Below are positions 1 to 64,000 of a stretch of DNA of 64,000 nt, one piece after another (position 1 is the first letter of the stretch; each line of letters begins with the position of its first letter). Position numbers and translations under genes: made by a program. The stretch comes from Actinomycetota bacterium. Its GTDB lineage: Bacteria > Actinomycetota > UBA4738 > CALAEC01. The stretch is taken from positions 80,410-144,409 of the forward strand of contig JBOGVZ010000049.1 in the NCBI GenBank assembly GCA_050692985.1, given 5' to 3'. The notes under the pieces were generated by a model. It searched no databases. It was not told the origin of the DNA and worked only from the letters and a program-made list of their open reading frames with translations.

Positions 1-723
1 CTCGATCGCCTCCCACAGGTCGTCCACGCCCTCGCCGGTGATGGTCGAGGTCTTGACCACGGGCGGCTTCCACTCCAGCGCCGGCCCCAGGTGCAGCATG
101 GCCTCCAGGTCGCGGACGGCTTCGGTCGCACCATCCTTGTCCGCCTTGTTCACCACGAACACGTCGGCCACCTCCAGGATCCCGGCCTTGGAGGCCTGGA
201 TCGCGTCGCCCCACCCGGGGGCCACCACCACCAGCGTGGTGTCGGCCGCGGTGGCCACCTCGACCTCGGCCTGGCCCACGCCCACGGTCTCGACCAGGAC
301 GACGTCGGAGCCGGCGGCGTCCAGGACCCGGACCGCCTCCGGCGCGGCCAGGGCCAGACCGCCCAGGTGGCCCCGGGTGGCCATCGACCGGATGAACACG
401 CCCTCGTCGGTGGCGTGGGCCTGCATGCGAAGGCGGTCACCCAGCAGGGCGCCGCCCGTGAAGGGAGAGGTGGGGTCGATGGCCAGCACGGCAACCGTCC
501 GCTCGCGCCCGCGGATGGCCTTCACCAGGTCGGCCGCCAGGGAGGACTTCCCGACGCCGGGCGAGCCCGTGAGCCCCACGGTGTAGGCCCGGCCGGTGCC
601 CGGGTAGATGCCGCCGATCAGCTCCGGGAGCCCGTCGGAGCCGTCCTCGACCATCGAGATGGCCCGGGCCACCGCCCGGCGGTTCCCCTCCAGGACCCCC
701 TCGACGACCTGCGAGACGTCCAT
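1..723 (-). CDS. meaB: Methylmalonyl-CoA mutase-associated GTPase MeaB/ArgK (3' end outside window)
   Basis: Reverse translation from ATG at 723 reads MDVSQVVEGVLEGNRRAVARAISMVEDG...GLTGSPGVGKSSL (P-loop) and later ILEVADVFVVNKADKDG. This is typical of the ArgK/MeaB G3E GTPase family. It is not in the ORF track because it runs off the window. Confidence 0.8.
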   Translation of the reverse strand, partial: MDVSQVVEGVLEGNRRAVARAISMVEDGSDGLPELIGGIYPGTGRAYTVGLTGSPGVGKSSLAADLVKAIRGRERTVAVLAIDPTSPFTGGALLGDRLRMQAHATDEGVFIRSMATRGHLGGLALAAPEAVRVLDAAGSDVVLVETVGVGQAEVEVATAADTTLVVVAPGWGDAIQASKAGILEVADVFVVNKADKDGATEAVRDLEAMLHLGPALEWKPPVVKTSTITGEGVDDLWEAIE

Positions 724-841
724 GCCCGGCCAGCGTAGCAGCCGGCCCGTGCCGGCCGGGTCCCCCGGGAGATGGTCCGGAGCGCGGCCCAGGAGTCGGT
801 CACCGATGAGTCCTGCGCCCGGTGTTGGGGAGGACGGTCGC

Positions 842-1249
842 TCAGGCCACGGAGAGCAAGCGATTCAGCCGGGAGACGACCGCCGGGCGGGTGAGGAGGC
901 CCTTCACCGTCAGGTGGCGGCGGAGGAGCTTGGCTGTCACGGCCCGGCCCTCCGCGGTCATGACGTCCGGGAAGCCGAAGCGCAGGGGAACCGAGGTCAG
1001 GTCGGCGAGCGTCTCGGAGTCCGCCCGCACCACCACGCCGGGCCGCCCCACGATCCCGTTGGCCACCTGCACCCCGGCCGGCGACAGCCGCAGGGTCAGG
1101 GCCACGTCCGCGTCGGAGGCCTCGATCCCGATCACGGCCGGGCGCAGCAACGCCTCTCGCTCCGGGTGCTGGGACAGGTTGGCCTCGATGAGGCCGCCGA
1201 TCATGGCCGCCAGGCCGTTGGGCTCGCCCCGGTACTCGACGGTGGCCAC
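842..1249 (-). CDS. Small SCP2-like/hypothetical protein
   Basis: 135-aa ORF on the same strand as its neighbours. The C-terminal KLLRRHLTVKGLL motif is reminiscent of an SCP2 sterol-carrier fold. Assignment is weak. Confidence 0.4.
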   Translation of the reverse strand: MATVEYRGEPNGLAAMIGGLIEANLSQHPEREALLRPAVIGIEASDADVALTLRLSPAGVQVANGIVGRPGVVVRADSETLADLTSVPLRFGFPDVMTAEGRAVTAKLLRRHLTVKGLLTRPAVVSRLNRLLSVA

Positions 1250-1252
1250 GGG

Positions 1253-2293
1253 CTAGGGCTTCAGCAGGACCTTGGTGGCCTCTCGCCGCTCGAACATCTC
1301 GTAGCCTCTGGGGGCGTCGTCGAGCGGCAACGTGTGCGAGATGATCGGGAGGGGATCGATCTCCCCCTCCCGCACGGCCTCCATGGCCCGCTCCCACCAC
1401 GCGTGGATCGGGGTGACGCCCGCGAAGCGGATGTCCAGCATGCGGAACCAGGAGATGCCCAGCTGGAGGTCCGTCGACTCGGTGACGTACATCCCCAGCA
1501 CGCAGATGGTCCCGCCCCGGCGGACGATGTCGATGGCGCTCTGGAAGGCGGGCACCGCTCCGACCGCCTCGATGACCACGTCGGCCCCCCGCCCCTCGGT
1601 GAGATCGGCCACGGCCGTCTGGGCGTTCCGTTCCCCCACGTTGATCGGGGTGAACCCCATCCGCTCCAGCAGCTCGAGCCGGTCCGCCTGCACGTCGAGC
1701 ACCAGCACCTGGGCGGGATCGTGCAGCCGCGCGGCCTGGGCGGCGAAGAACCCCACCGGGCCCGCCCCGATCACGGCCACGGTGTCGCCCGCCCCGATCC
1801 CGGAGATGGCCGCCCCGTAGTACCCCGTGGTCAGGATGTCCCCCACGAACACGGCCCGCTCGTCGGAGACCCCGTCCGGCACCGGCAGGAGGTTCACGTC
1901 GGCGTTCGGGACCCGGACGCGCTCCGCCTGGGTCCCCCCCAGGTCGCCGCCGGCCGCCCCCGCACCCAGGTTCCTGAAGTCCTCGCACAGGGAGTGCTGG
2001 CCGTGCGTGCAGAACCAGCACTCACCGCACACGGCGTTGAACGCCACGACCACCCGGTCCCCGGGCTTCACTTTCTTCACCGCGTCGCCGGCCTCCTCCA
2101 CCACCCCGACACCCTCGTGGCCCAGCTGCTCCCCGGGGAACAGCGGGGCCTTGCCGTGATAGAAGTGCAGGTCCGAGCCGCAGATCGCGGAGATCGTGAC
2201 CCGCAGGATCACGTCGGTGGGCTCCTCGATCGCCGGCTCGGGCACCTCGTCCACCCGAACCTTCTCCACGTCCTCGTAGACGACGGCCCTCAT
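1253..2293 (-). CDS. Zn-dependent alcohol dehydrogenase (MDR family)
   Basis: Starts at internal Met [20 protein letters not shown]. It has the [12 protein letters not shown] catalytic-Zn motif, the structural-Zn cysteines [15 protein letters not shown], and a GAGPVG Rossmann motif. The upstream part of the 400-aa ORF is frame overlap. Confidence 0.85.
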
Positions 2294-2709
2294 CGCTCGT
2301 CGAGGAACTCGGTGGGGACGGTGGTGGCCAGGTTCACCAGCTCGTTGGAGGCCTTCACGTACCGCACGATCGTGGGGAGGTCGCCGCGGAGCTTCAGCTT
2401 GCCCTGCATCATGCCCTTGACCGGGTCGAGCTCCTTGTTGATGACCTCCTTCCACCTGGAGTACGGCGCGCTGATGACGAACGCGGCCTTCTCACCCTCG
2501 TCCTTGGAGACGAGCTTCCCCTCACGGCACTCGCCGTGCCACAGGTCGAGCCAGCCGTGGAGGTCCTCCTTCAGCCCCTTGTCGGGCTCGGCCTCGAAGA
2601 TGAAGCACACGTCGCCCTCCCAGGTGGCCGCGGCCTCCTTGTAGGCCTGGCTCGAGTTGATCCGCTCGACGTACTGGGCCAGCCATTCCTCGCTGGGGAA
2701 CTCCGCCAT
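2290..2709 (-). CDS. SCP2 sterol-binding domain protein
   Basis: 139 aa starting [18 protein letters not shown]. The C-terminal [25 protein letters not shown] matches the SCP-2 signature. Its ATGA start overlaps the ADH stop. Confidence 0.65.
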
Positions 2710-2747
2710 CGGTCCCTCCTTCTCCGCGGCCGAGTAAAGCACGCCCC

Positions 2748-3551
2748 TCAGGCGTGGGCCACCGGGCCTTCGGGGCCCAGCACGGCGTCGGCCAGCACGG
2801 GGAGGACCGTGCCGGCCGGGCCGTTCACCCGGATGTCGGCCCGGATGAAGGTGGGGCCGGGGCCGATCTCCACCACCACGGCCCCCGCGGACCGGGCCCG
2901 CTCGGGCAGGGCCGCCGCGGGCCACACCTCTCCCGACGTCCCCACCACCAGCATGACCCGGCACTCCTCCGCCAGGCGCTCCGCCGCCTCGAACCCGTGG
3001 AGGCGCTCCCCGAAGGCCACGAAGTCCGGCCTGGCCGGGCCGCCGCACAGGGAGCACCGCGGCAGGAGCGACGCCAGGCTCGGGACGAACGCGGCCCGCA
3101 GGCCCATCACGGATCGGTCCACGTTCGCCAGGAAGTCGTCGCGGCTGATCCCCTCCCGGTGCCCACAGACCAGGCACACGGTCCGCCGGAAGCTGCCGTG
3201 CACCTCGACCACGCGCCGGCTGCCGGCGTCCTGGTGCAACCCGTCCACGTTCTGGGTGATGACACCCTCCACCAGGCCGGCCTCCTCCAGCCGGGCCAGG
3301 GCCCGGTGGGCGGCCCCGGGCCTGGCCCCCCCGATGACCCGCCGCAGCTCCTGGAGGAAGGCCACCAGGGCGTCCGGCCGACTCATGGCCACCCGGCTCA
3401 GGCCCTCCCACGTCCCGAACTCGTCCGGATCGAACGTGTCCCACAATCCTCCGGGGTCTCGGAACGTGGGGATCCCCGACTCCGCGGAGACCCCCGCGCC
3501 GGTGAAGGCCACCACCCCGCCGCCGGCGACGGCGGCGGCGGCCTCGGCCAT
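2748..3551 (-). CDS. cobB: NAD-dependent protein deacylase, Sir2 family (CobB-like)
   Basis: Starts [38 protein letters not shown] and contains QNVDGLHQ, two CxxC pairs (CLVCG ... CSLCGG) and VVGTSG. This is the canonical sirtuin layout. The upstream part of the 560-aa ORF is frame artefact. Confidence 0.85.
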
Positions 3552-3568
3552 CCCGGACCGGGGCTCGG

Positions 3569-4219
3569 TCACGCTCGGCTCAGCACGATCGCGGTGAACC
3601 CGATGATGTTGAAGGCCGCGTGGCCGGCCATGCTGGCGGCCAGCGATCCCCGCCACTCGTAGAGGAGCGCCAGCAGCATCCCCACCACGAACATGGCGGG
3701 GACGAGCGCGCCCCCCTGGGGGGCGTGGACCGCGGCGAAGAACCCCGAGGAGACGATGGCCGCCCAGCCCAACCCGATCCGCTTCTTCAGCCCCCCGTAC
3801 AGGAACCCGCGGAAGAAGGTCTCCTCGCCGAAGGGCGCCGCCGCCACGACCAGGACGGCCGACAGCACGGTGTTCAGCAGATCGAACTCCACGGGAAGCT
3901 GATCGATCGGGCTGGGAGGGTGGCCGGTGATCGCCTGCCACAGGAGCTGGATGGCCGGGAACACCACGAACGCGATCACCCCGAAGATGGCCGCCCCGAC
4001 GAACGCGCCCAGCACCACGTCCCCGGTGGGCCGCCGGCTGCGCAGCCCCAGGGCCGGGACGGCTCCTCGGTGCCGGACCGCCACCCACACGACGCTGAAG
4101 CCTCCCAGGGCCAGCTCGAACGCCAGCCCCCCCAGCAGCAGGCCGGGCCCGCCGATCCCCACGGCCGCGGCGATGAGGACCGAGGCGATGGCCGTGGCCC
4201 CGAACGCCGCCAGGGCCAC
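3569..4219 (-). CDS. CPBP family intramembrane metalloprotease (CAAX protease-like)
   Basis: Multi-TM protein with [14 protein letters not shown] and AAVHA/HAAFN motifs. There is no in-frame ATG, so a GTG start near 4219 is assumed. The start is uncertain. Confidence 0.6.
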
Positions 4220-4269
4220 CGGGATCGCCTCCCACGGCTCCCACGGCGGGATCGGCCGCCCGGGCCGGC

Positions 4270-5910
4270 TCAGGCGCTCCGCCACCGGGCCTCCAGGGCC
4301 GGGTACACCAGGGCCGCGGCCAGGTACACGAAGGCCACGCTGGCCGTCCCGAACGTGTCGTTGAGCAGCCACCCCGCCATGGCCCCGGCCGCCAGCACCA
4401 CCACGGCGTCGCGCCACGACGGCCGGGCACGGAGCGGAGCGGCGAACGGGCCCCAGCGGCGCCAGGCCACGAGGAACGCCACCGGGATCATCACCAGCGC
4501 CGGCCACACCGCCGGGGTAGCCGAGGTCGCGTCGTAGTTGAGGACCAGCCGATGCCCGAAGGCGCCCAGGGCGCCCTCCGAGACCGCCGTGGTGAGGTGG
4601 GCGCTCACCGGCCACAGGCGATGGGTGACGATGAGGATCCCCACGCCGGCACCGGCGACCGCCGCCGTGACGGCCACCTCCACCGGGCCCAGGCGGCCGC
4701 GGACCCGCAGCGCCCACCACAGCGCGGCCACCACGAACAGCGTCAGGGCCCCGCCGACGTCCGCGCCCAGGAACGGCAGCCCGGCGAACAGGGCCGCGGC
4801 CACGAGCAGGGCCACGCCGGCGGGCGGCCGGAGGACCGCAGCCACCAGGACCGCCCCGGCCAGCACCAGCCCGGCGTAGGAGTTGCCCAGCCCGAAGAAC
4901 CGCACGCCGTCCAGGGCGCTTCCGCCCAGCAGCGGCGTGAGCAGCGCGGGCCACCCCAGGGCGGCGTCCACGGCCACCAGCGCCAGGCCGGTCCCGGCGA
5001 CCACCGTCACCGGGGCCACGGGGCTCCACCGCCGCGACCACAGGGCCACGGCGGCCACCGCCAGGCCGATGACGAGGATCGCCGTCACCACCGCGGCGGG
5101 CTCGAAGGACGGCAGCCAGCTCCCGGGAAGCAGGGCCACGTGGAACGAGATACCCACCAGGCCCCACACGGCCACCGCCCCGGCCAGGCGCGCCGGGGCA
5201 CCGGGCCAGAACAGGATCACCAACCCGGCCACCAGGGCGGCCAGGGCGAACAGCAGCACCGCCAGGCCCACCGGCACGACGACGGTGCGGTACTCGACGT
5301 ACCGCTCATGCAACGCGGTCGGCGCCTCCCCCTCGACCCGGATCGGCGATCCCGTGATGCCCTCCGGGATCGGCTCCCCCAGGAAGGACAGGATCGTCGG
5401 CGCGAGGTCGACCTCCGCCACGATCCCAGGCCGCCGGGTCGTATCGGAGGTCAGGCCCCGGGGCGGCCCTTCTCCCTCCAGGAGCTCCTGGGGAGCGCCG
5501 CGGGCCAGTATGAGGGGCGCGACCCGGCCGGCCTCCGCCGGTGCCGCGGCGATGAGCACCAGGATCTCCTCGGACCCGGCCCCCTGGAGCAGCGCGCGGA
5601 CACCGGCGTCGATCTCGGGCGCGGCCGTGCCCGGGAACAGGATCGTCACGAGCCTTCCAGGGGCCACGTCCACGCTGGCCTCGTCGATCTCTTCCTCGGT
5701 CTCGAGCGGACGGCCGTCCTCCGCCGTCAGCAGGGCCACTCCGCCGGTCCGAGCCAGCTCTCGAAGCGTCGGCTGGGACAGTGCCTCCTGGTAGGTCAGG
5801 CCGGGGATCAGGAGCAGAAGGACCTGGCGGGCCATCTGGGCGGAGGCGGACGGACCGGGGAGCAGCAGGAGCGAGACCAGCAGGAGGGTGAGCCCGCGGG
5901 CTCCCCTCAC
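4270..5910 (-). CDS. Integral membrane protein of unknown function, signal peptide + periplasmic domain + ~12 TM segments
   Basis: 546-aa ORF. It has an N-terminal signal ([16 protein letters not shown]), a ~200-aa soluble region, then many hydrophobic helices. Its GTG start overlaps the murA stop (GTGA). Confidence 0.55.
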
Positions 5911-7181
5911 GGGGAGAAGGCCGGAGACAGCGAGGGCTGGCGGGTGACCTGGGCGCCGATCCCCCCGAGCTTGGCCTCGAGGTCCTCGTAGCCGCGGTCC
6001 ACGTGCTCCACGTCGGACACCTCGGTGACCCCGTCTGCACCGAGGGCCGCCAGGACCAGGGCCGCCCCGGCCCGCAGGTCGAGGGCTCGGACCGGCGCCG
6101 AGGACAGCCGCTCGACGCCCCGGATGACCGCGTGGTGACCCTCGGTCCGGATGTCGGCCCCCATCCGGTTCAGCTCGTCCACGAACATGAACCGGCTCTC
6201 GAACACGTTCTCGGTGATGATGCTCGTTCCCTCGGCCGCGGCCAGCAGGGCCATGATCGGCGGCTGGAGGTCCGTGGGGAACCCGGGGTACGGGAGCGTG
6301 ACCAGGTCCGCGACCCGCGGCCGGCCGGCCATCCCCACGCGGACGCCCCCTTCCTCGATGTCCACCCGGGCACCGACCTCGTCGAGCTTGGCCAGCACCA
6401 GGTCCAGGTGGTCGGCCCGGGCCCCCTCCAGCAGGACCTCGCCCCCGGTCACGCAGGCGGCGATGGCGAACGTCCCGGCCTCGATGCGGTCGGGGATCAT
6501 GGCGTGCTCCGCGGGGCGGAACCGGTCCACACCCTCGATCTCGATCGTGGGGGTGCCCACGCCCTCGATCCGGGCCCCCATCGCGGTGAGGAACGTGGCC
6601 AGGTCCTCGATCTCCGGCTCCCGGGCGGCGTTCTCGATCACCGTGGTGCCCCGGGCGGCCACCCCCGCCATCAGCAGGTTCTCGGTGGCCCCCACGCTGG
6701 GGAAGTCGAGCGACACCACGGCCCCCTCCAGCCCCCCGGTCTCCGCCTCCAGGTAGCCGTGGTCGAAGGAGAATGTGGCCCCCATCCGCTCCAGCCCCCG
6801 GATGTGCAGGTCGATCCGGCGCCGGCCGATGTTGCAGCCTCCCGGCATGGCCACCCGGGCCCGGCCCGTCCGGGCCAGCAGCGGCCCCAGGACCAGGATC
6901 GAGGCCCGCATCCGCCGCACCAGCTCGTACGGGGTCTCGATGCCCAGCGTCCCGGTGGCGTCGATGACCACGGCGTGGTCCTGCCGCTCCACCCCGGCAC
7001 CCAGCCGCTCGAGGACGTCCACCATGGTCCCGCAGTCGGAGATGTCCGGGACGTTGCGCAGGACCGTCCGGCCCTCCGCCAGGAGGGCCGCCGCCATCAC
7101 CTTCAGGGTGGCGTTCTTGGCCCCCCCGATCCGGACCGAGCCGGCCAGGCGGGGGCCTCCAGTGACCATCAGTCGACCCAT
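5907..7181 (-). CDS. murA: UDP-N-acetylglucosamine 1-carboxyvinyltransferase
   Basis: 424 aa. It carries GAKNATLK, the active-site Cys loop [13 protein letters not shown], and other typical MurA/EPSP-fold motifs. Confidence 0.9.
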
Positions 7182-7277
7182 GACCAGGTGATTCTACGCG
7201 CGCCGCTCCCCTTCCCCCTGCGGGCGGGGAGGAATGAGGCAGCCGGCGTCGAATCTTCCCCCGGGAGCCGTTTCCCC

Positions 7278-9080
7278 ATGCCCGCGACCTGGAGGTGGAG
7301 GATGCGAAGGCTCGCCCCGCTGGCCCTCTCGGTGTCCGTGGTCCTGGCCCTGGTACCGGCCGCCGGCGCCGGCGCCCGAGCCGAGGCGCCGATCGACCCC
7401 CCGGTGCTGGCCACGGCCGGGCGGCAGAGCGCCCTGGTCCACGTCGAGCCGTCGGCCTCCCTGGAGGCCGGGGTGGAAGCGGCCCGCGCCGCCGGCCTGG
7501 ACCTGGGAACCACGTATCCGATGATCAACGTGTTCGTGGCCTACGGCGACCGCGACGCCTTCCGCAAGGTCGCCGCCTCGCCGGTCGTGGAGCAGGTCGA
7601 GGCCAACAGCCTCCTGGAGCTGTTGACGAACACCTCCCACATCGCCACCCGGGGCCAGGACGTGCTCGACGGGGCCGTGACGCTCCCCGACGGCACCGTG
7701 ATCGACGGCACCGGGGTGGGGGTGGCCGTGGTGGACACCGGGGTGGAAGGGACCCACCCCGACCTGGAGAGCCGGATGGGCGGGAACGTGCGGATCTACT
7801 GCACCGCCCCGGGCGCGATCATCGCCATCGGGATCTCCGGCCTGGGGTTCTCGGAGTGCCGGGGCCCGAAGGTCGTGGTGCCCCTGGACGACACCGACAC
7901 CCCCGGAGCCGGCGGGCACGGGACCCACGTGGCCGGGATCGTGGCCGGCGACGGGACGGCCTCGGAGGCCACCTTCCACGGGGCCGCGCCGGGGGCCACC
8001 CTGTTCGGCGTGGCGGTGGGGACCACCCTGCTGGTGGAGAACGCCCTGGACGGGCTGCGGTGGGTCCTCGACAATCACGACCAGGTGGACCCGCCGATCA
8101 GGGTCGTCAACAACTCCTGGGGCGGCGGTCCCGGGCCCGGCGACGAGGACAACGTCCTCCAGGGAGCCATCACCAAACTCCAGAACCTGCTGATCGGCGA
8201 CGGCGTCACCGTGGTGTTCGCCGCCGGGAACTCCGGGGGGAACGGCTCCAACCAGCAGACCACCGCGCAGTGCGCCCTGACCACCCCGGGCAACGTCTGC
8301 GTGGCCTCCTACGACGACGGGGACACCGGCACCCGGGACGGCTCCCTGTCGTCGTTCTCATCCCGGGGCTCGGCAGCCAACGCGGCCACGTGGCCGGACA
8401 TCTCGGCTCCCGGCCAGTTCATCATCTCCACCTGCCGGTACACCCTGCCGGTGTGCTGGGTCCACGCCGGCCAGCAGCTCGATCCCCCGAACTCGTACTC
8501 CGAGCTGTCGGGAACCTCCATGGCCGCCCCCCACATCTCGGGGATCATCGCCCAGCTTTACCAGGCCAACCCCGACCTGACCCCGGCGCTGGTGGAGGAG
8601 GTGCTGGAGGACACCGCTCACAAGTTCACGTTCGGCGCGCCGTACCAGGACGACCCGTTCAACCCCGACGACACGTCGTCGTTCGACAAGGGGCACGGGC
8701 TGGTGGACGTCCTGGCCGCCGTGCAGGCGGTGCTGCCGGAGCCGGTAGAGCCGAGCCTGGAGATCACCGCTCCCGAGGACGGCTCGATCGCCCGCCAGAC
8801 GATCACGGTCTCCGGCACCGCGTCGCATCCAGGCACCGTGACCGTGGCCGTCGATGGGGTCGAGGTGGGCGCCGCCGACGGCAGCGCCCCCATGTGGTCC
8901 TTCGACCTGGACACCCTGAGGCTGCGGGAAGGCCTCCGCCAGGTGTCGGCGACGCTCTCCGCCGCCGACGGGGTGACGGCCCGCGACGCCATCACGATCG
9001 TGGTGGATAACTGCCCGCCCTACCAGGCCCCGGGAGGCTCCCGGCCGCCTCCGCCCAGCTGCCGCAAGGGCGGCCGTTAG
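7278..9080 (+). CDS. Secreted subtilisin-like serine protease (peptidase S8)
   Basis: Signal peptide MPATWRWRMRRLAPLALSVSVVLALVPAAGAGA (alternative ATG at 7302). Catalytic triad motifs: VAVVDTGV (Asp), HGTHVAGIVAG (His), GTSMAAPHISG (Ser). The C-terminus has an Ig-like region and a Cys/Pro tail. Confidence 0.85.
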   Translation: MPATWRWRMRRLAPLALSVSVVLALVPAAGAGARAEAPIDPPVLATAGRQSALVHVEPSASLEAGVEAARAAGLDLGTTYPMINVFVAYGDRDAFRKVAASPVVEQVEANSLLELLTNTSHIATRGQDVLDGAVTLPDGTVIDGTGVGVAVVDTGVEGTHPDLESRMGGNVRIYCTAPGAIIAIGISGLGFSECRGPKVVVPLDDTDTPGAGGHGTHVAGIVAGDGTASEATFHGAAPGATLFGVAVGTTLLVENALDGLRWVLDNHDQVDPPIRVVNNSWGGGPGPGDEDNVLQGAITKLQNLLIGDGVTVVFAAGNSGGNGSNQQTTAQCALTTPGNVCVASYDDGDTGTRDGSLSSFSSRGSAANAATWPDISAPGQFIISTCRYTLPVCWVHAGQQLDPPNSYSELSGTSMAAPHISGIIAQLYQANPDLTPALVEEVLEDTAHKFTFGAPYQDDPFNPDDTSSFDKGHGLVDVLAAVQAVLPEPVEPSLEITAPEDGSIARQTITVSGTASHPGTVTVAVDGVEVGAADGSAPMWSFDLDTLRLREGLRQVSATLSAADGVTARDAITIVVDNCPPYQAPGGSRPPPPSCRKGGR

Positions 9081-9375
9081 GGGGACGACCGGTCCCGCGG
9101 GCGAGGAAGGGGGAGCGGGGCCTGCCGCGCCCCCTCCTCGGGCGGGTCCCGACAGCCTTCGGTGACATTTCTCGGAAGAACCGGCCAATCCCGGAATCCG
9201 AACTTGACGCGGTTGTCCGGAACGGCCAAGATTCCCGGGCGAGGAAGGCAACCACTGGGCGATCCGGCCCGGTTGAGCGGAGGGAGGTGGTTGTCGAGGA
9301 CCAACGCCGTTGTCGGAGCTCTCCATGGGCTCCCTGCCCGTCGAATCCCTTTTCCTACACAGGAGGAACCGCTTG

Positions 9376-11316
9376 ATGAGGAAGTCTCCGCGCGTACTTG
9401 TCATGCTGGCCGGCGCCGTGGCGTTCGCCCTAAGCGGGCTGCCGGGCGCCAGCGCCACGCACAACGCGGACGTCCACACGCCCAACATGGCGTACGAGGG
9501 CACGTCCGTGAAGAACGACATCACCAACTCGGACCTGGCCTTCTGGGGGAACCGGGCCTATGCCGGGAACTACGCGGGGTTCCGGATCATCGACATCACG
9601 GACCCCACGGACATCGAGAACCCGGCCAACGTGATCACCGACTTCTCCTGTCCGGGTCCGCAGAACGACATCTCGGTGTGGGACAGCGATGGGGACGGGA
9701 CCGCCGACCTGCTGTTCCTGTCGGTGGACTCCCCACGCACGGATGACAGCTGTGCCAGTGGAGCCACCACTGCCAGCAACGTGGACTCCTGGGAGGGCGT
9801 CCGCATCTTCGACATCAGCAACGAGCTGGCCCCGGTGCAGATCGCGGCCGTGCCCACGGACTGCGGCTCGCACACCCACACGCTGGTGCCGGGGGACGAC
9901 GGGAACGTGTACCTCTACGTGTCCTCGTATCCGCTGGGAACCGCCGCGGTCACCACGAGCCTGGCGGCTCGCAACGATGTGGTGGTCGACGGCGTCCAGA
10001 TCGACTTCCCCGCGGGTGTCCGCAACGACGGGACGGAGTGCCTGGAGCCCGAGGCCGGGGAGGCCAAGCAGAACGGGATCCACAACAAGATCTCCATCAT
10101 CCGGGTTCCGGAGGCCGACCCGGCCTCTGCCGGCGACCGGACGCCGAACGACCCGGACGGCCCGGGCGGCAACGACCCCATCGGGTGGACCTACCCGAAC
10201 GTGAAGGAGGTCGCGCTCGACGGCGGCACGTACTGGACGCACCGCCCCTCGGGGGGCAGGGTCTTCGACTTCACCGCCTGCCACGACATCGCCGTGTTCA
10301 TGGAGATCAACCGGGCCGCGGGAGCCTGCTGGGCCGAAGGGCACATCTGGGACATCAGCTCCCCCTTCAGCCCGCACTTCCTCCGCCGGTTCCGCCACGA
10401 CAAGGTGAGCGACCTGTTCCACTCGGCCACCTTCTCGTGGGACGGCAAGATCATGGCCTTCGAGGATGAGTCCGGCGGCGGCGGCGCCGACCGGTGCCAC
10501 CTGGAGAACGGGGAGACGGACGAGCAGGGCGCCATGTACTTCTACACCCTGACCGGCGACCTCCTGGGGACCTTCAAGATCCCCATGGACATCCCCGGTC
10601 CGTGCACGGCGCACAACTACAACGTCGTCCCCGTCACCGACGGTCGGTACATCCTGTCGTCGGCCTGGTACACCGGAGGGACGTGGATGGTCGACTTCAC
10701 CGACCCGTCCGAGCCGGTGGACGTCGGCCACTACATCGCCAACACCGCGCCGAACGGCGTCGGGGATCCGATCTCGTCGGACGTGTGGTCGTCGTACTGG
10801 TACAACGGCTACGTCTACGCCAACGACGGGCTCCAGCGCGGCGACGCCATCCAGGAGCGGGGGCTGGACGTGTTCTCGTTCAACTCCCCGAAGGTGGCGA
10901 CGGCCATCGACCTGGACTTCCTGAACCCACAGACGCAGATGGAGCTGATCCCGCAGACTCCGGTGGTGCCACGGTGCTTCGGGCTCAACGCCACGATCGT
11001 GGGCACGAAGGACGCCGACGAGCTCGACGGGACCGCCCTGGCAGACGTGATCGTCCTCAAGGGAGGCCACGACACGTCGAACGGCAAGGGCGGGAACGAC
11101 CGCATGTGCGGCGGCGCCGGGCGCGATGAGCTGAGCGGCGGCAAGGGCAAGGACCGCCTCAAGGGAGGCAAGGGCGCCGACATCCTCGAGGGTGGGCCCG
11201 GAAACGACACCCTCATCGGCGGCCCCGGCGTCGACCTGTGCATCGGCGGCAAGGGCAAGAAGGACAAGGCGAAGGGCTGCGAGTTCATGAAGGGGATCGA
11301 GATCGTCCTCGACTGA
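9376..11316 (+). CDS. Secreted LVIVD-repeat beta-propeller protein with C-terminal RTX-type Ca-binding repeats
   Basis: RBS aggagga lies 8 nt upstream of ATG 9376. Signal peptide MRKSPRVLVMLAGAVAFALSGLPGASA. Repeats of the form GFRIIDITDPTD and GVRIFDISNELAP (LVIVD-like). The C-terminus has GGxGxD nonapeptides (GGHDTSNGKGGNDRMCGGAGRDELSGGKGKDRLKGGKGADILEGGPGNDTLIGGPGVD). It is a paralog of the gene at 13271-15280. Confidence 0.65.
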   Translation: MRKSPRVLVMLAGAVAFALSGLPGASATHNADVHTPNMAYEGTSVKNDITNSDLAFWGNRAYAGNYAGFRIIDITDPTDIENPANVITDFSCPGPQNDISVWDSDGDGTADLLFLSVDSPRTDDSCASGATTASNVDSWEGVRIFDISNELAPVQIAAVPTDCGSHTHTLVPGDDGNVYLYVSSYPLGTAAVTTSLAARNDVVVDGVQIDFPAGVRNDGTECLEPEAGEAKQNGIHNKISIIRVPEADPASAGDRTPNDPDGPGGNDPIGWTYPNVKEVALDGGTYWTHRPSGGRVFDFTACHDIAVFMEINRAAGACWAEGHIWDISSPFSPHFLRRFRHDKVSDLFHSATFSWDGKIMAFEDESGGGGADRCHLENGETDEQGAMYFYTLTGDLLGTFKIPMDIPGPCTAHNYNVVPVTDGRYILSSAWYTGGTWMVDFTDPSEPVDVGHYIANTAPNGVGDPISSDVWSSYWYNGYVYANDGLQRGDAIQERGLDVFSFNSPKVATAIDLDFLNPQTQMELIPQTPVVPRCFGLNATIVGTKDADELDGTALADVIVLKGGHDTSNGKGGNDRMCGGAGRDELSGGKGKDRLKGGKGADILEGGPGNDTLIGGPGVDLCIGGKGKKDKAKGCEFMKGIEIVLD

Positions 11317-11336
11317 CGCTCGCAGGTAGCAGGACG

Positions 11337-11370
11337 GGAAGGGGCCCGGCCGCCAGGCCGGGCCCCTTCC
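11337..11370. terminator. GC-rich hairpin downstream of the LVIVD/RTX gene
   Basis: GGAAGGGGCCCGGC-cgccag-GCCGGGCCCCTTCC. This is a perfect 14-bp stem with a 6-nt loop and no U-tract. Confidence 0.5.
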
Positions 11371-11433
11371 GTTGCCCGGGTCTCCCCTGCAACTCGGACG
11401 AAACGGCCGGGACGCGGTAAGATTCTGAGGCCC

Positions 11434-12747
11434 ATGAGCCGACCTGCCGTCCGGGCTCGAGCCGCCGCCGTGCTGGCCTCCACCGCCGTCCTCGCGGGCA
11501 TCCTGGTCAGCACCCCGGCCCGGGCCGAGGCCTGCGGCAACTTCTCCGTCCGCCTGGCCGAGCTGGCCTACGGCGAGCCCGTGGAGTCGGTGTTCAACCC
11601 GGTCCCGGGGGCCCACTTCTACTGGGCCGCCGAGGGATCCCCGAGCGTGGGGTTCACGATCGTGGCCTTCGGCCACGACTGCACCGGGCAGCAACACACC
11701 GCCAGCTTCGCCACGGGAACGGGGACGGCCACCTCGGGCCAGGACTACCAGGCCCGGACCGGGACCACCCCGCAGATGGAGGTTCAGGACATCGACCCGG
11801 AGTACTGGTCCAGCACCATCACCCTGCTGAACGACGCGGTCGCCGAGCCCGCCGTGGAGTACGTCCCGTTCTCGATCACGGCGTCCGGGGCCAACATCGT
11901 GTCCCCATGGTCGGTCCCGGTGTACCTGGTGGACGACGATGGGCTCAGCCGGGTGAGCCTGCCCCCCACCCCGACGAGCTACACCGTGGGTGAGAACGTG
12001 GGGACGTGGAGGATCCCGGTGTTCCGCGCCGGAGACGCCAGCGCGTCGAGCGGCACGATCACCGTCTCCGCCACGCACGGCACCACGGACGACGCCGACT
12101 TCAGCATCTCGCCGTCTTCGTTCTCCTTCGGCCCGGGGCAGCGGAAGCAAGACATCACGGTGACCATCGTTGACGACAAGGACGACGAAGCGGACTCGGA
12201 GTCCTTCACGGTGTCCATCTCCGGCACCCAGGTGGAGGCGCCCTCCAGCGTCACGATGAACATCCTCGACAACGATCTCCCCCCAGGGAGCGACACCGCA
12301 GCTCCCAAGACGTGGTTCCACCACCCAAAGCACAAGAAGGACTATGCGTTCGGCTCGCTCAAGGCCCGGACGATCCACGTGTTCGCCCCCACCGAGGACG
12401 TGGCCAACAAGTACGGCCCGGCCGAGCCCAGCGGGATCGACAAGGTCCAGGCGGCCCTGAAGAGGAAGAAGACCAGCGGCAAGTGCCAGTGGTGGACGGC
12501 CTCCCGCACGTGGAAGGGCGGGAAGTGCGGCTCGCCGAAGTGGTTCAAGCTGAAGTTCGACTTCAAGCTGGCCTCCGACCGCTACCTGTACGTGTACGAC
12601 CTGCTGACGGACCTCAAACCCAGCAAGGGGACCAAGGTCAAGTTCTACCAGGTGTGGTCCCGGGCCCAGGACGGAGCCGGCAACTGGGAGTCCACCTTCG
12701 AGGTCGGCCGGAACAAGAACAGGTTCGAGATCAACAAGAAGAAGTAG
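11434..12747 (+). CDS. Secreted protein with two Calx-beta-like domains and a Lys-rich C-terminal module
   Basis: Signal peptide MSRPAVRARAAAVLASTAVLAGILVSTPARA. Calx-beta signatures: ATGTGTATSGQDYQARTG and TITVSATHGTTDDADF...TIVDDKDDEADSESFTVSIS. From about nt 12300 the sequence drops in GC and becomes Lys-rich (KWFKLKFDFKL...KVKFYQVWSRAQDGAGNWESTFEV). Confidence 0.6.
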   Translation: MSRPAVRARAAAVLASTAVLAGILVSTPARAEACGNFSVRLAELAYGEPVESVFNPVPGAHFYWAAEGSPSVGFTIVAFGHDCTGQQHTASFATGTGTATSGQDYQARTGTTPQMEVQDIDPEYWSSTITLLNDAVAEPAVEYVPFSITASGANIVSPWSVPVYLVDDDGLSRVSLPPTPTSYTVGENVGTWRIPVFRAGDASASSGTITVSATHGTTDDADFSISPSSFSFGPGQRKQDITVTIVDDKDDEADSESFTVSISGTQVEAPSSVTMNILDNDLPPGSDTAAPKTWFHHPKHKKDYAFGSLKARTIHVFAPTEDVANKYGPAEPSGIDKVQAALKRKKTSGKCQWWTASRTWKGGKCGSPKWFKLKFDFKLASDRYLYVYDLLTDLKPSKGTKVKFYQVWSRAQDGAGNWESTFEVGRNKNRFEINKKK

Positions 12748-12777
12748 TCGGAGCCCGTCGGAAGGGAGGATCGGCCT

Positions 12778-13197
12778 ATGGAGAAGGAATCGCGAGACGC
12801 GCAGGTGGCTCCGGAAGGGACCCGGCGTGTGTGGCGGCGTGTCCTGGCGATCGGGATCGCCCTGGTCCTGGTGGTGGCGATGTCCGCGGTGGCGCTGGCT
12901 GCCGTCCAGAAGGTGAAGGCGGTGGACGGCAACAAGTTCAAGCCCAAGCATGCGTACATCGAGCGGCTCGACAAGATCAAGTGGGTGAACAAGGACAACA
13001 TCACGCACAACGTGAAGTCCACGAACCTGAAGAAGAACTGGAAGTACGGTCCGAAGACCATCAAGCCCGGAGAGAGCGTCAGCCGGAAGTTCAAGAAGCT
13101 GGGGACGTACATCTACCGGTGCACGCTGCATTCCGCGATCGTGAGCGGCGTGTGCGAGGGGATGTGCGGGTTCGTCCACGTGCAGAAGAAGACCTAG
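12778..13197 (+). CDS. Membrane-anchored cupredoxin (plastocyanin/amicyanin-like blue copper protein)
   Basis: RBS gggagga. N-terminal TM anchor. IKWVNKDNITHNV (His ligand region) and GTYIYRCTLHSAIVSGVCEGMCGFVHV (Cys-x2-His...Met type-1 Cu loop). Lys-rich, lower-GC codon usage. Confidence 0.6.
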   Translation: MEKESRDAQVAPEGTRRVWRRVLAIGIALVLVVAMSAVALAAVQKVKAVDGNKFKPKHAYIERLDKIKWVNKDNITHNVKSTNLKKNWKYGPKTIKPGESVSRKFKKLGTYIYRCTLHSAIVSGVCEGMCGFVHVQKKT

Positions 13198-13221
13198 CGC
13201 CGCGCGCGCCACGCACGAGAG

Positions 13222-13250
13222 AAGGGGGCCGGCTGGACGCCGGCCCCCTT
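13222..13250. terminator. Bidirectional hairpin between convergent cupredoxin and LVIVD-2 genes
   Basis: AAGGGGGCCGGC-tggac-GCCGGCCCCCTT. Perfect 12-bp stem with a 5-nt loop. Confidence 0.55.
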
Positions 13251-13270
13251 CCTCGTGAACCGCCCCGGCC

Positions 13271-15280
13271 CTACGGGCCGGTGTACCTGAAGATGTACAG
13301 GCCGAAGTCCCGGTCGCTGGCCACGATCAGGCGACGGCCCTTGTCATCCTTTCCGGCAAGCTGGACGCCCCAGAAATCGTTCCCACCGATGTCGGCGAAG
13401 TGGCCGACCTCGTTGATCCCGATGTTCTTGCCGTACTTGGCCACCCGGAAGCCACCGTCGTAGTAGGCGAAGTACGCCAGCTTCCGGTTCCCCTTCATCG
13501 AGTCGGTGGCCACCTCGTGGACGGAGTAGGTCCCGCCCTGGATGGCCAGGTCCTCGTCGAGGCCTTCGGGGATGACGTACTGATCGAGCTCGGTGGACGT
13601 CCCGTTGAGCGGGTCGCTCTGGAACAGGTGGCTGTAGCCCCACCCGTCGAAGTGCGCGGTGAAGGCCACGTCGTCACCGACGTCACCGACGTCCGGCTCG
13701 ACGTCGCCGGGGTCACCGACCGGATAGGGCACCGTGTAGTCCGGGGGGTACCCGAACAGCAGGTGCATCTCCCGGTGCCCGATGCAGGTGCCCGGGATCT
13801 GCGGGTCGAAGATGTGCCCCTGGCTCCCGCAGATGAAGGCATCCGGGCTGGCTCCCGCGCCCGACCCGGAGTGGTGGTTGGCGACGATGGCGCCGCCGTA
13901 GCCCAGGAGCTGGGCCGTCTCCACCTTCTCGGAGAAGAAGCAGGCGTCCCCCGGGTTGTTCGGGTCAGAGACCGGTCCCCGCTGGGTCACCAGGATGAGC
14001 TCCTCGTCGGGCCCGGTGGCGATCCCGGTCTCCGCGGCCGTGGGGATGTTGTCCCTGTCGTTCGGGCAGGCATAGCCGCCGAACACCGTCGGACCGTTCA
14101 TCGAGTTGTCCGGCAGCGTGGCGATCGGCACCGTCCACCCGAACTCCCCGGCCGGATACTCGCCGGCGTTGGGTCCGCTCGTGATGAAGTGGTCCTGCCG
14201 GAACGGCGAGAAGTCCTCATCGTTGCCGATGAAGAGCTTCTTGGACCGGTTCCACTCCCCGTAGTGTGCGTTGCCCTCCGGAGGGCAGAACGCGGGGAAG
14301 AACGGCTCGCAGGCGGCGTAGTCGCTGTCGCCCAGGAACACCGGGTTGGCCGGGTCGCTGAGGTCCAGGTTGACCCACCCGCCGTCCCAGTACGACAGCA
14401 GCCCGACTGGCGTGCCGTCGACCTTCTTCGTGGTCAGGTCGTGCAGGAAGGCGTTCGTCCCGAAGGCGTCCACGTTCAGGCTCGGCCAGTCCGGTCGCCC
14501 CGTCTCCTGGATCAACACGGGGTTCGTCGGGTCGCTGAGGTCGAAGATGTCGACGTCGTACTGGCCCGACTCGTTGTTGTCCACCGCGATCGCGTAGACG
14601 TTGCCCCCGCCCTTCCAGGCGAACGCGCTGTGGTACTGGTGAGGGGCGGTGATGATCGCGCCGGGGTCCTGGAAGTGGCCGATCGTGGTGTCGCCCACAC
14701 CCTCGGACAGCTTCACCGCGTCCCGGGGATCCGTGATGTCCCAGATCGTCAGGCCCCCGATGCCGCCCGGGCCGCAGATCTCGTTGGAGATCAGCAGGAT
14801 GTCCCCGGTGAATGCGGCGGTGTTCATGTGGAAGGCCTGCATCCCCTCGGTGGCATAGGTGTTCGTGTGGCTCTTGAGGAACCCGCCGACCTTCCCGGGC
14901 TTCTCTGGGTTGTTCATGTCCACGACCCAGGAGCCGCCCGTGCACAGCTCGAACGGAAGGCCCGCCTGCCACCTGGCCAGATAGGCGAAGCCCTTGTGAT
15001 AGGCCACGTCCGCCACGCGGCTCTCGACCTTCGTGACCTGGAGCTTGCCAACGAGCTTCACGTTGGACTTGGTCCCCTCAGGGCGATTGGTCGCCTTGCC
15101 CTTCGGGGCGGCATGGTCACCCCTCTGTTCCGCCACCTCCTGCATGGTGGTCTGCCCGTCCCGGGCATTCTTGCTGCCCCCACCGTCGCCATCGTCGTCG
15201 GCCGACACTGGGCCGGAGACGAATAATCCGGTGGCCAGCGCAAGGCCGAGGACGAGCGCGAGGCTCCTGCGTCGCTGCAT
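13271..15280 (-). CDS. Secreted LVIVD-repeat beta-propeller protein (paralog 2)
   Basis: Signal MQRRRSLALVLGLALATGLFVSGPVSA followed by a DDDGDGGG acidic linker. Repeats GLTIWDITDPRDAV and YDVDIFDLSDPTNPVL. It sits immediately downstream of copCD on the same strand. Confidence 0.65.
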   Translation of the reverse strand: MQRRRSLALVLGLALATGLFVSGPVSADDDGDGGGSKNARDGQTTMQEVAEQRGDHAAPKGKATNRPEGTKSNVKLVGKLQVTKVESRVADVAYHKGFAYLARWQAGLPFELCTGGSWVVDMNNPEKPGKVGGFLKSHTNTYATEGMQAFHMNTAAFTGDILLISNEICGPGGIGGLTIWDITDPRDAVKLSEGVGDTTIGHFQDPGAIITAPHQYHSAFAWKGGGNVYAIAVDNNESGQYDVDIFDLSDPTNPVLIQETGRPDWPSLNVDAFGTNAFLHDLTTKKVDGTPVGLLSYWDGGWVNLDLSDPANPVFLGDSDYAACEPFFPAFCPPEGNAHYGEWNRSKKLFIGNDEDFSPFRQDHFITSGPNAGEYPAGEFGWTVPIATLPDNSMNGPTVFGGYACPNDRDNIPTAAETGIATGPDEELILVTQRGPVSDPNNPGDACFFSEKVETAQLLGYGGAIVANHHSGSGAGASPDAFICGSQGHIFDPQIPGTCIGHREMHLLFGYPPDYTVPYPVGDPGDVEPDVGDVGDDVAFTAHFDGWGYSHLFQSDPLNGTSTELDQYVIPEGLDEDLAIQGGTYSVHEVATDSMKGNRKLAYFAYYDGGFRVAKYGKNIGINEVGHFADIGGNDFWGVQLAGKDDKGRRLIVASDRDFGLYIFRYTGP

Positions 15281-15402
15281 ACCTCTCCCCCCCTTTCAGG
15301 GTCCGTAGGCGGACGAACTCTAGGCTTTTCCCGACTTGCGGCGCAACCCTCGACCTGGGGGTATCGACCTCCTTGGCCGGCTCTTCTTGTGTGACATGCC
15401 GC

Positions 15403-17352
15403 TCAAGCACCCAACCCGGCCTCGAAGCACCCCGACAGGCCGGCCTCCGGGGCCACTCCGTCGAATCGCCAGCGGCCGGGTTCCAGCCTGGCGTTTGCGG
15501 AGAAGTGGCCTCGCGACAGGGGATCGGCCCGGAGCGTCATGGGATCGGTCCCCGGCTGCCACGCCGTGATCGTTGGGGTACCCGCCGCCACCTCCTCCCC
15601 CCCCTCGTCGAGGAACGTGAAGTGCACCTCGTAGCTGGGCCCCCCGAAATACAGGGTGTATCCCTCCACCGACCCTCCGGCCGGCGGCTCCGTCAGGTAG
15701 ATCGTCGGTTGGGCCGAATCCGGGGGCGGCTCGATCTCCTGGGCCCGGCACACCGTGGCCATCTGGAGGGGCACCTCCACGGCGGTGTCCCCCTCCTGGA
15801 CCAGGACCGCGACGTCCCACACCCCGCCCACGGCCAGGTTGCTGCCCACCCCCCGGTAGTCGCCCTCGTCCTCGGCCTGGAGGGCCAGCGTGGTGTCGCT
15901 CACTCCCCCGCCGGTGAACGAGAAGCGCACCTGCACGCGGTCGGCATCAACCGGCTCGCCGGAGTCGAAGTCGGTCACCTGGACCCGGAACCGGTTCGGG
16001 CCGGGGAGCGCGGGGTCGACCTCGAGCCGGGCACGCACCGAGGTGGCGAAGTCCGACCCTGCGACCGACACCGCGGCCGGCGGGACGGTCACCGGGGGGA
16101 CGGACTGCGGGGGAACCAGCGCGGCCAGGGTCCCCGCGGCGGCAAGCGTGACCGCGCCCAGGACGAGCTCCCCCCTGGAGACGCGGCGCAGCCCCCGCAG
16201 GGAGCGGCGGGCCGCCGGCACGTTCCGGTACCGATTGACGGCTCCCAGTCCGGCCAGCCCCAGCAGGAGCCCGGCCTTCACCAGGACGATCACCCCGTAC
16301 GAGGAGGAAACCAGCTCGCCCCAGGCACCGACCTCGTCCACGGCCCGGAGGACGCCGGTCGCGGCCACCGCGCCCAGGCCGAACGCCGCCACCGCCGAGA
16401 ACCGCCGGACGGCCCGGGCCTTGGCCTCGTCCGTGTCGCCCCGGACACCGACGAGCAGGGCGGCCAGGCCGCCGAGCCACACCCCGGCGGCGGTGAAGTG
16501 GGCCCACTGGAACCCGACGCTGGCCCACTCGAACCGCCCACCCGCGGCCGCATGGCCCGAGGCCACGTGGACCAGGATCCCGGCCGAGGCCACCACGCCG
16601 GCGGCCAACAGGGCGGGGCGCCGGGCCGCGGGGCGCCCCCACGTGGCCACGACCACCAGCACCCCGGCCACCCAGATGGCCGCCGCTCGCCACAGCAGGG
16701 CCCGGCCCACCGGGGTCCCAAGCAGGGCGCCCACCCCGGCGCCGGCCGCCCGCCCCTGGGCCACCGCCAGCCCCGCCAGCCCGAGCGCGGCCACCCCGGA
16801 GGCCCACAGGGCCACCCGCAGCGTCCGCCTGGGCGGCTCCCGGAACGCCAGGGCCCCGACCCACCCGGCTCCCACCACGAACCCCAGCCCGACGAACAGC
16901 GCCCACCGGCCGGCGATCTCCAGGAGGGATGGGGACTCCGAGGGCGGCTCGGGGGTCGGCGGGAGCGTCGCCTGGAGCGGCGACACGCCCACCCCAAAGG
17001 CGAACGCGCCCCCGGTGGGATGGCCGTCCACCCGGGACACCACCCGCCACGTCACGGTGTAGACCCCCTCCTCCAGCGGGCGGAGGCCCACCCGGAGCGC
17101 CAGCGGCTGGCCGGGCACGGGCTCCGCGGAGCCCTCCTGGACCTCGGCCCCTCCCTGGTCGAGCACCCGGACGTGTGACAGCGAGGGCTCCGGGGGCTCG
17201 GTCAGGGTGATCGTGACCTCCCGGGGACCCTCCTCGACCTGGGCGCCGTCGGCGGGATCGGACCCGCTCAGCAGGGCGTGGGCTCGGGCCGGGGTTGGGA
17301 GCGACAGCAGCGCCGCCGTGGCCACGGCGGCTGCCAGGAGGAGGCGTCGCAC
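15403..17352 (-). CDS. copCD: Fused CopC-CopD copper resistance/uptake protein (YcnJ-like)
   Basis: GTG start giving VRRLLLAAAVATAALLSLPTPARA-HALLSGSDPADGAQV. The CopC cupredoxin-like domain (TWRVVSRVDGHPTGGAFAFGV) is followed by a ~8-TM CopD domain and a C-terminal soluble domain. Confidence 0.8.
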   Translation of the reverse strand: MRRLLLAAAVATAALLSLPTPARAHALLSGSDPADGAQVEEGPREVTITLTEPPEPSLSHVRVLDQGGAEVQEGSAEPVPGQPLALRVGLRPLEEGVYTVTWRVVSRVDGHPTGGAFAFGVGVSPLQATLPPTPEPPSESPSLLEIAGRWALFVGLGFVVGAGWVGALAFREPPRRTLRVALWASGVAALGLAGLAVAQGRAAGAGVGALLGTPVGRALLWRAAAIWVAGVLVVVATWGRPAARRPALLAAGVVASAGILVHVASGHAAAGGRFEWASVGFQWAHFTAAGVWLGGLAALLVGVRGDTDEAKARAVRRFSAVAAFGLGAVAATGVLRAVDEVGAWGELVSSSYGVIVLVKAGLLLGLAGLGAVNRYRNVPAARRSLRGLRRVSRGELVLGAVTLAAAGTLAALVPPQSVPPVTVPPAAVSVAGSDFATSVRARLEVDPALPGPNRFRVQVTDFDSGEPVDADRVQVRFSFTGGGVSDTTLALQAEDEGDYRGVGSNLAVGGVWDVAVLVQEGDTAVEVPLQMATVCRAQEIEPPPDSAQPTIYLTEPPAGGSVEGYTLYFGGPSYEVHFTFLDEGGEEVAAGTPTITAWQPGTDPMTLRADPLSRGHFSANARLEPGRWRFDGVAPEAGLSGCFEAGLGA

Positions 17353-17368
17353 AGGGCCCTGCGGGTGG

Positions 17369-18001
17369 CTAGGAGGCACGGCGTCCGGCCAGGCCGGCCC
17401 CGGCCAGGACCACGGCCAGGGCGGCCAGGACGACGGCCACGATCGCCAGCACGGTAGAGGCGCCGGCACCGGATCCCAGGTCCTGCGCCTGGATGTCCTG
17501 CCGGAGCGCCTGGATGCGGGAGTCGATCCGATCCAGCCTGGTGGCCAGCTCCCCGGCGGTGGGGTCCCGGGCCGGGAACTGCGCGTCCGCGGGGTTCTGG
17601 ACGTCGTCGAACGTCTCGCCCGAGGTGAACTCCTCGTCGAAGTCCCGACCGGCCAGCGCGCCGGTGATGAGGAACGTGTAGGTCCCCGGGCGGGTCGGGA
17701 TCAGGAACGCGTGGTACTCGCCGGGGCTGCCGAACGCGGGAAGGAGGGGCAGCGGCTCGGTCGACTCCGTGCTGTCGGGGTCGCCGAACAGCACCTGGAC
17801 CTCCAGGTCGGCCCCCCGGACGGGCCGGTTGCCCCGGACCGCCGTGAGCTGGACCGCGTTGGCGAAGCCGGCGAAGGCGGGCTCTTCGAGCCAGCCGACC
17901 TCAACCTCCAACGGCCCGACCTGCCGTTCCTCGTGGGCCCGGGCCGGGGTGAGCGTCAGCAGCAGGACCCCGGACGCGGCAACGACGACACCCCTCCACA
18001 C
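17369..18001 (-). CDS. ycnI: YcnI-like (DUF1775) copper-binding protein with C-terminal TM anchor
   Basis: Signal MWRGVVVAASGVLLLTLTPARA, then the mature protein starts HEERQVG (N-terminal His). It ends in a C-terminal hydrophobic anchor. It lies directly upstream of copCD, matching the ycnI-ycnJ arrangement. Confidence 0.65.
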   Translation of the reverse strand: MWRGVVVAASGVLLLTLTPARAHEERQVGPLEVEVGWLEEPAFAGFANAVQLTAVRGNRPVRGADLEVQVLFGDPDSTESTEPLPLLPAFGSPGEYHAFLIPTRPGTYTFLITGALAGRDFDEEFTSGETFDDVQNPADAQFPARDPTAGELATRLDRIDSRIQALRQDIQAQDLGSGAGASTVLAIVAVVLAALAVVLAGAGLAGRRAS

Positions 18002-18045
18002 GGCCCGCCAAGTGTAGCGGGTGCCCGCGCGCAGGGGCGTCGGTG

Positions 18046-18792
18046 CTAGGGGGCCGGCGTGAGGCCCTCGGCCACCCGGGTGAGCTCGTCCAGGCCGAGC
18101 CCGTACTCGTTCACCGAGTGGAAGGTGCAGTCCTTCGTCGGGTCGCTCGTGGCGCCCCTATTCGGGTGCCGGAACTGGACCATGAAGTCCTCGCCCGCCG
18201 GGCCTTCCTCGTAGTTCGGGACCACCGGGCCGAAGTCGGCCGTCTCCCGGCCGAGCACGGTGATCGTGGGGCCGCCCTCCTCCTGGACGATCTCCACGAA
18301 CAGCATCCCCGGGCGGCGGATCTCGAACGACCGCTCGCCGTCGGTCCAGTGCACCACGCCCTGGCCGTCCTCCGCAGGGTAGATCGACTGGGGGGCGGGC
18401 CCCGGCACCGGGTCCTCGGAGAACCCCTCAGGCAGGTGCGACGGCTCGAAACCCAGCGGGCCGGGGCAGGCCCCGGTCAGGACCACTGAGGACCCCCCGA
18501 CGGGGCTGGGGGTCAGTTCCGCAGTGGCCGTCTCCTCCGGGGTCGGCGAGGGGGCGCTGGGAGAGCCGAAGCCCACCGGTGGCCGCTCCCCTCGGACCGC
18601 CTCCAGGGCCCGGGGGACGCCCACCGCGGCGGCGGCGATCACCGCGGCCGCGGCCATCCCCGCACCGACCCGGTAGAGGGTGCGGCGGCGCCGTCCCCCC
18701 GACACGACCCGGCGCAGCGACGGATCCACCTCGGGATCCGCGTCGGCCGCCAGCCGGGGCAGCCCGTCGCGCAGCCGGTCATCCAGCGACAT
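18046..18792 (-). CDS. Putative anti-sigma factor (single TM, proline-rich extracytoplasmic domain)
   Basis: Starts MSLDDRLRDGLPRLAAD and overlaps the sigma-factor stop by ~14 nt. There is a TM segment at MAAAAVIAAAAVGV. Assignment rests on position and topology only. Confidence 0.5.
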   Translation of the reverse strand: MSLDDRLRDGLPRLAADADPEVDPSLRRVVSGGRRRRTLYRVGAGMAAAAVIAAAAVGVPRALEAVRGERPPVGFGSPSAPSPTPEETATAELTPSPVGGSSVVLTGACPGPLGFEPSHLPEGFSEDPVPGPAPQSIYPAEDGQGVVHWTDGERSFEIRRPGMLFVEIVQEEGGPTITVLGRETADFGPVVPNYEEGPAGEDFMVQFRHPNRGATSDPTKDCTFHSVNEYGLGLDELTRVAEGLTPAP

Positions 18793-19303
18793 CAGAGACC
18801 TCCTCCTCTCCCAGCACCTCGGCCAGGCGCTTCCGCGCCCGGTGGAGGTGCACCTTGGCGGTCGAGGTGGCGCATCCCATGATCTCGGCCACCTCGGCCA
18901 CCGGTCGATCCTCGAAGTAGTGCAGGACCACCGCGGCCCGCTGCGAGGACGGCAGTCCCAGCAGCGCCCGGCGGAGGTCCGGGTCGGACACTGGCTCGGT
19001 CCGTCCCGGGTCCTCGACCTCCGCCTGGAGCACGGTCCGCCGGCCGGCCCGCAGCGACCGCGACGCCAGCCTGATGGCCACCCGGCGGACCCAGGCACCC
19101 GGACGTTCGTACCGGGAGATGCGCCGCCACCGCGCGTACAGTCGGATGAAGGCCTCCTGGGCGACGTCTTCCGCCGCCGCCCGGTCGCCCAGCATCAGGT
19201 ACGCCGTGCGCACGATCGCGGGGTACTCGTCACGGAACAGCCAACCGAACGCGGTGTCCGTGTCCGTCTCCCGTGCCACTCGCAGCTCCGTGGTCAGTGC
19301 CAT
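18779..19303 (-). CDS. ECF-type RNA polymerase sigma factor (sigma-70 family, group 4)
   Basis: MALTTELRVARETDTDTAFGWLFRDEYPAIVRTAYLMLGDRAAAEDVAQEAFIRLYARW (region 2) and LPSSQRAAVVLHYFEDRPVAEVAEIMGCATSTAKVHLHRARKRL (region 4 HTH). Confidence 0.85.
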   Translation of the reverse strand: MALTTELRVARETDTDTAFGWLFRDEYPAIVRTAYLMLGDRAAAEDVAQEAFIRLYARWRRISRYERPGAWVRRVAIRLASRSLRAGRRTVLQAEVEDPGRTEPVSDPDLRRALLGLPSSQRAAVVLHYFEDRPVAEVAEIMGCATSTAKVHLHRARKRLAEVLGEEEVSDVAG

Positions 19304-19364
19304 ACCCTCCCACAGCCCCGGGCGTCGGGGAAGGTTTACCGACGACGGGGCCCTTCCCGGAGGC

Positions 19365-20030
19365 CTACCGGCGGTCGAGCTCCTCTCGAAGGGCTCCCAG
19401 GGCATCGGCTTCCTCGGGGGTGCGGGCCAGCCGGATCAGGTCGTCGACCGAGGCCACGCGGACCGTGAAGTCGCCCATCGGGACAGCCTCCGCGGCGCGG
19501 TCGAGGAGCTCGTAGGAGCCCACGCGGCGGAGCGCCCACCGCGGCGTCACGGTCCCGTACCGGATCCGGCCCGCTCCCAGCCGCTGGACGGCCAGCCGCA
19601 GGCGGCGACGGTTCATGGCGTCCGGCCGGGGAGCAACCTCAACCGTGCTCGGCCAGGCGGGCGCCCCGCGCAGCAACGCGGCCACGCCCCCGATCGCCAC
19701 ACATCGGACGCGGCGGCCCCTGACGAGGATCCGGAGCACCTGGGCCGGCCGGAAGCCTGGGGCGCTCGCATGTGCCAGGCGCTCGGACGGGGTCAGCCGC
19801 AGGAGGTCCCGGATTTCCTTCCGGTCCACGTCCATCCCGAGTCGGGGCTCGACCGCCAGCGAGGCCCCGCACGCTCGCAGGAGCCGCTCGAGCGTGTCGA
19901 CCCGGGGGATGCCCCCGCCACGCTCGATGCGCGCCACGGCGGGCTGAGGCAGCCCGGCCCGCCGGGCCACCTCGGCCTGGGTCAGCCCCGCACGAGCCCG
20001 TGCCTCCCGGAGGACCCTCGCAGCGTTCAC
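19365..20030 (-). CDS. XRE-family HTH transcriptional regulator with C-terminal domain of unknown function
   Basis: N-terminal LTQAEVARRAGLPQPAVARIERG matches a Cro/C1-type HTH. It lies 61 nt upstream of the ECF sigma gene on the same strand. Confidence 0.6.
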   Translation of the reverse strand: MNAARVLREARARAGLTQAEVARRAGLPQPAVARIERGGGIPRVDTLERLLRACGASLAVEPRLGMDVDRKEIRDLLRLTPSERLAHASAPGFRPAQVLRILVRGRRVRCVAIGGVAALLRGAPAWPSTVEVAPRPDAMNRRRLRLAVQRLGAGRIRYGTVTPRWALRRVGSYELLDRAAEAVPMGDFTVRVASVDDLIRLARTPEEADALGALREELDRR

Positions 20031-20075
20031 CCCGAGCCCCGATCCCGGAAGGGGATCTGCACGGCTCGAGAATTT

Positions 20076-20091
20076 ATAACGTTTTCGTTAT
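20076..20091. promoter_or_regulatory. Operator-like inverted repeat ATAACG-tttt-CGTTAT
   Basis: Read directly in the AT-rich intergenic region upstream of the XRE gene. The minus-strand reading gives TATAAAT (-10-like) overlapping the site. Confidence 0.45.
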
Positions 20092-20135
20092 GGGCGTGGG
20101 GGCGCCCCAAGGAAGGAGGGCGGGACAAAAGGCCC

Positions 20136-20153
20136 TATAACACATTCGTTATA
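20136..20153. promoter_or_regulatory. Operator-like inverted repeat TATAAC-acattc-GTTATA
   Basis: Second site with the same ATAAC/GTTAT half-sites, about 60 bp from the first. Confidence 0.45.
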
Positions 20154-20205
20154 ATTTCACGAGGGTGTCCGGAAGGCTCTCGCGATCCTCTCGTCCGCGG
20201 AGGCG

Positions 20206-20604
20206 CTAGCGGGTGCCGTGCTCGGCGCGCATCAGGGCCTTGGACAGCTCCGCCGCGGCGTCGACCTCTCCCTCGTCCGCACGGCGCTTGAGCTCCTCGG
20301 CCCGGGCCCGGGCGTCCGCGGCGTCGACCTCCTCGGGGAGCTGCGCGTGCTCGGCCAGGACGTCGATCCGGGTGCCCTCCTCGCGGGGCGTGACGTGCAG
20401 GTAGCCACCGTCCACCAGGACCACCTGCTTGTCGCGCTCGTCCTCGCGGATCCGCAGCGGCGCGATGCCCAGCTCGATCAGCATGGGGGCATGGCCGGGG
20501 AGGATGCCCACGTCCCCCTCCACCCCGCGGGCCACGACCATGTCTGCCTCGTCCGAGTACAGCTCCCGTTCCGGGGAGACCACGAAGACCTGGAGCTTCG
20601 CCAC
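20206..20604 (-). CDS. atpC: F1Fo ATP synthase epsilon subunit
   Basis: MAKLQVFVVSPERELYSDEADMVVARGVEGDVGILPGHAPML is typical of the epsilon subunit. Confidence 0.9.
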   Translation of the reverse strand: MAKLQVFVVSPERELYSDEADMVVARGVEGDVGILPGHAPMLIELGIAPLRIREDERDKQVVLVDGGYLHVTPREEGTRIDVLAEHAQLPEEVDAADARARAEELKRRADEGEVDAAAELSKALMRAEHGTR

Positions 20605-20611
20605 GTTCCTC

Positions 20612-22938
<2,327 letters not shown>

Positions 22939-22940
22939 GG

Positions 22941-24659
<1,719 letters not shown>

Positions 24660-24663
24660 GTCC

Positions 24664-25203
24664 TCACACCTCGCTCAGCCGTTCCCGGGCCAGCTCCAAC
24701 CGGCGCCGGACCGACCCGTCGATGACCTGATCGCCGATCCTGGCGAACACCCCGCCGATCACGGAGGGATCCACCAGGGCCTTCAGCTCGACCTTCTTCC
24801 CGGTGGCCCGGCCCAGGGCCTGGGCCAGGCGGTTGCGCGTCTCCTCGTCGAGGGGGATGGCGGTGCGGACCTCGGCCACCACTCGCTGCCGGCGCTCGGC
24901 GGCCAGCTCGACCAGCCCCTCCACGATCGCGGACAGCTCCCGGGCCCGCCCCTGCTCCACCACGAACGCCAGCAGGTTGACCGTGTGCAGGTTGGCCCGC
25001 TCCCCCAGCAGGTCCTCCAGGATGGCCCGCTTCCGCTCGGTGGGGAGGGCCAGGTCCGTCAGGGCCTCCCGGAGCGGGGGCTGCTGCTCGACCGTGTGGG
25101 CGAACCCGTACAGCTCGTCCTCGACCACATCGAGGACGCCCTCGGCCTCCGCCACGGCGAACAGCGCCCGGGCGTAGCCGCGGATGGCCTCGTCACGCGC
25201 CAC
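24664..25203 (-). CDS. atpH: F1Fo ATP synthase delta subunit (OSCP)
   Basis: GTG start overlapping the atpF stop. The C-terminus has the [30 protein letters not shown] signature of delta. Confidence 0.85.
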
Positions 25204-25822
25204 CGGGGCCCTCTCCCTCCTCCGAAGACGACGGCTGGCCGTGGCCGTTGCCGCCTCCCATGCGGGCCACATCCTCGATGTAGCCCTCCACCAGGCGGAG
25301 CTGCCGCTCCCGGTCGAGGCTTTCCCCCACCACCCGGGCGGCCAGCTCGACGGAGAGTTCCCCGACCTGTCGGCGGAGGCCCTCGAAGGCCCGGTCCCGC
25401 TCGGCGCGGATCTCCTCCTGGGCCCGCTCCACCACCTGCCGGGATTCGTCCTCGGCCCTGGCCAGCAGGTCCCTCCGCATGGACTCGGCCGTCTTGCGGG
25501 CCTCGTCGATGATGCGTCCCGCCTCGGCGCGGGCATCCCGCAGCTGCTCTTCGTACCGGCCCAACTGCGTCTCCGCCTCCGTCCGGGCCTTCTCGGCCTT
25601 CTCCAGGTCGCCCTGGATCTTGTCGCTCCGTTGCCTCAGCCCCTGGTTGATGCGGGGGAACGCGTACTTGGCCAGGACCAGGAAGACGATCAGGAAGGCG
25701 ATCGCCCCCGGGATCAGCTCATCGATCTCCGGGATGAGCGGGTTGTGCTCCTCGGCGGCCTCGGTCTCGGTGCCGTTCTCCTGGGCCAGGGGGAAGGGGG
25801 TCCCCGCGATGTGCAGCTCCAT
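25193..25822 (-). CDS. atpF: F1Fo ATP synthase subunit b
   Basis: Single N-terminal TM (GAIAFLIVFLVLAKYAFP) followed by a long charged coiled coil. Confidence 0.85.
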   Translation of the reverse strand: MELHIAGTPFPLAQENGTETEAAEEHNPLIPEIDELIPGAIAFLIVFLVLAKYAFPRINQGLRQRSDKIQGDLEKAEKARTEAETQLGRYEEQLRDARAEAGRIIDEARKTAESMRRDLLARAEDESRQVVERAQEEIRAERDRAFEGLRRQVGELSVELAARVVGESLDRERQLRLVEGYIEDVARMGGGNGHGQPSSSEEGEGPGGA

Positions 25823-25833
25823 GGTCGCCTCCG

Positions 25834-26103
<270 letters not shown>

Positions 26104-26904
26104 TCAGTGCTCGGGGTGGATGGCTCCGCCGATGTACACGGCGGTCAGGATCGTGAAGATGTAGGCCTGGAGGACCGACACCAGGAGCTCGAACGCCACC
26201 AGGGCCACCGACAGGCCGAAGGCCGCCCCTCCGGCGATCGGGCCGAACGGCGGGCTCAGGATCAGGTACACGCTTCCCAGGAAGAAGATCGAGAGGATCA
26301 GGTGGCCGGCGATCATGTTGGCCAGGAGACGGACGGACAGCGTGAACGGCCGGACCACGAAGGTCGAGATGAACTCGATGGGGGTCAGCAGGATGTACAT
26401 GGCCTTGGGGACCCCCGGCGGGAACAGGGCGTTCCTCAGGTAGCCGAGGCCCTGGGCCTTGAACCCCACCGCGTTGAAGATGACGTACGCCATGCCGGCC
26501 AGGAGCGCGGGGAGGGCCATCCGGGAGTTGATGGGGAACTGGATGCCCGGGATCACCTCGAAGACGTTGCCCACCAGGATGAAGCAGAACATCGCGGTCA
26601 GGAACGGCACCCACGGGAGGCCCTCCCGCCCGATCACCGGGAGCACGATCTGCTCCCTGATGAAGTCCACGATCACCTCCACGAAGTTGCGGACCCCGCG
26701 GGGCACCAGCCCGGACTTCCTGGCGGCCAGCACGAACAGCACGCTGACCACGGCGGCCGCCAGGAACATGTACAGGACGACGCGGTCGAGCTCGAAGTGC
26801 ACGCCGAACAGGGTGAACTCCAACAGCGACGGGGGCTCGAAGATCTCCAGGCCGGGCGGCTCGAACGGCTCGGGGGGGCGGCTGACGGCCAGGAGGGATG
26901 CCAC
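26104..26904 (-). CDS. atpB: F1Fo ATP synthase subunit a
   Basis: 266-aa polytopic protein with the conserved Arg helix (LSVRLLANMIAGHL). Confidence 0.9.
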   Translation of the reverse strand: MASLLAVSRPPEPFEPPGLEIFEPPSLLEFTLFGVHFELDRVVLYMFLAAAVVSVLFVLAARKSGLVPRGVRNFVEVIVDFIREQIVLPVIGREGLPWVPFLTAMFCFILVGNVFEVIPGIQFPINSRMALPALLAGMAYVIFNAVGFKAQGLGYLRNALFPPGVPKAMYILLTPIEFISTFVVRPFTLSVRLLANMIAGHLILSIFFLGSVYLILSPPFGPIAGGAAFGLSVALVAFELLVSVLQAYIFTILTAVYIGGAIHPEH

Positions 26905-27381
26905 CTAGGGCCTCCCCTCGCGCGTCCGCAGGCGTTCGGCCGCGACCACCGCGGCCCGGTCGGGTGGGATGTCCAGCCGGCCGCCCAGGCCGGCCAGGGC
27001 CAGCCGGGCCTCATAGGTGAGCAGCGCCAGGGTCGAGGCCACGGCGGTGACGCCGAAGATCAGGGGGGAGAAGAGCGCCACGCGGTCGAGGGCGAACAGC
27101 AGTCCCACGATGACCCCCATCCGGAGGACGAAGCCGCCCAGGGCCACGACCTGCACGGCGGTGATCGACACGCCCGCCGCCCACGCCAGCGACAGTCCGT
27201 TCGCGGCGAAGTTCAGCCCGACCACGGCGACCGCCAGTCCCGCCGAGAACGCGCCCTGGGCGCCGGCGGCGACCGCACCGAGGCCCACCGCCGCCGGCAA
27301 CGCCACCGCGCCGGCCGCCAGCGCCCGGCGGACCATCACGTGCTCCGGCCTGGTGACCTCAGGTCCCTTCATCGCTCCCAT
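26905..27381 (-). CDS. atpI: ATP synthase protein I-like membrane protein
   Basis: Small 4-TM protein located immediately upstream of atpB. Confidence 0.6.
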   Translation of the reverse strand: MGAMKGPEVTRPEHVMVRRALAAGAVALPAAVGLGAVAAGAQGAFSAGLAVAVVGLNFAANGLSLAWAAGVSITAVQVVALGGFVLRMGVIVGLLFALDRVALFSPLIFGVTAVASTLALLTYEARLALAGLGGRLDIPPDRAAVVAAERLRTREGRP

Positions 27382-27589
27382 ACCGCTTCATGACCAGATA
27401 GATGCTGCCGCCGGCCCCCAGCACCATGCCGATCGGCAGGAACAGCCACCGGAAGCCCAGGAGCCAGTCCACGAGGAGGCCGATCCCGCCCCAGGTGACG
27501 ATCCCCGCGAGCAGGGTCCCGGTCACCGCCCACGCCGTCCCCATCGCGTGCCACCCGCTGTCGCGCTCGGGCCGAGGTGGGCCACCCAT
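27359..27589 (-). CDS. AtpZ/AtpI-family small membrane protein (first gene of atp operon)
   Basis: MGGPPRPERDSGWHAMGTAWAVTGTLLAGIVTWGGIGLLVDWLLGF...LVMKRYG. The start is uncertain. An alternative ATG at 27544 is possible. Confidence 0.5.
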   Translation of the reverse strand: MGGPPRPERDSGWHAMGTAWAVTGTLLAGIVTWGGIGLLVDWLLGFRWLFLPIGMVLGAGGSIYLVMKRYGSDEGT

Positions 27590-27651
27590 GGGCCGGGCAA
27601 GTATATCGGCGTCGCGGTCGCCCCCGCGAACCAGCCTCGGCCGCCCGGGCG

Positions 27652-27675
27652 AGCTTGTGAAAGTTTTCACAAGCT
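27652..27675. promoter_or_regulatory. CRP/GlxR-type binding site AGCTTGTGAaagtttTCACAAGCT
   Basis: Perfect TGTGA-N6-TCACA core with extended palindromic flanks. It lies in the divergent atp-operon/potA intergenic region. Confidence 0.55.
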
Positions 27676-27809
27676 CATCGTACGCCCCGAGCGGCCCGGC
27701 CGCCACCCTCGGAAGCGGCCCGCCCCGGGCCGCCCGACTGTACAAAGGGCACCCCCCTTTTCGGCCGGGCGGCTCGGCGCTTCCCACGGTCGCCCGCTAC
27801 GCTTGCGCC

Positions 27810-28970
27810 ATGGTGGGGGCCGCGTCGGACGAGGGGTCGGTAGAGGCCGCGTCGGGCCGGGCCGACGTCCGACTGGTGGGGGTCACCAAGAGGTTCGGCG
27901 ATGTCGTGGCGGTGGACGGCATCTCCGTCGACATCGCCAGGGGTGAGTTCTTCAGCCTGCTGGGACCCTCCGGCTGCGGCAAGACCACCACGCTGCGGAT
28001 GATCGGCGGGTTCGAACTGCCCGACACCGGCCGCATCGAGCTGGACGGCGCCGACGTGGCCGGGCTGCCCCCCCACCGCCGAGACGTCAACACGGTGTTC
28101 CAGTCCTACGCCCTGTTCCCCCACCTCGACGTGTTCGGCAACGTGGCGTACGGGCTGCGGCGGCGAGGGATGCCCAAGCGCACGATCGCCGGGCGGGTGG
28201 CCCGCATCCTGGAGCTCGTGGACCTCCCGGGGTTCGAGCGCCGCCGGGTGACGCAGCTCTCGGGCGGCCAGCAGCAGCGGGTGGCGCTGGCCCGGGCCCT
28301 GGTGAACGAGCCGAAGGTGCTCCTGCTCGACGAGCCCCTGGGCGCCCTCGACCTCAAGCTGCGCAAGCAGATGCAGCTCGAGCTCAAGGCCATCCAGCAC
28401 GAGGTCGGGGTCACGTTCATCTACGTGACCCACGACCAGGACGAGGCCATGACGATGTCCGACCGCATCGCGGTGATGCGAGAGGGGCGCATCGAACAGG
28501 TCGGACGGCCGCAGGAGGTGTACGAGCGCCCCGCCACCGAGTTCGTGGCCGGGTTCCTGGGAGCCTCGAACCTGCTGGAGGGGACGGTGGGGCCCTCGGA
28601 GGAGGGGTTCCGGGTGGTGGTGCTGGCGTCCGGAGAGAAGGTCCGGGTCCCGCGGGGCTCGCTGAACGGGTCGGAGGGGACGATCAAGCTCGGGGTGCGA
28701 CCGGAGAAGATCCGCATCCACGCCCGGGCGCCCGGCGGGGGCGACAACGCGATCGAGGGCCGGGTGATGATGGCCACGTTCGTCGGGGTCAGCAACGTCT
28801 ACACCGTGGAGACCCGGACCGGCCAGACCGTCACGGTGTACGCCCAGAACCTCGGCGACCCGGCGGAGCGGGCCCCGGGGCCCGGAGAGCGGGTGGCCCT
28901 GGCGTGGCAGCCCGAGCACACGTTCGTCGTTCGATCACAAGGAGGTGCGGAAGGTGCGAACGGTGGATGA
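27810..28970 (+). CDS. potA: Spermidine/putrescine ABC transporter ATP-binding protein
   Basis: Walker A GPSGCGKTT, signature LSGGQQQRVALARAL, Walker B LLLDEPLGALD, and a C-terminal TOBE-like regulatory domain. Confidence 0.85.
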   Translation: MVGAASDEGSVEAASGRADVRLVGVTKRFGDVVAVDGISVDIARGEFFSLLGPSGCGKTTTLRMIGGFELPDTGRIELDGADVAGLPPHRRDVNTVFQSYALFPHLDVFGNVAYGLRRRGMPKRTIAGRVARILELVDLPGFERRRVTQLSGGQQQRVALARALVNEPKVLLLDEPLGALDLKLRKQMQLELKAIQHEVGVTFIYVTHDQDEAMTMSDRIAVMREGRIEQVGRPQEVYERPATEFVAGFLGASNLLEGTVGPSEEGFRVVVLASGEKVRVPRGSLNGSEGTIKLGVRPEKIRIHARAPGGGDNAIEGRVMMATFVGVSNVYTVETRTGQTVTVYAQNLGDPAERAPGPGERVALAWQPEHTFVVRSQGGAEGANGG

Positions 28971-30174
28971 AGCGGACCGGTTCCTCGACACGCTGAAGCG
29001 ACCGATCACCCGCCGCGAGCTGCTGCGGCGGGCCGGCCACGGGTCCATGTACCTGGGGGCCATGGCGTTCCTGGCGGCGTGCGGTGTCCAGGGCCAGCGC
29101 CGGCAAGGCGGCGACCGCCTGGAGCCCCTCCCGCCGAGGGCCGGCGAGGTGGTCATGGCCAACTGGCCCCTGTACATCGACAAGGAGGGGGGCCGCAGCC
29201 CCACGCTCATCGGCTTCCGCGAGGAAACGGGCGTCCACATCCGGTACCAGGTGGCCATCAACGACAACGAGGAGTTCTTCGCCACCATCCGCGAGCCCCT
29301 GTCCCGGGGGGAGCCCACCGGATGGGACATCATCGTGGTCACCGACTGGATGGTGGCCAAGATGATCCAGCTCGGCTACCTGGAGCGGCTCCACCACGAC
29401 CGGCTCCCGAACTTCGAGGCGGAGGCCGCCGACAAGTTCAAGGACCCCTGGTACGACCCCGACAACGCCCACAGCATCCCGTGGGCGGCAGGCATCACCG
29501 GGATCGGCTACGACGTGTCGCTCACCGGGCGGGACCTGACGAGCGTCCACGACCTGTTCGACCCCGCCTTCGCCGGCCGGGTGGGGATGTTCTTGGAGAT
29601 GCGCGACACCTTCGGGCTGGCCCTGGCTGCGCTGGGGATCCGCTCCGCCGACGCCACGGTGGAGGACGTGGAGCGGGCCCAGCAGCTCCTGCTCGACAAC
29701 CGTGACAGCTTCCGGGGCTTCTACGGGAACGACTACACCGAGCAGCTGGCCACCGGGAACCTGGTGGCCTCCATGGCCTGGTCCGGCGACATCTTCGCCC
29801 TCCAGCTCGACAACCCGAACCTGCGATTCATCATCCCGGAGGAGGGGGGGATGCGGTGGGTGGACAACATGGTCATCCCCGCCGGGGCCGAGCACCCCAC
29901 CGACGCCCACATGTTCATGGACTACGTGTACCAGCCCCGCATCGCCGCGAACATCACGGAGTGGGTGTGGTACGAGCCCCCGGTCGCCGAGGTCGAGCAG
30001 ATCGTCCAGGAGGACGTGGCCGGCGGCGGGCCCGGCTACCTGAAGCAGCTGGCCGAGAGCGACCTGGTGTTCCCCGACGAGGGGACCCTGGCCCAGACGA
30101 TCCCCTACAAGCGGCTCGACCTGGAGGAGGAGCAGATCTGGAACGACCTGTTCCAGCAGGTGGTGCAGGGGTAG
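28945..30174 (+). CDS. potD: Polyamine ABC transporter substrate-binding protein (Tat-type signal, lipobox)
   Basis: RRELLRRAGHGSMYLGAMAFLAAC and PotD/PotF-type periplasmic binding-protein motifs. Its start overlaps the potA 3' end. Confidence 0.8.
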   Translation: MRKVRTVDEADRFLDTLKRPITRRELLRRAGHGSMYLGAMAFLAACGVQGQRRQGGDRLEPLPPRAGEVVMANWPLYIDKEGGRSPTLIGFREETGVHIRYQVAINDNEEFFATIREPLSRGEPTGWDIIVVTDWMVAKMIQLGYLERLHHDRLPNFEAEAADKFKDPWYDPDNAHSIPWAAGITGIGYDVSLTGRDLTSVHDLFDPAFAGRVGMFLEMRDTFGLALAALGIRSADATVEDVERAQQLLLDNRDSFRGFYGNDYTEQLATGNLVASMAWSGDIFALQLDNPNLRFIIPEEGGMRWVDNMVIPAGAEHPTDAHMFMDYVYQPRIAANITEWVWYEPPVAEVEQIVQEDVAGGGPGYLKQLAESDLVFPDEGTLAQTIPYKRLDLEEEQIWNDLFQQVVQG

Positions 30175-31052
30175 CCACGGGAGGAGCCGCGGAGGAACCC
30201 GCCGGGCGATGGCGGGGGCGCTCGGCCGCGTACTGGCTCCTGCTCCCCGGGGGCCTGTGGCTGCTGGCGTTCTACGTTGTCCCCACCATCTTCATGCTGT
30301 CGGTGTCGCTCCAGACCGGCTCGCTGGAGGCCGGATACCGCCTGACCTGGAACTTCGGCGTGTACCCGGAGGTGCTGCTGCGCAACGACACCCAGATGAT
30401 CCGCTCCGTGGGGTACGGGCTGTTCATCACGGTGGCCTGCCTGCTGATCTCCTATCCCCTGGCCTACACGATCGCCGTGCGCGGGGGCCGGTGGAAGAAC
30501 GCCCTGCTGTTCATGGTCATCCTTCCGTTCTTCGTGTCGTTCGTGATCCGCACCCTGTCGTGGAAGTTCGTCCTGGCCGACGAGGGCTTCCTGCTGGGGG
30601 CGCTGAAGAGCGTGGGCCTGCTGGGAGAGGGATTCCGGGTGCTGGGGACGCCCATGGCCGTGCTGGGAGGGCTCGTCTACAACTTCCTCCCGTTCATGGC
30701 CCTGCCGCTGTACGTGTCCCTGGAGAAGATGGACAAGAGCCTCCTGGATGCCGCGGGCGACCTGTACTCCAACCGGGTCACGGCGTTCTTCCGGGTGACG
30801 TTCCCGCTGTCCCTGCCGGGGGTCTTCGCCGGATCGTTGCTCACCTTCATCCCCGCGGTGGGCGACTTCATCAACGCCCAGATCTTGGGCAGCCCCGGCA
30901 CCACCATGATCGGCAACGTGATCCAGCGGGAGTTCCTGGTGAACAACGACTACCCGCAGGCCGGGGCCCTGTCCTTCATCCTGATGGTGGGGATCCTGGT
31001 GGCGGTGGCGTCCTACGCACGGCTGCTGGGGACGGAGGAGCTGACCGGGTGA
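30168..31052 (+). CDS. potB: Polyamine ABC transporter permease
   Basis: 6-TM permease with an EAA-like loop (LLDAAGDLYSNRVTAFFRVTFP). There is no canonical in-frame start near the first TM. The only ATG (29856) would overlap potD by 300 nt. The start is unresolved. Confidence 0.65.
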   Translation, partial: GVATGGAAEEPAGRWRGRSAAYWLLLPGGLWLLAFYVVPTIFMLSVSLQTGSLEAGYRLTWNFGVYPEVLLRNDTQMIRSVGYGLFITVACLLISYPLAYTIAVRGGRWKNALLFMVILPFFVSFVIRTLSWKFVLADEGFLLGALKSVGLLGEGFRVLGTPMAVLGGLVYNFLPFMALPLYVSLEKMDKSLLDAAGDLYSNRVTAFFRVTFPLSLPGVFAGSLLTFIPAVGDFINAQILGSPGTTMIGNVIQREFLVNNDYPQAGALSFILMVGILVAVASYARLLGTEELTG

Positions 31053-31135
31053 GCACGGGCACCGCCACCGCACAGCCCCGGGCGGCGGAGGTCCCCGCCC
31101 CGGCCCCCCGGCGCCGCCGGCGCCGGCAGTGGGGG

Positions 31136-31945
31136 ATGCCGCTCTACACCGGCCTGGTCATCACCTACCTGTTCTTCCCGATCGCGGTGATGATGCTGTT
31201 CGGCTTCAACGACATCCGGGGCCGCTTCAACTTCACGTGGCAGGGATTCACGCTGCGGTGGTACCGGCAACTGTTCGACGTGCCCGAGCTCACCGAGGCC
31301 CTGCGGAACTCCCTCATCGTGGCCGGAGCCAGCACCATCGTGGCCACCGCCCTGGGGACGTTGATGGCCCTGGCCCTGACGCGCTACCGGTTCCGGGGAC
31401 GGGGTGCCACGAACCTGTTCGTGTTCCTGCCGCTGGGGACGCCGGAGGTCGTCCTCGGAGCCTCCCTGCTGTCGCTGTTCATCACGTTCGGCGTGTCCCG
31501 GGGGCTGGGGACGATCCTGATCGCCCACATCATGTTCAACATCTCGTTCGTGGTCGTCACGGTGAAGGCCCGGACCCACGGCTTCAACAACGAGTGGGAG
31601 GAGGCGGCCAAGGACCTGGGGGCCACGTCGTGGACCGCGTTCTGGACGGTGACGTTCCCCCTGATCTTCCCGGGCATCCTGGCCGCGGCGGTCCTGGCCT
31701 TCGCCCTGTCCGTGGACGACTACGTGATCACGCTGTTCAACGCGGGGCAGACGCTGACGTTCCCGCTGTGGGTGGTGGGAGCCTCCCGGTTCGGCATCCC
31801 CCCGCAGGTCAACGTGATGGGTACGATCATCTTCCTGGTGGGGGCCGCCCTGGCGCTGGGGAGCGTGGCCATCCAGCGGCGGAGCTACCTCGGCGCGAAG
31901 CCCGAGGAGCTCACCCCGCGGCTCCCGTCGGCGGCGGCCGGGTGA
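31136..31945 (+). CDS. potC: Polyamine ABC transporter permease
   Basis: MPLYTGLVITYLFFPIAV... plus the EAA motif WEEAAKDLGATSWTAFWTVTFP. A GTG at 31049 (GTGA overlap with the potB stop) is an alternative start. Confidence 0.8.
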   Translation: MPLYTGLVITYLFFPIAVMMLFGFNDIRGRFNFTWQGFTLRWYRQLFDVPELTEALRNSLIVAGASTIVATALGTLMALALTRYRFRGRGATNLFVFLPLGTPEVVLGASLLSLFITFGVSRGLGTILIAHIMFNISFVVVTVKARTHGFNNEWEEAAKDLGATSWTAFWTVTFPLIFPGILAAAVLAFALSVDDYVITLFNAGQTLTFPLWVVGASRFGIPPQVNVMGTIIFLVGAALALGSVAIQRRSYLGAKPEELTPRLPSAAAG

Positions 31946-31953
31946 GGAGAGAC

Positions 31954-33312
31954 ATGAGCGACGACCGGATGACCGCGCGGGCCCGCGAGATCGCCGAGCG
32001 GGAAGCCGCCGGGCTGCTGGAGCGGACCCCGGCCTCGGCGCGGCTGTACGAGCGAGCCGTGGGGTCGCTGCCGCTGGGGGTGGCGTCCTCGTTCCAGGCC
32101 AACGATCCCTACCCGATCTACCTGGCCCGGGGGCGGGGGAGCCGGGTGTGGGACGTGGACGGGACCGAGTACGTGGACTTCCACAACGGCTTCGGGACGA
32201 TGGCGGTCGGGCACGCCCATCCCAAGGTGGCGGAGGCCATCGAGCGGGCGGCCCGCACCGGCACCCATTTCGCCGTGTCCACCGAGCGGACCGTGGCCCT
32301 GGCCGAGGAGCTGTGCCGGCGGTTCTCGCTCGACCGGGTGCGGTTCACGAACTCCGGCACCGAGGCCACCATGGACGCCATCCGCCTGGCCCGGGCCGCC
32401 ACCGGGCGGGACACGATCGCCAAGATCGAGGGGTCCTACCACGGCCACCACGACGCGGTCATGTTCTCTGTGGTCCCCAACGCCGACGTCATGGGGGGCC
32501 GGGACCGGCCGTCCTCGGCGCCGCTGTCGAAGGGCATCCCCGCCGACACCGCCCGGCACACCGTGGTGGTGCCGTTCAACGACGCCCCCGCCCTGGAGCG
32601 GCTGCTGGAGGAACGGGGCGGGGAGATCGCCTGCCTGATCATGGAGCCGGTGATGATGAACATCGGCATCTGCCTCCCCCAACCCGGTTACCTCCGGGCG
32701 GTCCGGGACCTGTGCACGCGGCACGGCGTGGTCCTGATCTTCGACGAGGTGAAGTCCGGGGCCACGATCGCCCCGGGCGGCGCGGCCGAACGGTTCGGGG
32801 TGGAGCCCGACCTCAAGTGCTTCGCCAAGGCCATCGGCGGCGGGGTGCCGCTGGGGGCCTTCGGTGGACGGGTGGAACTCATGGACGTCATCGGCACCGG
32901 GGCGGCTCAGCTGGGGACGTTCAACGGGAACCCCCTGGCCATGGCCGGGGGCCTGGCGGCGCTCACGGAGGTCCTGACCGCGGACGCCTACGAGCACCTG
33001 GCCAAGCTGGGGACCCTCCTGGCCGAGGGGTGCCACGGAGCCATATCCGAGCACGCCGTTCCCGCGCACACCGTGGACCTGGGGTGCAAGGGATGCGTCT
33101 CGTACCGCCCCGAGCCGCTTCGGAGCTACCGGGACTTCCTGGAGTGCCGGGTGGAGTTGTTCGAGGCCTCGTGGCCGTGGATGGTCAATCGAGGGCTGTT
33201 CATGACCCCCGGAGACGAGGAGCAGTGGACGATCAGCGTCCAGCACACCGAGGAGGACATCGCCCGGTACGTGGACGCCTACGCGGAGTTCTGCGCCGCC
33301 CTGGCCGCCTGA
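31954..33312 (+). CDS. Class III (PLP-dependent) aminotransferase
   Basis: RBS gaggaga. The FHNGFGTMAVGHAHPKV, FTNSGTEATMDAIRLAR and IFDEVKSG (PLP Lys) motifs fit the GSA-aminomutase/acetylornithine aminotransferase family. It is co-directional with the pot genes. Confidence 0.8.
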   Translation: MSDDRMTARAREIAEREAAGLLERTPASARLYERAVGSLPLGVASSFQANDPYPIYLARGRGSRVWDVDGTEYVDFHNGFGTMAVGHAHPKVAEAIERAARTGTHFAVSTERTVALAEELCRRFSLDRVRFTNSGTEATMDAIRLARAATGRDTIAKIEGSYHGHHDAVMFSVVPNADVMGGRDRPSSAPLSKGIPADTARHTVVVPFNDAPALERLLEERGGEIACLIMEPVMMNIGICLPQPGYLRAVRDLCTRHGVVLIFDEVKSGATIAPGGAAERFGVEPDLKCFAKAIGGGVPLGAFGGRVELMDVIGTGAAQLGTFNGNPLAMAGGLAALTEVLTADAYEHLAKLGTLLAEGCHGAISEHAVPAHTVDLGCKGCVSYRPEPLRSYRDFLECRVELFEASWPWMVNRGLFMTPGDEEQWTISVQHTEEDIARYVDAYAEFCAALAA

Positions 33313-33369
33313 CCGTCCCGTCCTGAGGGGTTCGCTCGCCGTCCGGTCGGGTGCTGTCCGGCTCAGGGC

Positions 33370-33393
33370 GGGCCGGTCCCGGAAGCCCGGCCC
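33370..33393. terminator. Hairpin between convergent aminotransferase and L,D-transpeptidase genes
   Basis: GGGCCGG-tcccggaagc-CCGGCCC overlapping the L,D-transpeptidase stop codon. Confidence 0.35.
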
Positions 33394-34595
33394 TAGGAGT
33401 GGTAGACGCGGACCTGGGTGCCGATGGGCATCAGGCCGTGGAGCCAGATCGCCGTCCAGTACGGGACCCGCGAGCAGCCGTGGCTGGCCGGGTAGCTCGG
33501 CACCGACGGCCAGCCGTGCACGGCCCTGTTCCCGTCGAAGTAGCTCGGGTAGTAGAGGTTGTTCGGGCTGTACCCCGCGATCTTCCGGTGCACCGAGAAC
33601 ACGCCGTCGTTCGTCGGCGTGCTGGCCTTCCCCGTCGAGGTGTGGACGATCTCGTCGATGTCCCCATTCTTGATGACGTACAGCACCTGCCGGGTCTGGT
33701 CGATCTCGATGTGGAACTTCGGCTTCGTGGACACGGACTTGGGCACGAACGGCTTCGTGAGCTTCTTCCAGGTAGCCGCCTTCACCGTCTCCACCCGGGC
33801 CATCCCCTGGACCTTGTGGAAGGCCATGACCGCGTCGCCGGTGCGGTAGTCGAACGACTTGTTCACGCCAGTCAGGCGGTGGTCGAGGTTCCGGAGCCGC
33901 CACTCCAGCGACTTGACGTAGGGCCCGTGGGCGCCCGTCGACAGGTTCGGCGGCAGGGGCGCGGTGCGCCGGGCGCTCTGCTTACTGGCCGCGGCGTGGT
34001 CCTCGTCGTTGAAGCGCAGCTTGGCCCGGTGCTTGCCGAGCTTCATGATCCGGAACTTCACCGAGAAGGTGCTCTTGCCGGAGAGCTTGGGATGCTTGCG
34101 GCCGACCACCTTGCCGGCCCGCCGCAGGGTCACGGTGACCTTCTCTCCGGGGTGGGCCGGCTCCACGCTCCCGGTCACCTTGGCCTTGTCGAACAGCCGC
34201 ACCTTCTTGAGCTTGACCTGGAGGACCGGCCGGACCTTCAGCAGGAGCGCGTCGCTGACGATCCCAAGGTCATCCAGCTGCGCCTGCACGGTGGTGTTGC
34301 GCTCGGGGGCCTGGTCCAGCTTCGTCTCGAAGTGGCCGGCGCCGTCGGCCGCCGTGGTGGCCAGCACGTCGGAGGGATCGTCGGCGTCCACGATCGTCAC
34401 GGTCGTGCCCTCGGGGGGAGGGGGCGTCACGTCGCCGAACAGGGTGGTGTTGTGCCCGTACGTGAGGATCGTGCTGGTGGCGTCCAGCGTCACGACCTCG
34501 CCGGCGGCCACGGCGGGAGCGGCGGCCCACAGCATCGCCACTCCCAGCAGCACGGCCAGCGGTGGCACGGATCGTGTGCGACGGTCCCCACCCAT
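33393..34595 (-). CDS. L,D-transpeptidase (YkuD domain) with N-terminal Ig-like domains
   Basis: Signal MGGDRRTRSVPPLAVLLGVAMLWAAAPAVAAGE. The C-terminal catalytic motif is HGWPSVPSYPASHGCSRV. Confidence 0.8.
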   Translation of the reverse strand: MGGDRRTRSVPPLAVLLGVAMLWAAAPAVAAGEVVTLDATSTILTYGHNTTLFGDVTPPPPEGTTVTIVDADDPSDVLATTAADGAGHFETKLDQAPERNTTVQAQLDDLGIVSDALLLKVRPVLQVKLKKVRLFDKAKVTGSVEPAHPGEKVTVTLRRAGKVVGRKHPKLSGKSTFSVKFRIMKLGKHRAKLRFNDEDHAAASKQSARRTAPLPPNLSTGAHGPYVKSLEWRLRNLDHRLTGVNKSFDYRTGDAVMAFHKVQGMARVETVKAATWKKLTKPFVPKSVSTKPKFHIEIDQTRQVLYVIKNGDIDEIVHTSTGKASTPTNDGVFSVHRKIAGYSPNNLYYPSYFDGNRAVHGWPSVPSYPASHGCSRVPYWTAIWLHGLMPIGTQVRVYHS

Positions 34596-36463
34596 CCCCT
34601 CTCTCCTCCTCTTCCGCGTTCCGAGCCGGACTATACGGCAACGGCGGGCACGGGAGAATACCTCTCGGGCGGATCGGGGGTCGACGGCGGGGCGGACATC
34701 GGGGAGAATCCGGCCGAGGAGAGGGGGACCCGATCGGCCTGCGCGCACTCACGATCATCGCCGCTGTGGCGATCCTCCAGCTCCCGGTGGCGGCCGAGGC
34801 AGCGACCGGCGACCTGGTGGTGGCGCTCACGGCGGGAGGCACCGGCACCGCCGGGCTCGACCTGTCGCTCACCGCCCGGGTCGACAACGTGGGGGACGGC
34901 CCGGCCGACGATGTCACCGTCACGATCACCGTTCCGGCCACGATGCCGGTGGCGTCGGCGCGATCCTCCGCGGGCGGCTGCCAGGAGGAGGCGGGGGCGG
35001 TCACCTGCGAACCGGGCACCGTCGCGGCCGGGGAACACGTGACCGTGGATCTCACCGTGACGCCCACCCAGGCCGGGCCGGCGGCCGTGGACGCCGCGGC
35101 CACGGGCACCGGGGCGGACCCCACGCCGGACGACAACATGGACCAGGTGTCCGTCGCCGTGGACGGGCCCTCCTGCCAGGTGGTGGGGACCCAGGAGCGG
35201 GACACCCTGGAGGCCCTGCCCGGGGGCAGCGTGGTGTGCGGGCTGGGCGGGCGGGACGCGCTCGTGGGCGGCCCGGGGGACGACGTGCTCGTGGGCGGCT
35301 CGGGCATCGACCGGGCCACCTTCGCCGGGGCCGAAGGGCCGGTCACCGCCAGCCTGGCGGGGGGCACGGCGGGGGGCCACGGCGACGACCTCCTGGTGGC
35401 GATCGAGCACCTCACCGGAGGCCCGTCCGGCGACCACCTCACCGGCAACGCCGGGGGCAACATCCTGCGCGGAGGGGGCGGGGGCGACACGCTGGAGGGG
35501 CGCAGAGGTCCGGACGTCCTGGCCGGCGGGCCGGGCCCGGACACGCTCAAGGGCGGGAAGGGCCGCGACCGAGCCACGTTCGCCGGAGCCGGCAAGGGGG
35601 TCGTGGTCGACCTCGGTCCGGGAACCGCCACCGGGGAGGGGGCCGACGCCCTTCGGGGCATCGAGGACGTCACCGGAAGCGCCCACGACGACGTGCTGAT
35701 CGGATCCGGCGCCCCCAACCGCCTCCGCGGCCTGGGGGGGCGGGACGTGCTGCGGGGCGAAGGGGCCAAGGACCGTCTGTTCGGCGGGCCCGGACCCGAC
35801 TCCCTGGTCGGCGGGGCCCGCCGGGACCGGCTCGACGGCGGGGGTGGCACCGACGGGTGCCTCCAGGGCGTGGGGAAGGGGACCAAGCGCCGGTGCGAGG
35901 TCCTGGCGTGGAGCGAGGCCCCGGACGTGGCCCTGTTCGTCCCGTCGCGCTCGCTGGTGGGCATCGGGTTCCACCAGTCGCTGTTCGGCTCGGCCGTGGC
36001 CCTGCGCCCTCACGGCAAGCTCCACCGGAACGACCACGGCGGGTTCACGGCCCCCGCCCCCACCGACGGTCCCGGCTACGCGGTGATGGGGAGTCGCGGC
36101 CGAGGGACGCCGGCCACGTCCGCCGCCGACCTCGTGGTCGGCTCTCACACGAAGGTCACGTCGCCGGTGCACGGCGTGGTGACCCGGGTCCGGCGCTACC
36201 TGCTGTACTGCCACACCCCCGACTGGCAGGTGCTGATCCGGCCTGCGGGACGGCCGGACCTGGTGGTCATGGTTCTCCACCTGGCCTCGGTGCACGTGAG
36301 CAAGGGAGATCGCGTCGCGGCGGGCGTGACCGGGCTGGGGAAGGCCGCCGGGAACGACGCGGCATCCGCCCAGGCGAACGCGTACTTCCCGGACCAGCAC
36401 CCCCACGTCCACATCGAGGTCGAGCGGGACGGCGCCAAGCCGATCCCGGGCTGTCCCCTCTGA
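34562..36463 (+). CDS. Secreted protein with DUF11-like repeat, RTX-type Ca-binding repeats and a C-terminal M23-peptidase-like region
   Basis: Hydrophobic leader LRALTIIAAVAILQLPVAAEAA. DNVGDGPADDVTVTITVPAT (DUF11-like). More than 12 GGxGxD repeats (GGPGDDVLVGGSGIDRATFAG...). C-terminal HPHVHIEVERDG. The first ATG (34562) would overlap the divergent L,D-transpeptidase start, so the real start is probably downstream. Confidence 0.55.
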   Translation: MARIVCDGPHPSPLSSSSAFRAGLYGNGGHGRIPLGRIGGRRRGGHRGESGRGEGDPIGLRALTIIAAVAILQLPVAAEAATGDLVVALTAGGTGTAGLDLSLTARVDNVGDGPADDVTVTITVPATMPVASARSSAGGCQEEAGAVTCEPGTVAAGEHVTVDLTVTPTQAGPAAVDAAATGTGADPTPDDNMDQVSVAVDGPSCQVVGTQERDTLEALPGGSVVCGLGGRDALVGGPGDDVLVGGSGIDRATFAGAEGPVTASLAGGTAGGHGDDLLVAIEHLTGGPSGDHLTGNAGGNILRGGGGGDTLEGRRGPDVLAGGPGPDTLKGGKGRDRATFAGAGKGVVVDLGPGTATGEGADALRGIEDVTGSAHDDVLIGSGAPNRLRGLGGRDVLRGEGAKDRLFGGPGPDSLVGGARRDRLDGGGGTDGCLQGVGKGTKRRCEVLAWSEAPDVALFVPSRSLVGIGFHQSLFGSAVALRPHGKLHRNDHGGFTAPAPTDGPGYAVMGSRGRGTPATSAADLVVGSHTKVTSPVHGVVTRVRRYLLYCHTPDWQVLIRPAGRPDLVVMVLHLASVHVSKGDRVAAGVTGLGKAAGNDAASAQANAYFPDQHPHVHIEVERDGAKPIPGCPL

Positions 36464-36472
36464 GCCGGCCCC

Positions 36473-37603
36473 TCAGCGGCGCTTGGGCGAGGGCACCGTC
36501 CCGGCCCGGACCCGACCGTTCGGCCGTCGCAGGATCCGCGGCACCGAGGTGCCCAGCAGCACGACGGCCACGCCGGCCAGCAACCCGGCGGCCAGGGCGG
36601 TGCTGCGGACGAACGTGACGGCCAGGGCGGCCCCACCGAGCAGGGCGCTCCACAGGTACATCAGCAGGACGGCCTGGCGGTGGCTGTGGCCGATCTCCAG
36701 CAGCCGGTGGTGGATGTGCTCCTTGTCGGGCCTGGTGACCGGCCTCCCCCGCCGGATCCGCCTGAGGATCGCCAGGGCCACGTCGGTCAGCGGAACGGCC
36801 AGCACCAGCACGGGGATGAAAACCGGGATGGCCAGGGCGGCGAACTCCGTGCCGGTGGGGGCCTCGGTGCGGCCCACCCCGGAGATGGTTGCCGCGGCCA
36901 GCACCACCCCCAGCAGCATGCTCCCCGAGTCGCCCATGAAGATCCGGGCCGGATGCAGGTTGTAGGGGAGGAACCCCACGCAGGCCCCGGCCACCACCGC
37001 GGTGAGCAGGGATGCCGGGGAGGGGCCGTCGCCCCAGATCGGCGAGTCGGGCACCACCATGTAGATGAAGAACGCCGCCGCGGCGATGGCCACCACCCCC
37101 GCCGCCAGTCCGTCGAGGCCGTCGATCAGGTTGACCGCGTTGATCATGGCCAGGACCCAGAGCAGGGTCAGCGGCACCGAGAGGTCGGCCGACAGCGACA
37201 GCACGCCCAGCCCCGGGAACCAGAAGAACAGCAGCTCCACCCCGAACAGCATGAGCACCCCGGCGGCCAGCACCTGGCCCGCCAGCTTGGCCGGAACCGA
37301 GAGCCCGCGCACGTCGTCGTAGGCGCCCAGGATCATCACCGCGGTCCCCGCCAGCAGGGCTCCCAGCGGCTCGAACGAGCCCACGAACAGCTCCCGGAAC
37401 CACGGGATCAGCCGGGCCACGCCCAGGCCGACCAGGATGGCGAACCACAGGGCGACCCCACCCAGCGTCGGCGTGGGGTTGGGATGGACCTTGCGGTCCG
37501 AGGGCCGGTCGATGGCCCCGAACCGCACGGCCAGGCGGCGGACCACCGGCGTGGCCGCGAACGCGGCCACGGCCGCCGCCAGGAACACGCCCAGGTGTGG
37601 CAC
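36473..37603 (-). CDS. wecA: UDP-GlcNAc:undecaprenyl-phosphate GlcNAc-1-phosphate transferase (WecA/Rfe, MraY-like GT4)
   Basis: 11-TM protein with NAVNLIDGLDGLAAG and the MraY/WecA family layout. Its position relative to glyA/atp matches mycobacterial rfe. Confidence 0.8.
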   Translation of the reverse strand: MPHLGVFLAAAVAAFAATPVVRRLAVRFGAIDRPSDRKVHPNPTPTLGGVALWFAILVGLGVARLIPWFRELFVGSFEPLGALLAGTAVMILGAYDDVRGLSVPAKLAGQVLAAGVLMLFGVELLFFWFPGLGVLSLSADLSVPLTLLWVLAMINAVNLIDGLDGLAAGVVAIAAAAFFIYMVVPDSPIWGDGPSPASLLTAVVAGACVGFLPYNLHPARIFMGDSGSMLLGVVLAAATISGVGRTEAPTGTEFAALAIPVFIPVLVLAVPLTDVALAILRRIRRGRPVTRPDKEHIHHRLLEIGHSHRQAVLLMYLWSALLGGAALAVTFVRSTALAAGLLAGVAVVLLGTSVPRILRRPNGRVRAGTVPSPKRR

Positions 37604-37607
37604 GGGG

Positions 37608-38864
37608 CTACGGGTAGGCCGGGAAGCGGGCCGTGAGGTCGGCCACCCGGCCCCGGGCCCGCCGCTTCACGTCCTCGTCCTCCGGTGCCCGGATCACCTC
37701 GCCGATGATCTCAGCGACCTCCTTCATCTCGCCCTCGTCCATGCCCAGGGTGGCCGGACCGGGGGTGCCCACCCGGATCCCCGACGCGGTGGCCGGAGGC
37801 AGGGGGTCGAACGGGATGGCGTTCTTGTTGATGGTGACGTTGACCTCGTCGCAGGCGGCCTCGGCGTCCGCCCCGGTGATCCCCACCGGCTGGAGGTCCA
37901 CCAGCGCCAGGTGCGAGTCCGTGCCGCCGGAGACCAACCGCAGCCCCTGGTCGGCCAGCCCGGCCGCCAGGGCCCGGGCCGTGCGGACCACCCGGTGGGC
38001 ATAGTCGCGGAACTCCGGGGTCATCGCTTCCTTCAGGGCCACCGCCTTGGCCGCGATGCAGTGCTCCAGCGGCCCGCCCTGCATCATGGGGAACGCGGCC
38101 TTGTCGATGGCCCTGGCGTGCTCCGCCTTCGACAGGATCATGGCCCCCCGCGGGCCCCGCAGGGTCTTGTGGGTGGTGAACGTGACCACGTCGGCATGGG
38201 GGATGGGGCTGGGGAACGCGCCGCCGGCCACCAGGCCGATGAAGTGCGCCGCGTCGACCAGGAAGATCGCGCCCACCTCGTCGGCGATCTCCCGGAACGC
38301 GGCGAAGTCGATCGTCCTGGGGTACGCGGTGGCTCCGGCCACGATGACCTTCGGTCGATGCTCCTTGGCCAGGTCGCGGACCTGGTCCATGTCGATCAGC
38401 TCGGTGTCCTTGTCGACCTCGTAGCCCACCACGTCGAACCACTTCCCGGAGAAGTTGACCGGCGAACCGTGGGTCAGGTGGCCGCCGTGCGGGAGGCTCA
38501 TGCCCAGCAGCGTGTCCCCGATCTCCATGAACGCGAAGTAGGCGGCCATGTTGGCCTGGGCTCCGGCGTGCGGCTGGACGTTGGCGTGCTCGGCGCCGAA
38601 GAGCTCCCTGGCCCGGTCGATGGCCAGCTGCTCGGTGACGTCCACGAAGCGACAGCCGCCGTAGTAGCGCTTCCCGGGCAGTCCCTCGGCGTACTTGTTG
38701 TTCATCGTGGAGGCCAGGGCCGCCAGGACGGCGGGGCTGGTGTAGTTCTCCGAGGCGATCAGCCGGATCGTGGTGCGCTCCCGGTCCAGCTCGGACACCA
38801 TCGCCTCGGCCACCTCGGGATCGGTGGCCCGGAGCGCCTCCCAGTCCGCCACCCACTCCTTCAT
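37608..38864 (-). CDS. glyA: Serine hydroxymethyltransferase
   Basis: Begins [11 protein letters not shown] and contains the [14 protein letters not shown]-Lys motif. The upstream part of the 483-aa ORF (GTG-initiated) is frame overlap. Confidence 0.9.
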
Positions 38865-39313
38865 CGCTCTCGCTCCTCGTTCTCGATGGCCTCGATCTGG
38901 CGGATCCGTCGCTCGTGGCGCCCACCGCCGAACCCGGTCTGGAGCCACGTGCGGACGATCTCCCGGGCCAGGGCCGGGGCCACGATCCGGCCCCCCATGG
39001 ACAGGACGTTGGCGTCGTTGTGCTCCCGCGACAGCGTCGCGGTGAACGGATCGTTGCACAGGGCGGCCCGGACTCCACGGACCTTGTTGGCCACGATCTG
39101 CTCGCCCTGCCCCGAGCCCCCCAGCACGATCCCCCGGTCCGCCGTCCCCTCGCGGACCGCCCGGGCCACGATCACGCAGAACCGCGGGTAGTCGACGGGC
39201 TCCTCGGAGTGCGTTCCCACGTCCTCGACCTCGTGGCCCAGCTCCTTGAGGAACCCCTTCAGGTCCTCCTTCAGCGCGTACCCGGCGTGATCGGATCCGA
39301 TGGCGATGCGCAC
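38861..39313 (-). CDS. rpiB: Ribose-5-phosphate isomerase B
   Basis: [18 protein letters not shown]...[17 protein letters not shown] is the RpiB/LacAB signature. ATGA overlap with the glyA start. Confidence 0.85.
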
Positions 39314-39314
39314 C

Positions 39315-39908
39315 CTACACCCTTCCCTCCCCCGTGGCGGCCCGCTCGGTGACCCCGAACAGGCCCTCGACCAGCGCGTCGACGTGGCCCTCGATCTCCC
39401 AGGCCACCGCCCGGTAGGTCTGTTCGGACAGGCCCAGCGGGTCGGACACGTCCATGTCCGGGATCTCCGGGGCCCGGGGGTCGCCGCGGAGCCGATGCGC
39501 CACCGCGATCCGCTGGAGGAGCGCCTCCTGGGAGGGACCGGGCTGGGGCGGAGGAAGGACGCGGAGCAGCCCCACGATCTCCTTGAGGGTGAACGTCTTG
39601 GGGGACGCCTCGGGGACCAGGGCCAGCACCTGGTCCCGATGGTCGGCGGTCATCGTCAGGATCAGGTCCGAGCGCGCCACCACGCCGGCATCCAGGGCCG
39701 AAGCCTGGAGCGCGGACACGTCGACGCCCCGTTCGGCCGCGGCCCGGACGGCCTCGGGCGTGGGAGGCATCCCCGGCCGGCCCAGCGTGCCGGCGGAGCG
39801 CACCCGGACGGCACCGCCGAGCAGGCGCTCCGACCGGTCGAGGAGGAAGCCTTCGGCCATCGGGGAGCGGCAGATGTTGCCGGTGCAGACGACGAGAACG
39901 GCCAGCAC
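39315..39908 (-). CDS. Low-molecular-weight protein tyrosine phosphatase
   Basis: LAVLVVCTGNICRSPMAEG (C-x5-R P-loop) and the DP acid loop (MDVSDPLG). A GTG start is assumed. Confidence 0.75.
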   Translation of the reverse strand: MLAVLVVCTGNICRSPMAEGFLLDRSERLLGGAVRVRSAGTLGRPGMPPTPEAVRAAAERGVDVSALQASALDAGVVARSDLILTMTADHRDQVLALVPEASPKTFTLKEIVGLLRVLPPPQPGPSQEALLQRIAVAHRLRGDPRAPEIPDMDVSDPLGLSEQTYRAVAWEIEGHVDALVEGLFGVTERAATGEGRV

Positions 39909-39960
39909 GTCGGCAGTGTAGCACCGGGCAAATCCGGCTCCTCCCGGCCCGCGGCGCTCG

Positions 39961-40887
39961 CTAGCGGCGGAGGATGACCTCGTCCACGACCTCCGACCCG
40001 GGGACGGCCACCGCCCGCAGCCGCAGCGTCTCCCGGGTCGCTCGCACGGTAACGAAGTGGTGCCGGTCATCCAGGGCGAACACCGGATCGGGGGTCCCCG
40101 CGGGGCACTCGTCCACGTCGTCGAGGTCCTGCCCTCCGCCGCCGGAGACCACGAACACCACGTCCCCGAGCCGTGGGAAGCGCTGGTAGTTGTGGTCGTG
40201 TCCGGAGAGCACCAGGTCCACGCCCCCCGCCCGGAAGACCGGGAGCCACCGCTCCCGGATCTCCCCGTGGCCGTCGTGGTGCCCACAGGTGTACGGGGGA
40301 TGGTGGACCACGGCCACCTTCCACGGCGCGGCGGACCGGCGCAGCGCCGAGCCCACGAACGACAGCTGGGCCGGGTCCTCGAGGTGGTTCCCGTCCAGGA
40401 CGAAGAGCTCCACGGGCCCCAACCGGTGCGCGTACCAGGGGCCGGGCATCGACAACAGCTCCATGACCGGCGCTCCCCCGCCCGTCTCCGCGTCGTGGTT
40501 GCCCAACGACGCCAGCACCGGGATCCCCTCCCGGTCCACCCAGCCGTACGGTTGGTGCCAGGCCTGGTCGAACTCGTCGGGATGCCCGGAGTCGTAGATG
40601 TTGTCGCCGGTGGTCACCAGGGCGTCGAGGGGTCGCCCATCGGCCCACGTGCGGAGGGCCTCGGCCACCTCCCGCTGGGCCTCCTCCCCGGTGCCGAAGT
40701 CCCCGATCACCGCGAGGTCGACGGGCCCCCGGACCGCCGTGCGCTGGAGGAGCGGTCCCGTGGGCTCGGGGGGCGCGTCCCGCCCGCACCCCACCGCCAC
40801 CAGGACGATGGCGGCCAGGACGGCGAGCCCAGCCTTCCGGCCGGCACGCCGCCGGGGGCGGCAGAGCTCAGAGCGCGGCGAGGACAT
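39961..40887 (-). CDS. Lipoprotein metallophosphoesterase (calcineurin-like)
   Basis: Lipobox LAVLAAIVLVAVGCG, then GDFG, GDNIYD, GNHD and GHDH metallophosphatase motifs. Confidence 0.75.
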   Translation of the reverse strand: MSSPRSELCRPRRRAGRKAGLAVLAAIVLVAVGCGRDAPPEPTGPLLQRTAVRGPVDLAVIGDFGTGEEAQREVAEALRTWADGRPLDALVTTGDNIYDSGHPDEFDQAWHQPYGWVDREGIPVLASLGNHDAETGGGAPVMELLSMPGPWYAHRLGPVELFVLDGNHLEDPAQLSFVGSALRRSAAPWKVAVVHHPPYTCGHHDGHGEIRERWLPVFRAGGVDLVLSGHDHNYQRFPRLGDVVFVVSGGGGQDLDDVDECPAGTPDPVFALDDRHHFVTVRATRETLRLRAVAVPGSEVVDEVILRR

Positions 40888-41491
40888 CGGCTGCCGGGAC
40901 GGCGCCCTCGCGGAGGACCCGGGGTGGCGACCCGGTGAGGTCGACCACCGTGGAGGCCGTGTCCCCGGCCACCGAGGCATCCGCGCACAGGTAGACGGCC
41001 ACGGCCTCGCCCAGCGCCTCTCGGACGTCCCGGCACGTGGCGGGGGTCGGCTCACCGGAGCGGTTGGCGCTGGTGACCGCCAGCGGCCCGGTCCGCCGGA
41101 GGAGCCCCAGCGCGGTCTCGTGACCGGGAACCCGCACGCCCACCGTGTCCCGCTCGGCCCCCAGGTCCCACTCGCGGCTGGCCTCGGCACGGGGGAGGAC
41201 CAGCGTGACCGCGCCGGGCCAGAAGCGCTCGGCCAGGCCGCGGGCCCGCCGGTCGAAGACCGCCACCTCGGCGGCCTGGTCCATCCCGGCGGCCAGGACC
41301 GGCAGCGTCAGGCGCGGGGGGCGCTGCTTGGCCTCGAAGATCCGCGCGGTTGCGCCCGGCAGATCCGGCCGTCCGCCGACGCCGTACACCGTGTCGGTGG
41401 GGAACACCACCAGCCGTCCGTCCCCCACGGCCCGCTCGGCCGCGTCCAGGGCGGCCGTCGGATCTCGCCCGACGTCGAAGGCCTCACTCAC
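40868..41491 (-). CDS. tsaC: L-threonylcarbamoyladenylate synthase (TsaC/YrdC/Sua5 family)
   Basis: GTG start (GTGA overlap with the prmC stop). GRLVVFPTDTVYGVGG and SANRSGEP motifs. Confidence 0.8.
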   Translation of the reverse strand: MSEAFDVGRDPTAALDAAERAVGDGRLVVFPTDTVYGVGGRPDLPGATARIFEAKQRPPRLTLPVLAAGMDQAAEVAVFDRRARGLAERFWPGAVTLVLPRAEASREWDLGAERDTVGVRVPGHETALGLLRRTGPLAVTSANRSGEPTPATCRDVREALGEAVAVYLCADASVAGDTASTVVDLTGSPPRVLREGAVPAADVLAAL

Positions 41492-42330
41492 CGAGCCGCC
41501 CCCCGGGCCACGCGATCCCGCCCGGCGAGGTCCGGGAGCACCTCCACCTCGGTGAAGCGCTCCTCGAGGAGCCGGCGAGCCTCGCGGCCCTGCCGGTCGC
41601 CGATCTCCATCACCAGCCACCCCCCCGGCCGGAGCCACCCGGGCGACTCCTCGGCCAGGCGGCGGTGGATCTCGGTCCCTCCCACCAGGGCCTCGTACGG
41701 CTCGGCCCGGACCTCCGCCGGCAGGTCCTCGTACTCCTCCATCGTCACGTACGGCGGGTTGCTGACCACCAGGTCCACCCCACCCCGGAGCTCGTCCGGG
41801 ACCGGGGCGAACAGGTCGCCGCGGAGCACCTCGACCTTCAGCGCGTGCCGCGAGGCGTTGGCCCGGGCCACCGCCACGGCCTCGTCCGAGACGTCCGTGG
41901 CCACCACGCGGGCGTCCGGACGGCGGCGCTTCACGGCCAGGGCCACCGCACCGGTGCCCGTGCCCACATCGACCACGACGGGTTCCCGGCGCCCGTCCAC
42001 CGCCTCCAGGGCCCGCTCGACGACCACCTCCGTCTCCGGCCGGGGGACGAACACACCCGGGGCCACGCCCAGGACCAGGTCGAGGAACTGCTGCTCGCCG
42101 GTGAGGTACTGGAGCGGCACCCCGTGGCACCGCTGGCACAGGGCCCGGCCGAACAGCCGGGCGGTCCGCGTGTCGAGCCCCTCGGTGCGGGCGTACAGCC
42201 CGGCCCGGTCGGTGCCCAGGAAGTACATCAGCAGGGCTTCGGCCGTCTCCCGTGGCGACTCCACCCCGTGCCGCTCCAGGTACTCCGCCGCACGCGTGAC
42301 GACCTCGGCCGGCCTCATGACTGAGTTCAT
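41488..42330 (-). CDS. prmC: Release factor glutamine N5-methyltransferase
   Basis: VVDVGTGTGAVALA SAM motif and the NPPY catalytic motif (VVSNPPYV). Confidence 0.85.
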   Translation of the reverse strand: MNSVMRPAEVVTRAAEYLERHGVESPRETAEALLMYFLGTDRAGLYARTEGLDTRTARLFGRALCQRCHGVPLQYLTGEQQFLDLVLGVAPGVFVPRPETEVVVERALEAVDGRREPVVVDVGTGTGAVALAVKRRRPDARVVATDVSDEAVAVARANASRHALKVEVLRGDLFAPVPDELRGGVDLVVSNPPYVTMEEYEDLPAEVRAEPYEALVGGTEIHRRLAEESPGWLRPGGWLVMEIGDRQGREARRLLEERFTEVEVLPDLAGRDRVARGAAR

Positions 42331-42429
42331 TGTCGCTGACTCCGCGGGCGGGTGGCCTCCTCACTGGGAATCGAACCGATGTCGACGCCCCAGTAGATCG
42401 ACGGTCGGGCGATCCGGGGGTGGAGGAAC

Positions 42430-44088
42430 CTACGCGACCACCTTGAAGTAGGCCCACGGTGACCCGTCCTTCGCATGGTCCTCACCGTGGGAGAACCAGC
42501 CTCTGATGCGGAAGCTATAACCGCCAGCTGGATCGACGAGCTCGATGAATACCGAGCTCTTCTTCCCGAGCGTAGCCTTCAGCTTCCCGAGAGACTTCCA
42601 CTTGCCCGCGAAGCGCACCTCGAGTACCACGACGAGCTTGTTGCCCGCATGATTCGGGACGACCTTACCCTTATAGATCGGATCATCGCCTTCATCGTAC
42701 AGGTGGTATTTCGCTTGCTTTCCGTAGGCGCCGAGCAGCTTTCCCGTGGTAATTACCTTCACCCTCACGGTCCGCGAATTGCTCTCGGCGGGACGCCAAT
42801 CAGCCTCACCTGCCCACGTCGCTGTGTACTTGGTGTTCTTCGAGGGTGAAACCTTCACGGTGAGGTCACCGTCACCGTCAACGAGGCCCGAGGTGAGCAG
42901 GGTCTTCGTGCCATTGATCGGTTCCTTATAGATGGAGACCTTCTTGTTCGAGCTCTGGGCGAACGCATCGAGGTGTGCGGTCAGCTTGGCGGACTTCCCG
43001 AAGCCGATCGTGCCTTTCGACGTCGCGAGGGTCAGGGCGGTGATCTTGATCGCCGGTCCGTACAGCGAGTGGAAGTACGCATCTCCACCGTAGATGCTGG
43101 TCCCGGTCACGGCGAAGATTCGGGCTTCGTCCTCCGTGATCCCGACGCCCCTGGGGTAGAGGTAGGGCCCGGGAGTGCCATCGAAGTCCACCGATTCCGA
43201 TGGTGTGGGATCGCCGGCCGGAAACACATGCACGTCGGGCTCATAGATCCCATGAACCCCCCCCACCACGTGACTCGGCCCGACGGCGAGCGCATCCGGG
43301 TAGGGCGGCAGCGGATACGTGAACCCGGTGGGTTTGAGGTCGGACGCAGACAGCTGTCGGATCTCGTAGGGGGCGCTTGCCGTCACCAGGAGGCCCTGAC
43401 CGTCCGGCATCACGGCTACGTCCTGGATGTTGGTCATGTCGGAGGCCCAATTCTTGGCGACGAGCGCGGGCGGGTCGACGCTGATGTCGTAGCGGGAAAT
43501 GGAGCTGCCCGCCATGAACAGCGCGTCAGGGATGACCGGGCTCGAGGCGAACAGGCCGCATCCGAAGTCCCCTGTGTGCATCGTGACCACCTCGGTGGAG
43601 AGATCGACGGACGCCACTTGGGAACCGAAGGACCCACATGAATGCGCGAACCATAGGCGGCCGCCCCCGACCCCAAGCGTTCCCCAAGCCGTGACATCGA
43701 GTTCGATCGAACCGGTCTTCTCCAGCGTCACGGCGTCCACCTTGTAGATCTGATCGCGACCTTCGGCCACCGCATACAGCGTCTGGTCGATCAGGACCAT
43801 CCCCGCAGCACGGGGCACGTCCCCGACGGTGGCGGCGAGGGTCGCGTCGAAGTCCATGACGAGGATCTCCGAGGACCCAAGGCCGCCCGAGACGAACACG
43901 TGCCCGCCTTCCTCGTCGATCACGAGGTCGTAGAAATTCGCAAGGGGCAACTTCACGCCCACATCAGCGGATGCCTGAGCGGATGGCGTGACCTGTCCGA
44001 CCAGCGCTGTCAGTGTGGCGATCAACGCGACGGTGCCGATTGAGGCGCGAAGCGCCGAGGCTCCGGAATTGCTGGCCCGCAACATCAC
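42430..44088 (-). CDS. Secreted beta-propeller-like protein with Lys-rich C-terminal module, in a low-GC insert
   Basis: Signal MMLRASNSGASALRASIGTVALIATLTALVGQVTPSAQASA. YVTN/YncE-like repeats (HVFVSGG, LYAVAEGRDQIYKVD). Lys-rich C-terminus (KWKSLGKLKATLGKK...GYSFRIRGWFSHGEDHAKDGSPWAYFKVV). Codon usage is visibly more AT-rich than the flanking prmC/prfA. Confidence 0.6.
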   Translation of the reverse strand: MMLRASNSGASALRASIGTVALIATLTALVGQVTPSAQASADVGVKLPLANFYDLVIDEEGGHVFVSGGLGSSEILVMDFDATLAATVGDVPRAAGMVLIDQTLYAVAEGRDQIYKVDAVTLEKTGSIELDVTAWGTLGVGGGRLWFAHSCGSFGSQVASVDLSTEVVTMHTGDFGCGLFASSPVIPDALFMAGSSISRYDISVDPPALVAKNWASDMTNIQDVAVMPDGQGLLVTASAPYEIRQLSASDLKPTGFTYPLPPYPDALAVGPSHVVGGVHGIYEPDVHVFPAGDPTPSESVDFDGTPGPYLYPRGVGITEDEARIFAVTGTSIYGGDAYFHSLYGPAIKITALTLATSKGTIGFGKSAKLTAHLDAFAQSSNKKVSIYKEPINGTKTLLTSGLVDGDGDLTVKVSPSKNTKYTATWAGEADWRPAESNSRTVRVKVITTGKLLGAYGKQAKYHLYDEGDDPIYKGKVVPNHAGNKLVVVLEVRFAGKWKSLGKLKATLGKKSSVFIELVDPAGGYSFRIRGWFSHGEDHAKDGSPWAYFKVVA

Positions 44089-44147
44089 CGGATTGTCTGG
44101 GGCGGGAGAGATGCGGTCAATACAGGGAAGTGCGTATCTGAGAACGA

Positions 44148-45218
44148 TCAGGTAGAGGTAGCGCCGAGCTGGGCGGCGCGCTCGCGGGCGGTGAGGGCGT
44201 CGACGAACTCGTCCAGCTCCCCCTCCAGGATCTGGGTCAGGCGGTGGGAGGTGATCGGGATCCGGTGGTCGGTCACCCGGCTCTGGGGGAAGTTGTAGGT
44301 GCGGATCTTCTCGGCGCGGTCGCCGGTGCCCACCTGGGCCCGGCGGGCCTGGGCCTCCTCGCGCTGCTGGCGATCCTGCTCCAGCTTGAGCAGCCGGGCC
44401 CGCAGGTAGCGAAGCGCCTTCTCCTTGTTCTGCCGCTGGGACCGCTCCTCCTGGACGGCGATCACGATGCCGGTCGGCTTGTGGGTGAGCCGCACCGCGG
44501 AGTCGGTGGTGTTCACCGACTGGCCGCCGGGGCCGGAGGACCGGTACACGTCCGTCTCGATGTCCTCCTCCCGGACCTCGACCTCCACCTCATCGGCCTC
44601 GGGCAACACCGCCACGGTGGCCGTCGAGGTGTGGATGCGCCCGCCGGACTCGGTCTCGGGGATCCGCTGGACCCGGTGGACCCCGGACTCGTGCTTCAGC
44701 CTCGAGTAGGCCCGATCCCCGCGAACCTCCAGGACGATGTCCTTGAAGCCTCCCAGGTCCGACGGGCTCGAGGACAGGACCTCGGTCTTCCACCGGTGCC
44801 GCTCGGCGTACCGCCGGTACATCTCGAACAGGTCCGAGGCGAACAGCGCCGCCTCCTGCCCCCCGGCTCCGGCCCGGATCTCCAGCACGACGTTCTTGTC
44901 GTCGTAGGGATCCCTGGGCAGCAGCAGCACCTCCAGCCTGGCCTCCAGGTCCCGGGCTTCCGCGGCGGCCCGGTCGGCCTCCTGCCGGAAGTACGCCTGG
45001 GACTCGGGGTCCTTCTCCTCGTGCGCCAGCGCGCGCGCCTCCTCCGCGTCGGCAGTGGCCTTCTTGAGCTGCCGGTAAGCGGTGACGACCTCCTCGAGCT
45101 CCCGGTGGCGCTTGCCCAGGTCCCGGAGGCGGGCAGGGTCGGCCGCGACCTCGGGGCTCGACAGCTCCCGGGTCAGCTCCTCGAAGGACGCTTCGATCTC
45201 GTCCAGGCGCTCGCGCAT
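44148..45218 (-). CDS. prfA: Peptide chain release factor 1
   Basis: GGQ motif ([17 protein letters not shown]) and a PxT-type region, which assigns RF1. Confidence 0.95.
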
Positions 45219-45269
45219 GACGGCTCCATTATCCGCGCTGCGGGGAGCCTCGCCCCGGCCTCCGGCGCC

Positions 45270-46187
45270 CTACTCGGGGAGTGGCGGGGCGGGGGACTCG
45301 GCGGGGGCACCGGCGGCGGCCTCGCCCTCCATGGCGCGCACCTGCTCGAAGGCGGCGATGGCCACCTCGATCTGCTCCCGAGCGGGAGGCTTCGTGGTGA
45401 CCTTCTGGAGCCACAGTCCCGGGGCCATCAGGGCCCGCATGACCCGGGAGCCCGAGTGCCGGGCCCCCAGCCGCAGCAGCTCGAAGGCCAGCCCGGCGAT
45501 CAGCGGGATGGCGATGAGCCGCGAGCCGATCCGCCACGGCAGGGAGGGGTTGCCGAACAGGGCGAACACGAAGATCGTCAGGATCATCACGATCAGCAGG
45601 AAGTTCGTGCCGCACCGCACGTGGAGCGTGGAGTAGCGGTCCACGCTCTCCGGCTCCAGCGGGGCCCGGCGCTCGTACGCGGCGATCGTCTTGTGCTCGG
45701 CGCCGTGGTACTCGAACACCCGGCGGATCTCCTTCATCCGCCCGATCAACAGCAGGTACCCCAGGAACAGCGCCACCCGGAAGATCCCCTCGGCCACGTT
45801 GAGCAGGAGCCCCGAGCCCACCCGGTCCCGGGCCAGGCTCGACACGAAGGCGGGGAACACCACGAACAGGCCGACGAACAGGGCCAGGGCCACGGTCATC
45901 GACAGGGCCATCTGGCGGGGGGTGAGCTTCTCCTCCTCCTGGGCCGACTGGTTGGCCGAGATCGTGAGGGCCTTCACCCCGATGGCCAGGGCCTGCCCCA
46001 GGGCGATCACCCCGCGGAGGGGGGGCATCCGAAGGATGCGGTACCGCTTGGCGATCGAGTCGATCTCCCGCCCCTCGAGGTGGATCTCGCCGTCCGGCTT
46101 CCGGACCGCGATCGCCCAGTCGTCGCGGCCCCGCATCATCACGCCCTCGAGGACCGCCTGCCCCCCGTAGTAGTGCTCCTCGGCCAC
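45270..46187 (-). CDS. DUF1385-family membrane protein (YqhQ-like)
   Basis: GTG start. HYYGGQAVLEGVMMRG and HGAEHKTIAAYE motifs. This gene is a common prfA neighbour. Confidence 0.7.
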   Translation of the reverse strand: MAEEHYYGGQAVLEGVMMRGRDDWAIAVRKPDGEIHLEGREIDSIAKRYRILRMPPLRGVIALGQALAIGVKALTISANQSAQEEEKLTPRQMALSMTVALALFVGLFVVFPAFVSSLARDRVGSGLLLNVAEGIFRVALFLGYLLLIGRMKEIRRVFEYHGAEHKTIAAYERRAPLEPESVDRYSTLHVRCGTNFLLIVMILTIFVFALFGNPSLPWRIGSRLIAIPLIAGLAFELLRLGARHSGSRVMRALMAPGLWLQKVTTKPPAREQIEVAIAAFEQVRAMEGEAAAGAPAESPAPPLPE

Positions 46188-46228
46188 GAAGCCATTGTAG
46201 GGGCGGGCCGAGGAGGGCGGCCGCCCCC

Positions 46229-46735
46229 CTACCGGGCCGTCACCTCGATCGCCTCCGCGATCTCCGGGTCGAACGAGATGTGCCGGTTGTCGACGTACTC
46301 CACCCGCAGGGTGTGCCGCCCGGGCTCCAGCTCGACCTGGGCGATGCTCGAGTACGGCATCTGCTGGAGCTGCCCGTCCACGTACAGGTGCAGGTGGCCC
46401 CCCTGCTCGTCGGTGGGAGAGGTGGCGATCTCCGCACCCACCACCGCAACCTCGATCTCTACGGGCTCGCCGGCGGCGACCCGCTCCCCGGGCGCCGGCC
46501 GGAGGATCGCTACCGTGGCGTCGGGGGCCGGGGAGCCGAACGGCGAGAGCACCGCGCCGAGGACCACGAGCACCAGGCCGACGCCCAGGACCCACCGGCC
46601 CACCGACAGGCCGCCCTTCCAGGCGGCCGACAGGGCGACGGCCACCAGGACGAGCGCGCCGCCGGCGATCATCACCGGGACGTTCCCGCCCTCCGGCCCG
46701 GCGATGTGGGCGATCAGGGGAACCATCTCCTTCAT
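46229..46735 (-). CDS. Small membrane-anchored protein with periplasmic His-containing domain (possible Cu-associated accessory protein)
   Basis: MKEMVPLIAHIAG..., two TM segments, then a beta-rich domain with GGHLHLYVDGQ. It sits directly downstream of copCD-2. Function is unknown. Confidence 0.45.
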   Translation of the reverse strand: MKEMVPLIAHIAGPEGGNVPVMIAGGALVLVAVALSAAWKGGLSVGRWVLGVGLVLVVLGAVLSPFGSPAPDATVAILRPAPGERVAAGEPVEIEVAVVGAEIATSPTDEQGGHLHLYVDGQLQQMPYSSIAQVELEPGRHTLRVEYVDNRHISFDPEIAEAIEVTAR

Positions 46736-46799
46736 TCTGATCGTATCTTCCCTTCCGGCGAGTGCCGGGCCGACGTCATCCCGGCCAACGTCGCGGCGT

Positions 46800-48752
46800 T
46801 CACCCTTCGATCTCCTCCCTGAAGTACGCGTCGACCGGGGTTCCCTCCGGCGTCGAGCCCTCCACCCGGAACGTCCACCGGCCCGCCCCGAGGTCCTCCT
46901 GGGCCACGAAGTGCCCCGGGGAGAGCACAACCGGGTCCAGCAGGAGCGGTGCCCCGGTTTCGGGAGCGGCCTCGAAACGGGCGACCTCTACCGGCTGCTC
47001 GGCCCCTTCTGGGGTGAGGAAGGTGAGGTGGACCTCGTTGGGGCCTTCCTTCCCCGGATCGACGAATCCCTGGATCGAGATCCCGTTCGGCAGCGCGATC
47101 GTGTAGATGGTGGGCTGGCCCTCCGCCTCGGAGACCGTGATGTCCTGGGGTGGGAGGCGGGTGCGGAGCCCGAGGTCGATCGTCCGGGAGTCCCCGCCCA
47201 GGAGGACCAACGCGTCGACCTCCCAGGAGCCGTCGACCGAGAGGTTGGGCCCCTCGGCTCGCCACGCTGCCTGCCCGACGCTCTCCAGGTCCAGCTCCGA
47301 GGGCGCGATGTCCGGCCGAGAGGGGAGGGAGAACGACAGACGAACGCCAGTCGCGTCCACGGGCTCTCCCTCGCCGTCCGTGACCCTCACGTCGAATCGA
47401 TTGACCCCCGCCGTGCCGGGGGTGGCGGTCAGCCGGACATGGAGCAATCCCGCGGGATCCGACCCCTCGGCCACCACGCGGGCGGGAGCAACCGGAGGGG
47501 GGGCCTGGGCCGGCGGGGGGAGACCGGCCATCAGGCCGGTGAGCCCGAAGACTCCCGCCCCGATGGCCAGCTCGGCGCCCACCGTGCGGCGGAGGGTCCC
47601 GAACAGCCGGCCGCGCGAGGAGATGCGGGGGACGATCCGGTACCGGTTGTAGGCGCCCAGGGCCAGCAGACCCAGGAACAGGGCGCTCTTGCCCACCACG
47701 GTCAGGCCGAAGCCCGTGTCGATCAGGCGATCCGGCTCCAGGCCCACCTGGTTCAGCGCGCGGAGGACCCCCGTCACGGCCACCACGGGGAGGGCCACCG
47801 TGGCCAGCGCGGAGAACCGGCGGACGGCACCGGAGCGTTCCTCGTCCGGCTCCCCCCTGATCCCCACCAGGAGCCACAGCAGCCCTCCCACCCAGGCCGC
47901 CACGCTGAGGATGTGGACCCACTGCACCCCGACGTGCAGGGGCGCGTTCTCCACGGCGCTGGCATGGCCGGCGAAGGCGTGGACCAGCATGGCGAGGGCG
48001 GCCGCCGCGGCGAGGATCGCGGCGATCCACCGGCGGGGCCGGAGCGCCGAGGCCGCGGTCGCCGGCAGGGCCAGCAGGACGACGGCGCCGCGCGCCACGA
48101 GGAGCCGGCCCCGCTCGGATCCCAGCAGCTCGGCCGCGGGGACGTCCACGGCGGCACGCTCGGCCAGGAACATGCCGAGGACGCCGAGGGCGGCCGCGGC
48201 CCAGGCGAGCCACAGCAACCCCGGCACCGGACTCCGTGCCCGGAAGACAAGGAGGCGCCCCAGGGCCCCGCCGAACAGCAACGCGAGCCCCCAGTAGAAG
48301 GCCCACCGGGATCCGACGGCCAGGGGGGTGGGACGCTCCTGGGTCGGGTAGGACCCCTTGGGCTCGGCGACAGGCTCCACCGCCTGGCCCACCCCGAAGG
48401 CGAACGACCCCGTGGTGACGTGACCGTCGGCCGTGGAGAGGACCCGCCAGCTCACCGTGTACGTGCCCCGGGACAACTCCGGCAGCGACACCCTGAGCCC
48501 GCGTGGCTGGCCGGCGACGCCCTCGAGGGGGCCGACCTCCACGGGGGCTCCGGTGGAGTCGAACACCCGGATCTGCGACAGCCCGTGATCGGGCGGCTCG
48601 GTGAACGTGATCACGATCTCCGGCGGGGCGGTGTCGAGCACATCGCCGTTGGCCGGGGAGGAGCTCTGCAGGAGCGCGTGGGCGTGGGCGGCCGGGCCGG
48701 TCATCACCAGCCCGGCCGCCGCCAGCCCGAGAACGACGAGCGCCCGCCGCAC
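46800..48752 (-). CDS. copCD: Fused CopC-CopD protein, second copy
   Basis: MRRALVVLGLAAAGLVMTGPAAHA-HALLQSSSPANGDVL. CopC domain (YTVSWRVLSTADGHVTTGSFAFGV), then CopD TM helices, then a C-terminal soluble domain. Same architecture as 15403-17352. Confidence 0.8.
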   Translation of the reverse strand: MRRALVVLGLAAAGLVMTGPAAHAHALLQSSSPANGDVLDTAPPEIVITFTEPPDHGLSQIRVFDSTGAPVEVGPLEGVAGQPRGLRVSLPELSRGTYTVSWRVLSTADGHVTTGSFAFGVGQAVEPVAEPKGSYPTQERPTPLAVGSRWAFYWGLALLFGGALGRLLVFRARSPVPGLLWLAWAAAALGVLGMFLAERAAVDVPAAELLGSERGRLLVARGAVVLLALPATAASALRPRRWIAAILAAAAALAMLVHAFAGHASAVENAPLHVGVQWVHILSVAAWVGGLLWLLVGIRGEPDEERSGAVRRFSALATVALPVVAVTGVLRALNQVGLEPDRLIDTGFGLTVVGKSALFLGLLALGAYNRYRIVPRISSRGRLFGTLRRTVGAELAIGAGVFGLTGLMAGLPPPAQAPPPVAPARVVAEGSDPAGLLHVRLTATPGTAGVNRFDVRVTDGEGEPVDATGVRLSFSLPSRPDIAPSELDLESVGQAAWRAEGPNLSVDGSWEVDALVLLGGDSRTIDLGLRTRLPPQDITVSEAEGQPTIYTIALPNGISIQGFVDPGKEGPNEVHLTFLTPEGAEQPVEVARFEAAPETGAPLLLDPVVLSPGHFVAQEDLGAGRWTFRVEGSTPEGTPVDAYFREEIEG

Positions 48753-48755
48753 CGC

Positions 48756-49378
48756 TCAGGCCGCTCGCTTCCTCCACAGGGCCATGACCGCCACCACCAG
48801 GGCCAGGACCCCCGCCGCGATCCCCACGTAGGCCAGTGTTTGCGCCGACGAGGCCTCGTCGGACGCCCCCGCCTCCGCGCTCACCTGCTCGATGAGGTCG
48901 CCCAGCTCGGCGTTCGACGGGTCATCCACGGGGAACGCTACCTCGCCCGGATCTTCGATGTCGCTGAAGGTCTCGGGCCCGGAGGTGAACATCTCGTCCA
49001 CCTCCTGGTCCTCTACGGTCCCGAAGATGCGGAAGGTCCACGTCCCAGCGCGGGTCGGATAGATGTCCGTGTTGTAGTTCCCCGGCTCGCCGAAGACGCC
49101 CACCACGAACGCCGGCTCGAGGACAGCCGTCATTGTCTCGCCCTCGAAGCGATCTCCACCTGAAGCTCGACGCCCTCGACGACGGGGTCGCCCCGCGAGT
49201 CGGTGATGGTCACCTCCGGGCCGTTCTTCGCGTTGGCGAAGGCGGGCTCGTCGTACCACCCCACCACGAACTCGTAGTCTCCGACTTGGCGGCTCTCGTG
49301 CGCCGCGGCCGGAGCGGCCGGCATCGCCACCAGCGCGCCGGCGGCCAGCGCGATCACCGCGCGTGCAGCGTTACGCAT
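48756..49378 (-). pseudogene. ycnI: YcnI-like copper-binding protein gene disrupted by a frameshift
   Basis: The N-terminal piece (49130-49378: signal + AHESRQVGDYEFVVGWYDEPAFANA...VELQVEIASRARQ*) and the C-terminal piece in another frame (48756-49259: ...FEGETMTAVLEPAFVVGVFGEPGNYNTDIYPTRAGTWTFRIF...TM anchor) both align to the intact YcnI at 17369-18001. The frame switches near 49130-49160. Confidence 0.6.
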
Positions 49379-49451
49379 GTGTCCTCCCTTTTCGTAGGTT
49401 CGACCGACGCTCGCCGAGAGACCCGGGCGGCGCCGAGGTGCTACGGATCGG

Positions 49452-50042
49452 TCAGGAAGAGGGAGGCCCCCGAAGGGTGAGCCCGCCCAAGGCCACGTGC
49501 GCGTGCGACGGGGTGTAGACGACGGCGGAAGGGGGTCTCAGCGCGCGGGGCGCCCGGGCCCTTCGGGGCCGCATCGCGGATACCAGCGCTTCGACCATCC
49601 TCGTCACCAGGACGACCAGCGCTGCGATGGCCAGGGCAACCACGACCTGGAGGCCGACTCCGATCAGGAACGCCGGTTCGCGCACCAGGTCGAGCGGCCC
49701 GTGACCCGACAGGATCCGCTCGACGAACTCCAGGAGGCCGAAGCCGAGGACCTGCACCAGGATCAGGCGGGCCGCGGCGTGAGCGAGCACGCCTCCGAGT
49801 GACGGCGCTCCCCCGGATCGCCGCCACAGAGCCAGGTGGATGAACGTGGCGACCACTCCGGCAACGGCGATCGCCGGGAGCGCGGGCCACCAGGCGTGCC
49901 CGGTGCTGTGGAGCAGGGCCTCCCGTTCGGCCTCGTGAGGAACGGCGAGCCGGAAGGCCACGACGTGAGCCAGGGCGATCCCGGACCCGGCCATCGCTCC
50001 GAGGACCAGCCGCATGCGGAGGCTGACGCGTCCGCCCATCAT
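49452..50042 (-). CDS. His-containing polytopic membrane protein of unknown function
   Basis: 196 aa with 4-5 predicted TM helices and HVVAF...HEAEREALLHSTGH. It is located upstream of the ycnI-copCD-2 unit. Confidence 0.45.
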   Translation of the reverse strand: MMGGRVSLRMRLVLGAMAGSGIALAHVVAFRLAVPHEAEREALLHSTGHAWWPALPAIAVAGVVATFIHLALWRRSGGAPSLGGVLAHAAARLILVQVLGFGLLEFVERILSGHGPLDLVREPAFLIGVGLQVVVALAIAALVVLVTRMVEALVSAMRPRRARAPRALRPPSAVVYTPSHAHVALGGLTLRGPPSS

Positions 50043-50066
50043 GGCGAGTCTACCCGGAGGCCGGGG

Positions 50067-50573
50067 TTACCGGAGCAGCAGGAACACGAGGGCGCCGGCG
50101 ACCCCCAGGGCGATGAGCGCCGCCAGGACCACGGCTCGGGACCGCTGGGCCGCCGCCGGGTCCGCGGGGATGGGGCGCAGGGACTCCCTCGCCGTGAATG
50201 CCGGGCTGGGGTGGGCGTGCCACCACTCCCGCAGCGAGCGGCACCGGCCGTCTTCGGCGAACTCCAGCAGGAACACTCCGTCGAGGCGGGTGGGCTCGCC
50301 GTTCCGGATCTTCACGTAGGAGGCCCACCACCGGACGATGGCCCGTTCCCCATCCACCGACAGGGTCTCGAACCCGAACGCGATGTCCCGCTGCGTCTCG
50401 GGGATCTCCGACCAGTACCGGTAGATGGCCGCCCGCCCGGTCATGGGCTCGTCGAACGGCTTCTCCCGATACTCGGCATCCTCGGTGAACAGCTCGGCGG
50501 CCGCGCCCGGGTCGCGGGTCTCCCACGCGCGGCCGTACCGCTCCAGCCAGCCCTCGACCGCGGCGCGGTCCAC
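50067..50573 (-). CDS. SnoaL-like (NTF2-fold) protein with C-terminal TM anchor
   Basis: MDRAAVEGWLERYGRAWETRDPGAAAELFTEDAEYRE is typical of SnoaL/DUF4440 proteins. It has a C-terminal hydrophobic helix. Confidence 0.55.
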   Translation of the reverse strand: MDRAAVEGWLERYGRAWETRDPGAAAELFTEDAEYREKPFDEPMTGRAAIYRYWSEIPETQRDIAFGFETLSVDGERAIVRWWASYVKIRNGEPTRLDGVFLLEFAEDGRCRSLREWWHAHPSPAFTARESLRPIPADPAAAQRSRAVVLAALIALGVAGALVFLLLR

Positions 50574-50579
50574 CGGGTG

Positions 50580-50783
50580 CTAGGCCTTCTTGCCGTAGCG
50601 GCGCTGGAACCGCTCCACGCGGCCGCCGGTGTCCACGAACTTCTGCTTGCCCGTGTAGAACGGATGGCACACGTTGCAGATCTCGACGTGGATCTCGGGC
50701 TTGGTGGCCCGCGTCTCGAACGTGTTGCCGCACGAGCACCGCACCACCGCGGGGCCGTACTCGGGATGGATCCCCTGCTTCAT
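50580..50783 (-). CDS. rpmE: 50S ribosomal protein L31 (Zn-ribbon type A)
   Basis: [47 protein letters not shown]. Confidence 0.95.
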
Positions 50784-50835
50784 CTCTCGCCTTTCAGCTC
50801 ACGCGCCTGGGGGCCTCCGGCCGCCGGACGCAGTG

Positions 50836-51063
50836 TCAAGAATACGAGAGGCCGTGGTCCTCCATCAGCCCCTCCACGTACCGGTGGAACGCCAGGTGGT
50901 CGCTCCGGTATTCCCGCTCCTCATCGTCCTTGCGGACGGTGACGACGTCGTACGGGCCGCCCGGCGTGTCCCGGTCCTCGGTGATCTTCACCGGCTCCCA
51001 ACCGTCGTCCTCGACGGCCTGGCGCAGCTCGACGAGCGTCGGATCGTCTCCCCACCCCGCCAT
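50836..51063 (-). CDS. Small acidic hypothetical protein
   Basis: 75-aa ORF (MAGWGDDPTLVELRQAVEDDGWEPVKITED...) between rho and rpmE. No recognisable motif. Confidence 0.35.
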   Translation of the reverse strand: MAGWGDDPTLVELRQAVEDDGWEPVKITEDRDTPGGPYDVVTVRKDDEEREYRSDHLAFHRYVEGLMEDHGLSYS

Positions 51064-51086
51064 CGGCTCTCCCCCCGAACCCCCGC

Positions 51087-52574
51087 TCAGTCCCGCATCG
51101 GGGCCTTGGCGATCTCCTTGAGGAACTGCTCGTTCGACTTCGTGGCCCGGATCTTGTCGATGAGCATCTCGATGGAGGCCCCGCTGTCGAGGGCGTGGAG
51201 CACCCGGCGGAGCCGCCACGTGAGAGCCAGCTCCTCGCTGGGCATGAGGCGCTCCTCCTTGCGGGTCCCCGAGGCCTCGATGTTGATGGCCGGGAAGATC
51301 CGCTTCTCGGAGAGCTGCCGGTCGAGCCGGAGCTCCATGTTCCCGGTGCCCTTGAACTCCTCGAAGATCACCTCGTCCATGCGCGACCCGGTCTCCACCA
51401 GGGCGCTGGCGATGATCGTCAGCGACCCGCCCTCCTCGATGTTTCGGGCCGCCCCGAAGAACCGCTTGGGCGGGTACAGCGCGGTGGAGTCCACGCCTCC
51501 CGACAGGATCTTCCCGGACGCGGGCGCTGCCAGGTTGTAGGCCCGGGCCAGCCGGGTGACCGAGTCGAGCAGGATGGCCACGTTCTGGCCGGACTCCACC
51601 AGCCGCTTGGCACGCTCCAGCACCAGCTCGGTGACCTGGATGTGCTGGTCGGCCGGCTTGTCGAACGTGGAGTACACGACCTCGGCGGCCTCCACGGTCC
51701 GCTGCCAGTCCGTGACCTCCTCGGGACGCTCGTCCACCAGCAGGACCATCACGTGGGTCTTCGAGTCGGCGGTGATGATCCCGTTGGCGATCTGCTTGAG
51801 GACCGTGGTCTTGCCGGCCTTGGGCGGCGAGACCACCATCCCTCGCTGCCCCTTCCCGATGGGGGCCACCAGGTCGATGATCCGCTCGGTCACCGCGGTC
51901 GGTCCGCTCTCCAGGCGGAACCGCTCCTCCGGGAACAGGGGGGTGAGCTTCTCGAACTGGGGGCGCTCGCGGGCCTCATCCGGGCTCATCCCGTTGACGG
52001 TGTCGATGCGCAGCAGCGCGAAGTACTTCTCGCTGTCCTTGGGGTGGCGCACCGCGCCGGTGACCTCGTCACCCTTGCGCAGCGCGAACCGGCGGATCTG
52101 CGACAGCGAGACGTAGACGTCCTGGGCGCTGGGCAGGTATCCGCCGGTGCGGAGGAAGCCGTACCCCTCCGGGAGGATGTCGAGGATGCCGGTGTGCACC
52201 GGCGCCTCGGCCAGCTCCTCCTCGGTGGCCTCGCGGGGTCCCCGCTCACGCCGGCGATCCCGTCCCCGGCGCCCGCGACCGTCCCGGCCGTCGGGCCGGC
52301 GGTCCCTGGGCGGGGCCTGCGTTCGGACCTGCCCGCCACCGCCCTCGGAGCCCTGGCGAGCCTCGCCGGAGCCCTGGGCGGCCCGGGAGGCCTCCCCGCC
52401 GTCTCCGGCGGACCGGCGGGCCTCCCCGTCGTCCGAGCGGGCCACGATGGCGTCGATGAGGTCACCCTTCTTCAGCCGCTGGTGCCCCTCGACGCCCAGC
52501 CCCGAGGCGATCTCCTGGAGCTCGGGCAGGACCTTCTGCTCGAGCTTGGATCGATCCACGGTTCGAGATTCCAC
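51087..52574 (-). CDS. rho: Transcription termination factor Rho (with Arg/Gly/Asp-rich N-terminal insertion)
   Basis: N-terminal Rho_N ([35 protein letters not shown]), RNA-binding CSD, and a RecA-type ATPase (PPKAGKTT). A ~80-aa RG/RD-rich insert separates the N-terminal domains. Confidence 0.95.
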
Positions 52575-52575
52575 G

Positions 52576-53241
52576 TTACGCTCCTTCCTTACCGAGCTTC
52601 TTCTTCAGCTCACCCCAGTCCGCCAGGAACCTCTCGAGGCCCGCGTCGGTCAAGGGGTGCTTCACCAGCTTCGAGAACACGTCGTACGGCATGGTGGCAA
52701 TGTCAGCGCCGGTCAGGGCCGCCTCGACCACGTGCATCGGATGGCGGAGCGATGCGGCCAAGACCTGGGTCTCGTAGCCCTGGACCCGGTAGATGTCGCA
52801 GATCTGCCGGAGGGCGTGCATCCCGTCCGCGGCCGCATCGTCGATGCGACCCAGGAACGGAGACACGATGTACGCGCCGATCTCCGCAGCAAGGATAGCC
52901 TGTGCCGGCGAGAACGTCAGCGTCACGTTGATCTTGATCCCGTCGCCGACCAGCCGCTTGCCGCACTGGAGACCGTCGGGGGTCATGGGAACCTTGACCA
53001 CGGCGTTCGGTCCCAGCGAGGCCAGGTACTTCCCTTCCTCGTACATCGCCTCGGCCTGTGGCTCGGTGGTCTCCAGGGACACGTCGCCCTCGACCTCGTC
53101 CAGGACCTCCTTCCACACCCGCTCCGGCTCGAGCGCTTCCTTGAAGATGAGGGAGGGGTTCGTGGTCACGCCCGACAGGACGCCCCACCGGTTGATCTCC
53201 CGGATCTCCTCGATGTTCGCCGTGTCCAGGAACAACCTCAC
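52576..53241 (-). CDS. Fructose-6-phosphate aldolase/transaldolase (TalC/Fsa subfamily)
   Basis: GTG start. [13 protein letters not shown]...GVTTNPSLI...VKVPMT (Schiff-base Lys region). ~221 aa, which is the short Fsa-type length. Confidence 0.8.
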
Positions 53242-54212
53242 CGCTTCCTCCCCCCTTCGAGCTCCAGCACCTGTTCGCGGTCGGCGCCTCCCCGGGCACG
53301 GACGCGAGCGGTGGCCCGCTCCACCACGAGGTCGATGATGGCCGTGATCGCCTGGTCCAGGTTGTACGAGGCCACCACGGGCCAGTCGTGGGACAGGGCC
53401 TGGCTCTTGATGTACTTCTGCACCTTCCGGATGTTGTCGAAGTTGTCCAGGTAGCGGTCGAAGGGACGGGCCGCCGAGTCCGCTGACCGGGCCTGGAAGT
53501 GGCTGCGGTGCAGCTCCTCGTCCTCCACGGTCACCACCACCGGCACGGCCACGACCCGCTCGGTGAACGCCAGCACGTCGAGGAACCCCGGGACGATGTG
53601 TGCGCCCTCGATGATCACGCTGATCCCCTCGACGGCCGAGCGCTCGATCAGGGCCCGGACGCCCACGGCCACCGCGTGGGTCTGCTCGCGGAATCCCACG
53701 ATCACCTGGTCCGCCGCCCGGGCCGGCGGCTCCCGCAGCGCCGTGTCCGCATCGAACGACGACGTGTACAGGGTGGGCATCAGCTCCCGGGAGAACAGCG
53801 CCCGCATGACTTCCCGGACCGCATCGGTGGGGATCACCCGGACCACGCCCAGGCGGGCGGCGATCTGCGTGGCCATCGTGGACTTCCCCACGCCGGTAGA
53901 CCCGCCGATGAGGATCACCAGGGGCACGTCGAGCGCGGCCACCTCCTGCCACCGCATGAAGTTCTTGGCGTAGCGCTCGCCGGCGATGTCGTCGAGGACC
54001 CGCACCGTCAGCGCCCTCAGCTCCTCGGTGGTCACCGAGCTGAGCCCCCGGTCCACGAGCACGTCCTCGATGCGCTCGGCCACCTGGTAGGCGCGGTACG
54101 GGTTCAGGCCGGTCACCGAGACCTGCGAGGCCATCAGCCCCTTCGAGTACGGAAGGCCGGGTTCTCCGTCCGACACGATGATGTGGGTGTTGCGCTTCGT
54201 CTTCTTCTTCAT
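53238..54212 (-). CDS. 2-phosphoglycerate kinase (archaeal-type, P-loop)
   Basis: 324 aa. P-loop LILIGGSTGVGKSTMATQIA, with the N-terminal region preceding it as in methanogen 2PGK. Its ATG overlaps the stop of the cyclic-2,3-diphosphoglycerate synthetase gene. Confidence 0.6.
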   Translation of the reverse strand: MKKKTKRNTHIIVSDGEPGLPYSKGLMASQVSVTGLNPYRAYQVAERIEDVLVDRGLSSVTTEELRALTVRVLDDIAGERYAKNFMRWQEVAALDVPLVILIGGSTGVGKSTMATQIAARLGVVRVIPTDAVREVMRALFSRELMPTLYTSSFDADTALREPPARAADQVIVGFREQTHAVAVGVRALIERSAVEGISVIIEGAHIVPGFLDVLAFTERVVAVPVVVTVEDEELHRSHFQARSADSAARPFDRYLDNFDNIRKVQKYIKSQALSHDWPVVASYNLDQAITAIIDLVVERATARVRARGGADREQVLELEGGRKR

Positions 54213-55546
54213 CTCGCTCCCGCGCGCTCGACCGCCAGCCGAGCCGTGTCCAGCAGCACCTCCGACAGCTCGCCGTCACCGTCCAGCGTCTCGGCCCGGT
54301 TGTCGGCGAACACCACCTCGGCGCCCCGCGCGACGGCCCGGTCGGCGGCCACGTCCACCGCGGCCGCCTTGAGCTCGGTCACCAGCACGTCGAAGTCGGG
54401 GGCCGCCTCGAGGTCCTCGGCCAGCCCCGCCCGGTCGGCCAGGCGGTGGCTCGCCCCGACCACCGTGCATCCGAACCCTCGTTCCAGGGAAGCCACGAGG
54501 TCTGGGAGGCCGGCCTGGGGCGCCGTGGTCGTGAAGAACACCTTCTTCCCCCCGACTTCGCCCAGTGGCACGGGACGGAAATCCGTGATGACGATCCGCG
54601 CGTCTGGACGTAGCCTTCGGACGTGGGATACCAGATCGGAAAGATCCTGCGGCCCGCGTTGAGGGCCACCTCCCATTGTAAAGATGACGGCGTCGGATAG
54701 CAATACCCTGAACGGTCCCAGGTACCCCGCCAGGTGCTCCTGCGGCGCCGAGGCCGGGCACACCAGCACACCCGCATCCCAGGGGATGGGGGGCACCGCC
54801 GCGCCGCTCCCCTCCAGCAGGACCAGCCCGGCACCCCGTTCCTCGGCCACCGCGGCGGCCTCGCGGACGTTCGACACGAACGGCCGCCCCGCCAGGCCCC
54901 CCCCGCACCGACGGGCCCCCACGGTCGTGACCCCGGTGGTCAGCGCGTCCTCCAAGTAGTCGCTGGCCGCGTGCTCGCCGGCCCGGACCAGGTCCACCAG
55001 GCGCTCGAGGTCCACCGAGCCCGGGTCGGCCACCTGCGGGGCGGGCGGACCGCCCCGGCCCATGGCCACGACCACCGGGCGCATCCCCGCCCGGTCGGCC
55101 ACCCGGGCGGCCTCCCCGGCGATGGCGGTCTTCCCCGTTCGCTTGCCGGTCCCGATCACCGCCAGCGTGGGCGTGGACAGCGGGGGCCCGGTCACCGGCG
55201 GCTCCAAGGAGAAGTCCGGCCCCACGTAGCGGAGGCCGGCCGACAGGGCCACCGCGGCGACCAGCATCCGCTCCCGGTAGCCGAGCACCGGCTCGTCCGA
55301 GAGGTCCAGGACCACCTCCGGCCGGTGGGCCACGATGGCCTTCACCAGCCCCGCCGCCAGATCGTCGCCCGCGACCTCCACGGGGACCGGACCGAAGTCC
55401 AGGTTGCCGCCGGCGTCGATCTTCTCCACCCCGCCCACGAACAGGCACGCCGCCGGCTCGTACCCGAGGGTGCGGGCGGCCGCCAGCCCCCACCTGGTGG
55501 TGGGTGGGTAGTGCTCGCCGTCCACGAGGACCAGGGCTCGGATCAT
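54209..55546 (-). CDS. Cyclic 2,3-diphosphoglycerate synthetase
   Basis: 445 aa. N-terminus MIRALVLVDGEHYPPTTRWGL and P-loop-like LAVIGTGKRTGKTAIAGE. Its length and pairing with 2PGK resemble the archaeal cyclic-2,3-diphosphoglycerate synthetase. Confidence 0.6.
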   Translation of the reverse strand: MIRALVLVDGEHYPPTTRWGLAAARTLGYEPAACLFVGGVEKIDAGGNLDFGPVPVEVAGDDLAAGLVKAIVAHRPEVVLDLSDEPVLGYRERMLVAAVALSAGLRYVGPDFSLEPPVTGPPLSTPTLAVIGTGKRTGKTAIAGEAARVADRAGMRPVVVAMGRGGPPAPQVADPGSVDLERLVDLVRAGEHAASDYLEDALTTGVTTVGARRCGGGLAGRPFVSNVREAAAVAEERGAGLVLLEGSGAAVPPIPWDAGVLVCPASAPQEHLAGYLGPFRVLLSDAVIFTMGGGPQRGPQDLSDLVSHVRRLRPDARIVITDFRPVPLGEVGGKKVFFTTTAPQAGLPDLVASLERGFGCTVVGASHRLADRAGLAEDLEAAPDFDVLVTELKAAAVDVAADRAVARGAEVVFADNRAETLDGDGELSEVLLDTARLAVERAGAR

Positions 55547-55573
55547 CGTCGCGCGTCCCGGCTGGCGCCCGGC

Positions 55574-56374
55574 CTACTCGGCCGGAAGCGGCGCTTCCTG
55601 CCGCGGCTCCAGCGTCAGGGTCTCCAGCTCTCGGTGGTACTGGGTGCCGCTGGCGACCGAGAAGTGGGCGTTGAGGGTGGACCCTCCGAAGGGGAACTTG
55701 CGGAAGATCTTCACCTCGTCCCCCTCGATCTCCAGGACGTTGTAGCAGGGTTTGGTGTGGCCGCGCAGCCGCAACGACGCGCAGGTCCCGGCGTTGGCCA
55801 CGTAGAGGTCCTCCAGCCGCCACACGTAGGGCACGTGCTTGTGCCCCGTCAGGACCACGGTGACCCCGGTGCCGATGAGGACCTCCAGGAGGTCGCCGGC
55901 ATCGTAGACGATGTTGCGCTCCCGGCCGGTTCCCGGCACGGGGAGCAGGTGGTGGTGCAGGACGAAGATCTTGAGCTCGGCCGGAACCGAGAACTGCTCC
56001 TTGATCCAGCCGTACCGCTCCCGCCCGATCTGGCCGTGGTCGAGGTCTGGCTCGCTGGAGTCCGCTCCCACGATCCGAACCCCCCGGACGTCGACCGACC
56101 AGTGCCTGGGGCCGATCAGCTCCTCGAAGTGCACGTAGCCCACGTTTCGGGCGTCGTGGTTGCCCGGCACCGAGTACACCGGGGCCTTGATCCGCTCCAG
56201 GTACGCCACCGCGGTCTTGAACTCCTGCCGGTAGCCGAAGTTCGTGAAGTCCCCGGTGCACAGGACGGCGTCGGGCTGGAGCTCGTTCAGCTCCACGATC
56301 ACCCGGTTCATCAGGTTCGGCACGAAGTACGGGGAGCCGATGTGCGGGTCCGAGATGTGAGCGATGGTGGCCAT
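55574..56374 (-). CDS. Metallophosphoesterase
   Basis: MATIAHISDPHIG, CTGDFT, VPGNHD and GHKHV calcineurin-like motifs. The upstream part of the ORF is frame overlap. Confidence 0.7.
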   Translation of the reverse strand: MATIAHISDPHIGSPYFVPNLMNRVIVELNELQPDAVLCTGDFTNFGYRQEFKTAVAYLERIKAPVYSVPGNHDARNVGYVHFEELIGPRHWSVDVRGVRIVGADSSEPDLDHGQIGRERYGWIKEQFSVPAELKIFVLHHHLLPVPGTGRERNIVYDAGDLLEVLIGTGVTVVLTGHKHVPYVWRLEDLYVANAGTCASLRLRGHTKPCYNVLEIEGDEVKIFRKFPFGGSTLNAHFSVASGTQYHRELETLTLEPRQEAPLPAE

Positions 56375-56441
56375 CGTCGGGCCCAGTCTACCCAGCCGCG
56401 CACTTCGGGGACCGAGCGGGGGCCGTGAGAGGATTGGCGGC

Positions 56442-57614
56442 GTGAACCTCCTGGACCTCCTGATCGTCCTCCTGGTGGCGATCTCCATCTATACGGGGTT
56501 CCGCCGGGGAGCGGCCCTCCAGCTGGTGACGTACACGGGGCTGATCCTGGGGCTGGCGGCCGGAGCGCTGCTGGCCCCGGTGCTGGCCCGGACGGCCACC
56601 GAGCCGTTCGCCCAGGCCACCATCGCCCTGGTGACGCTGCTGGTGCTGGCGGCCCTGGGGGACGCCATCGGCTGGGCCCTGGGGACCCGGGCGTGGCTGG
56701 CGGCCCGCCGAAGCGCGATCAGCCCGGTCGACCAGGGCGCCGGATCCCTGGTGGCCGGCCTGGCCGCGTTGCTGGCGGTGTGGTTCCTGGCGTTCAACCT
56801 GGTCCAGGGCCCGTTCCCGGTGGTCTCCAAGCAGATCCGGGGCTCGGCCATCGTGCGGGGGATCGACAACGTCCTCCCCCGGCCGCCCTCTGTGTTCTCC
56901 CAGGTGCGCCAGTTCCTCAACCGGTTCGGGTTCCCCGAGGTGTTCGCCAACCTCCCCCCGGCCCCGGCCGGTCCCGTGCAGGGCCCGTCGGAGGCCGAGG
57001 CGAACGCGGCCTTCCAGGCCGCGGCCGCCAGCACGTTCAAGGTGGTGGGCCAGGCCTGCGACCGTATCCAGGAGGGCAGCGGATTCCTGATCGAGCCGAA
57101 CTACGTGGTGACGAACGCCCACGTGGTGGCGGGCGTGGGCTCGCCCCAGGTCCAGCCCCAGGGCGGAGCGACGCTACCCGCCACCACCGTGCTGTTCGAT
57201 GACGACCTCGACCTGGCGGTGCTCCGCATCGAGACCAGCCCATCCGACGACCTGGACTTCATCGAGGGCACCGCCGGCCGGGGGGCCACCGGTGCCGTGG
57301 TCGGCTACCCGGGCGGAGGCGGCCTCACCGGGGTGGATGCCGCGGTCCGCCAGCGACTGGTGGCCCGGGGCTACGACATCTACAACGACGACCAGGTCCG
57401 GCGGCGGGTCTACGAGCTCCAGGCCGTGGTCCGGCCGGGGAACTCGGGCGGCCCGTTCGTGACCACCGACGGCCTGGTGGCCGGCGTTGTCTTCGCGGCG
57501 TCGACCACCGACGGGAACATCGGCTACGCGCTCACCTCCGACGAGGTGCTGCCGATGGTCCAGCAGGCCCTGGGGCGAACCGAGACAGTGGGCACCGGCC
57601 CCTGCATCCGGTGA
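56442..57614 (+). CDS. Membrane-anchored CvpA-domain/trypsin-like serine protease (MarP-like)
   Basis: GTG start after RBS gagagga. An N-terminal 4-TM CvpA-like domain is followed by a chymotrypsin-fold domain (TNAHVV His, DLAVLRI Asp, GNSGGP Ser). Confidence 0.7.
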   Translation: MNLLDLLIVLLVAISIYTGFRRGAALQLVTYTGLILGLAAGALLAPVLARTATEPFAQATIALVTLLVLAALGDAIGWALGTRAWLAARRSAISPVDQGAGSLVAGLAALLAVWFLAFNLVQGPFPVVSKQIRGSAIVRGIDNVLPRPPSVFSQVRQFLNRFGFPEVFANLPPAPAGPVQGPSEAEANAAFQAAAASTFKVVGQACDRIQEGSGFLIEPNYVVTNAHVVAGVGSPQVQPQGGATLPATTVLFDDDLDLAVLRIETSPSDDLDFIEGTAGRGATGAVVGYPGGGGLTGVDAAVRQRLVARGYDIYNDDQVRRRVYELQAVVRPGNSGGPFVTTDGLVAGVVFAASTTDGNIGYALTSDEVLPMVQQALGRTETVGTGPCIR

Positions 57615-57644
57615 GGATCGGCACCCGGCAGCATCGCGCCGGAG

Positions 57645-59834
57645 CTACTCCTCCATCACGACGCGGACGTCGCCCTCCTTCTCCTCCAGGGAGAACGAGG
57701 TGATACCCGCCTCCCGCCGGAACTGGAGCGTGAGGACGCTGTCCCCCACCCGGAGGTTCCGCAGCTCCGCCCGGTTCAGCCACACGGGCAGGTGCGGCTG
57801 GTTCACCCGCAGGAGGTTCTCGTGGGCCACCGCGGAGATGCCCAGCATGGCCTGGAGCAGCAGCACCGGCACACCGGCGGCCCACGCCTGCGGCGAGCAG
57901 GCCACCGGGTACTCGACAGGTGGGCTGGGGGTCCGCCGGACGAACCCGCAGAAGAGCTCGGGGAGCCGCATGTAGTCGCTGAAGGTGGCCGCGTCGAACA
58001 GGGCGGTACCGATGCGGTTGATGGTCTCCACGAACTTGAACCGCTTCATCCCCGACGCGATCAGGGCGTTGTCGTGCGGCCATACCGTGCCGTTGTGGTA
58101 GCTCATGGGGTTGTAGGCTGCGGCGGCCTTGCTCATCGTCCGGACCCCCCACCCGGAGAACATCTCGGGCGAGAGCAGCCGGCGGGTCACCAGCTCGGCG
58201 TGGTCCGGGTCCACCACGTCGCAGTACAGCAGGTGCCCGGGGTTCGACACGATCGTGCGGACCTGGCGCTTGTCCCCGTCCAGGGCCATGGCGAAGTACT
58301 GCTCGTCCTCCATCCAGAACGCCTCGTTGACCGCCCTGCGCAGGGCCGCCGCCTCCTCGCGCAGGCGGACGGCGCGCTCCCGGTCACCGAGCGCCTCGAA
58401 CACGAAGGCCATCCGGGACTTGGCCATGTACACGTACCCCTGCACCTCGACGAGCGCGATGGGCGGCTCGGCCAGGGTGCCGTCGGCGTGGACCACGGAG
58501 TCCTCGGAATCCTTCCACCCCTGGTTCACCAGCCCCCGCGGGGAGCGAGATCGGTACTCGACGAACCCGTCGCCGTCGAGGTCCCCGTACTCGTCGATCC
58601 ACCGCAGCGCCGCGTTGGCCGCCGGGAGCAGCTCCTTGACGAATCCCAGGTCGTTCGTCCACCGGAAGTACTGGGCCAGCACGATGAGGAACCAGGGCGT
58701 GGCGTCCACCGACCCGTAGTACGGCGTGTGGGGCAGGTACCCGGAGGCCGCCAGCTCCCCGCGGCGGATCTCGTGCAGGATCTTCCCGGGCTCCTCGTCG
58801 CGCCAGTCGTCCACCACGGTTCCCTGGCGGGCCGCCAGCACCCGCAGGCTGTCCCGGGCCGTCTTCGGTGACAGGAGCAGCGTCTGGTGCGAAGAGATCA
58901 GGGCGTCCCGGCCGAACACCGCCACGTACCACGGGATCCCCGCCGCGGGAAGCGATCCTCCCTCCACCGGCGTGTACAGGGCCCGGAGGTCGCGGAGCCC
59001 CCTGGCCACCCACTTGTTGAACAGCGCGTTGTCGGTGCGGATCTGGGTGCACTCGCTCTCCCAGTCCTCGTACGAGTGCCGCAGGGTGCTGACGGTGGCG
59101 TCGAACTCTCCCGGTGGGAGCTCCTCGTCTCCCACCCGCGGCTCCACGACGATCGGCAGGACCCTCGTCCGCCCCCCGCCCAGCCGCACGTCGAAGGCCA
59201 CGGACACCACGTCCCCTCGCACGGAGGTGGCCACGGGGTCGGCCCCCATCACGATCCTCGTGGTCCGCCGGGCCCCGTCGTGGCCGACGTAGGCGAACTC
59301 CACCTCCCGGCCCTCGGCCCGGGGTGGCTCGAAGGTGCCCCGGACCTCCCGCACCAGGCCCCGGACCTCGAAGATGTCGGCGAAATCGGCCCCGAACGTC
59401 AGCTCCAGGCGGAACCGCACGGGGGACGCGTTGTAGTTCTTGATCCGGATCCGGTCGTACAGGCGGTGCCGGATCGTGCGGATCCGCCGGATGCTCAGGG
59501 AGTGCTGGGGAATGGCCCCGTTCCCGGCGTCGGCCAGCGGGGGGTTCGTCAGGTCCACGTGGGAGATGTAGGCGCGCTCCGCCGAGGACGACAGCAGGAT
59601 CGGCTCCACCCCGGAGACCCGCATGCGGTAGTGCGACAGGAACCGGGTGTCGCGATGGTAGAACCCCAGCCCGAGCTCGTGGCGATCGCTGATGTTGCCC
59701 TCGACATCGGAGTAGAGGAAGGATTCGCCTTCCTTGATCGTGAGGACCTTGCTGGGGAGATCGCTGGTCACCACGGGGACTCGAGGGATCCTCACGGCGT
59801 CCCCGGAGCCGGGGGCGTCGGGCTCGGTCACCAC
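57645..59834 (-). CDS. Amylo-alpha-1,6-glucosidase / glycogen debranching enzyme-like protein (GDE_N + GDE_C)
   Basis: 729 aa. The C-terminal (alpha/alpha)6 barrel motifs (GWGVRTMS...YHNGTVWPHDN) are typical of the bacterial/archaeal GDE family. Confidence 0.7.
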   Translation of the reverse strand: MVTEPDAPGSGDAVRIPRVPVVTSDLPSKVLTIKEGESFLYSDVEGNISDRHELGLGFYHRDTRFLSHYRMRVSGVEPILLSSSAERAYISHVDLTNPPLADAGNGAIPQHSLSIRRIRTIRHRLYDRIRIKNYNASPVRFRLELTFGADFADIFEVRGLVREVRGTFEPPRAEGREVEFAYVGHDGARRTTRIVMGADPVATSVRGDVVSVAFDVRLGGGRTRVLPIVVEPRVGDEELPPGEFDATVSTLRHSYEDWESECTQIRTDNALFNKWVARGLRDLRALYTPVEGGSLPAAGIPWYVAVFGRDALISSHQTLLLSPKTARDSLRVLAARQGTVVDDWRDEEPGKILHEIRRGELAASGYLPHTPYYGSVDATPWFLIVLAQYFRWTNDLGFVKELLPAANAALRWIDEYGDLDGDGFVEYRSRSPRGLVNQGWKDSEDSVVHADGTLAEPPIALVEVQGYVYMAKSRMAFVFEALGDRERAVRLREEAAALRRAVNEAFWMEDEQYFAMALDGDKRQVRTIVSNPGHLLYCDVVDPDHAELVTRRLLSPEMFSGWGVRTMSKAAAAYNPMSYHNGTVWPHDNALIASGMKRFKFVETINRIGTALFDAATFSDYMRLPELFCGFVRRTPSPPVEYPVACSPQAWAAGVPVLLLQAMLGISAVAHENLLRVNQPHLPVWLNRAELRNLRVGDSVLTLQFRREAGITSFSLEEKEGDVRVVMEE

Positions 59835-59922
59835 GCCGGAAGCCGCGACGGGTCCATGGTGACGAGTCTATGGGACCCCCGGGGCGTGGGGGCGGCTTCC
59901 ACGACCCGAACGTGTCCCACGT

Positions 59923-60786
59923 TCAGGCCACGTGGGCCCCGGTGGCGGAGACGCCCGGCCGGAGCACCCGCCACCCCGGCCCCAACGCCGGCAGCGGCGA
60001 GGCGTCCACCTCGAAGGCCAGCAGCGACGGCCCCGAGCCGGCCACGCACACGGGGATGTCCGCCTGGCGGAGGTCCTCGAACAGGGCCCGGCTGGACGGG
60101 GCCAGCGGCAGCCGCCGGGACTGGTGGAGCCGGTCCTCGAGGGCCTCGGCCAGCAGGTCGGGGCGAGCCGTCAGGGCCAGCACCGCCAGCGCCGCCCGGC
60201 CGGCGTTGAAGGCCGCGTCGCTCAGCGGCACCTGCCGGGGCAGCACCCGGCGGGCGTCCTCGGTGGCCACCCGCTCCTCCTCGGGCACCAGCAGCACGGG
60301 CCGAAGCGCGGGGTGCGTCTCCAGGCGCTCCGCTCGCCACCCCTGTCGGGACAGGTACGCCAGCACCAGGCCGCCCCGGAGGCACGCCGACACGTTGTCG
60401 GGATGGCCCTCGATGTCGATGGCCACCTCGAGGAGGCGGTAGGGGTCGAGCTGCGTGCCCAGCAGCCGGTCCGCCAGCACCAGTCCCGACACCACCGCGG
60501 CCGCCGACGAGCCCAGGCCCCGCTGAAGCGGGATGCGGTTCACGCACCGCAGAGCCATCTGGGGCAGCGGCCGCCCGGTCTCCCGGGCCAGGTAGGCCAT
60601 GGCCCGGAAGACCACGTTCGAGCCGTCCTCCGGCAGCTCCCCCCGGCCCTGGCCCTCCACCACGACCGCGGCCTCCGCGCCGGTGTCGGCGGTGACCTCG
60701 TTGGTTAGGTCCATGGCCAGGCCCAGCGCGTCGAAGCCGGGGCCGAGGTTCGCCACCGTGGCCGGCGCGGTGACCGAGACCCGCAC
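59923..60786 (-). CDS. thrB: Homoserine kinase
   Basis: GTG start. ATVANLGPGFDALG and the GHMP motif PLQRGLGSSAAAVVSG. Confidence 0.85.
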   Translation of the reverse strand: MRVSVTAPATVANLGPGFDALGLAMDLTNEVTADTGAEAAVVVEGQGRGELPEDGSNVVFRAMAYLARETGRPLPQMALRCVNRIPLQRGLGSSAAAVVSGLVLADRLLGTQLDPYRLLEVAIDIEGHPDNVSACLRGGLVLAYLSRQGWRAERLETHPALRPVLLVPEEERVATEDARRVLPRQVPLSDAAFNAGRAALAVLALTARPDLLAEALEDRLHQSRRLPLAPSSRALFEDLRQADIPVCVAGSGPSLLAFEVDASPLPALGPGWRVLRPGVSATGAHVA

Positions 60787-60788
60787 CG

Positions 60789-61841
60789 CTACAGCCCCAG
60801 CGCCTCGGCCACCGCGGCGGGGTCCGCGGCCACGGCGGTGGGCGGCGCCGTGTGGGCCAGGGCGGTGTCCGGGTCCTTGAGGCCGTGCCCGGTGAGGACG
60901 CACACCACGGTGGCCCCCGGGGCAACACGGCCGGCCCGCGACAGCGCCCGCAGCCCGGCCACCGAGGCGGCAGAGGCGGGCTCCGCGAACAGCCCCTCCC
61001 CGGCCACGCTGGCATAGGCGTCCAGGATCTCCTCGTCGGTGACGGCGGCGATCTCCCCACCGGAGAGCTCCGCGGCGGCCAGTGCCCCCTTCCACGACGC
61101 GGGGTTGCCGATGCGGATCGCGCTGGCGACGGTTTGGGGGTCCTCCACCGGCTCACTCCGCACGATGGGGGCCGCCCCCGCCGCCTGGAAGCCGTGGAGG
61201 GCCGGGGGCCGGGCGATCACGCCGTCGTCGGCGTACTCCCGGTACCCCTTCCAGTGGCTGGTGATGTTCCCGGCGTTCCCCACGGGGACCAGGTGGAGGT
61301 CGGGGGCCCCGCCCAGGTCGTCGCAGACCTCGAACGCGCACGTCTTCTGGCCCTCGATCCGGTCGGGGTTCACCGAGTTCACCAGGGTGACGGGGTGGTC
61401 GTCCGCCAGGGTCCGGGTGAGCCGCAGCGCGGCGTCGAAGCCGCCGTCGACCTCGAGCACCGTGGCCCCGGCCACCAGGGTCTGGGCCATCTTGCCCAGG
61501 GCCACGCCTCCCTTGGGCACCAGGACCGCGCAGGTGAGGCCGGCCCGGGCCGCGTACGCGGCCGCCGAGGCACTGGTGTTCCCGGTCGAGGCGCACACCA
61601 CGGCCCGGGCCCCCACCTCCAGGGCCCGGGACACCGCCACGGTCATACCCCGGTCCTTGAACGACCCGGTGGGGTTGGCCCCCTCGACCTTGAGGTACAC
61701 CTGTGCTCCGGTCTCCGCCGACAGCGCCTCCGATCGCACCAGCGGCGTGCCGCCTTCCCGGAGGGTCACCACCGGGGTGGAGTCGGTGACCGGGAGCCGG
61801 TCCCGGTAGGCCTCGATGACTCCGGGCCAGGTCCCCCTCAA
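60789..61841 (-). CDS. thrC: Threonine synthase
   Basis: PLP-Lys motif [13 protein letters not shown] and the glycine-rich STGNTSAS loop. Confidence 0.9.
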
Positions 61842-63130
61842 CCCTCACCGCCCTCGACCCGCATCACGCTGCGGACCTCGGCCACCACGTCCAGCGCTCG
61901 CAGGTCGGACGCGGTGGCCTGGACCGCGCCCTCGTTGGCCCGGTGGGTGATGAGCACGAGCAGGGCCTCCTCCCCGGTGCCCTCCTGCCACACCTCCTTG
62001 ATCGACACCAGGTTCCGGCCGAACGCGTCGGCCACCTGGGCCAGCACCCCGGGCCGGTCCACCACGTCGAGCAGGAGGTAGTACTGGCTCTCCATGTCCT
62101 GCATCGGCCGCAGCGGCCGGTCCCGGTAGCAGGTGCACCCCACCCCCCGGCCGCCGGAGGCGACGTTCCGGGCCACCTGGGCCAGGTCACCGACCACGGC
62201 CGTGGCGGTGGGGCCCCCTCCGGCCCCGCGCCCGTAGAACATGAGCTGGCCCACGGTGGGGCCCTCCACGAAGACGGCGTTGAACGTCTCCCGCACGGCG
62301 GCCAGGGGATGGTCGGCCGGGATCATCGCCGGGTGGACCCGGGCGGAGACGTCGCCGTCCTCCAGCTCGGCGATGGCCAGGAGCTTGACCACGTACCCCA
62401 GGCGGCGGGCGAACACGATGTCCTCCACGGTCACGCCGGAGATCCCCTCCCGGTACACCTCGCCCGCCACCACTCGGCTGTTGAAGGCGATCGAGGCCAG
62501 GATGGCGCACTTGGCCGCGGCGTCGAAGCCCTCGATGTCGTCCGTGGGATCGCGCTCCGCGTAGCCCAGCCTCTCCGCCTGGGCCAGGGCTTCCTCGAAG
62601 GCCATCCCATCCTCGGTCATCCTGGTGAGGACGTAGTTCGTGGTGCCGTTCACGATGCCCAGCACCCGGGCCAGCCGCTCCCCGGCCAGCGACTCCTTCA
62701 AGGGGCGGACCAACGGGATGCCCCCGCCGACCGCCCCCTCGAAGAACAGGTCCACCCCGGCCGCCTCCGACGCGTCGAACAGCTCCCGACCGAGGGAGGA
62801 CAACAGCTCCTTGTTGGCGGTGACCACGTGCTTCCCCGCGGACAGGGCCCGAAGGATCAGGGAGCGGGCCGGCTCGATCCCCCCGATCAGCTCCACGACG
62901 ACGTCCACGTCGGGATCCGAGGCCACGGCCCGGGCGTCACCGGTGATGCGCTCGATGGACACCGGGACGTCTCGCTCCAACGCCGGGTTCCGGACGGCCA
63001 CGGCCGTCACCTCGATCCGGCAGCCGGTCCGGCGCTCGAGGTCCTCGGCGCCCGCGTGGAGCATGCGGGCCACCGCCGAACCGACGTGGCCGCAGCCCAG
63101 CAACCCGACACGGATCGTCCTCACAGCCAC
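61838..63130 (-). CDS. hom: Homoserine dehydrogenase
   Basis: [15 protein letters not shown] Rossmann motif, a catalytic domain, and a C-terminal ACT domain. Confidence 0.9.
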
Positions 63131-63720
63131 CGTCCCATCACGATCTCATCCTCGTACCCGGAGGACTTCTTCGAGTGGCCGGACAGCCGCCCCTCCACCG
63201 CGAACCCGAACTTCTCGTACAGGGCCAGGGCCGCCTCGTTGTCCGGGTACACCGATAGGGCAAGCTTCTCCACCCCCGACCACCTGGCCCACCGGAAGGC
63301 CTCCGCCAGCAGCGCCGAGCCGACTCCCCGGGCGCGCCAGTCCGCGGCCACCGACATGCCGAGCGAGGCCACGTGGGCGGTGGCCGGCCCTTCCTCCCGG
63401 CTCACCCCGAGGTGGCCGATCACCCGGTCGCCCACCGCGGCCACGACGTCGGCCCGGTCCGTGGTCCAGGGGCGACGGAACCGGCGCCGGACCATGCGGG
63501 TCCGGGTCCCGGTCACCTCCTCGATGCGGATGAATCGACGCTCGGCGGCGACCTCGGCCAGCATCGCCAGCATGGAGCGAGCGTCCCGCGGGCGGGCCCG
63601 CCGGACCTCCACCTCCGGCGGGGGCTCTGACCGGGGGATCGGACCGCCGGCCTGAGGCCGACCCAAGCCGTTCTTCTCGGGGGGATCGCCGGCTCTCCGT
63701 CCTCGTGTCCTCTCACCCAT
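63121..63720 (-). CDS. GNAT-family N-acetyltransferase
   Basis: The C-terminal half carries the acetyl-CoA binding motif WRARGVGSALL and ...ALALYEKFGF. Its start codon lies inside a tandem duplication. Confidence 0.7.
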   Translation of the reverse strand: MGERTRGRRAGDPPEKNGLGRPQAGGPIPRSEPPPEVEVRRARPRDARSMLAMLAEVAAERRFIRIEEVTGTRTRMVRRRFRRPWTTDRADVVAAVGDRVIGHLGVSREEGPATAHVASLGMSVAADWRARGVGSALLAEAFRWARWSGVEKLALSVYPDNEAALALYEKFGFAVEGRLSGHSKKSSGYEDEIVMGRWL

Positions 63721-63826
63721 GGCCGGCTACTCCCCCCGAACCCCCCCGGTTCTTCTCGGGGGGATCGCTGGCCCTCCGTCCTCGTGTGCTCTCACCCATG
63801 GCCGGCTTCTCCCCCGAACCCCCCTA
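63671..63826. repeat. Tandem direct repeat, 2 copies of ~79 bp (about 92% identical)
   Basis: gttcttctcggggggatcgccggctctccgtcctcgtgtcctctcacccatggccggctactccccccgaaccccc repeats immediately with few substitutions. It spans the GNAT start codon and extends to the argS stop. Confidence 0.8.
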
Positions 63827-64000
63827 CGGTCGCTCCTCCAGCCGCTCCATCGACTCGGGGCCGGAGACGCCCAGCAGGTCGAGCACGTTGGCGATGACCT
63901 GCTTCGTGGCCGCGGCCAGCTGGAGGCGGGCCTGCGTGAGGGCCGCGTCGTCGGTCACGACCCGGCACTCGGTGTAGAAGCGGTGGAACCCGGCAGCGAG
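63825..64000 (-). CDS. argS: Arginine--tRNA ligase, C-terminal fragment (5' end outside window)
   Basis: Reverse translation ...[57 protein letters not shown] matches the DALR anticodon-binding C-terminus of ArgS. Confidence 0.7.

Follow-up and report, generated by a model that had tools for sequence, protein, structure and literature searches.

Copper import through CopC/CopD proteins is poorly understood, and to our knowledge YcnI (DUF1775) is the sole accessory protein characterised for it in Gram-positive bacteria. The window analysed here, a 64,000-nucleotide stretch of DNA from an Actinomycetota bacterium, was initially annotated as carrying two YcnI-CopC-CopD modules, the second with a YcnI gene split into two reading frames, either by pseudogenisation or by a homopolymer-type assembly error. 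This locus raises two questions: whether the break in the gene, designated His-Ig-2 below, is real, and whether the gene encodes a YcnI at all.

Organization of the Cassette and Its Paralog

The four genes of the cassette (46229–50042, minus strand) encode, in the order of transcription, a membrane protein of 196 aa, His-Ig-2, a fusion of CopC, CopD, and Ig-like domains, and a TM-DUF4399 protein. On one side lie rpmE and a SnoaL-like gene, on the other DUF1385-prfA; along the direction of transcription the cassette is located upstream of prfA, not downstream as originally described. In the best explanation, which we consider probable when judged as a whole, the cassette serves extracytoplasmic copper handling.

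The second CopC-CopD module is indeed present, as an intact 650-aa fusion (CopCD-2, 46800–48752, minus strand) in which CopC, CopD, and C-terminal Ig-like (FixH/YtkA-like) domains follow one another as in YcnJ. Its GTG start lies 3 nt past the His-Ig-2 stop. The Pfam matches to CopC (1.1e-22, 81.3 bits) and CopD (5.2e-21, 75.4 bits) are both over the cutoff, the FixH match is marginal (8.1e-5, 23.1 bits against a cutoff of 23), NCBIfam CopD/CopC models also match, and orthologs align over the full length. Putative histidine-brace residues were read from the translation in AHA↓HALLQSSSP and TADGHVTTG (D-G-H motif). The ligands of the Cu(II) brace of CopC are here taken to be an N-terminal His and D-x-H.

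The small His-containing membrane protein and the His-rich polytopic membrane protein reported to flank the module were both recovered. The first gene of the cassette encodes the 196-aa polytopic protein (49452–50042, minus strand), which contains 9 His and has no Pfam or NCBIfam family match. Its conserved motifs are AH (TM1), R..L..TGH.Y, Q...F...E..ER, and a C-terminal R.PP. Homologs are encoded immediately 5' of a His-Ig gene at 15 GTDB-representative loci, all labelled Actinomycetota/Actinomycetes, and aligned homologs were found upstream of a His-Ig gene at four more metagenomic loci. The last gene (46229–46735, minus strand) encodes a 168-aa protein with an N-terminal TM helix and the motif GGHLHLYVDG; the scanned ORF 46229–46930 matches DUF4399 (PF14347) at 1.8e-7 (31.9 bits, gathering cutoff 28). 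The gene call in L001 is likewise 168 aa long, and the gene recurs beside CopCD in Actinomycetota loci.

The paralogous module (15403–18001, minus strand) consists of an intact 210-aa His-Ig-1 (17369–18001), about 40% identical to His-Ig-2, and CopCD-1 (15403–17352), a CopC-CopD-YtkA/FixH fusion 40% identical to CopCD-2 over residues 22–636 in a pairwise alignment. An ECF sigma factor gene is located upstream. CopCD-1 matches CopC (9.1e-22, 78.3 bits) and CopD (3.2e-18, 66.5 bits) over the cutoff, and its C-terminal domain matches FixH (2e-9, 38.1 bits) and YtkA (1.2e-7, 32.7 bits, cutoff 25.9). Its putative brace residues, likewise read from the translation, are in ARA↓HALLSGSDP and SRVDGHPTGG. 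With identities of only about 40%, and with both lineages carried by the related genome L012, the modules are old paralogs, so that calling one the duplicate of the other was an overstatement. No YcnK-like repressor was recognised beside either module when the cassette ORFs and part of the flanking genes were scanned.

Frameshift in the His-Ig-2 Gene

Both halves of His-Ig-2 match a single ORF, the intact paralog at 17369–18001 (minus strand): the 82-aa ORF 49130–49378 (minus strand) aligns to its residues 3–70 (45% identity, E=1e-15), and the frame-shifted ORF 48756–49259 (minus strand) to its residues 56–175 (36% identity, E=5e-21). The frame-corrected protein has 207 aa and gave 542 matches in a homolog search, of which the closest 22 orthologs (65–83% identical) are all single ORFs, nearly all of 205–212 aa. 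A codon-level alignment with five ortholog genes (L003, L007, L009, L010, and L004) contains exactly one gap in the window sequence, in the codon for Gly 77, where the orthologs read GAGATC-GGG/GGC/GGT-TTCGAG and the window GAGATC-GC-TTCGAG. One gene is thus split by a one-base deletion, and the two-nucleotide remnant GC (49149–49150, context ATC-GC-TTC) falls inside the 49130–49160 interval in which an indel had been predicted. No homopolymer is present at the site, where at most GG was shortened to G.

The 5' fragment (49130–49378) retains its ribosome-binding site, GGGAGG, and encodes the signal peptide (codons 1–26), His27 (cac, 49298–49300), and the first four beta-strands, as counted from the AF2 model of the ortholog P0003. 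The N-terminal junction is AAA↓HESRQ, with cleavage predicted at the arrow. Past the deletion, six out-of-frame codons (ASRARQ) are followed by TGA at 49130–49132, which overlaps a conserved ancestral ATG (ATGA, 49130–49133). This ATG opens the 125-aa ORF 48756–49133, annotated by the gene caller as P0023 (NCBI locus tag ACRDI0_06600). The 3' part of the gene (48756–49148, −1 frame) accounts for the other half of the beta-sandwich, for a linker helix, and for a C-terminal TM helix whose hydrophobic stretch, YVGIAAGVLALVVAVMALW, leads into RKRAA, which provides the RKR tail. The other three genes of the cassette carry no lesion and are intact.

Pseudogene or Sequence Error

Of the two causes originally considered, pseudogenisation is favoured by the agreement of three assemblies, and an error of the homopolymer type does not fit the site. 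His-Ig-2 is most likely a young loss-of-function allele that arose by a recent one-base deletion. Complete loss of function is an assumption here, as both halves could still be translated owing to the ATGA overlap. The sequence is identical in the 148-kb source contig, in GCA_975305695.1 (100% identity over 11,071 nt), and in a Logan contig of SRR27067772 that matches window positions 45693–50694 exactly. Their contig ends differ, which indicates separate assemblies. This agreement argues against an assembler artefact; all three builds appear to derive from the single run SRR27067772, and their agreement does not amount to resequencing. The exact 82-aa, 125-aa, and 196-aa proteins were found only in SRR27067772 and in the MAG GCA_975305695.1. 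Neither the intact nor the deleted allele was found in a scan of JGI metagenomes, and no close relative (more than 83% identical) that would show fixation of the allele was found.

The window sequence keeps every one of the 24 invariant columns of alignment A2, and the dN/dS values of corrected His-Ig-2 against orthologs (0.17–0.27) resemble those of ortholog pairs (0.14–0.36); by these two measures no relaxed selection or further decay was seen. Together with the retained ribosome-binding site, this means that the lesion is either very recent or an error, and the absence of secondary decay fits a consensus error equally well. An intact gene, with the missing G an error common to assemblies of the same reads, would be expected to show just this combination of no second lesion, conserved residues, and normal dN/dS. 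The organism is known from one run only, and the project includes MAGs of very low coverage, such as L017 and L019, whose titles give cov_1.07 and cov_2.98. The gene is also split by a frameshift in L086 and L087, two MAGs that bear MFD isolate names and are presumably long-read assemblies; these splits could be assembly errors. Against such an artefact stand the non-homopolymer site, the base-for-base agreement of three differently bounded assemblies over 5–11 kb, and the full-length reading of other conserved genes in the window (prfA, rho, atpD, and both CopCD genes). Logan contigs, moreover, include only k-mers that occur two or more times, and deletion errors in short reads are rare. On balance, an artefact appears rather unlikely.

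It is far less probable still that the split is functional, with both halves made through termination-reinitiation at ATGA or through programmed frameshifting to give a working protein. The overlap of the upstream stop with a start codon is a classic coupling arrangement, and the first half retains its ribosome-binding site. However, the orthologs seen are all single ORFs, so that the split is not conserved, the junction contains no slippery heptamer, and the ATG descends from a Met codon inside the ancestral gene (ETMTA in orthologs), which makes the overlap coincidental. According to the structural model, the break bisects the beta-sandwich, and the 3' half has no signal peptide, so that the halves would end up on opposite sides of the membrane. 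A recent inactivating deletion remains the preferred reading.

His-Ig Is Not Assigned to DUF1775

The label YcnI, by which both copies were first annotated, was not upheld by Pfam, hhalign, a PDB profile search, or Foldseek. Neither window copy matched PF07987 (DUF1775) in the Pfam scan, nor did any of 47 His-Ig members at E<=1, while B. subtilis YcnI (7ME6), run against the same library as a positive control, scored 8.8e-20. Alignment of His-Ig with the YcnI structures 7ME6 and 3ESM by hhalign gave a probability of 0.04%, the PDB profile search at E<=10 found neither of them, and 7ME6/7MEK and 3ESM were not among the best 50 PDB matches of the P0003 model in Foldseek. Membership of His-Ig in YcnI/DUF1775 was rejected on these grounds, and the protein is an analogue of YcnI in architecture and gene context only.

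The architecture is nevertheless of the YcnI type, with a signal peptide, an N-terminal His, a beta-sandwich, a C-terminal TM helix, and a CopC/CopD neighbour; in YcnI itself, the signal peptide, N-terminal His27, C-terminal TM helix, and CopCD neighbour have been described (PMC8424229). A true YcnI homolog that has diverged beyond the reach of sequence methods would explain this likeness, but the uniformly negative searches, set against the strong control, make such an origin distinctly unlikely. The weak sequence signals point instead to Ig domains of the YtkA/FixH type (PF13115, PF05751): sub-threshold YtkA matches were obtained for His-Ig-1 (E=0.0069) and 12 of 47 members, and hhalign gave 27% probability for His-Ig against the C-terminal Ig domain of CopCD fusions. 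All these matches are below the curated thresholds, and only His-Ig has the invariant motif with the N-terminal His. CtaK, of the YtkA/CtaK type, is a membrane-anchored copper-trafficking protein (PMC13344008); it is a lipoprotein, whereas His-Ig is anchored at its C-terminus.

Both window copies belong to an unannotated family of Actinomycetota and Chloroflexota. A family search at E<=1e-3 retrieved 2233 cluster representatives (50% identity), including the isolate Thermalbibacter longus; in the records seen, the genes are labelled only "hypothetical protein" or are unnamed. In 63 of 63 genes from two phyla, A/G-H follows a hydrophobic leader, and both the His and Glu44 of the motif A↓H-E-x-R...VG[FW]xxEP are invariant. 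Glu28 is near-invariant and residue 41 is aromatic (F/W); these are conserved positions of the family itself, whose sequences do not align with YcnI, in which Glu50 and Trp137 are the partners of the monohistidine brace. For 73 of the 74 testable His-Ig genes, the same strand carries a CopC or CopCD gene whose start lies no more than 1.5 kb downstream. The chances that His-Ig is an undescribed membrane-tethered family with a copper-binding N-terminal His, replacing YcnI/DUF1775 as the obligate partner of CopC/CopCD, appear evenly balanced; its copper binding is predicted.

The AF2 model of the intact ortholog P0003 (pLDDT 83.5) comprises a beta-sandwich (27–132) and a C-terminal helix (177–206). 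Its best PDB matches in Foldseek were the periplasmic copper-binding beta-sandwich proteins FetP/P19/FtrA and H. pylori CrdA, all weak (E 7e-4 to 4e-3, TM 0.35–0.66). These, too, are small extracytoplasmic copper binders that partner a membrane permease, but the TM-score by query length is 0.32–0.41, the identity is 10–19%, their partner is an Ftr-type transporter, and they have no C-terminal anchor. None of them is known to bind its metal at an N-terminal His.

Comparison with Known Copper Systems

The closest likeness is to ycnKJI of B. subtilis, where the transporter has the same three-part CopC-CopD-YtkA architecture and is encoded by a gene adjacent and tightly linked to that of a small exported partner with a C-terminal TM tether and an N-terminal His after cleavage (PMC8424229, PMC12362106, PMC13344008). 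His-Ig differs from YcnI in lacking the DUF1775 signature, and no homology between the two is detectable. The gene order is reversed relative to ycnJ-ycnI, the partner preceding the transporter, two extra conserved genes (the 196-aa membrane protein and TM-DUF4399) are present, and the partner is frameshifted in the window. The pcuABCDE cluster of Bradyrhizobium japonicum, another case of DUF1775 beside CopC/CopD, similarly places the gene of an accessory periplasmic copper protein, PcuD, next to CopC/CopD-type genes (PMC8424229), although PcuD is a DUF1775 member and His-Ig is not. In the YebY system, a small DUF-family protein is likewise encoded as an accessory to the CopC and CopD functions, and the related neighbourhood survey covered proteobacterial CopD genes only (PMC8689200, PMC11923076). 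YebY, however, is a soluble DUF2511 protein, and CopC and CopD are separate proteins there.

Proposed Function and Significance

In B. subtilis, YcnI and the CopC domain of YcnJ exchange Cu(II) with each other (PMC12362106), and loss of the partner by deletion of ycnI has a mild phenotype (PMC8424229, PMC12362106, PMC13344008). By analogy, cleavage of the signal peptide of intact His-Ig after A-x-A would expose His1, the tethered beta-sandwich would bind Cu(II) through this N-terminal His, plausibly together with near-invariant Glu28 and/or invariant Glu44, and it would exchange Cu(II) with the neighbouring CopCD importer at the CopC domain of the latter, which carries a histidine brace. In frameshifted His-Ig-2, translation from the normal start would stop six codons past the deletion and leave an exported 56-residue stub with four of the eight beta-strands; the remainder would at best be re-initiated at ATGA as a 125-aa polypeptide with no signal peptide. 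The loss of this copy is probably tolerated because the partner role is accessory and an intact paralogous module is present, whose His-Ig-1 could substitute for it.

The frameshift itself is of minor consequence: it affects a single accessory gene of a MAG, a redundant one, and amounts to a young loss-of-function allele or, in the worst case, to an error. Of more use is the identification of a sizeable unannotated family with the architecture of YcnI, strict linkage to CopC/CopCD, and no detectable YcnI homology, whose genes can be mistaken for YcnI when gene context alone is considered. If the proposed role is correct, extracellular Cu(II) hand-off would have a second solution in His-Ig, either convergent with YcnI or related to it too remotely to be detected, accompanied in Actinomycetota by two more uncharacterised conserved partners, the 196-aa membrane protein and TM-DUF4399.

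Organization of the Two Copper Modules

The ORF map of the window showed that region 46229-50042 consists of four successive genes on the minus strand: a 196-aa polytopic membrane protein (49452-50042), the N-terminal-His accessory gene His-Ig-2, the 650-aa CopC-CopD fusion CopCD-2 (46800-48752; Pfam CopC 1.1e-22, CopD 5.2e-21), and a 168-aa DUF4399-domain protein with a single TM helix (46229-46735; 31.9 bits versus a Pfam cutoff of 28). His-Ig-2 is represented by two overlapping ORFs in different frames (49130-49378 and 48756-49259), recognized by alignment to its intact paralog. The GTG start of CopCD-2 lies 3 nt past the His-Ig-2 stop, as in the orthologs. No interpretable promoter or terminator signals were found in a consensus scan of 44000-52700. 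Both CopC domains, as read from the translations, carry an N-terminal His and a D-G-H motif, as in Cu(II)-binding CopCs, and these residues are presumably the ligands. The C-terminal domain of CopCD-2 gave a marginal FixH-like match in Pfam. The C-terminal extracellular part of each fusion (about 225 aa, residues ~425-650) looks like two tandem Ig-like domains, only the first of which is recognized by the FixH/YtkA profiles.

Module 1 includes His-Ig-1 (17369-18001), CopCD-1 (15403-17352), and an upstream ECF sigma factor (18779-19405), all on the minus strand. It sits in a larger unit (13271-19405, minus strand) with a 669-aa secreted protein after CopCD-1 (13271-15280, weak PA-domain match) and a possible anti-sigma ORF upstream of His-Ig-1 (18046-19098, no Pfam match); an LVIVD/PA protein occurs in the same neighbourhood in the related loci L004, L005, and L009. 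Modules 1 and 2 are about 40% identical, and both lineages were found in one related genome (L012, L004/L005), so they are ancient paralogs and did not arise by a recent duplication. Together with a SnoaL-like gene (50067-50573), the module 2 cassette interrupts an otherwise conserved rho-rpmE-...-DUF1385-prfA string (45270-50783, minus strand). Orthologous cassettes are adjoined by FHA/PP2C/FtsW/PBP genes in L004 and by MeaB and methylmalonyl-CoA mutase in L009; since the surroundings differ so much among relatives, the cassette appears to move as a unit.

The Lesion in His-Ig-2

The 5' ORF of His-Ig-2 aligned to residues 3-70 of the intact 210-aa paralog (45% identity, E=1e-15) and the 3' ORF to residues 56-175 (36% identity, E=5e-21). 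Alignment to consecutive parts of one protein is far above chance and bears out the initial annotation of one gene split over two frames. The frame-corrected 207-aa protein retrieved 542 homologs, the closest 22 of which (65-83% identity) were single ORFs, nearly all 205-212 aa long. Over the junction, ortholog proteins read VELQVEI-G-FEGETMTAELEP. The nucleotide alignment with five ortholog genes contained a single gap (GAGATC-GGG/GGC/GGT-TTCGAG in the orthologs, GAGATC-GC-TTCGAG in the window), so a single base has been deleted from Gly codon 77. What is left of the codon lies at 49149-49150, inside the interval 49130-49160 predicted for a single-nucleotide indel. The deletion allele is ATCGCTTC and the intact allele is ATCGGCTTC. 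Past the deletion, frame 1 encodes ASRARQ and ends at a TGA (49130-49132), which overlaps an ATG (ATGA). This ATG is ancestral and encodes an internal Met in the orthologs (ETMTA). The 125-aa ORF called from this start (P0023, NCBI locus tag ACRDI0_06600) is titled 'MAG: Actinomycetota bacterium'. With the stop only ~20 nt beyond the shift, frame breaks of this kind are inseparable, by a GC3 frame plot of the window for example, from normal ATGA-overlapped gene junctions unless homology is considered.

Genuine Mutation or Error

The window derives from a metagenome-assembled genome. A Logan contig of SRR27067772 matched window 45693-50694 exactly, and window 48063-59133 recurred with 100% identity in a contig of GCA_975305695.1. 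These two contigs and the 148-kb source contig all have different ends, so three assemblies agree, which argues against an assembler artefact. Exact look-ups of the 82-aa, 125-aa, and 196-aa proteins detected no sample beyond SRR27067772 and GCA_975305695.1, and scanning JGI metagenome contigs for the exact pattern (a 40-mer, G optional) turned up neither allele, so the independence holds at the level of assembly software and not of reads. A read-level error common to all assemblies is the less probable reading. The homopolymer-type error offered by the initial annotation as the alternative to a pseudogene is unsupported, as the deletion context is not a homopolymer (GG to G at most). Besides the deletion, no further decay was seen: all 24 of the 24 family-invariant residues and the GGGAGG ribosome-binding site are retained, and dN/dS of the corrected gene versus orthologs (0.17-0.27) falls within the range of intact ortholog pairs (0.14-0.36). 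The lesion is thus either very young or not real.

Programmed frameshifting was rejected since no slippery site lies at the junction and the split is not a conserved feature; in addition, the break cuts the beta-sandwich in two in the AlphaFold2 model of the intact ortholog P0003, which together make a functional split or recoding of the gene very improbable. We consider it probable that the sequenced population truly carries the mutation, in line with the pseudogene reading.

The His-Ig gene is also apparently split across frames in L086 (5001-5424) and L087 (4992-5443), MAGs with MFD isolate names, and in the ENA contig L003 the stretch downstream of the His-Ig gene that should hold CopCD (8627-11100) was called only as short ORFs. 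These breaks may be assembly indel errors; frame breaks in this family can also be artefacts.

Family Affiliation of the Accessory Proteins

The initial annotation had assigned the accessory gene to YcnI, an assignment rejected by all tests applied. In Pfam, DUF1775 (PF07987, the family of B. subtilis YcnI) matched neither window copy and 0 of 47 His-Ig family members even at E<=1, whereas the positive control, B. subtilis YcnI (PDB 7ME6), scored 8.8e-20 in the same library. The family profile did not find YcnI structures in PDB at E<=10, and hhalign of the family against 7ME6 and 3ESM gave a probability of 0.04%. NCBIfam contained no model for the family. Likenesses were sub-threshold and Ig-like only: His-Ig-1 resembled YtkA (E=0.0069), and some family members resembled YtkA or DUF5060. 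A regular-expression search detected no DUF1775-type N-termini in the window or any fetched locus.

The AlphaFold2 model of P0003 (pLDDT 83.5) began with a signal helix and continued with an eight-strand beta-sandwich (27-132), which a linker helix joins to a C-terminal TM helix. Its best Foldseek PDB matches, weak at E about 1e-3, were beta-sandwich proteins that bind copper in the periplasm (FetP/P19/FtrA, PA0388 of the DUF4426 family, and H. pylori CrdA), with YcnI absent from the top 50. The second Ig-like domain of the CopCD fusions has a conserved pG-H-F...G-R-W-F motif and weak likeness to the His-Ig family (hhalign probability 27%), at which homology to the C-terminal Ig domains is not claimable.

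Distribution and Copper-Gene Linkage

The His-Ig family included 2,233 representatives of 50%-identity clusters at E<=1e-3, a number that fell to 1,469 when the threshold was tightened to E<=1e-10. Among 77 species-representative genomes, the carriers were uncultured Actinomycetota and Chloroflexota (Thermomicrobiales, Limnocylindria), one being the isolate Thermalbibacter longus. The motif A|H-E-x-R-x-V-G...V-G-[FW]-x-x-E-P was conserved over 63 genes, with His and Glu44 in 63/63 each and Glu28 in 58/63. The His is always preceded by a small residue closing the hydrophobic leader, so that signal-peptidase cleavage would expose it as residue 1. A CopC-domain-first gene lay within 1.5 kb downstream on the same strand for 73 of 82 His-Ig genes; eight were cut by contig ends, and there was one exception.

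In Actinomycetota loci, the 196-aa membrane protein precedes the His-Ig gene, and CopCD has a TM-DUF4399 protein as a companion. The former is itself a conserved family with no Pfam or NCBIfam model, with motifs AH in TM1, R..L..TGH.Y, Q...F...E..ER, and a C-terminal R.PP; homologs were present in L003, L004, L007, L009, L011-L016, L018, L019, L021-L023, L027, L033, and L045. In the loci sampled, its association with the cassette was confined to Actinomycetota and did not extend to Chloroflexota. In several Actinomycetota (L015, L017, L021, L023, L027, and L045), a TM-DUF4399 gene lies between the His-Ig gene and CopCD, often with a second one after CopCD; DUF4399 is a recurrent, sometimes duplicated cassette component.

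Proposed Function and Significance

Operationally, B. subtilis YcnI is recognized by four traits (PMC8424229): a signal peptide, His27 at the N-terminus, a TM helix at the C-terminus, and CopCD encoded next door. The His-Ig family shares all four. In Pfam, CopCD-1 and CopCD-2 have the same CopC-CopD-YtkA/FixH architecture as YcnJ (PMC12362106). In B. subtilis, Cu(II) is exchanged between YcnI and YcnJ through N-terminal-His sites outside the cell, and strains lacking ycnI are only mildly impaired when copper is limiting (PMC12362106). Judging from architecture and linkage, the His-Ig protein would keep Cu(II) bound at His1, with Glu28 and/or Glu44 plausibly taking part, and would hand it over to the CopC domain of the neighbouring importer or receive it from there; working like YcnI is the best functional hypothesis. 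In the window genome, His-Ig-2 would end after four of eight strands, and with the 3' half devoid of a signal peptide, the protein is most likely non-functional. Re-initiation at the ATGA might, speculatively, keep translational coupling to CopCD-2, and the intact module 1 could compensate for the loss.

In the literature reached through YcnI, DUF1775, CopC, CopD, and neighbourhood analysis, no description of the His-Ig family was found; the published CopD neighbourhood survey covered Proteobacteria only (PMC11923076). The frameshift is an ordinary finding; following it up yielded, as a moderately interesting by-product, an unannotated, widely distributed, CopC/CopCD-linked family of N-terminal-His proteins, which in two phyla seems to take the place of YcnI.

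Follow-up and report, generated by a model that had tools for sequence, protein, structure and literature searches.

Do bacteria carry the pathway to cyclic 2,3-diphosphoglycerate (cDPG), a compound that has been called exclusive to hyperthermophilic methanogens (De Rose 2023, PMC10690619)? The question is raised by two overlapping genes in a 64,000-nucleotide (64-kb) stretch of an Actinomycetota metagenome-assembled genome (MAG), here called the window. The original prediction, made from the sequence alone, took them for an archaeal-type 2-phosphoglycerate kinase (2PGK) and a cDPG synthetase (cDPGS, gene cpgS), and proposed synthesis of a compatible solute in a possibly thermophilic host.

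Organization of the locus

The overlapping pair, predicted at 324 and 445 aa, was placed correctly; both genes are on the minus strand (Table 1). The overlap is 4 nt (ATGA), the 2PGK start lying over the cpgS stop. At the next junction 2PGK and fsa share a GTGA overlap (translational coupling), and rho begins with a GTG 1 nt past the fsa stop, with a GGAAGGAG Shine-Dalgarno sequence in front; both fsa and rho are read as coupled to the module in translation. The GC content by codon position, 0.69/0.43/0.95 in the 324-aa ORF and 0.79/0.52/0.91 in the 445-aa ORF, is that of real genes in a window of 70% GC.

The four neighbours named in the prediction were all recovered by family scans: i) rho (TIGR00767, 623.9 bits, cut-off 509); ii) the Fsa-type aldolase (TIGR00875, 265.1 bits, cut-off 245.95; Pfam TAL_FSA, E 2.2e-54); iii) the metallophosphoesterase (MPE; Pfam Metallophos, E 1.1e-20); and iv) thrB (TIGR00191, 200.3 bits, cut-off 168.25), in which the match covers the mechanical ORF only from residue 106 on. 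Between MPE and thrB are genes for a MarP-type protease, on the plus strand, and for a GDE-like glycoside hydrolase; thrC and hom are found upstream of thrB. One contig carries the whole set within a hom-thrC-thrB-rho-prfA-atp backbone typical of actinobacteria.

Table 1. Features of the locus, in window coordinates
Feature	Position	Strand	Remarks
rho	51087..52574	-	495 aa, with an Arg/Gly/Asp-rich insertion
Fsa/TalC-type short aldolase or transaldolase (fsa)	52576..53241 (about)	-	221 aa
2-Phosphoglycerate kinase homologue (2PGK)	53238..54212	-	324 aa, ATG start; degenerate N-terminal ATP-cone and P-loop kinase
cpgS, cyclic 2,3-diphosphoglycerate synthetase orthologue	54209..55546	-	445 aa, ATG start
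Calcineurin-like metallophosphoesterase (MPE)	55574..56374	-	266 aa from M39; mechanical ORF to 56488
Divergent short intergenic region, MPE/marP	56375..56440	.	From reading of the sequence
thrB	59923..60786 (about)	-	Upstream boundary of the hom-thrC-thrB ... rho backbone that holds the module

The divergent intergenic region is the likely start of the module transcript. A -10-like TAGACT at 56390-56385 on the minus strand stands 10 nt ahead of the phosphoesterase ATG; a scan with the sigma-70 consensus gave no site in 56375..56440. Promoter and terminator consensus scans near the module returned only one internal promoter-like site and terminators at chance level, and neither Rfam nor tRNA scans gave a hit anywhere in the window.

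The two enzymes and their archaeal relatives

By sequence, ligand residues and predicted fold, the 445-aa protein is an orthologue, over its full length, of the characterised archaeal cDPGS, as had been proposed from its likeness to the methanogen enzyme. A phmmer search of the PDB aligned its residues 5-440 with residues 8-454 of the Methanothermus fervidus enzyme (8ORK, apo; 8ORU, with ADP/Mg/2,3-DPG; PMC10690619) at E 1.8e-93, and 9SXB was matched at E 4e-90. The two proteins are of the same length class (460 aa in M. fervidus) and share a two-domain fold, including the N-terminal domain particular to cDPGS. They differ in that identity is 37% (37-39% to archaeal cDPGS in general) and that the window host is a bacterium of about 70% GC. 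An AF2 model (pLDDT 93.4, pTM 0.91) superimposed on 8ORU with TM scores of 0.95/0.92 and an rmsd of 2.0 A; the next fold found by Foldseek was LpxK, with a TM of only 0.38. The P-loop had been quoted as GTGKTA; it reads GTGKRTGKTA, which is nevertheless the same motif as the GTGKRIGKTA of M. fervidus.

Eleven ligand residues of 8ORU have been listed (De Rose 2023, PMC10690619), and ten are identical in the window protein: E41, K42, K135, R136, K139, T140, D196, T341, E391 and K393, corresponding in that order to M. fervidus E45, K46, K145, R146, K149, T150, D208, T353, E404 and K406. None of the ten varies among 67 bacterial and 8 archaeal sequences, and they are almost invariant when the family is sampled by 70 representatives at 50% identity clustering. 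Bacterial and archaeal sequences share 57 invariant alignment columns. Among the ten are the contacts to 2,3-diphosphoglycerate (2,3-DPG), namely K145 and R146 together with E45 and K46, which the partner subunit contributes (PMC10690619). The exception is E305, an adenosine contact in M. fervidus (PMC10690619), which is not conserved in bacteria: the window protein has Gly, and its relatives have Ser, Ala, Gly or Thr.

The same 445-aa protein gave zero matches in the copies of Pfam-A and NCBIfam that were used; these lack a cDPGS model, and the empty result reflects this rather than absent homology. An identical protein in NCBI is already named "2,3-diphosphoglycerate synthetase" and carries a precomputed PF27272 CpgS_N label.

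The arginine synthetase ArcE (TK2200 of Thermococcus kodakarensis) belongs, as a remote relative, to the P-loop superfamily of cDPGS; it is widespread in bacteria and was earlier unannotated or mis-annotated; its similarity to cDPGS has been described as low (PMC11032458). The ArcE gene is linked to arcB and arcC, whereas the window gene is linked to 2PGK, and neither arcB (OTC) nor arcC (carbamate kinase) was present among the scanned proteins of the window or in the related loci examined. Identity as ArcE was rejected; the window protein, 37-39% identical to cDPGS, most probably stands on the cDPGS side.

The assignment of the 324-aa protein as an archaeal-type 2PGK is supported. Its best family is NCBIfam NF003259, "2-phosphoglycerate kinase" (E 2e-91, model positions 4-298 of 306), which beats all non-2PGK models by more than 170 bits, but the score of 306.6 bits is below the equivalog cut-off of 343, so that the protein is classed here as a homologue that is probably orthologous, short of a certified equivalog. 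Like the archaeal kinases (NF003259/PRK04220; COG2074), it aligns over the whole model and combines an N-terminal ATP-cone, an allosteric nucleotide-sensing domain, with a C-terminal P-loop kinase (Walker A GGSTGVGKST; AAA_33-type Pfam matches). The ATP-cone is degenerate: the match is weak in the window protein (E 0.0061) and clear in the orthologue at locus L082 (1.8e-10). The distant bacterial partners likewise have 2-phosphoglycerate kinase as their best family. A PDB search with the 324-aa protein gave generic P-loop noise only, there being no 2PGK structure for comparison. That the protein phosphorylates 2-phosphoglycerate to 2,3-DPG is probable from context, its gene being always adjacent to that of a 2,3-DPG-consuming enzyme. 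Bacterial COG2074 members have been noted before, in Thermus and Deinococcus, in an account that does not discuss a cDPGS partner (PMC1274311).

The similarities of both proteins (E 1.8e-93 for the 445-aa protein, 2e-91 for the 324-aa protein) far exceed chance, and the best homologues of the pair are archaeal cDPGS and 2PGK, not unrelated P-loop kinases.

A module with a metallophosphoesterase

The two bacterial genes are part of a conserved module, metallophosphoesterase-cpgS-2PGK(-fsa-rho). The family name of the synthetase is known from NCBI annotation; the module with MPE is new here. cpgS and 2PGK are neighbours in each of the 65 close loci that have sufficient sequence, and their stop and start codons often overlap; the same adjacency is seen in seven of seven distant bacterial contexts in which cpgS is 41-43% identical. 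A metagenome set centred on MPE comprised 80 loci, 64 of them informative; cpgS lies just downstream of the MPE subfamily in every one of the 64 (directly in 62, and about 460-500 nt away in 2), and the cpgS-2PGK adjacency holds there too. fsa separates 2PGK from rho in all close relatives whose loci have enough sequence; some distant loci (L078, L082, L125, L133, L137) lack it. rho is found downstream of the module at virtually every related locus, and across very divergent lineages the module stays linked to rho or to a Rho-like gene. A DHPS gene seen in loci L077-L082 was considered as a general partner and rejected as lineage-specific, being absent from 80 of 80 MPE-centred loci. In the archaeal loci examined, by contrast, cpgS has neither 2PGK nor MPE nearby and is followed by a RimB-like gene; the operon logic is thus not transferable from archaea.

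Of the module members MPE is conserved best: it is 58-64% identical between lineages in which cpgS is 41-43% identical. Its five metal-binding motifs (D9-P-H11, G41-D42, G71-N-H-D74, H140-H141-H142 and G177-H-K-H180; that is, DPH, GD, GNHD, HHH and GHKH) are all invariant in the MPE alignment (A1). The closest solved relatives are the class III phosphodiesterases Rv0805 of Mycobacterium tuberculosis and GpdQ of Enterobacter aerogenes (E about 1e-13), which share the calcineurin-like fold and the five motifs, but the match is weak and partial. The subfamily has strongly conserved motifs of its own (DSSEPDL, HHHLLPVPGTGRERN and LRLRGHTRPCYN), and its hallmark is cpgS just downstream. The best named model, PRK11148 CpdA, scored 40.8 bits, far below its cut-off of 225. 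On reading of the MPE sequence no hydrophobic membrane-spanning stretch is apparent, and the protein looks soluble.

Orthologues of the cDPG pathway and the upstream MPE gene thus probably make up a three-gene route from 2-phosphoglycerate through 2,3-DPG to cDPG, with MPE as the candidate hydrolase. Orthology, ligand-residue conservation, fold and gene linkage are what the data show; the chemistry in the window organism, as we infer it, would begin with phosphorylation of 2-phosphoglycerate at O3 by the ATP-cone/P-loop kinase to give 2,3-DPG. The synthetase would then move the gamma-phosphate of ATP onto the 2-phosphate; attack by the 3-phosphate with departure of Pi would close the cyclic pyrophosphate, cDPG, as has been proposed for cDPGS of M. 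fervidus. MPE would most likely hydrolyse cDPG to 2,3-DPG, or dephosphorylate 2,3-DPG, and this step would make cDPG a regulated pool and not a dead-end product. Co-transcription of a hydrolase with both synthetic enzymes would amount to a futile cycle unless regulated.

In Methanothermobacter, turnover of cDPG by a hydrolase and a role in carbon and phosphate storage are documented (Roberts 2005, PMC1224877). The M. thermautotrophicus hydrolase converts cDPG to 2,3-DPG, the reaction proposed for MPE; it is known as an activity, membrane-bound and inhibited by K+ and Pi, and the membrane association counts against the soluble-looking MPE (PMC1224877). No paper naming a gene for the cDPG hydrolase was found in the searchable literature, subscription-only papers lying outside it. 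MPE is a candidate cDPG or 2,3-DPG phosphohydrolase for a degradation that has been known biochemically for decades and for which no assigned gene was found.

Alternatives, distribution and role

The same enzymes and product may serve a different end. Instead of a bulk solute, the module, co-expressed with Rho, would maintain 2,3-DPG and cDPG at low, dynamic levels, to buffer energy or phosphate in the manner of a phosphagen or to act as regulatory metabolites. This is conceivable, if doubtful. Consistent with it are the linkage of MPE to cpgS without exception and its conservation, the highest in the module, the nucleotide-sensing ATP-cone on 2PGK, and a link to rho, or to a Rho-like gene, that persists over great divergence. 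Furthermore, the M. fervidus cDPGS is reversible, cDPG, ADP and Pi yielding ATP, and cDPG is a carbon and phosphate store in Methanothermobacter (PMC1224877). The case is purely contextual, however, and the rho linkage may be inherited gene order only; the high intracellular cDPG of methanogens indicates that the same enzymes can sustain a bulk solute.

It is unlikely that the bacterial proteins are neofunctionalised and act on another substrate, for example by cyclising or activating a different phospho-acid. The 2PGK superfamily includes kinases for other substrates, such as mevalonate-3-phosphate 5-kinase, and the window kinase falls below its equivalog cut-off; the synthetase has only 37-39% identity to archaeal cDPGS, E305 is not conserved, and the MPE partner is absent from archaeal loci. 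However, the four 2,3-DPG contacts and the 57 columns are invariant across bacteria and archaea, the cDPGS-specific N-terminal domain is kept with a full-length TM of 0.95, and the constant neighbour is exactly the enzyme family that makes the cDPGS substrate. ArcE does provide unrelated chemistry in the wider cDPGS superfamily, evidence that new reactions can arise on this fold, but its similarity to cDPGS is low (PMC11032458), and no arcB, arcC or mevalonate-pathway genes occur among the scanned proteins of the window.

That the genes have no function in this bacterium, being relics or archaeal DNA binned by mistake, is effectively refuted: although mis-binning is possible in principle in a MAG and one related locus (L060) is labelled Planctomycetaceae, the ORFs are intact with the host GC3 signature (0.91-0.95), they share one contig with the actinobacterial backbone, and more than 130 independent contigs conserve order and sequence with invariant catalytic residues.

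The cDPG pathway remains the preferred reading, and the suggestion that its host is a thermophile was not supported. Relatives number thousands in Actinomycetota MAGs, mostly from soil as judged from isolate names (SMAG, MFD, FBaNitSoil, Centralia); only two bin names, HR12 and KatS3mg013, are hot-spring-like, and a crude estimate from proteome composition is about 42 C. Close cpgS orthologues also occur in Methanobacterium and Methanobrevibacter, which are mostly mesophilic, so that presence of the gene does not track hyperthermophily even among archaea. No indication of thermophily emerged. The pair is no rarity of one genome; it is widespread among uncultured Actinomycetota and has already been annotated automatically. 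A neighbour-joining tree of the 50%-identity representatives is star-like, with a low-GC archaeal cluster and several high-GC clusters, and gives no direction of transfer.

These data suggest that bacteria also make cDPG and probably turn it over; no report of bacterial cDPG or cDPGS was found in the searchable literature (subscription-only papers lie outside it). In soil Actinomycetota a stress solute or a phosphate, carbon or energy reserve is a more likely role than thermoprotection. More tentatively, many uncultured, mostly mesophilic soil Actinomycetota might run the full cDPG cycle from one operon, MPE being the hydrolase gene and cDPG a widespread bacterial phosphate or energy reserve or desiccation solute, possibly co-expressed with Rho.

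Confirmation of the bacterial module would place cDPG in a phylum that is among the most abundant in soil, and detach it from thermophily. cDPG is pursued as an industrial extremolyte (PMC12136491), and the bacterial cDPGS and 2PGK, from hosts without signs of thermophily, may express more easily than the codon-optimised M. fervidus enzyme. Ancestral reconstructions of ammonia-oxidising archaea, for one, have taken the presence of cpgS as genomic evidence of a thermophilic lifestyle (PMC7554672), a practice that the distribution found here weakens.

The cpgS-2PGK locus and its products

Two overlapping ORFs, cpgS for a 445-aa cyclic 2,3-diphosphoglycerate (cDPG) synthetase (cDPGS) orthologue and 2PGK for a 324-aa 2-phosphoglycerate kinase homologue, were found on the minus strand at exactly the coordinates of the original prediction, and family searches confirmed the neighbors it named: rho, an Fsa-type aldolase gene (fsa), a metallophosphoesterase gene (MPE) and thrB. 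The window GC content is ~70%, and the GC3 of cpgS (0.91) and 2PGK (0.95) is the host coding signature. The gene order, hom-thrC-thrB ... rho ... prfA-prmC ... glyA ... atp operon, is typically actinobacterial; thus the block carrying the MPE-cpgS-2PGK module is set in a housekeeping backbone, between thrB and rho.

The cpgS stop overlaps the 2PGK start in ATGA, the 2PGK/fsa junction is GTGA, and the GTG start of rho, preceded by a GGAAGGAG Shine-Dalgarno sequence, lies 1 nt past the fsa stop; MPE and cpgS are separated by only 27 nt. At the sequence level, these junctions and the short gap are the signature of a single translationally coupled operon. The mechanical ORFs of MPE and the MarP-type protease overlap at their 5' ends (56364-56488), and the family alignments begin at residues 41 and 30, respectively. 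The true starts are probably M39 (56374) for MPE and a GTG near 56439 for MarP, which would leave a ~60-nt divergent intergenic region with a TAGACT -10-like box. About half of the related loci have the glycoside hydrolase gene between the module and thrB. Its MGH1-like domain is common to mannosylglycerate and glucosylglycerate hydrolases, and by this analogy a tie to glycerate-based solutes is conceivable.

Features of the window and of distant homologous loci (L0xx)
Feature	Location	Strand	Details
rho	51087..52574	minus	TIGR00767, 624 bits
Fsa/TalC-type aldolase, short (fsa)	~52576..53241	minus	TIGR00875, 265 bits, above cut-off
2PGK	53238..54212	minus	ORF, 324 aa
cpgS	54209..55546	minus	ORF, 445 aa
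Calcineurin-like metallophosphoesterase (MPE)	55574..56374/56488	minus	
MarP-type serine protease		plus	between MPE and thrB
GDE/MGH-like glycoside hydrolase	57645-59834	minus	729 aa; GDE_N_bis, MGH1-like, GDE_C domains
thrB			other side of MPE/MarP/glycoside hydrolase from rho
Divergent Rho-like ATPase	L077:8991-10406, L078:5501-6880, L079:8994-10382, L081:9010-10644, L082:8803-9879		after module
Pterin_bind (Pfam) gene	L077:4252-5196, L078:1563-2432, L079:4143-5084, L081:4275-5177, L082:4208-5137		upstream of MPE
Short-form cpgS loci	L076:6001-8249, L080:6001-8125		414-417 aa

The 445-aa protein had no match in the Pfam and NCBIfam copies searched, which include no cDPGS model. A phmmer search of all PDB chains returned only three significant entries, all of them cyclic 2,3-diphosphoglycerate synthetases by name: the Methanothermus fervidus structures 8ORU and 8ORK (residues 5-440 against 8-454, E 1.8e-93) and 9SXB (E 4e-90). 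In the M. fervidus enzyme 2,3-DPG, Mg2+ and ADP are bound by E45, K46, K145, R146, K149, T150, D208, E305, T353, E404 and K406, of which E45 and K46 are contributed by the partner subunit (PMC10690619). When the window protein was aligned with 8 archaeal sequences and 66 relatives from bacteria, all but E305 proved invariant, and 57 columns are invariant among 35 sequences spanning the bacterial and archaeal clades. Overall identity to the archaeal enzymes is 37-39%. An AlphaFold2 model (pLDDT 93.4) superimposes on ligand-bound 8ORU over the whole chain with a TM of 0.95 and an rmsd of 2.0 A; the second-best fold, LpxK, reaches a TM of only 0.38. The proposed likeness to the methanogen synthetase is thus upheld by full-length PDB match, ligand residues and fold alike, and the protein is, by homology and modeling, a cDPG synthetase orthologue. 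The P-loop motif is also present, but its letters had been misread as GTGKTA; the protein reads GTGKRTGKTA.

The reading of the 324-aa P-loop protein as an archaeal-type 2PGK fits its best NCBIfam family, NF003259 '2-phosphoglycerate kinase' (E 2e-91, model positions 4-298 of 306). Since its 306.6 bits do not reach the curated cut-off for equivalogs (343), it is filed as a homologue, not a certified equivalog; it is probably a 2PGK orthologue. The related mevalonate-3-phosphate 5-kinase model gives it just 69 bits. A degenerate ATP-cone makes up its first 95 residues (E 0.0061; 1.8e-10 in one orthologue). A PDB search found no solved 2PGK structure for comparison.

Distribution and gene linkage

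Both enzymes are bacterial members of known families and are already so labeled in databases. The presence of the cDPGS family in bacteria is evident from a simple BLAST search, and an identical 445-aa protein exists at NCBI as 'MAG: 2,3-diphosphoglycerate synthetase [Actinomycetota bacterium]'. In a homologue search 7944 of 8000 scored candidates were significant; the best 120 of these, labeled cDPG synthetase by JGI, are 66-100% identical and nearly all metagenomic or from Actinomycetota MAGs. In a database of 1.84 billion 50%-identity cluster representatives, the family accounts for 977 clusters at E<=1e-3, of which 224 reach E<=1e-30. The entire clade of the window protein forms one such cluster, and the amino-acid composition of many others is of the high-GC type. 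Searching with a distant member as query led to MAGs labeled Solirubrobacterales, Thermoleophilaceae and Phycisphaeraceae.

Scanning a single genome for each GTDB species gave 72 loci (45-74% identity), all from MAGs. Many isolate names suggest soil collections, among them Centralia, a coal-fire-heated soil site; two resemble hot-spring bins (HR12, KatS3mg013). The suggestion of a thermophilic actinobacterium gained no support from a crude IVYWREL estimate on 45 window proteins, ~42 C, which is inside the range of high-GC mesophiles. Methanobacterium and Methanobrevibacter, mostly mesophilic genera, carry cDPGS orthologues (P0125-P0240) that share 67-73% identity with that of M. fervidus; thus the gene does not track hyperthermophily even among archaea.

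The order thrB-(GDE, MarP)-MPE-cpgS-2PGK-fsa-rho is kept almost without exception in the 72 genome loci. Seven contexts from distant lineages, with identities to the window proteins of 41-43% for cpgS and 36-44% for 2PGK, all have these two genes side by side; in five, MPE also precedes the pair and a Rho-family gene follows. The distant MPEs are 58-64% identical to that of the window, making MPE the best-conserved member. In the reverse test MPE orthologues were aligned, a metagenome collection was scanned, and the loci counted were those with 600 nt or more of sequence following MPE: cpgS follows within 400 nt in 62 of 64, and at ~460-500 nt in the other two. Taken together, the genome, distant and MPE-centered counts identify MPE-cpgS-2PGK as a conserved bacterial module. 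Neither 2PGK nor MPE lies near cpgS of Methanothermobacter and M. fervidus, where a RimB-like (PF05618) gene follows (L073, L075).

The Rho-like ATPases of the five distant loci are divergent, scoring 227-313 bits against a TIGR00767 cut-off of 509 and sharing 36-43% identity with the true Rho of the window. The order of cDPG module followed by Rho-family gene therefore holds across very deep divergence. In four of these loci the stop of the Pterin_bind gene overlaps the MPE start by 4 nt or 1 nt. The L077 copy, the one scanned against NCBIfam, is a true dihydropteroate synthase, with 262 bits for TIGR01496 against a cut-off of 162.6. The gene is absent from all 80 MPE-centered metagenome loci and is thus a lineage-specific addition. 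The short-form cpgS genes, from a metagenome contig (L076) and a Thermoleophilaceae-labeled MAG (L080), have an overlapping 2PGK as sole partner, without phosphoesterase, fsa or rho, and lie amid polysaccharide-synthesis genes (Wzy_C, Polysacc_synt, acetyltransferases).

Predicted pathway and alternatives

Family identification of the pair from sequence is solid; cDPG chemistry in the uncultured organism is a prediction. Of the possible readings, the established two-step cDPG pathway has the best support (PMC12136491, PMC10690619). The kinase would convert 2-PG and ATP to 2,3-DPG; the synthetase would then phosphorylate the 2-phosphate from ATP, and the 3-phosphate would displace Pi, closing the cyclic pyrophosphate. 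All five metal-binding motifs are present in MPE, and among solved structures the phosphodiesterases Rv0805 and GpdQ are closest to it. Since cpgS and MPE are so strictly linked, MPE is the natural candidate for the degradative step, as a hydrolase that would take cDPG to 2,3-DPG, or 2,3-DPG to monophosphoglycerate. A cDPG-degrading activity was described in Methanothermobacter, where cDPG is regarded as storing carbon and phosphate (PMC1224877); the searchable literature yielded no gene for this activity. Co-transcription of synthesis and hydrolysis would imply regulation, for which the kinase ATP-cone is one possible handle.

The same linkage of a candidate hydrolase to cpgS, together with the reversibility of the M. 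fervidus cDPGS, lends some plausibility to a small regulated cDPG pool rather than a bulk solute; this tentative alternative changes the physiology, not the chemistry. Neofunctionalization toward another substrate is rather unlikely. It has a precedent in ArcE, a Thermococcus arginine synthetase distantly related to cDPGS, but that similarity is described as low (PMC11032458), and ArcE travels with arcB and arcC, neither of which was found among the window proteins scanned. Moreover, the 2,3-DPG-contacting residues are invariant in the bacterial proteins, and their conserved neighbor is precisely the 2,3-DPG-making enzyme. The ORFs are intact, show host codon usage, lie in an actinobacterial backbone and are conserved in >130 independent contigs, which rules out pseudogenes or a mis-binned fragment.

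The searchable literature yielded no account of cDPG or cDPGS in bacteria, and according to the 2023 structure paper cDPG is found in hyperthermophilic methanogens only (PMC10690619). COG2074 kinases of bacteria were noted in 2005, in Thermus and Deinococcus (PMC1274311). The bacterial system differs from the archaeal in its operon organization, in the strictly linked phosphoesterase, and in host and habitat, neither of which shows signs of thermophily.

Other genes of the window

A second calcineurin-like phosphoesterase (39961-41190, minus strand, 409 aa), unrelated to MPE, lies in the prmC-glyA region. Between prfA and prmC, a minus-strand gene (42430-44088) codes for a protein of 552 aa that begins with a signal-peptide-like segment and contains an Ig-like domain; GC in the bin 42001-44000 is 0.644 against ~0.71 overall, and the gene may be a recent insertion in the conserved backbone. 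Two CopC-CopD-FixH/YtkA fusion paralogues, for copper resistance or handling, are on the minus strand (15403-17469 and 46800-48752), and there is a cupredoxin gene at 12778-13197. RTX-repeat, Calx-beta and DUF11 proteins are predicted on the plus strand (9310-12747 and 34562-36463), the first two in a lower-GC stretch (0.65-0.69).
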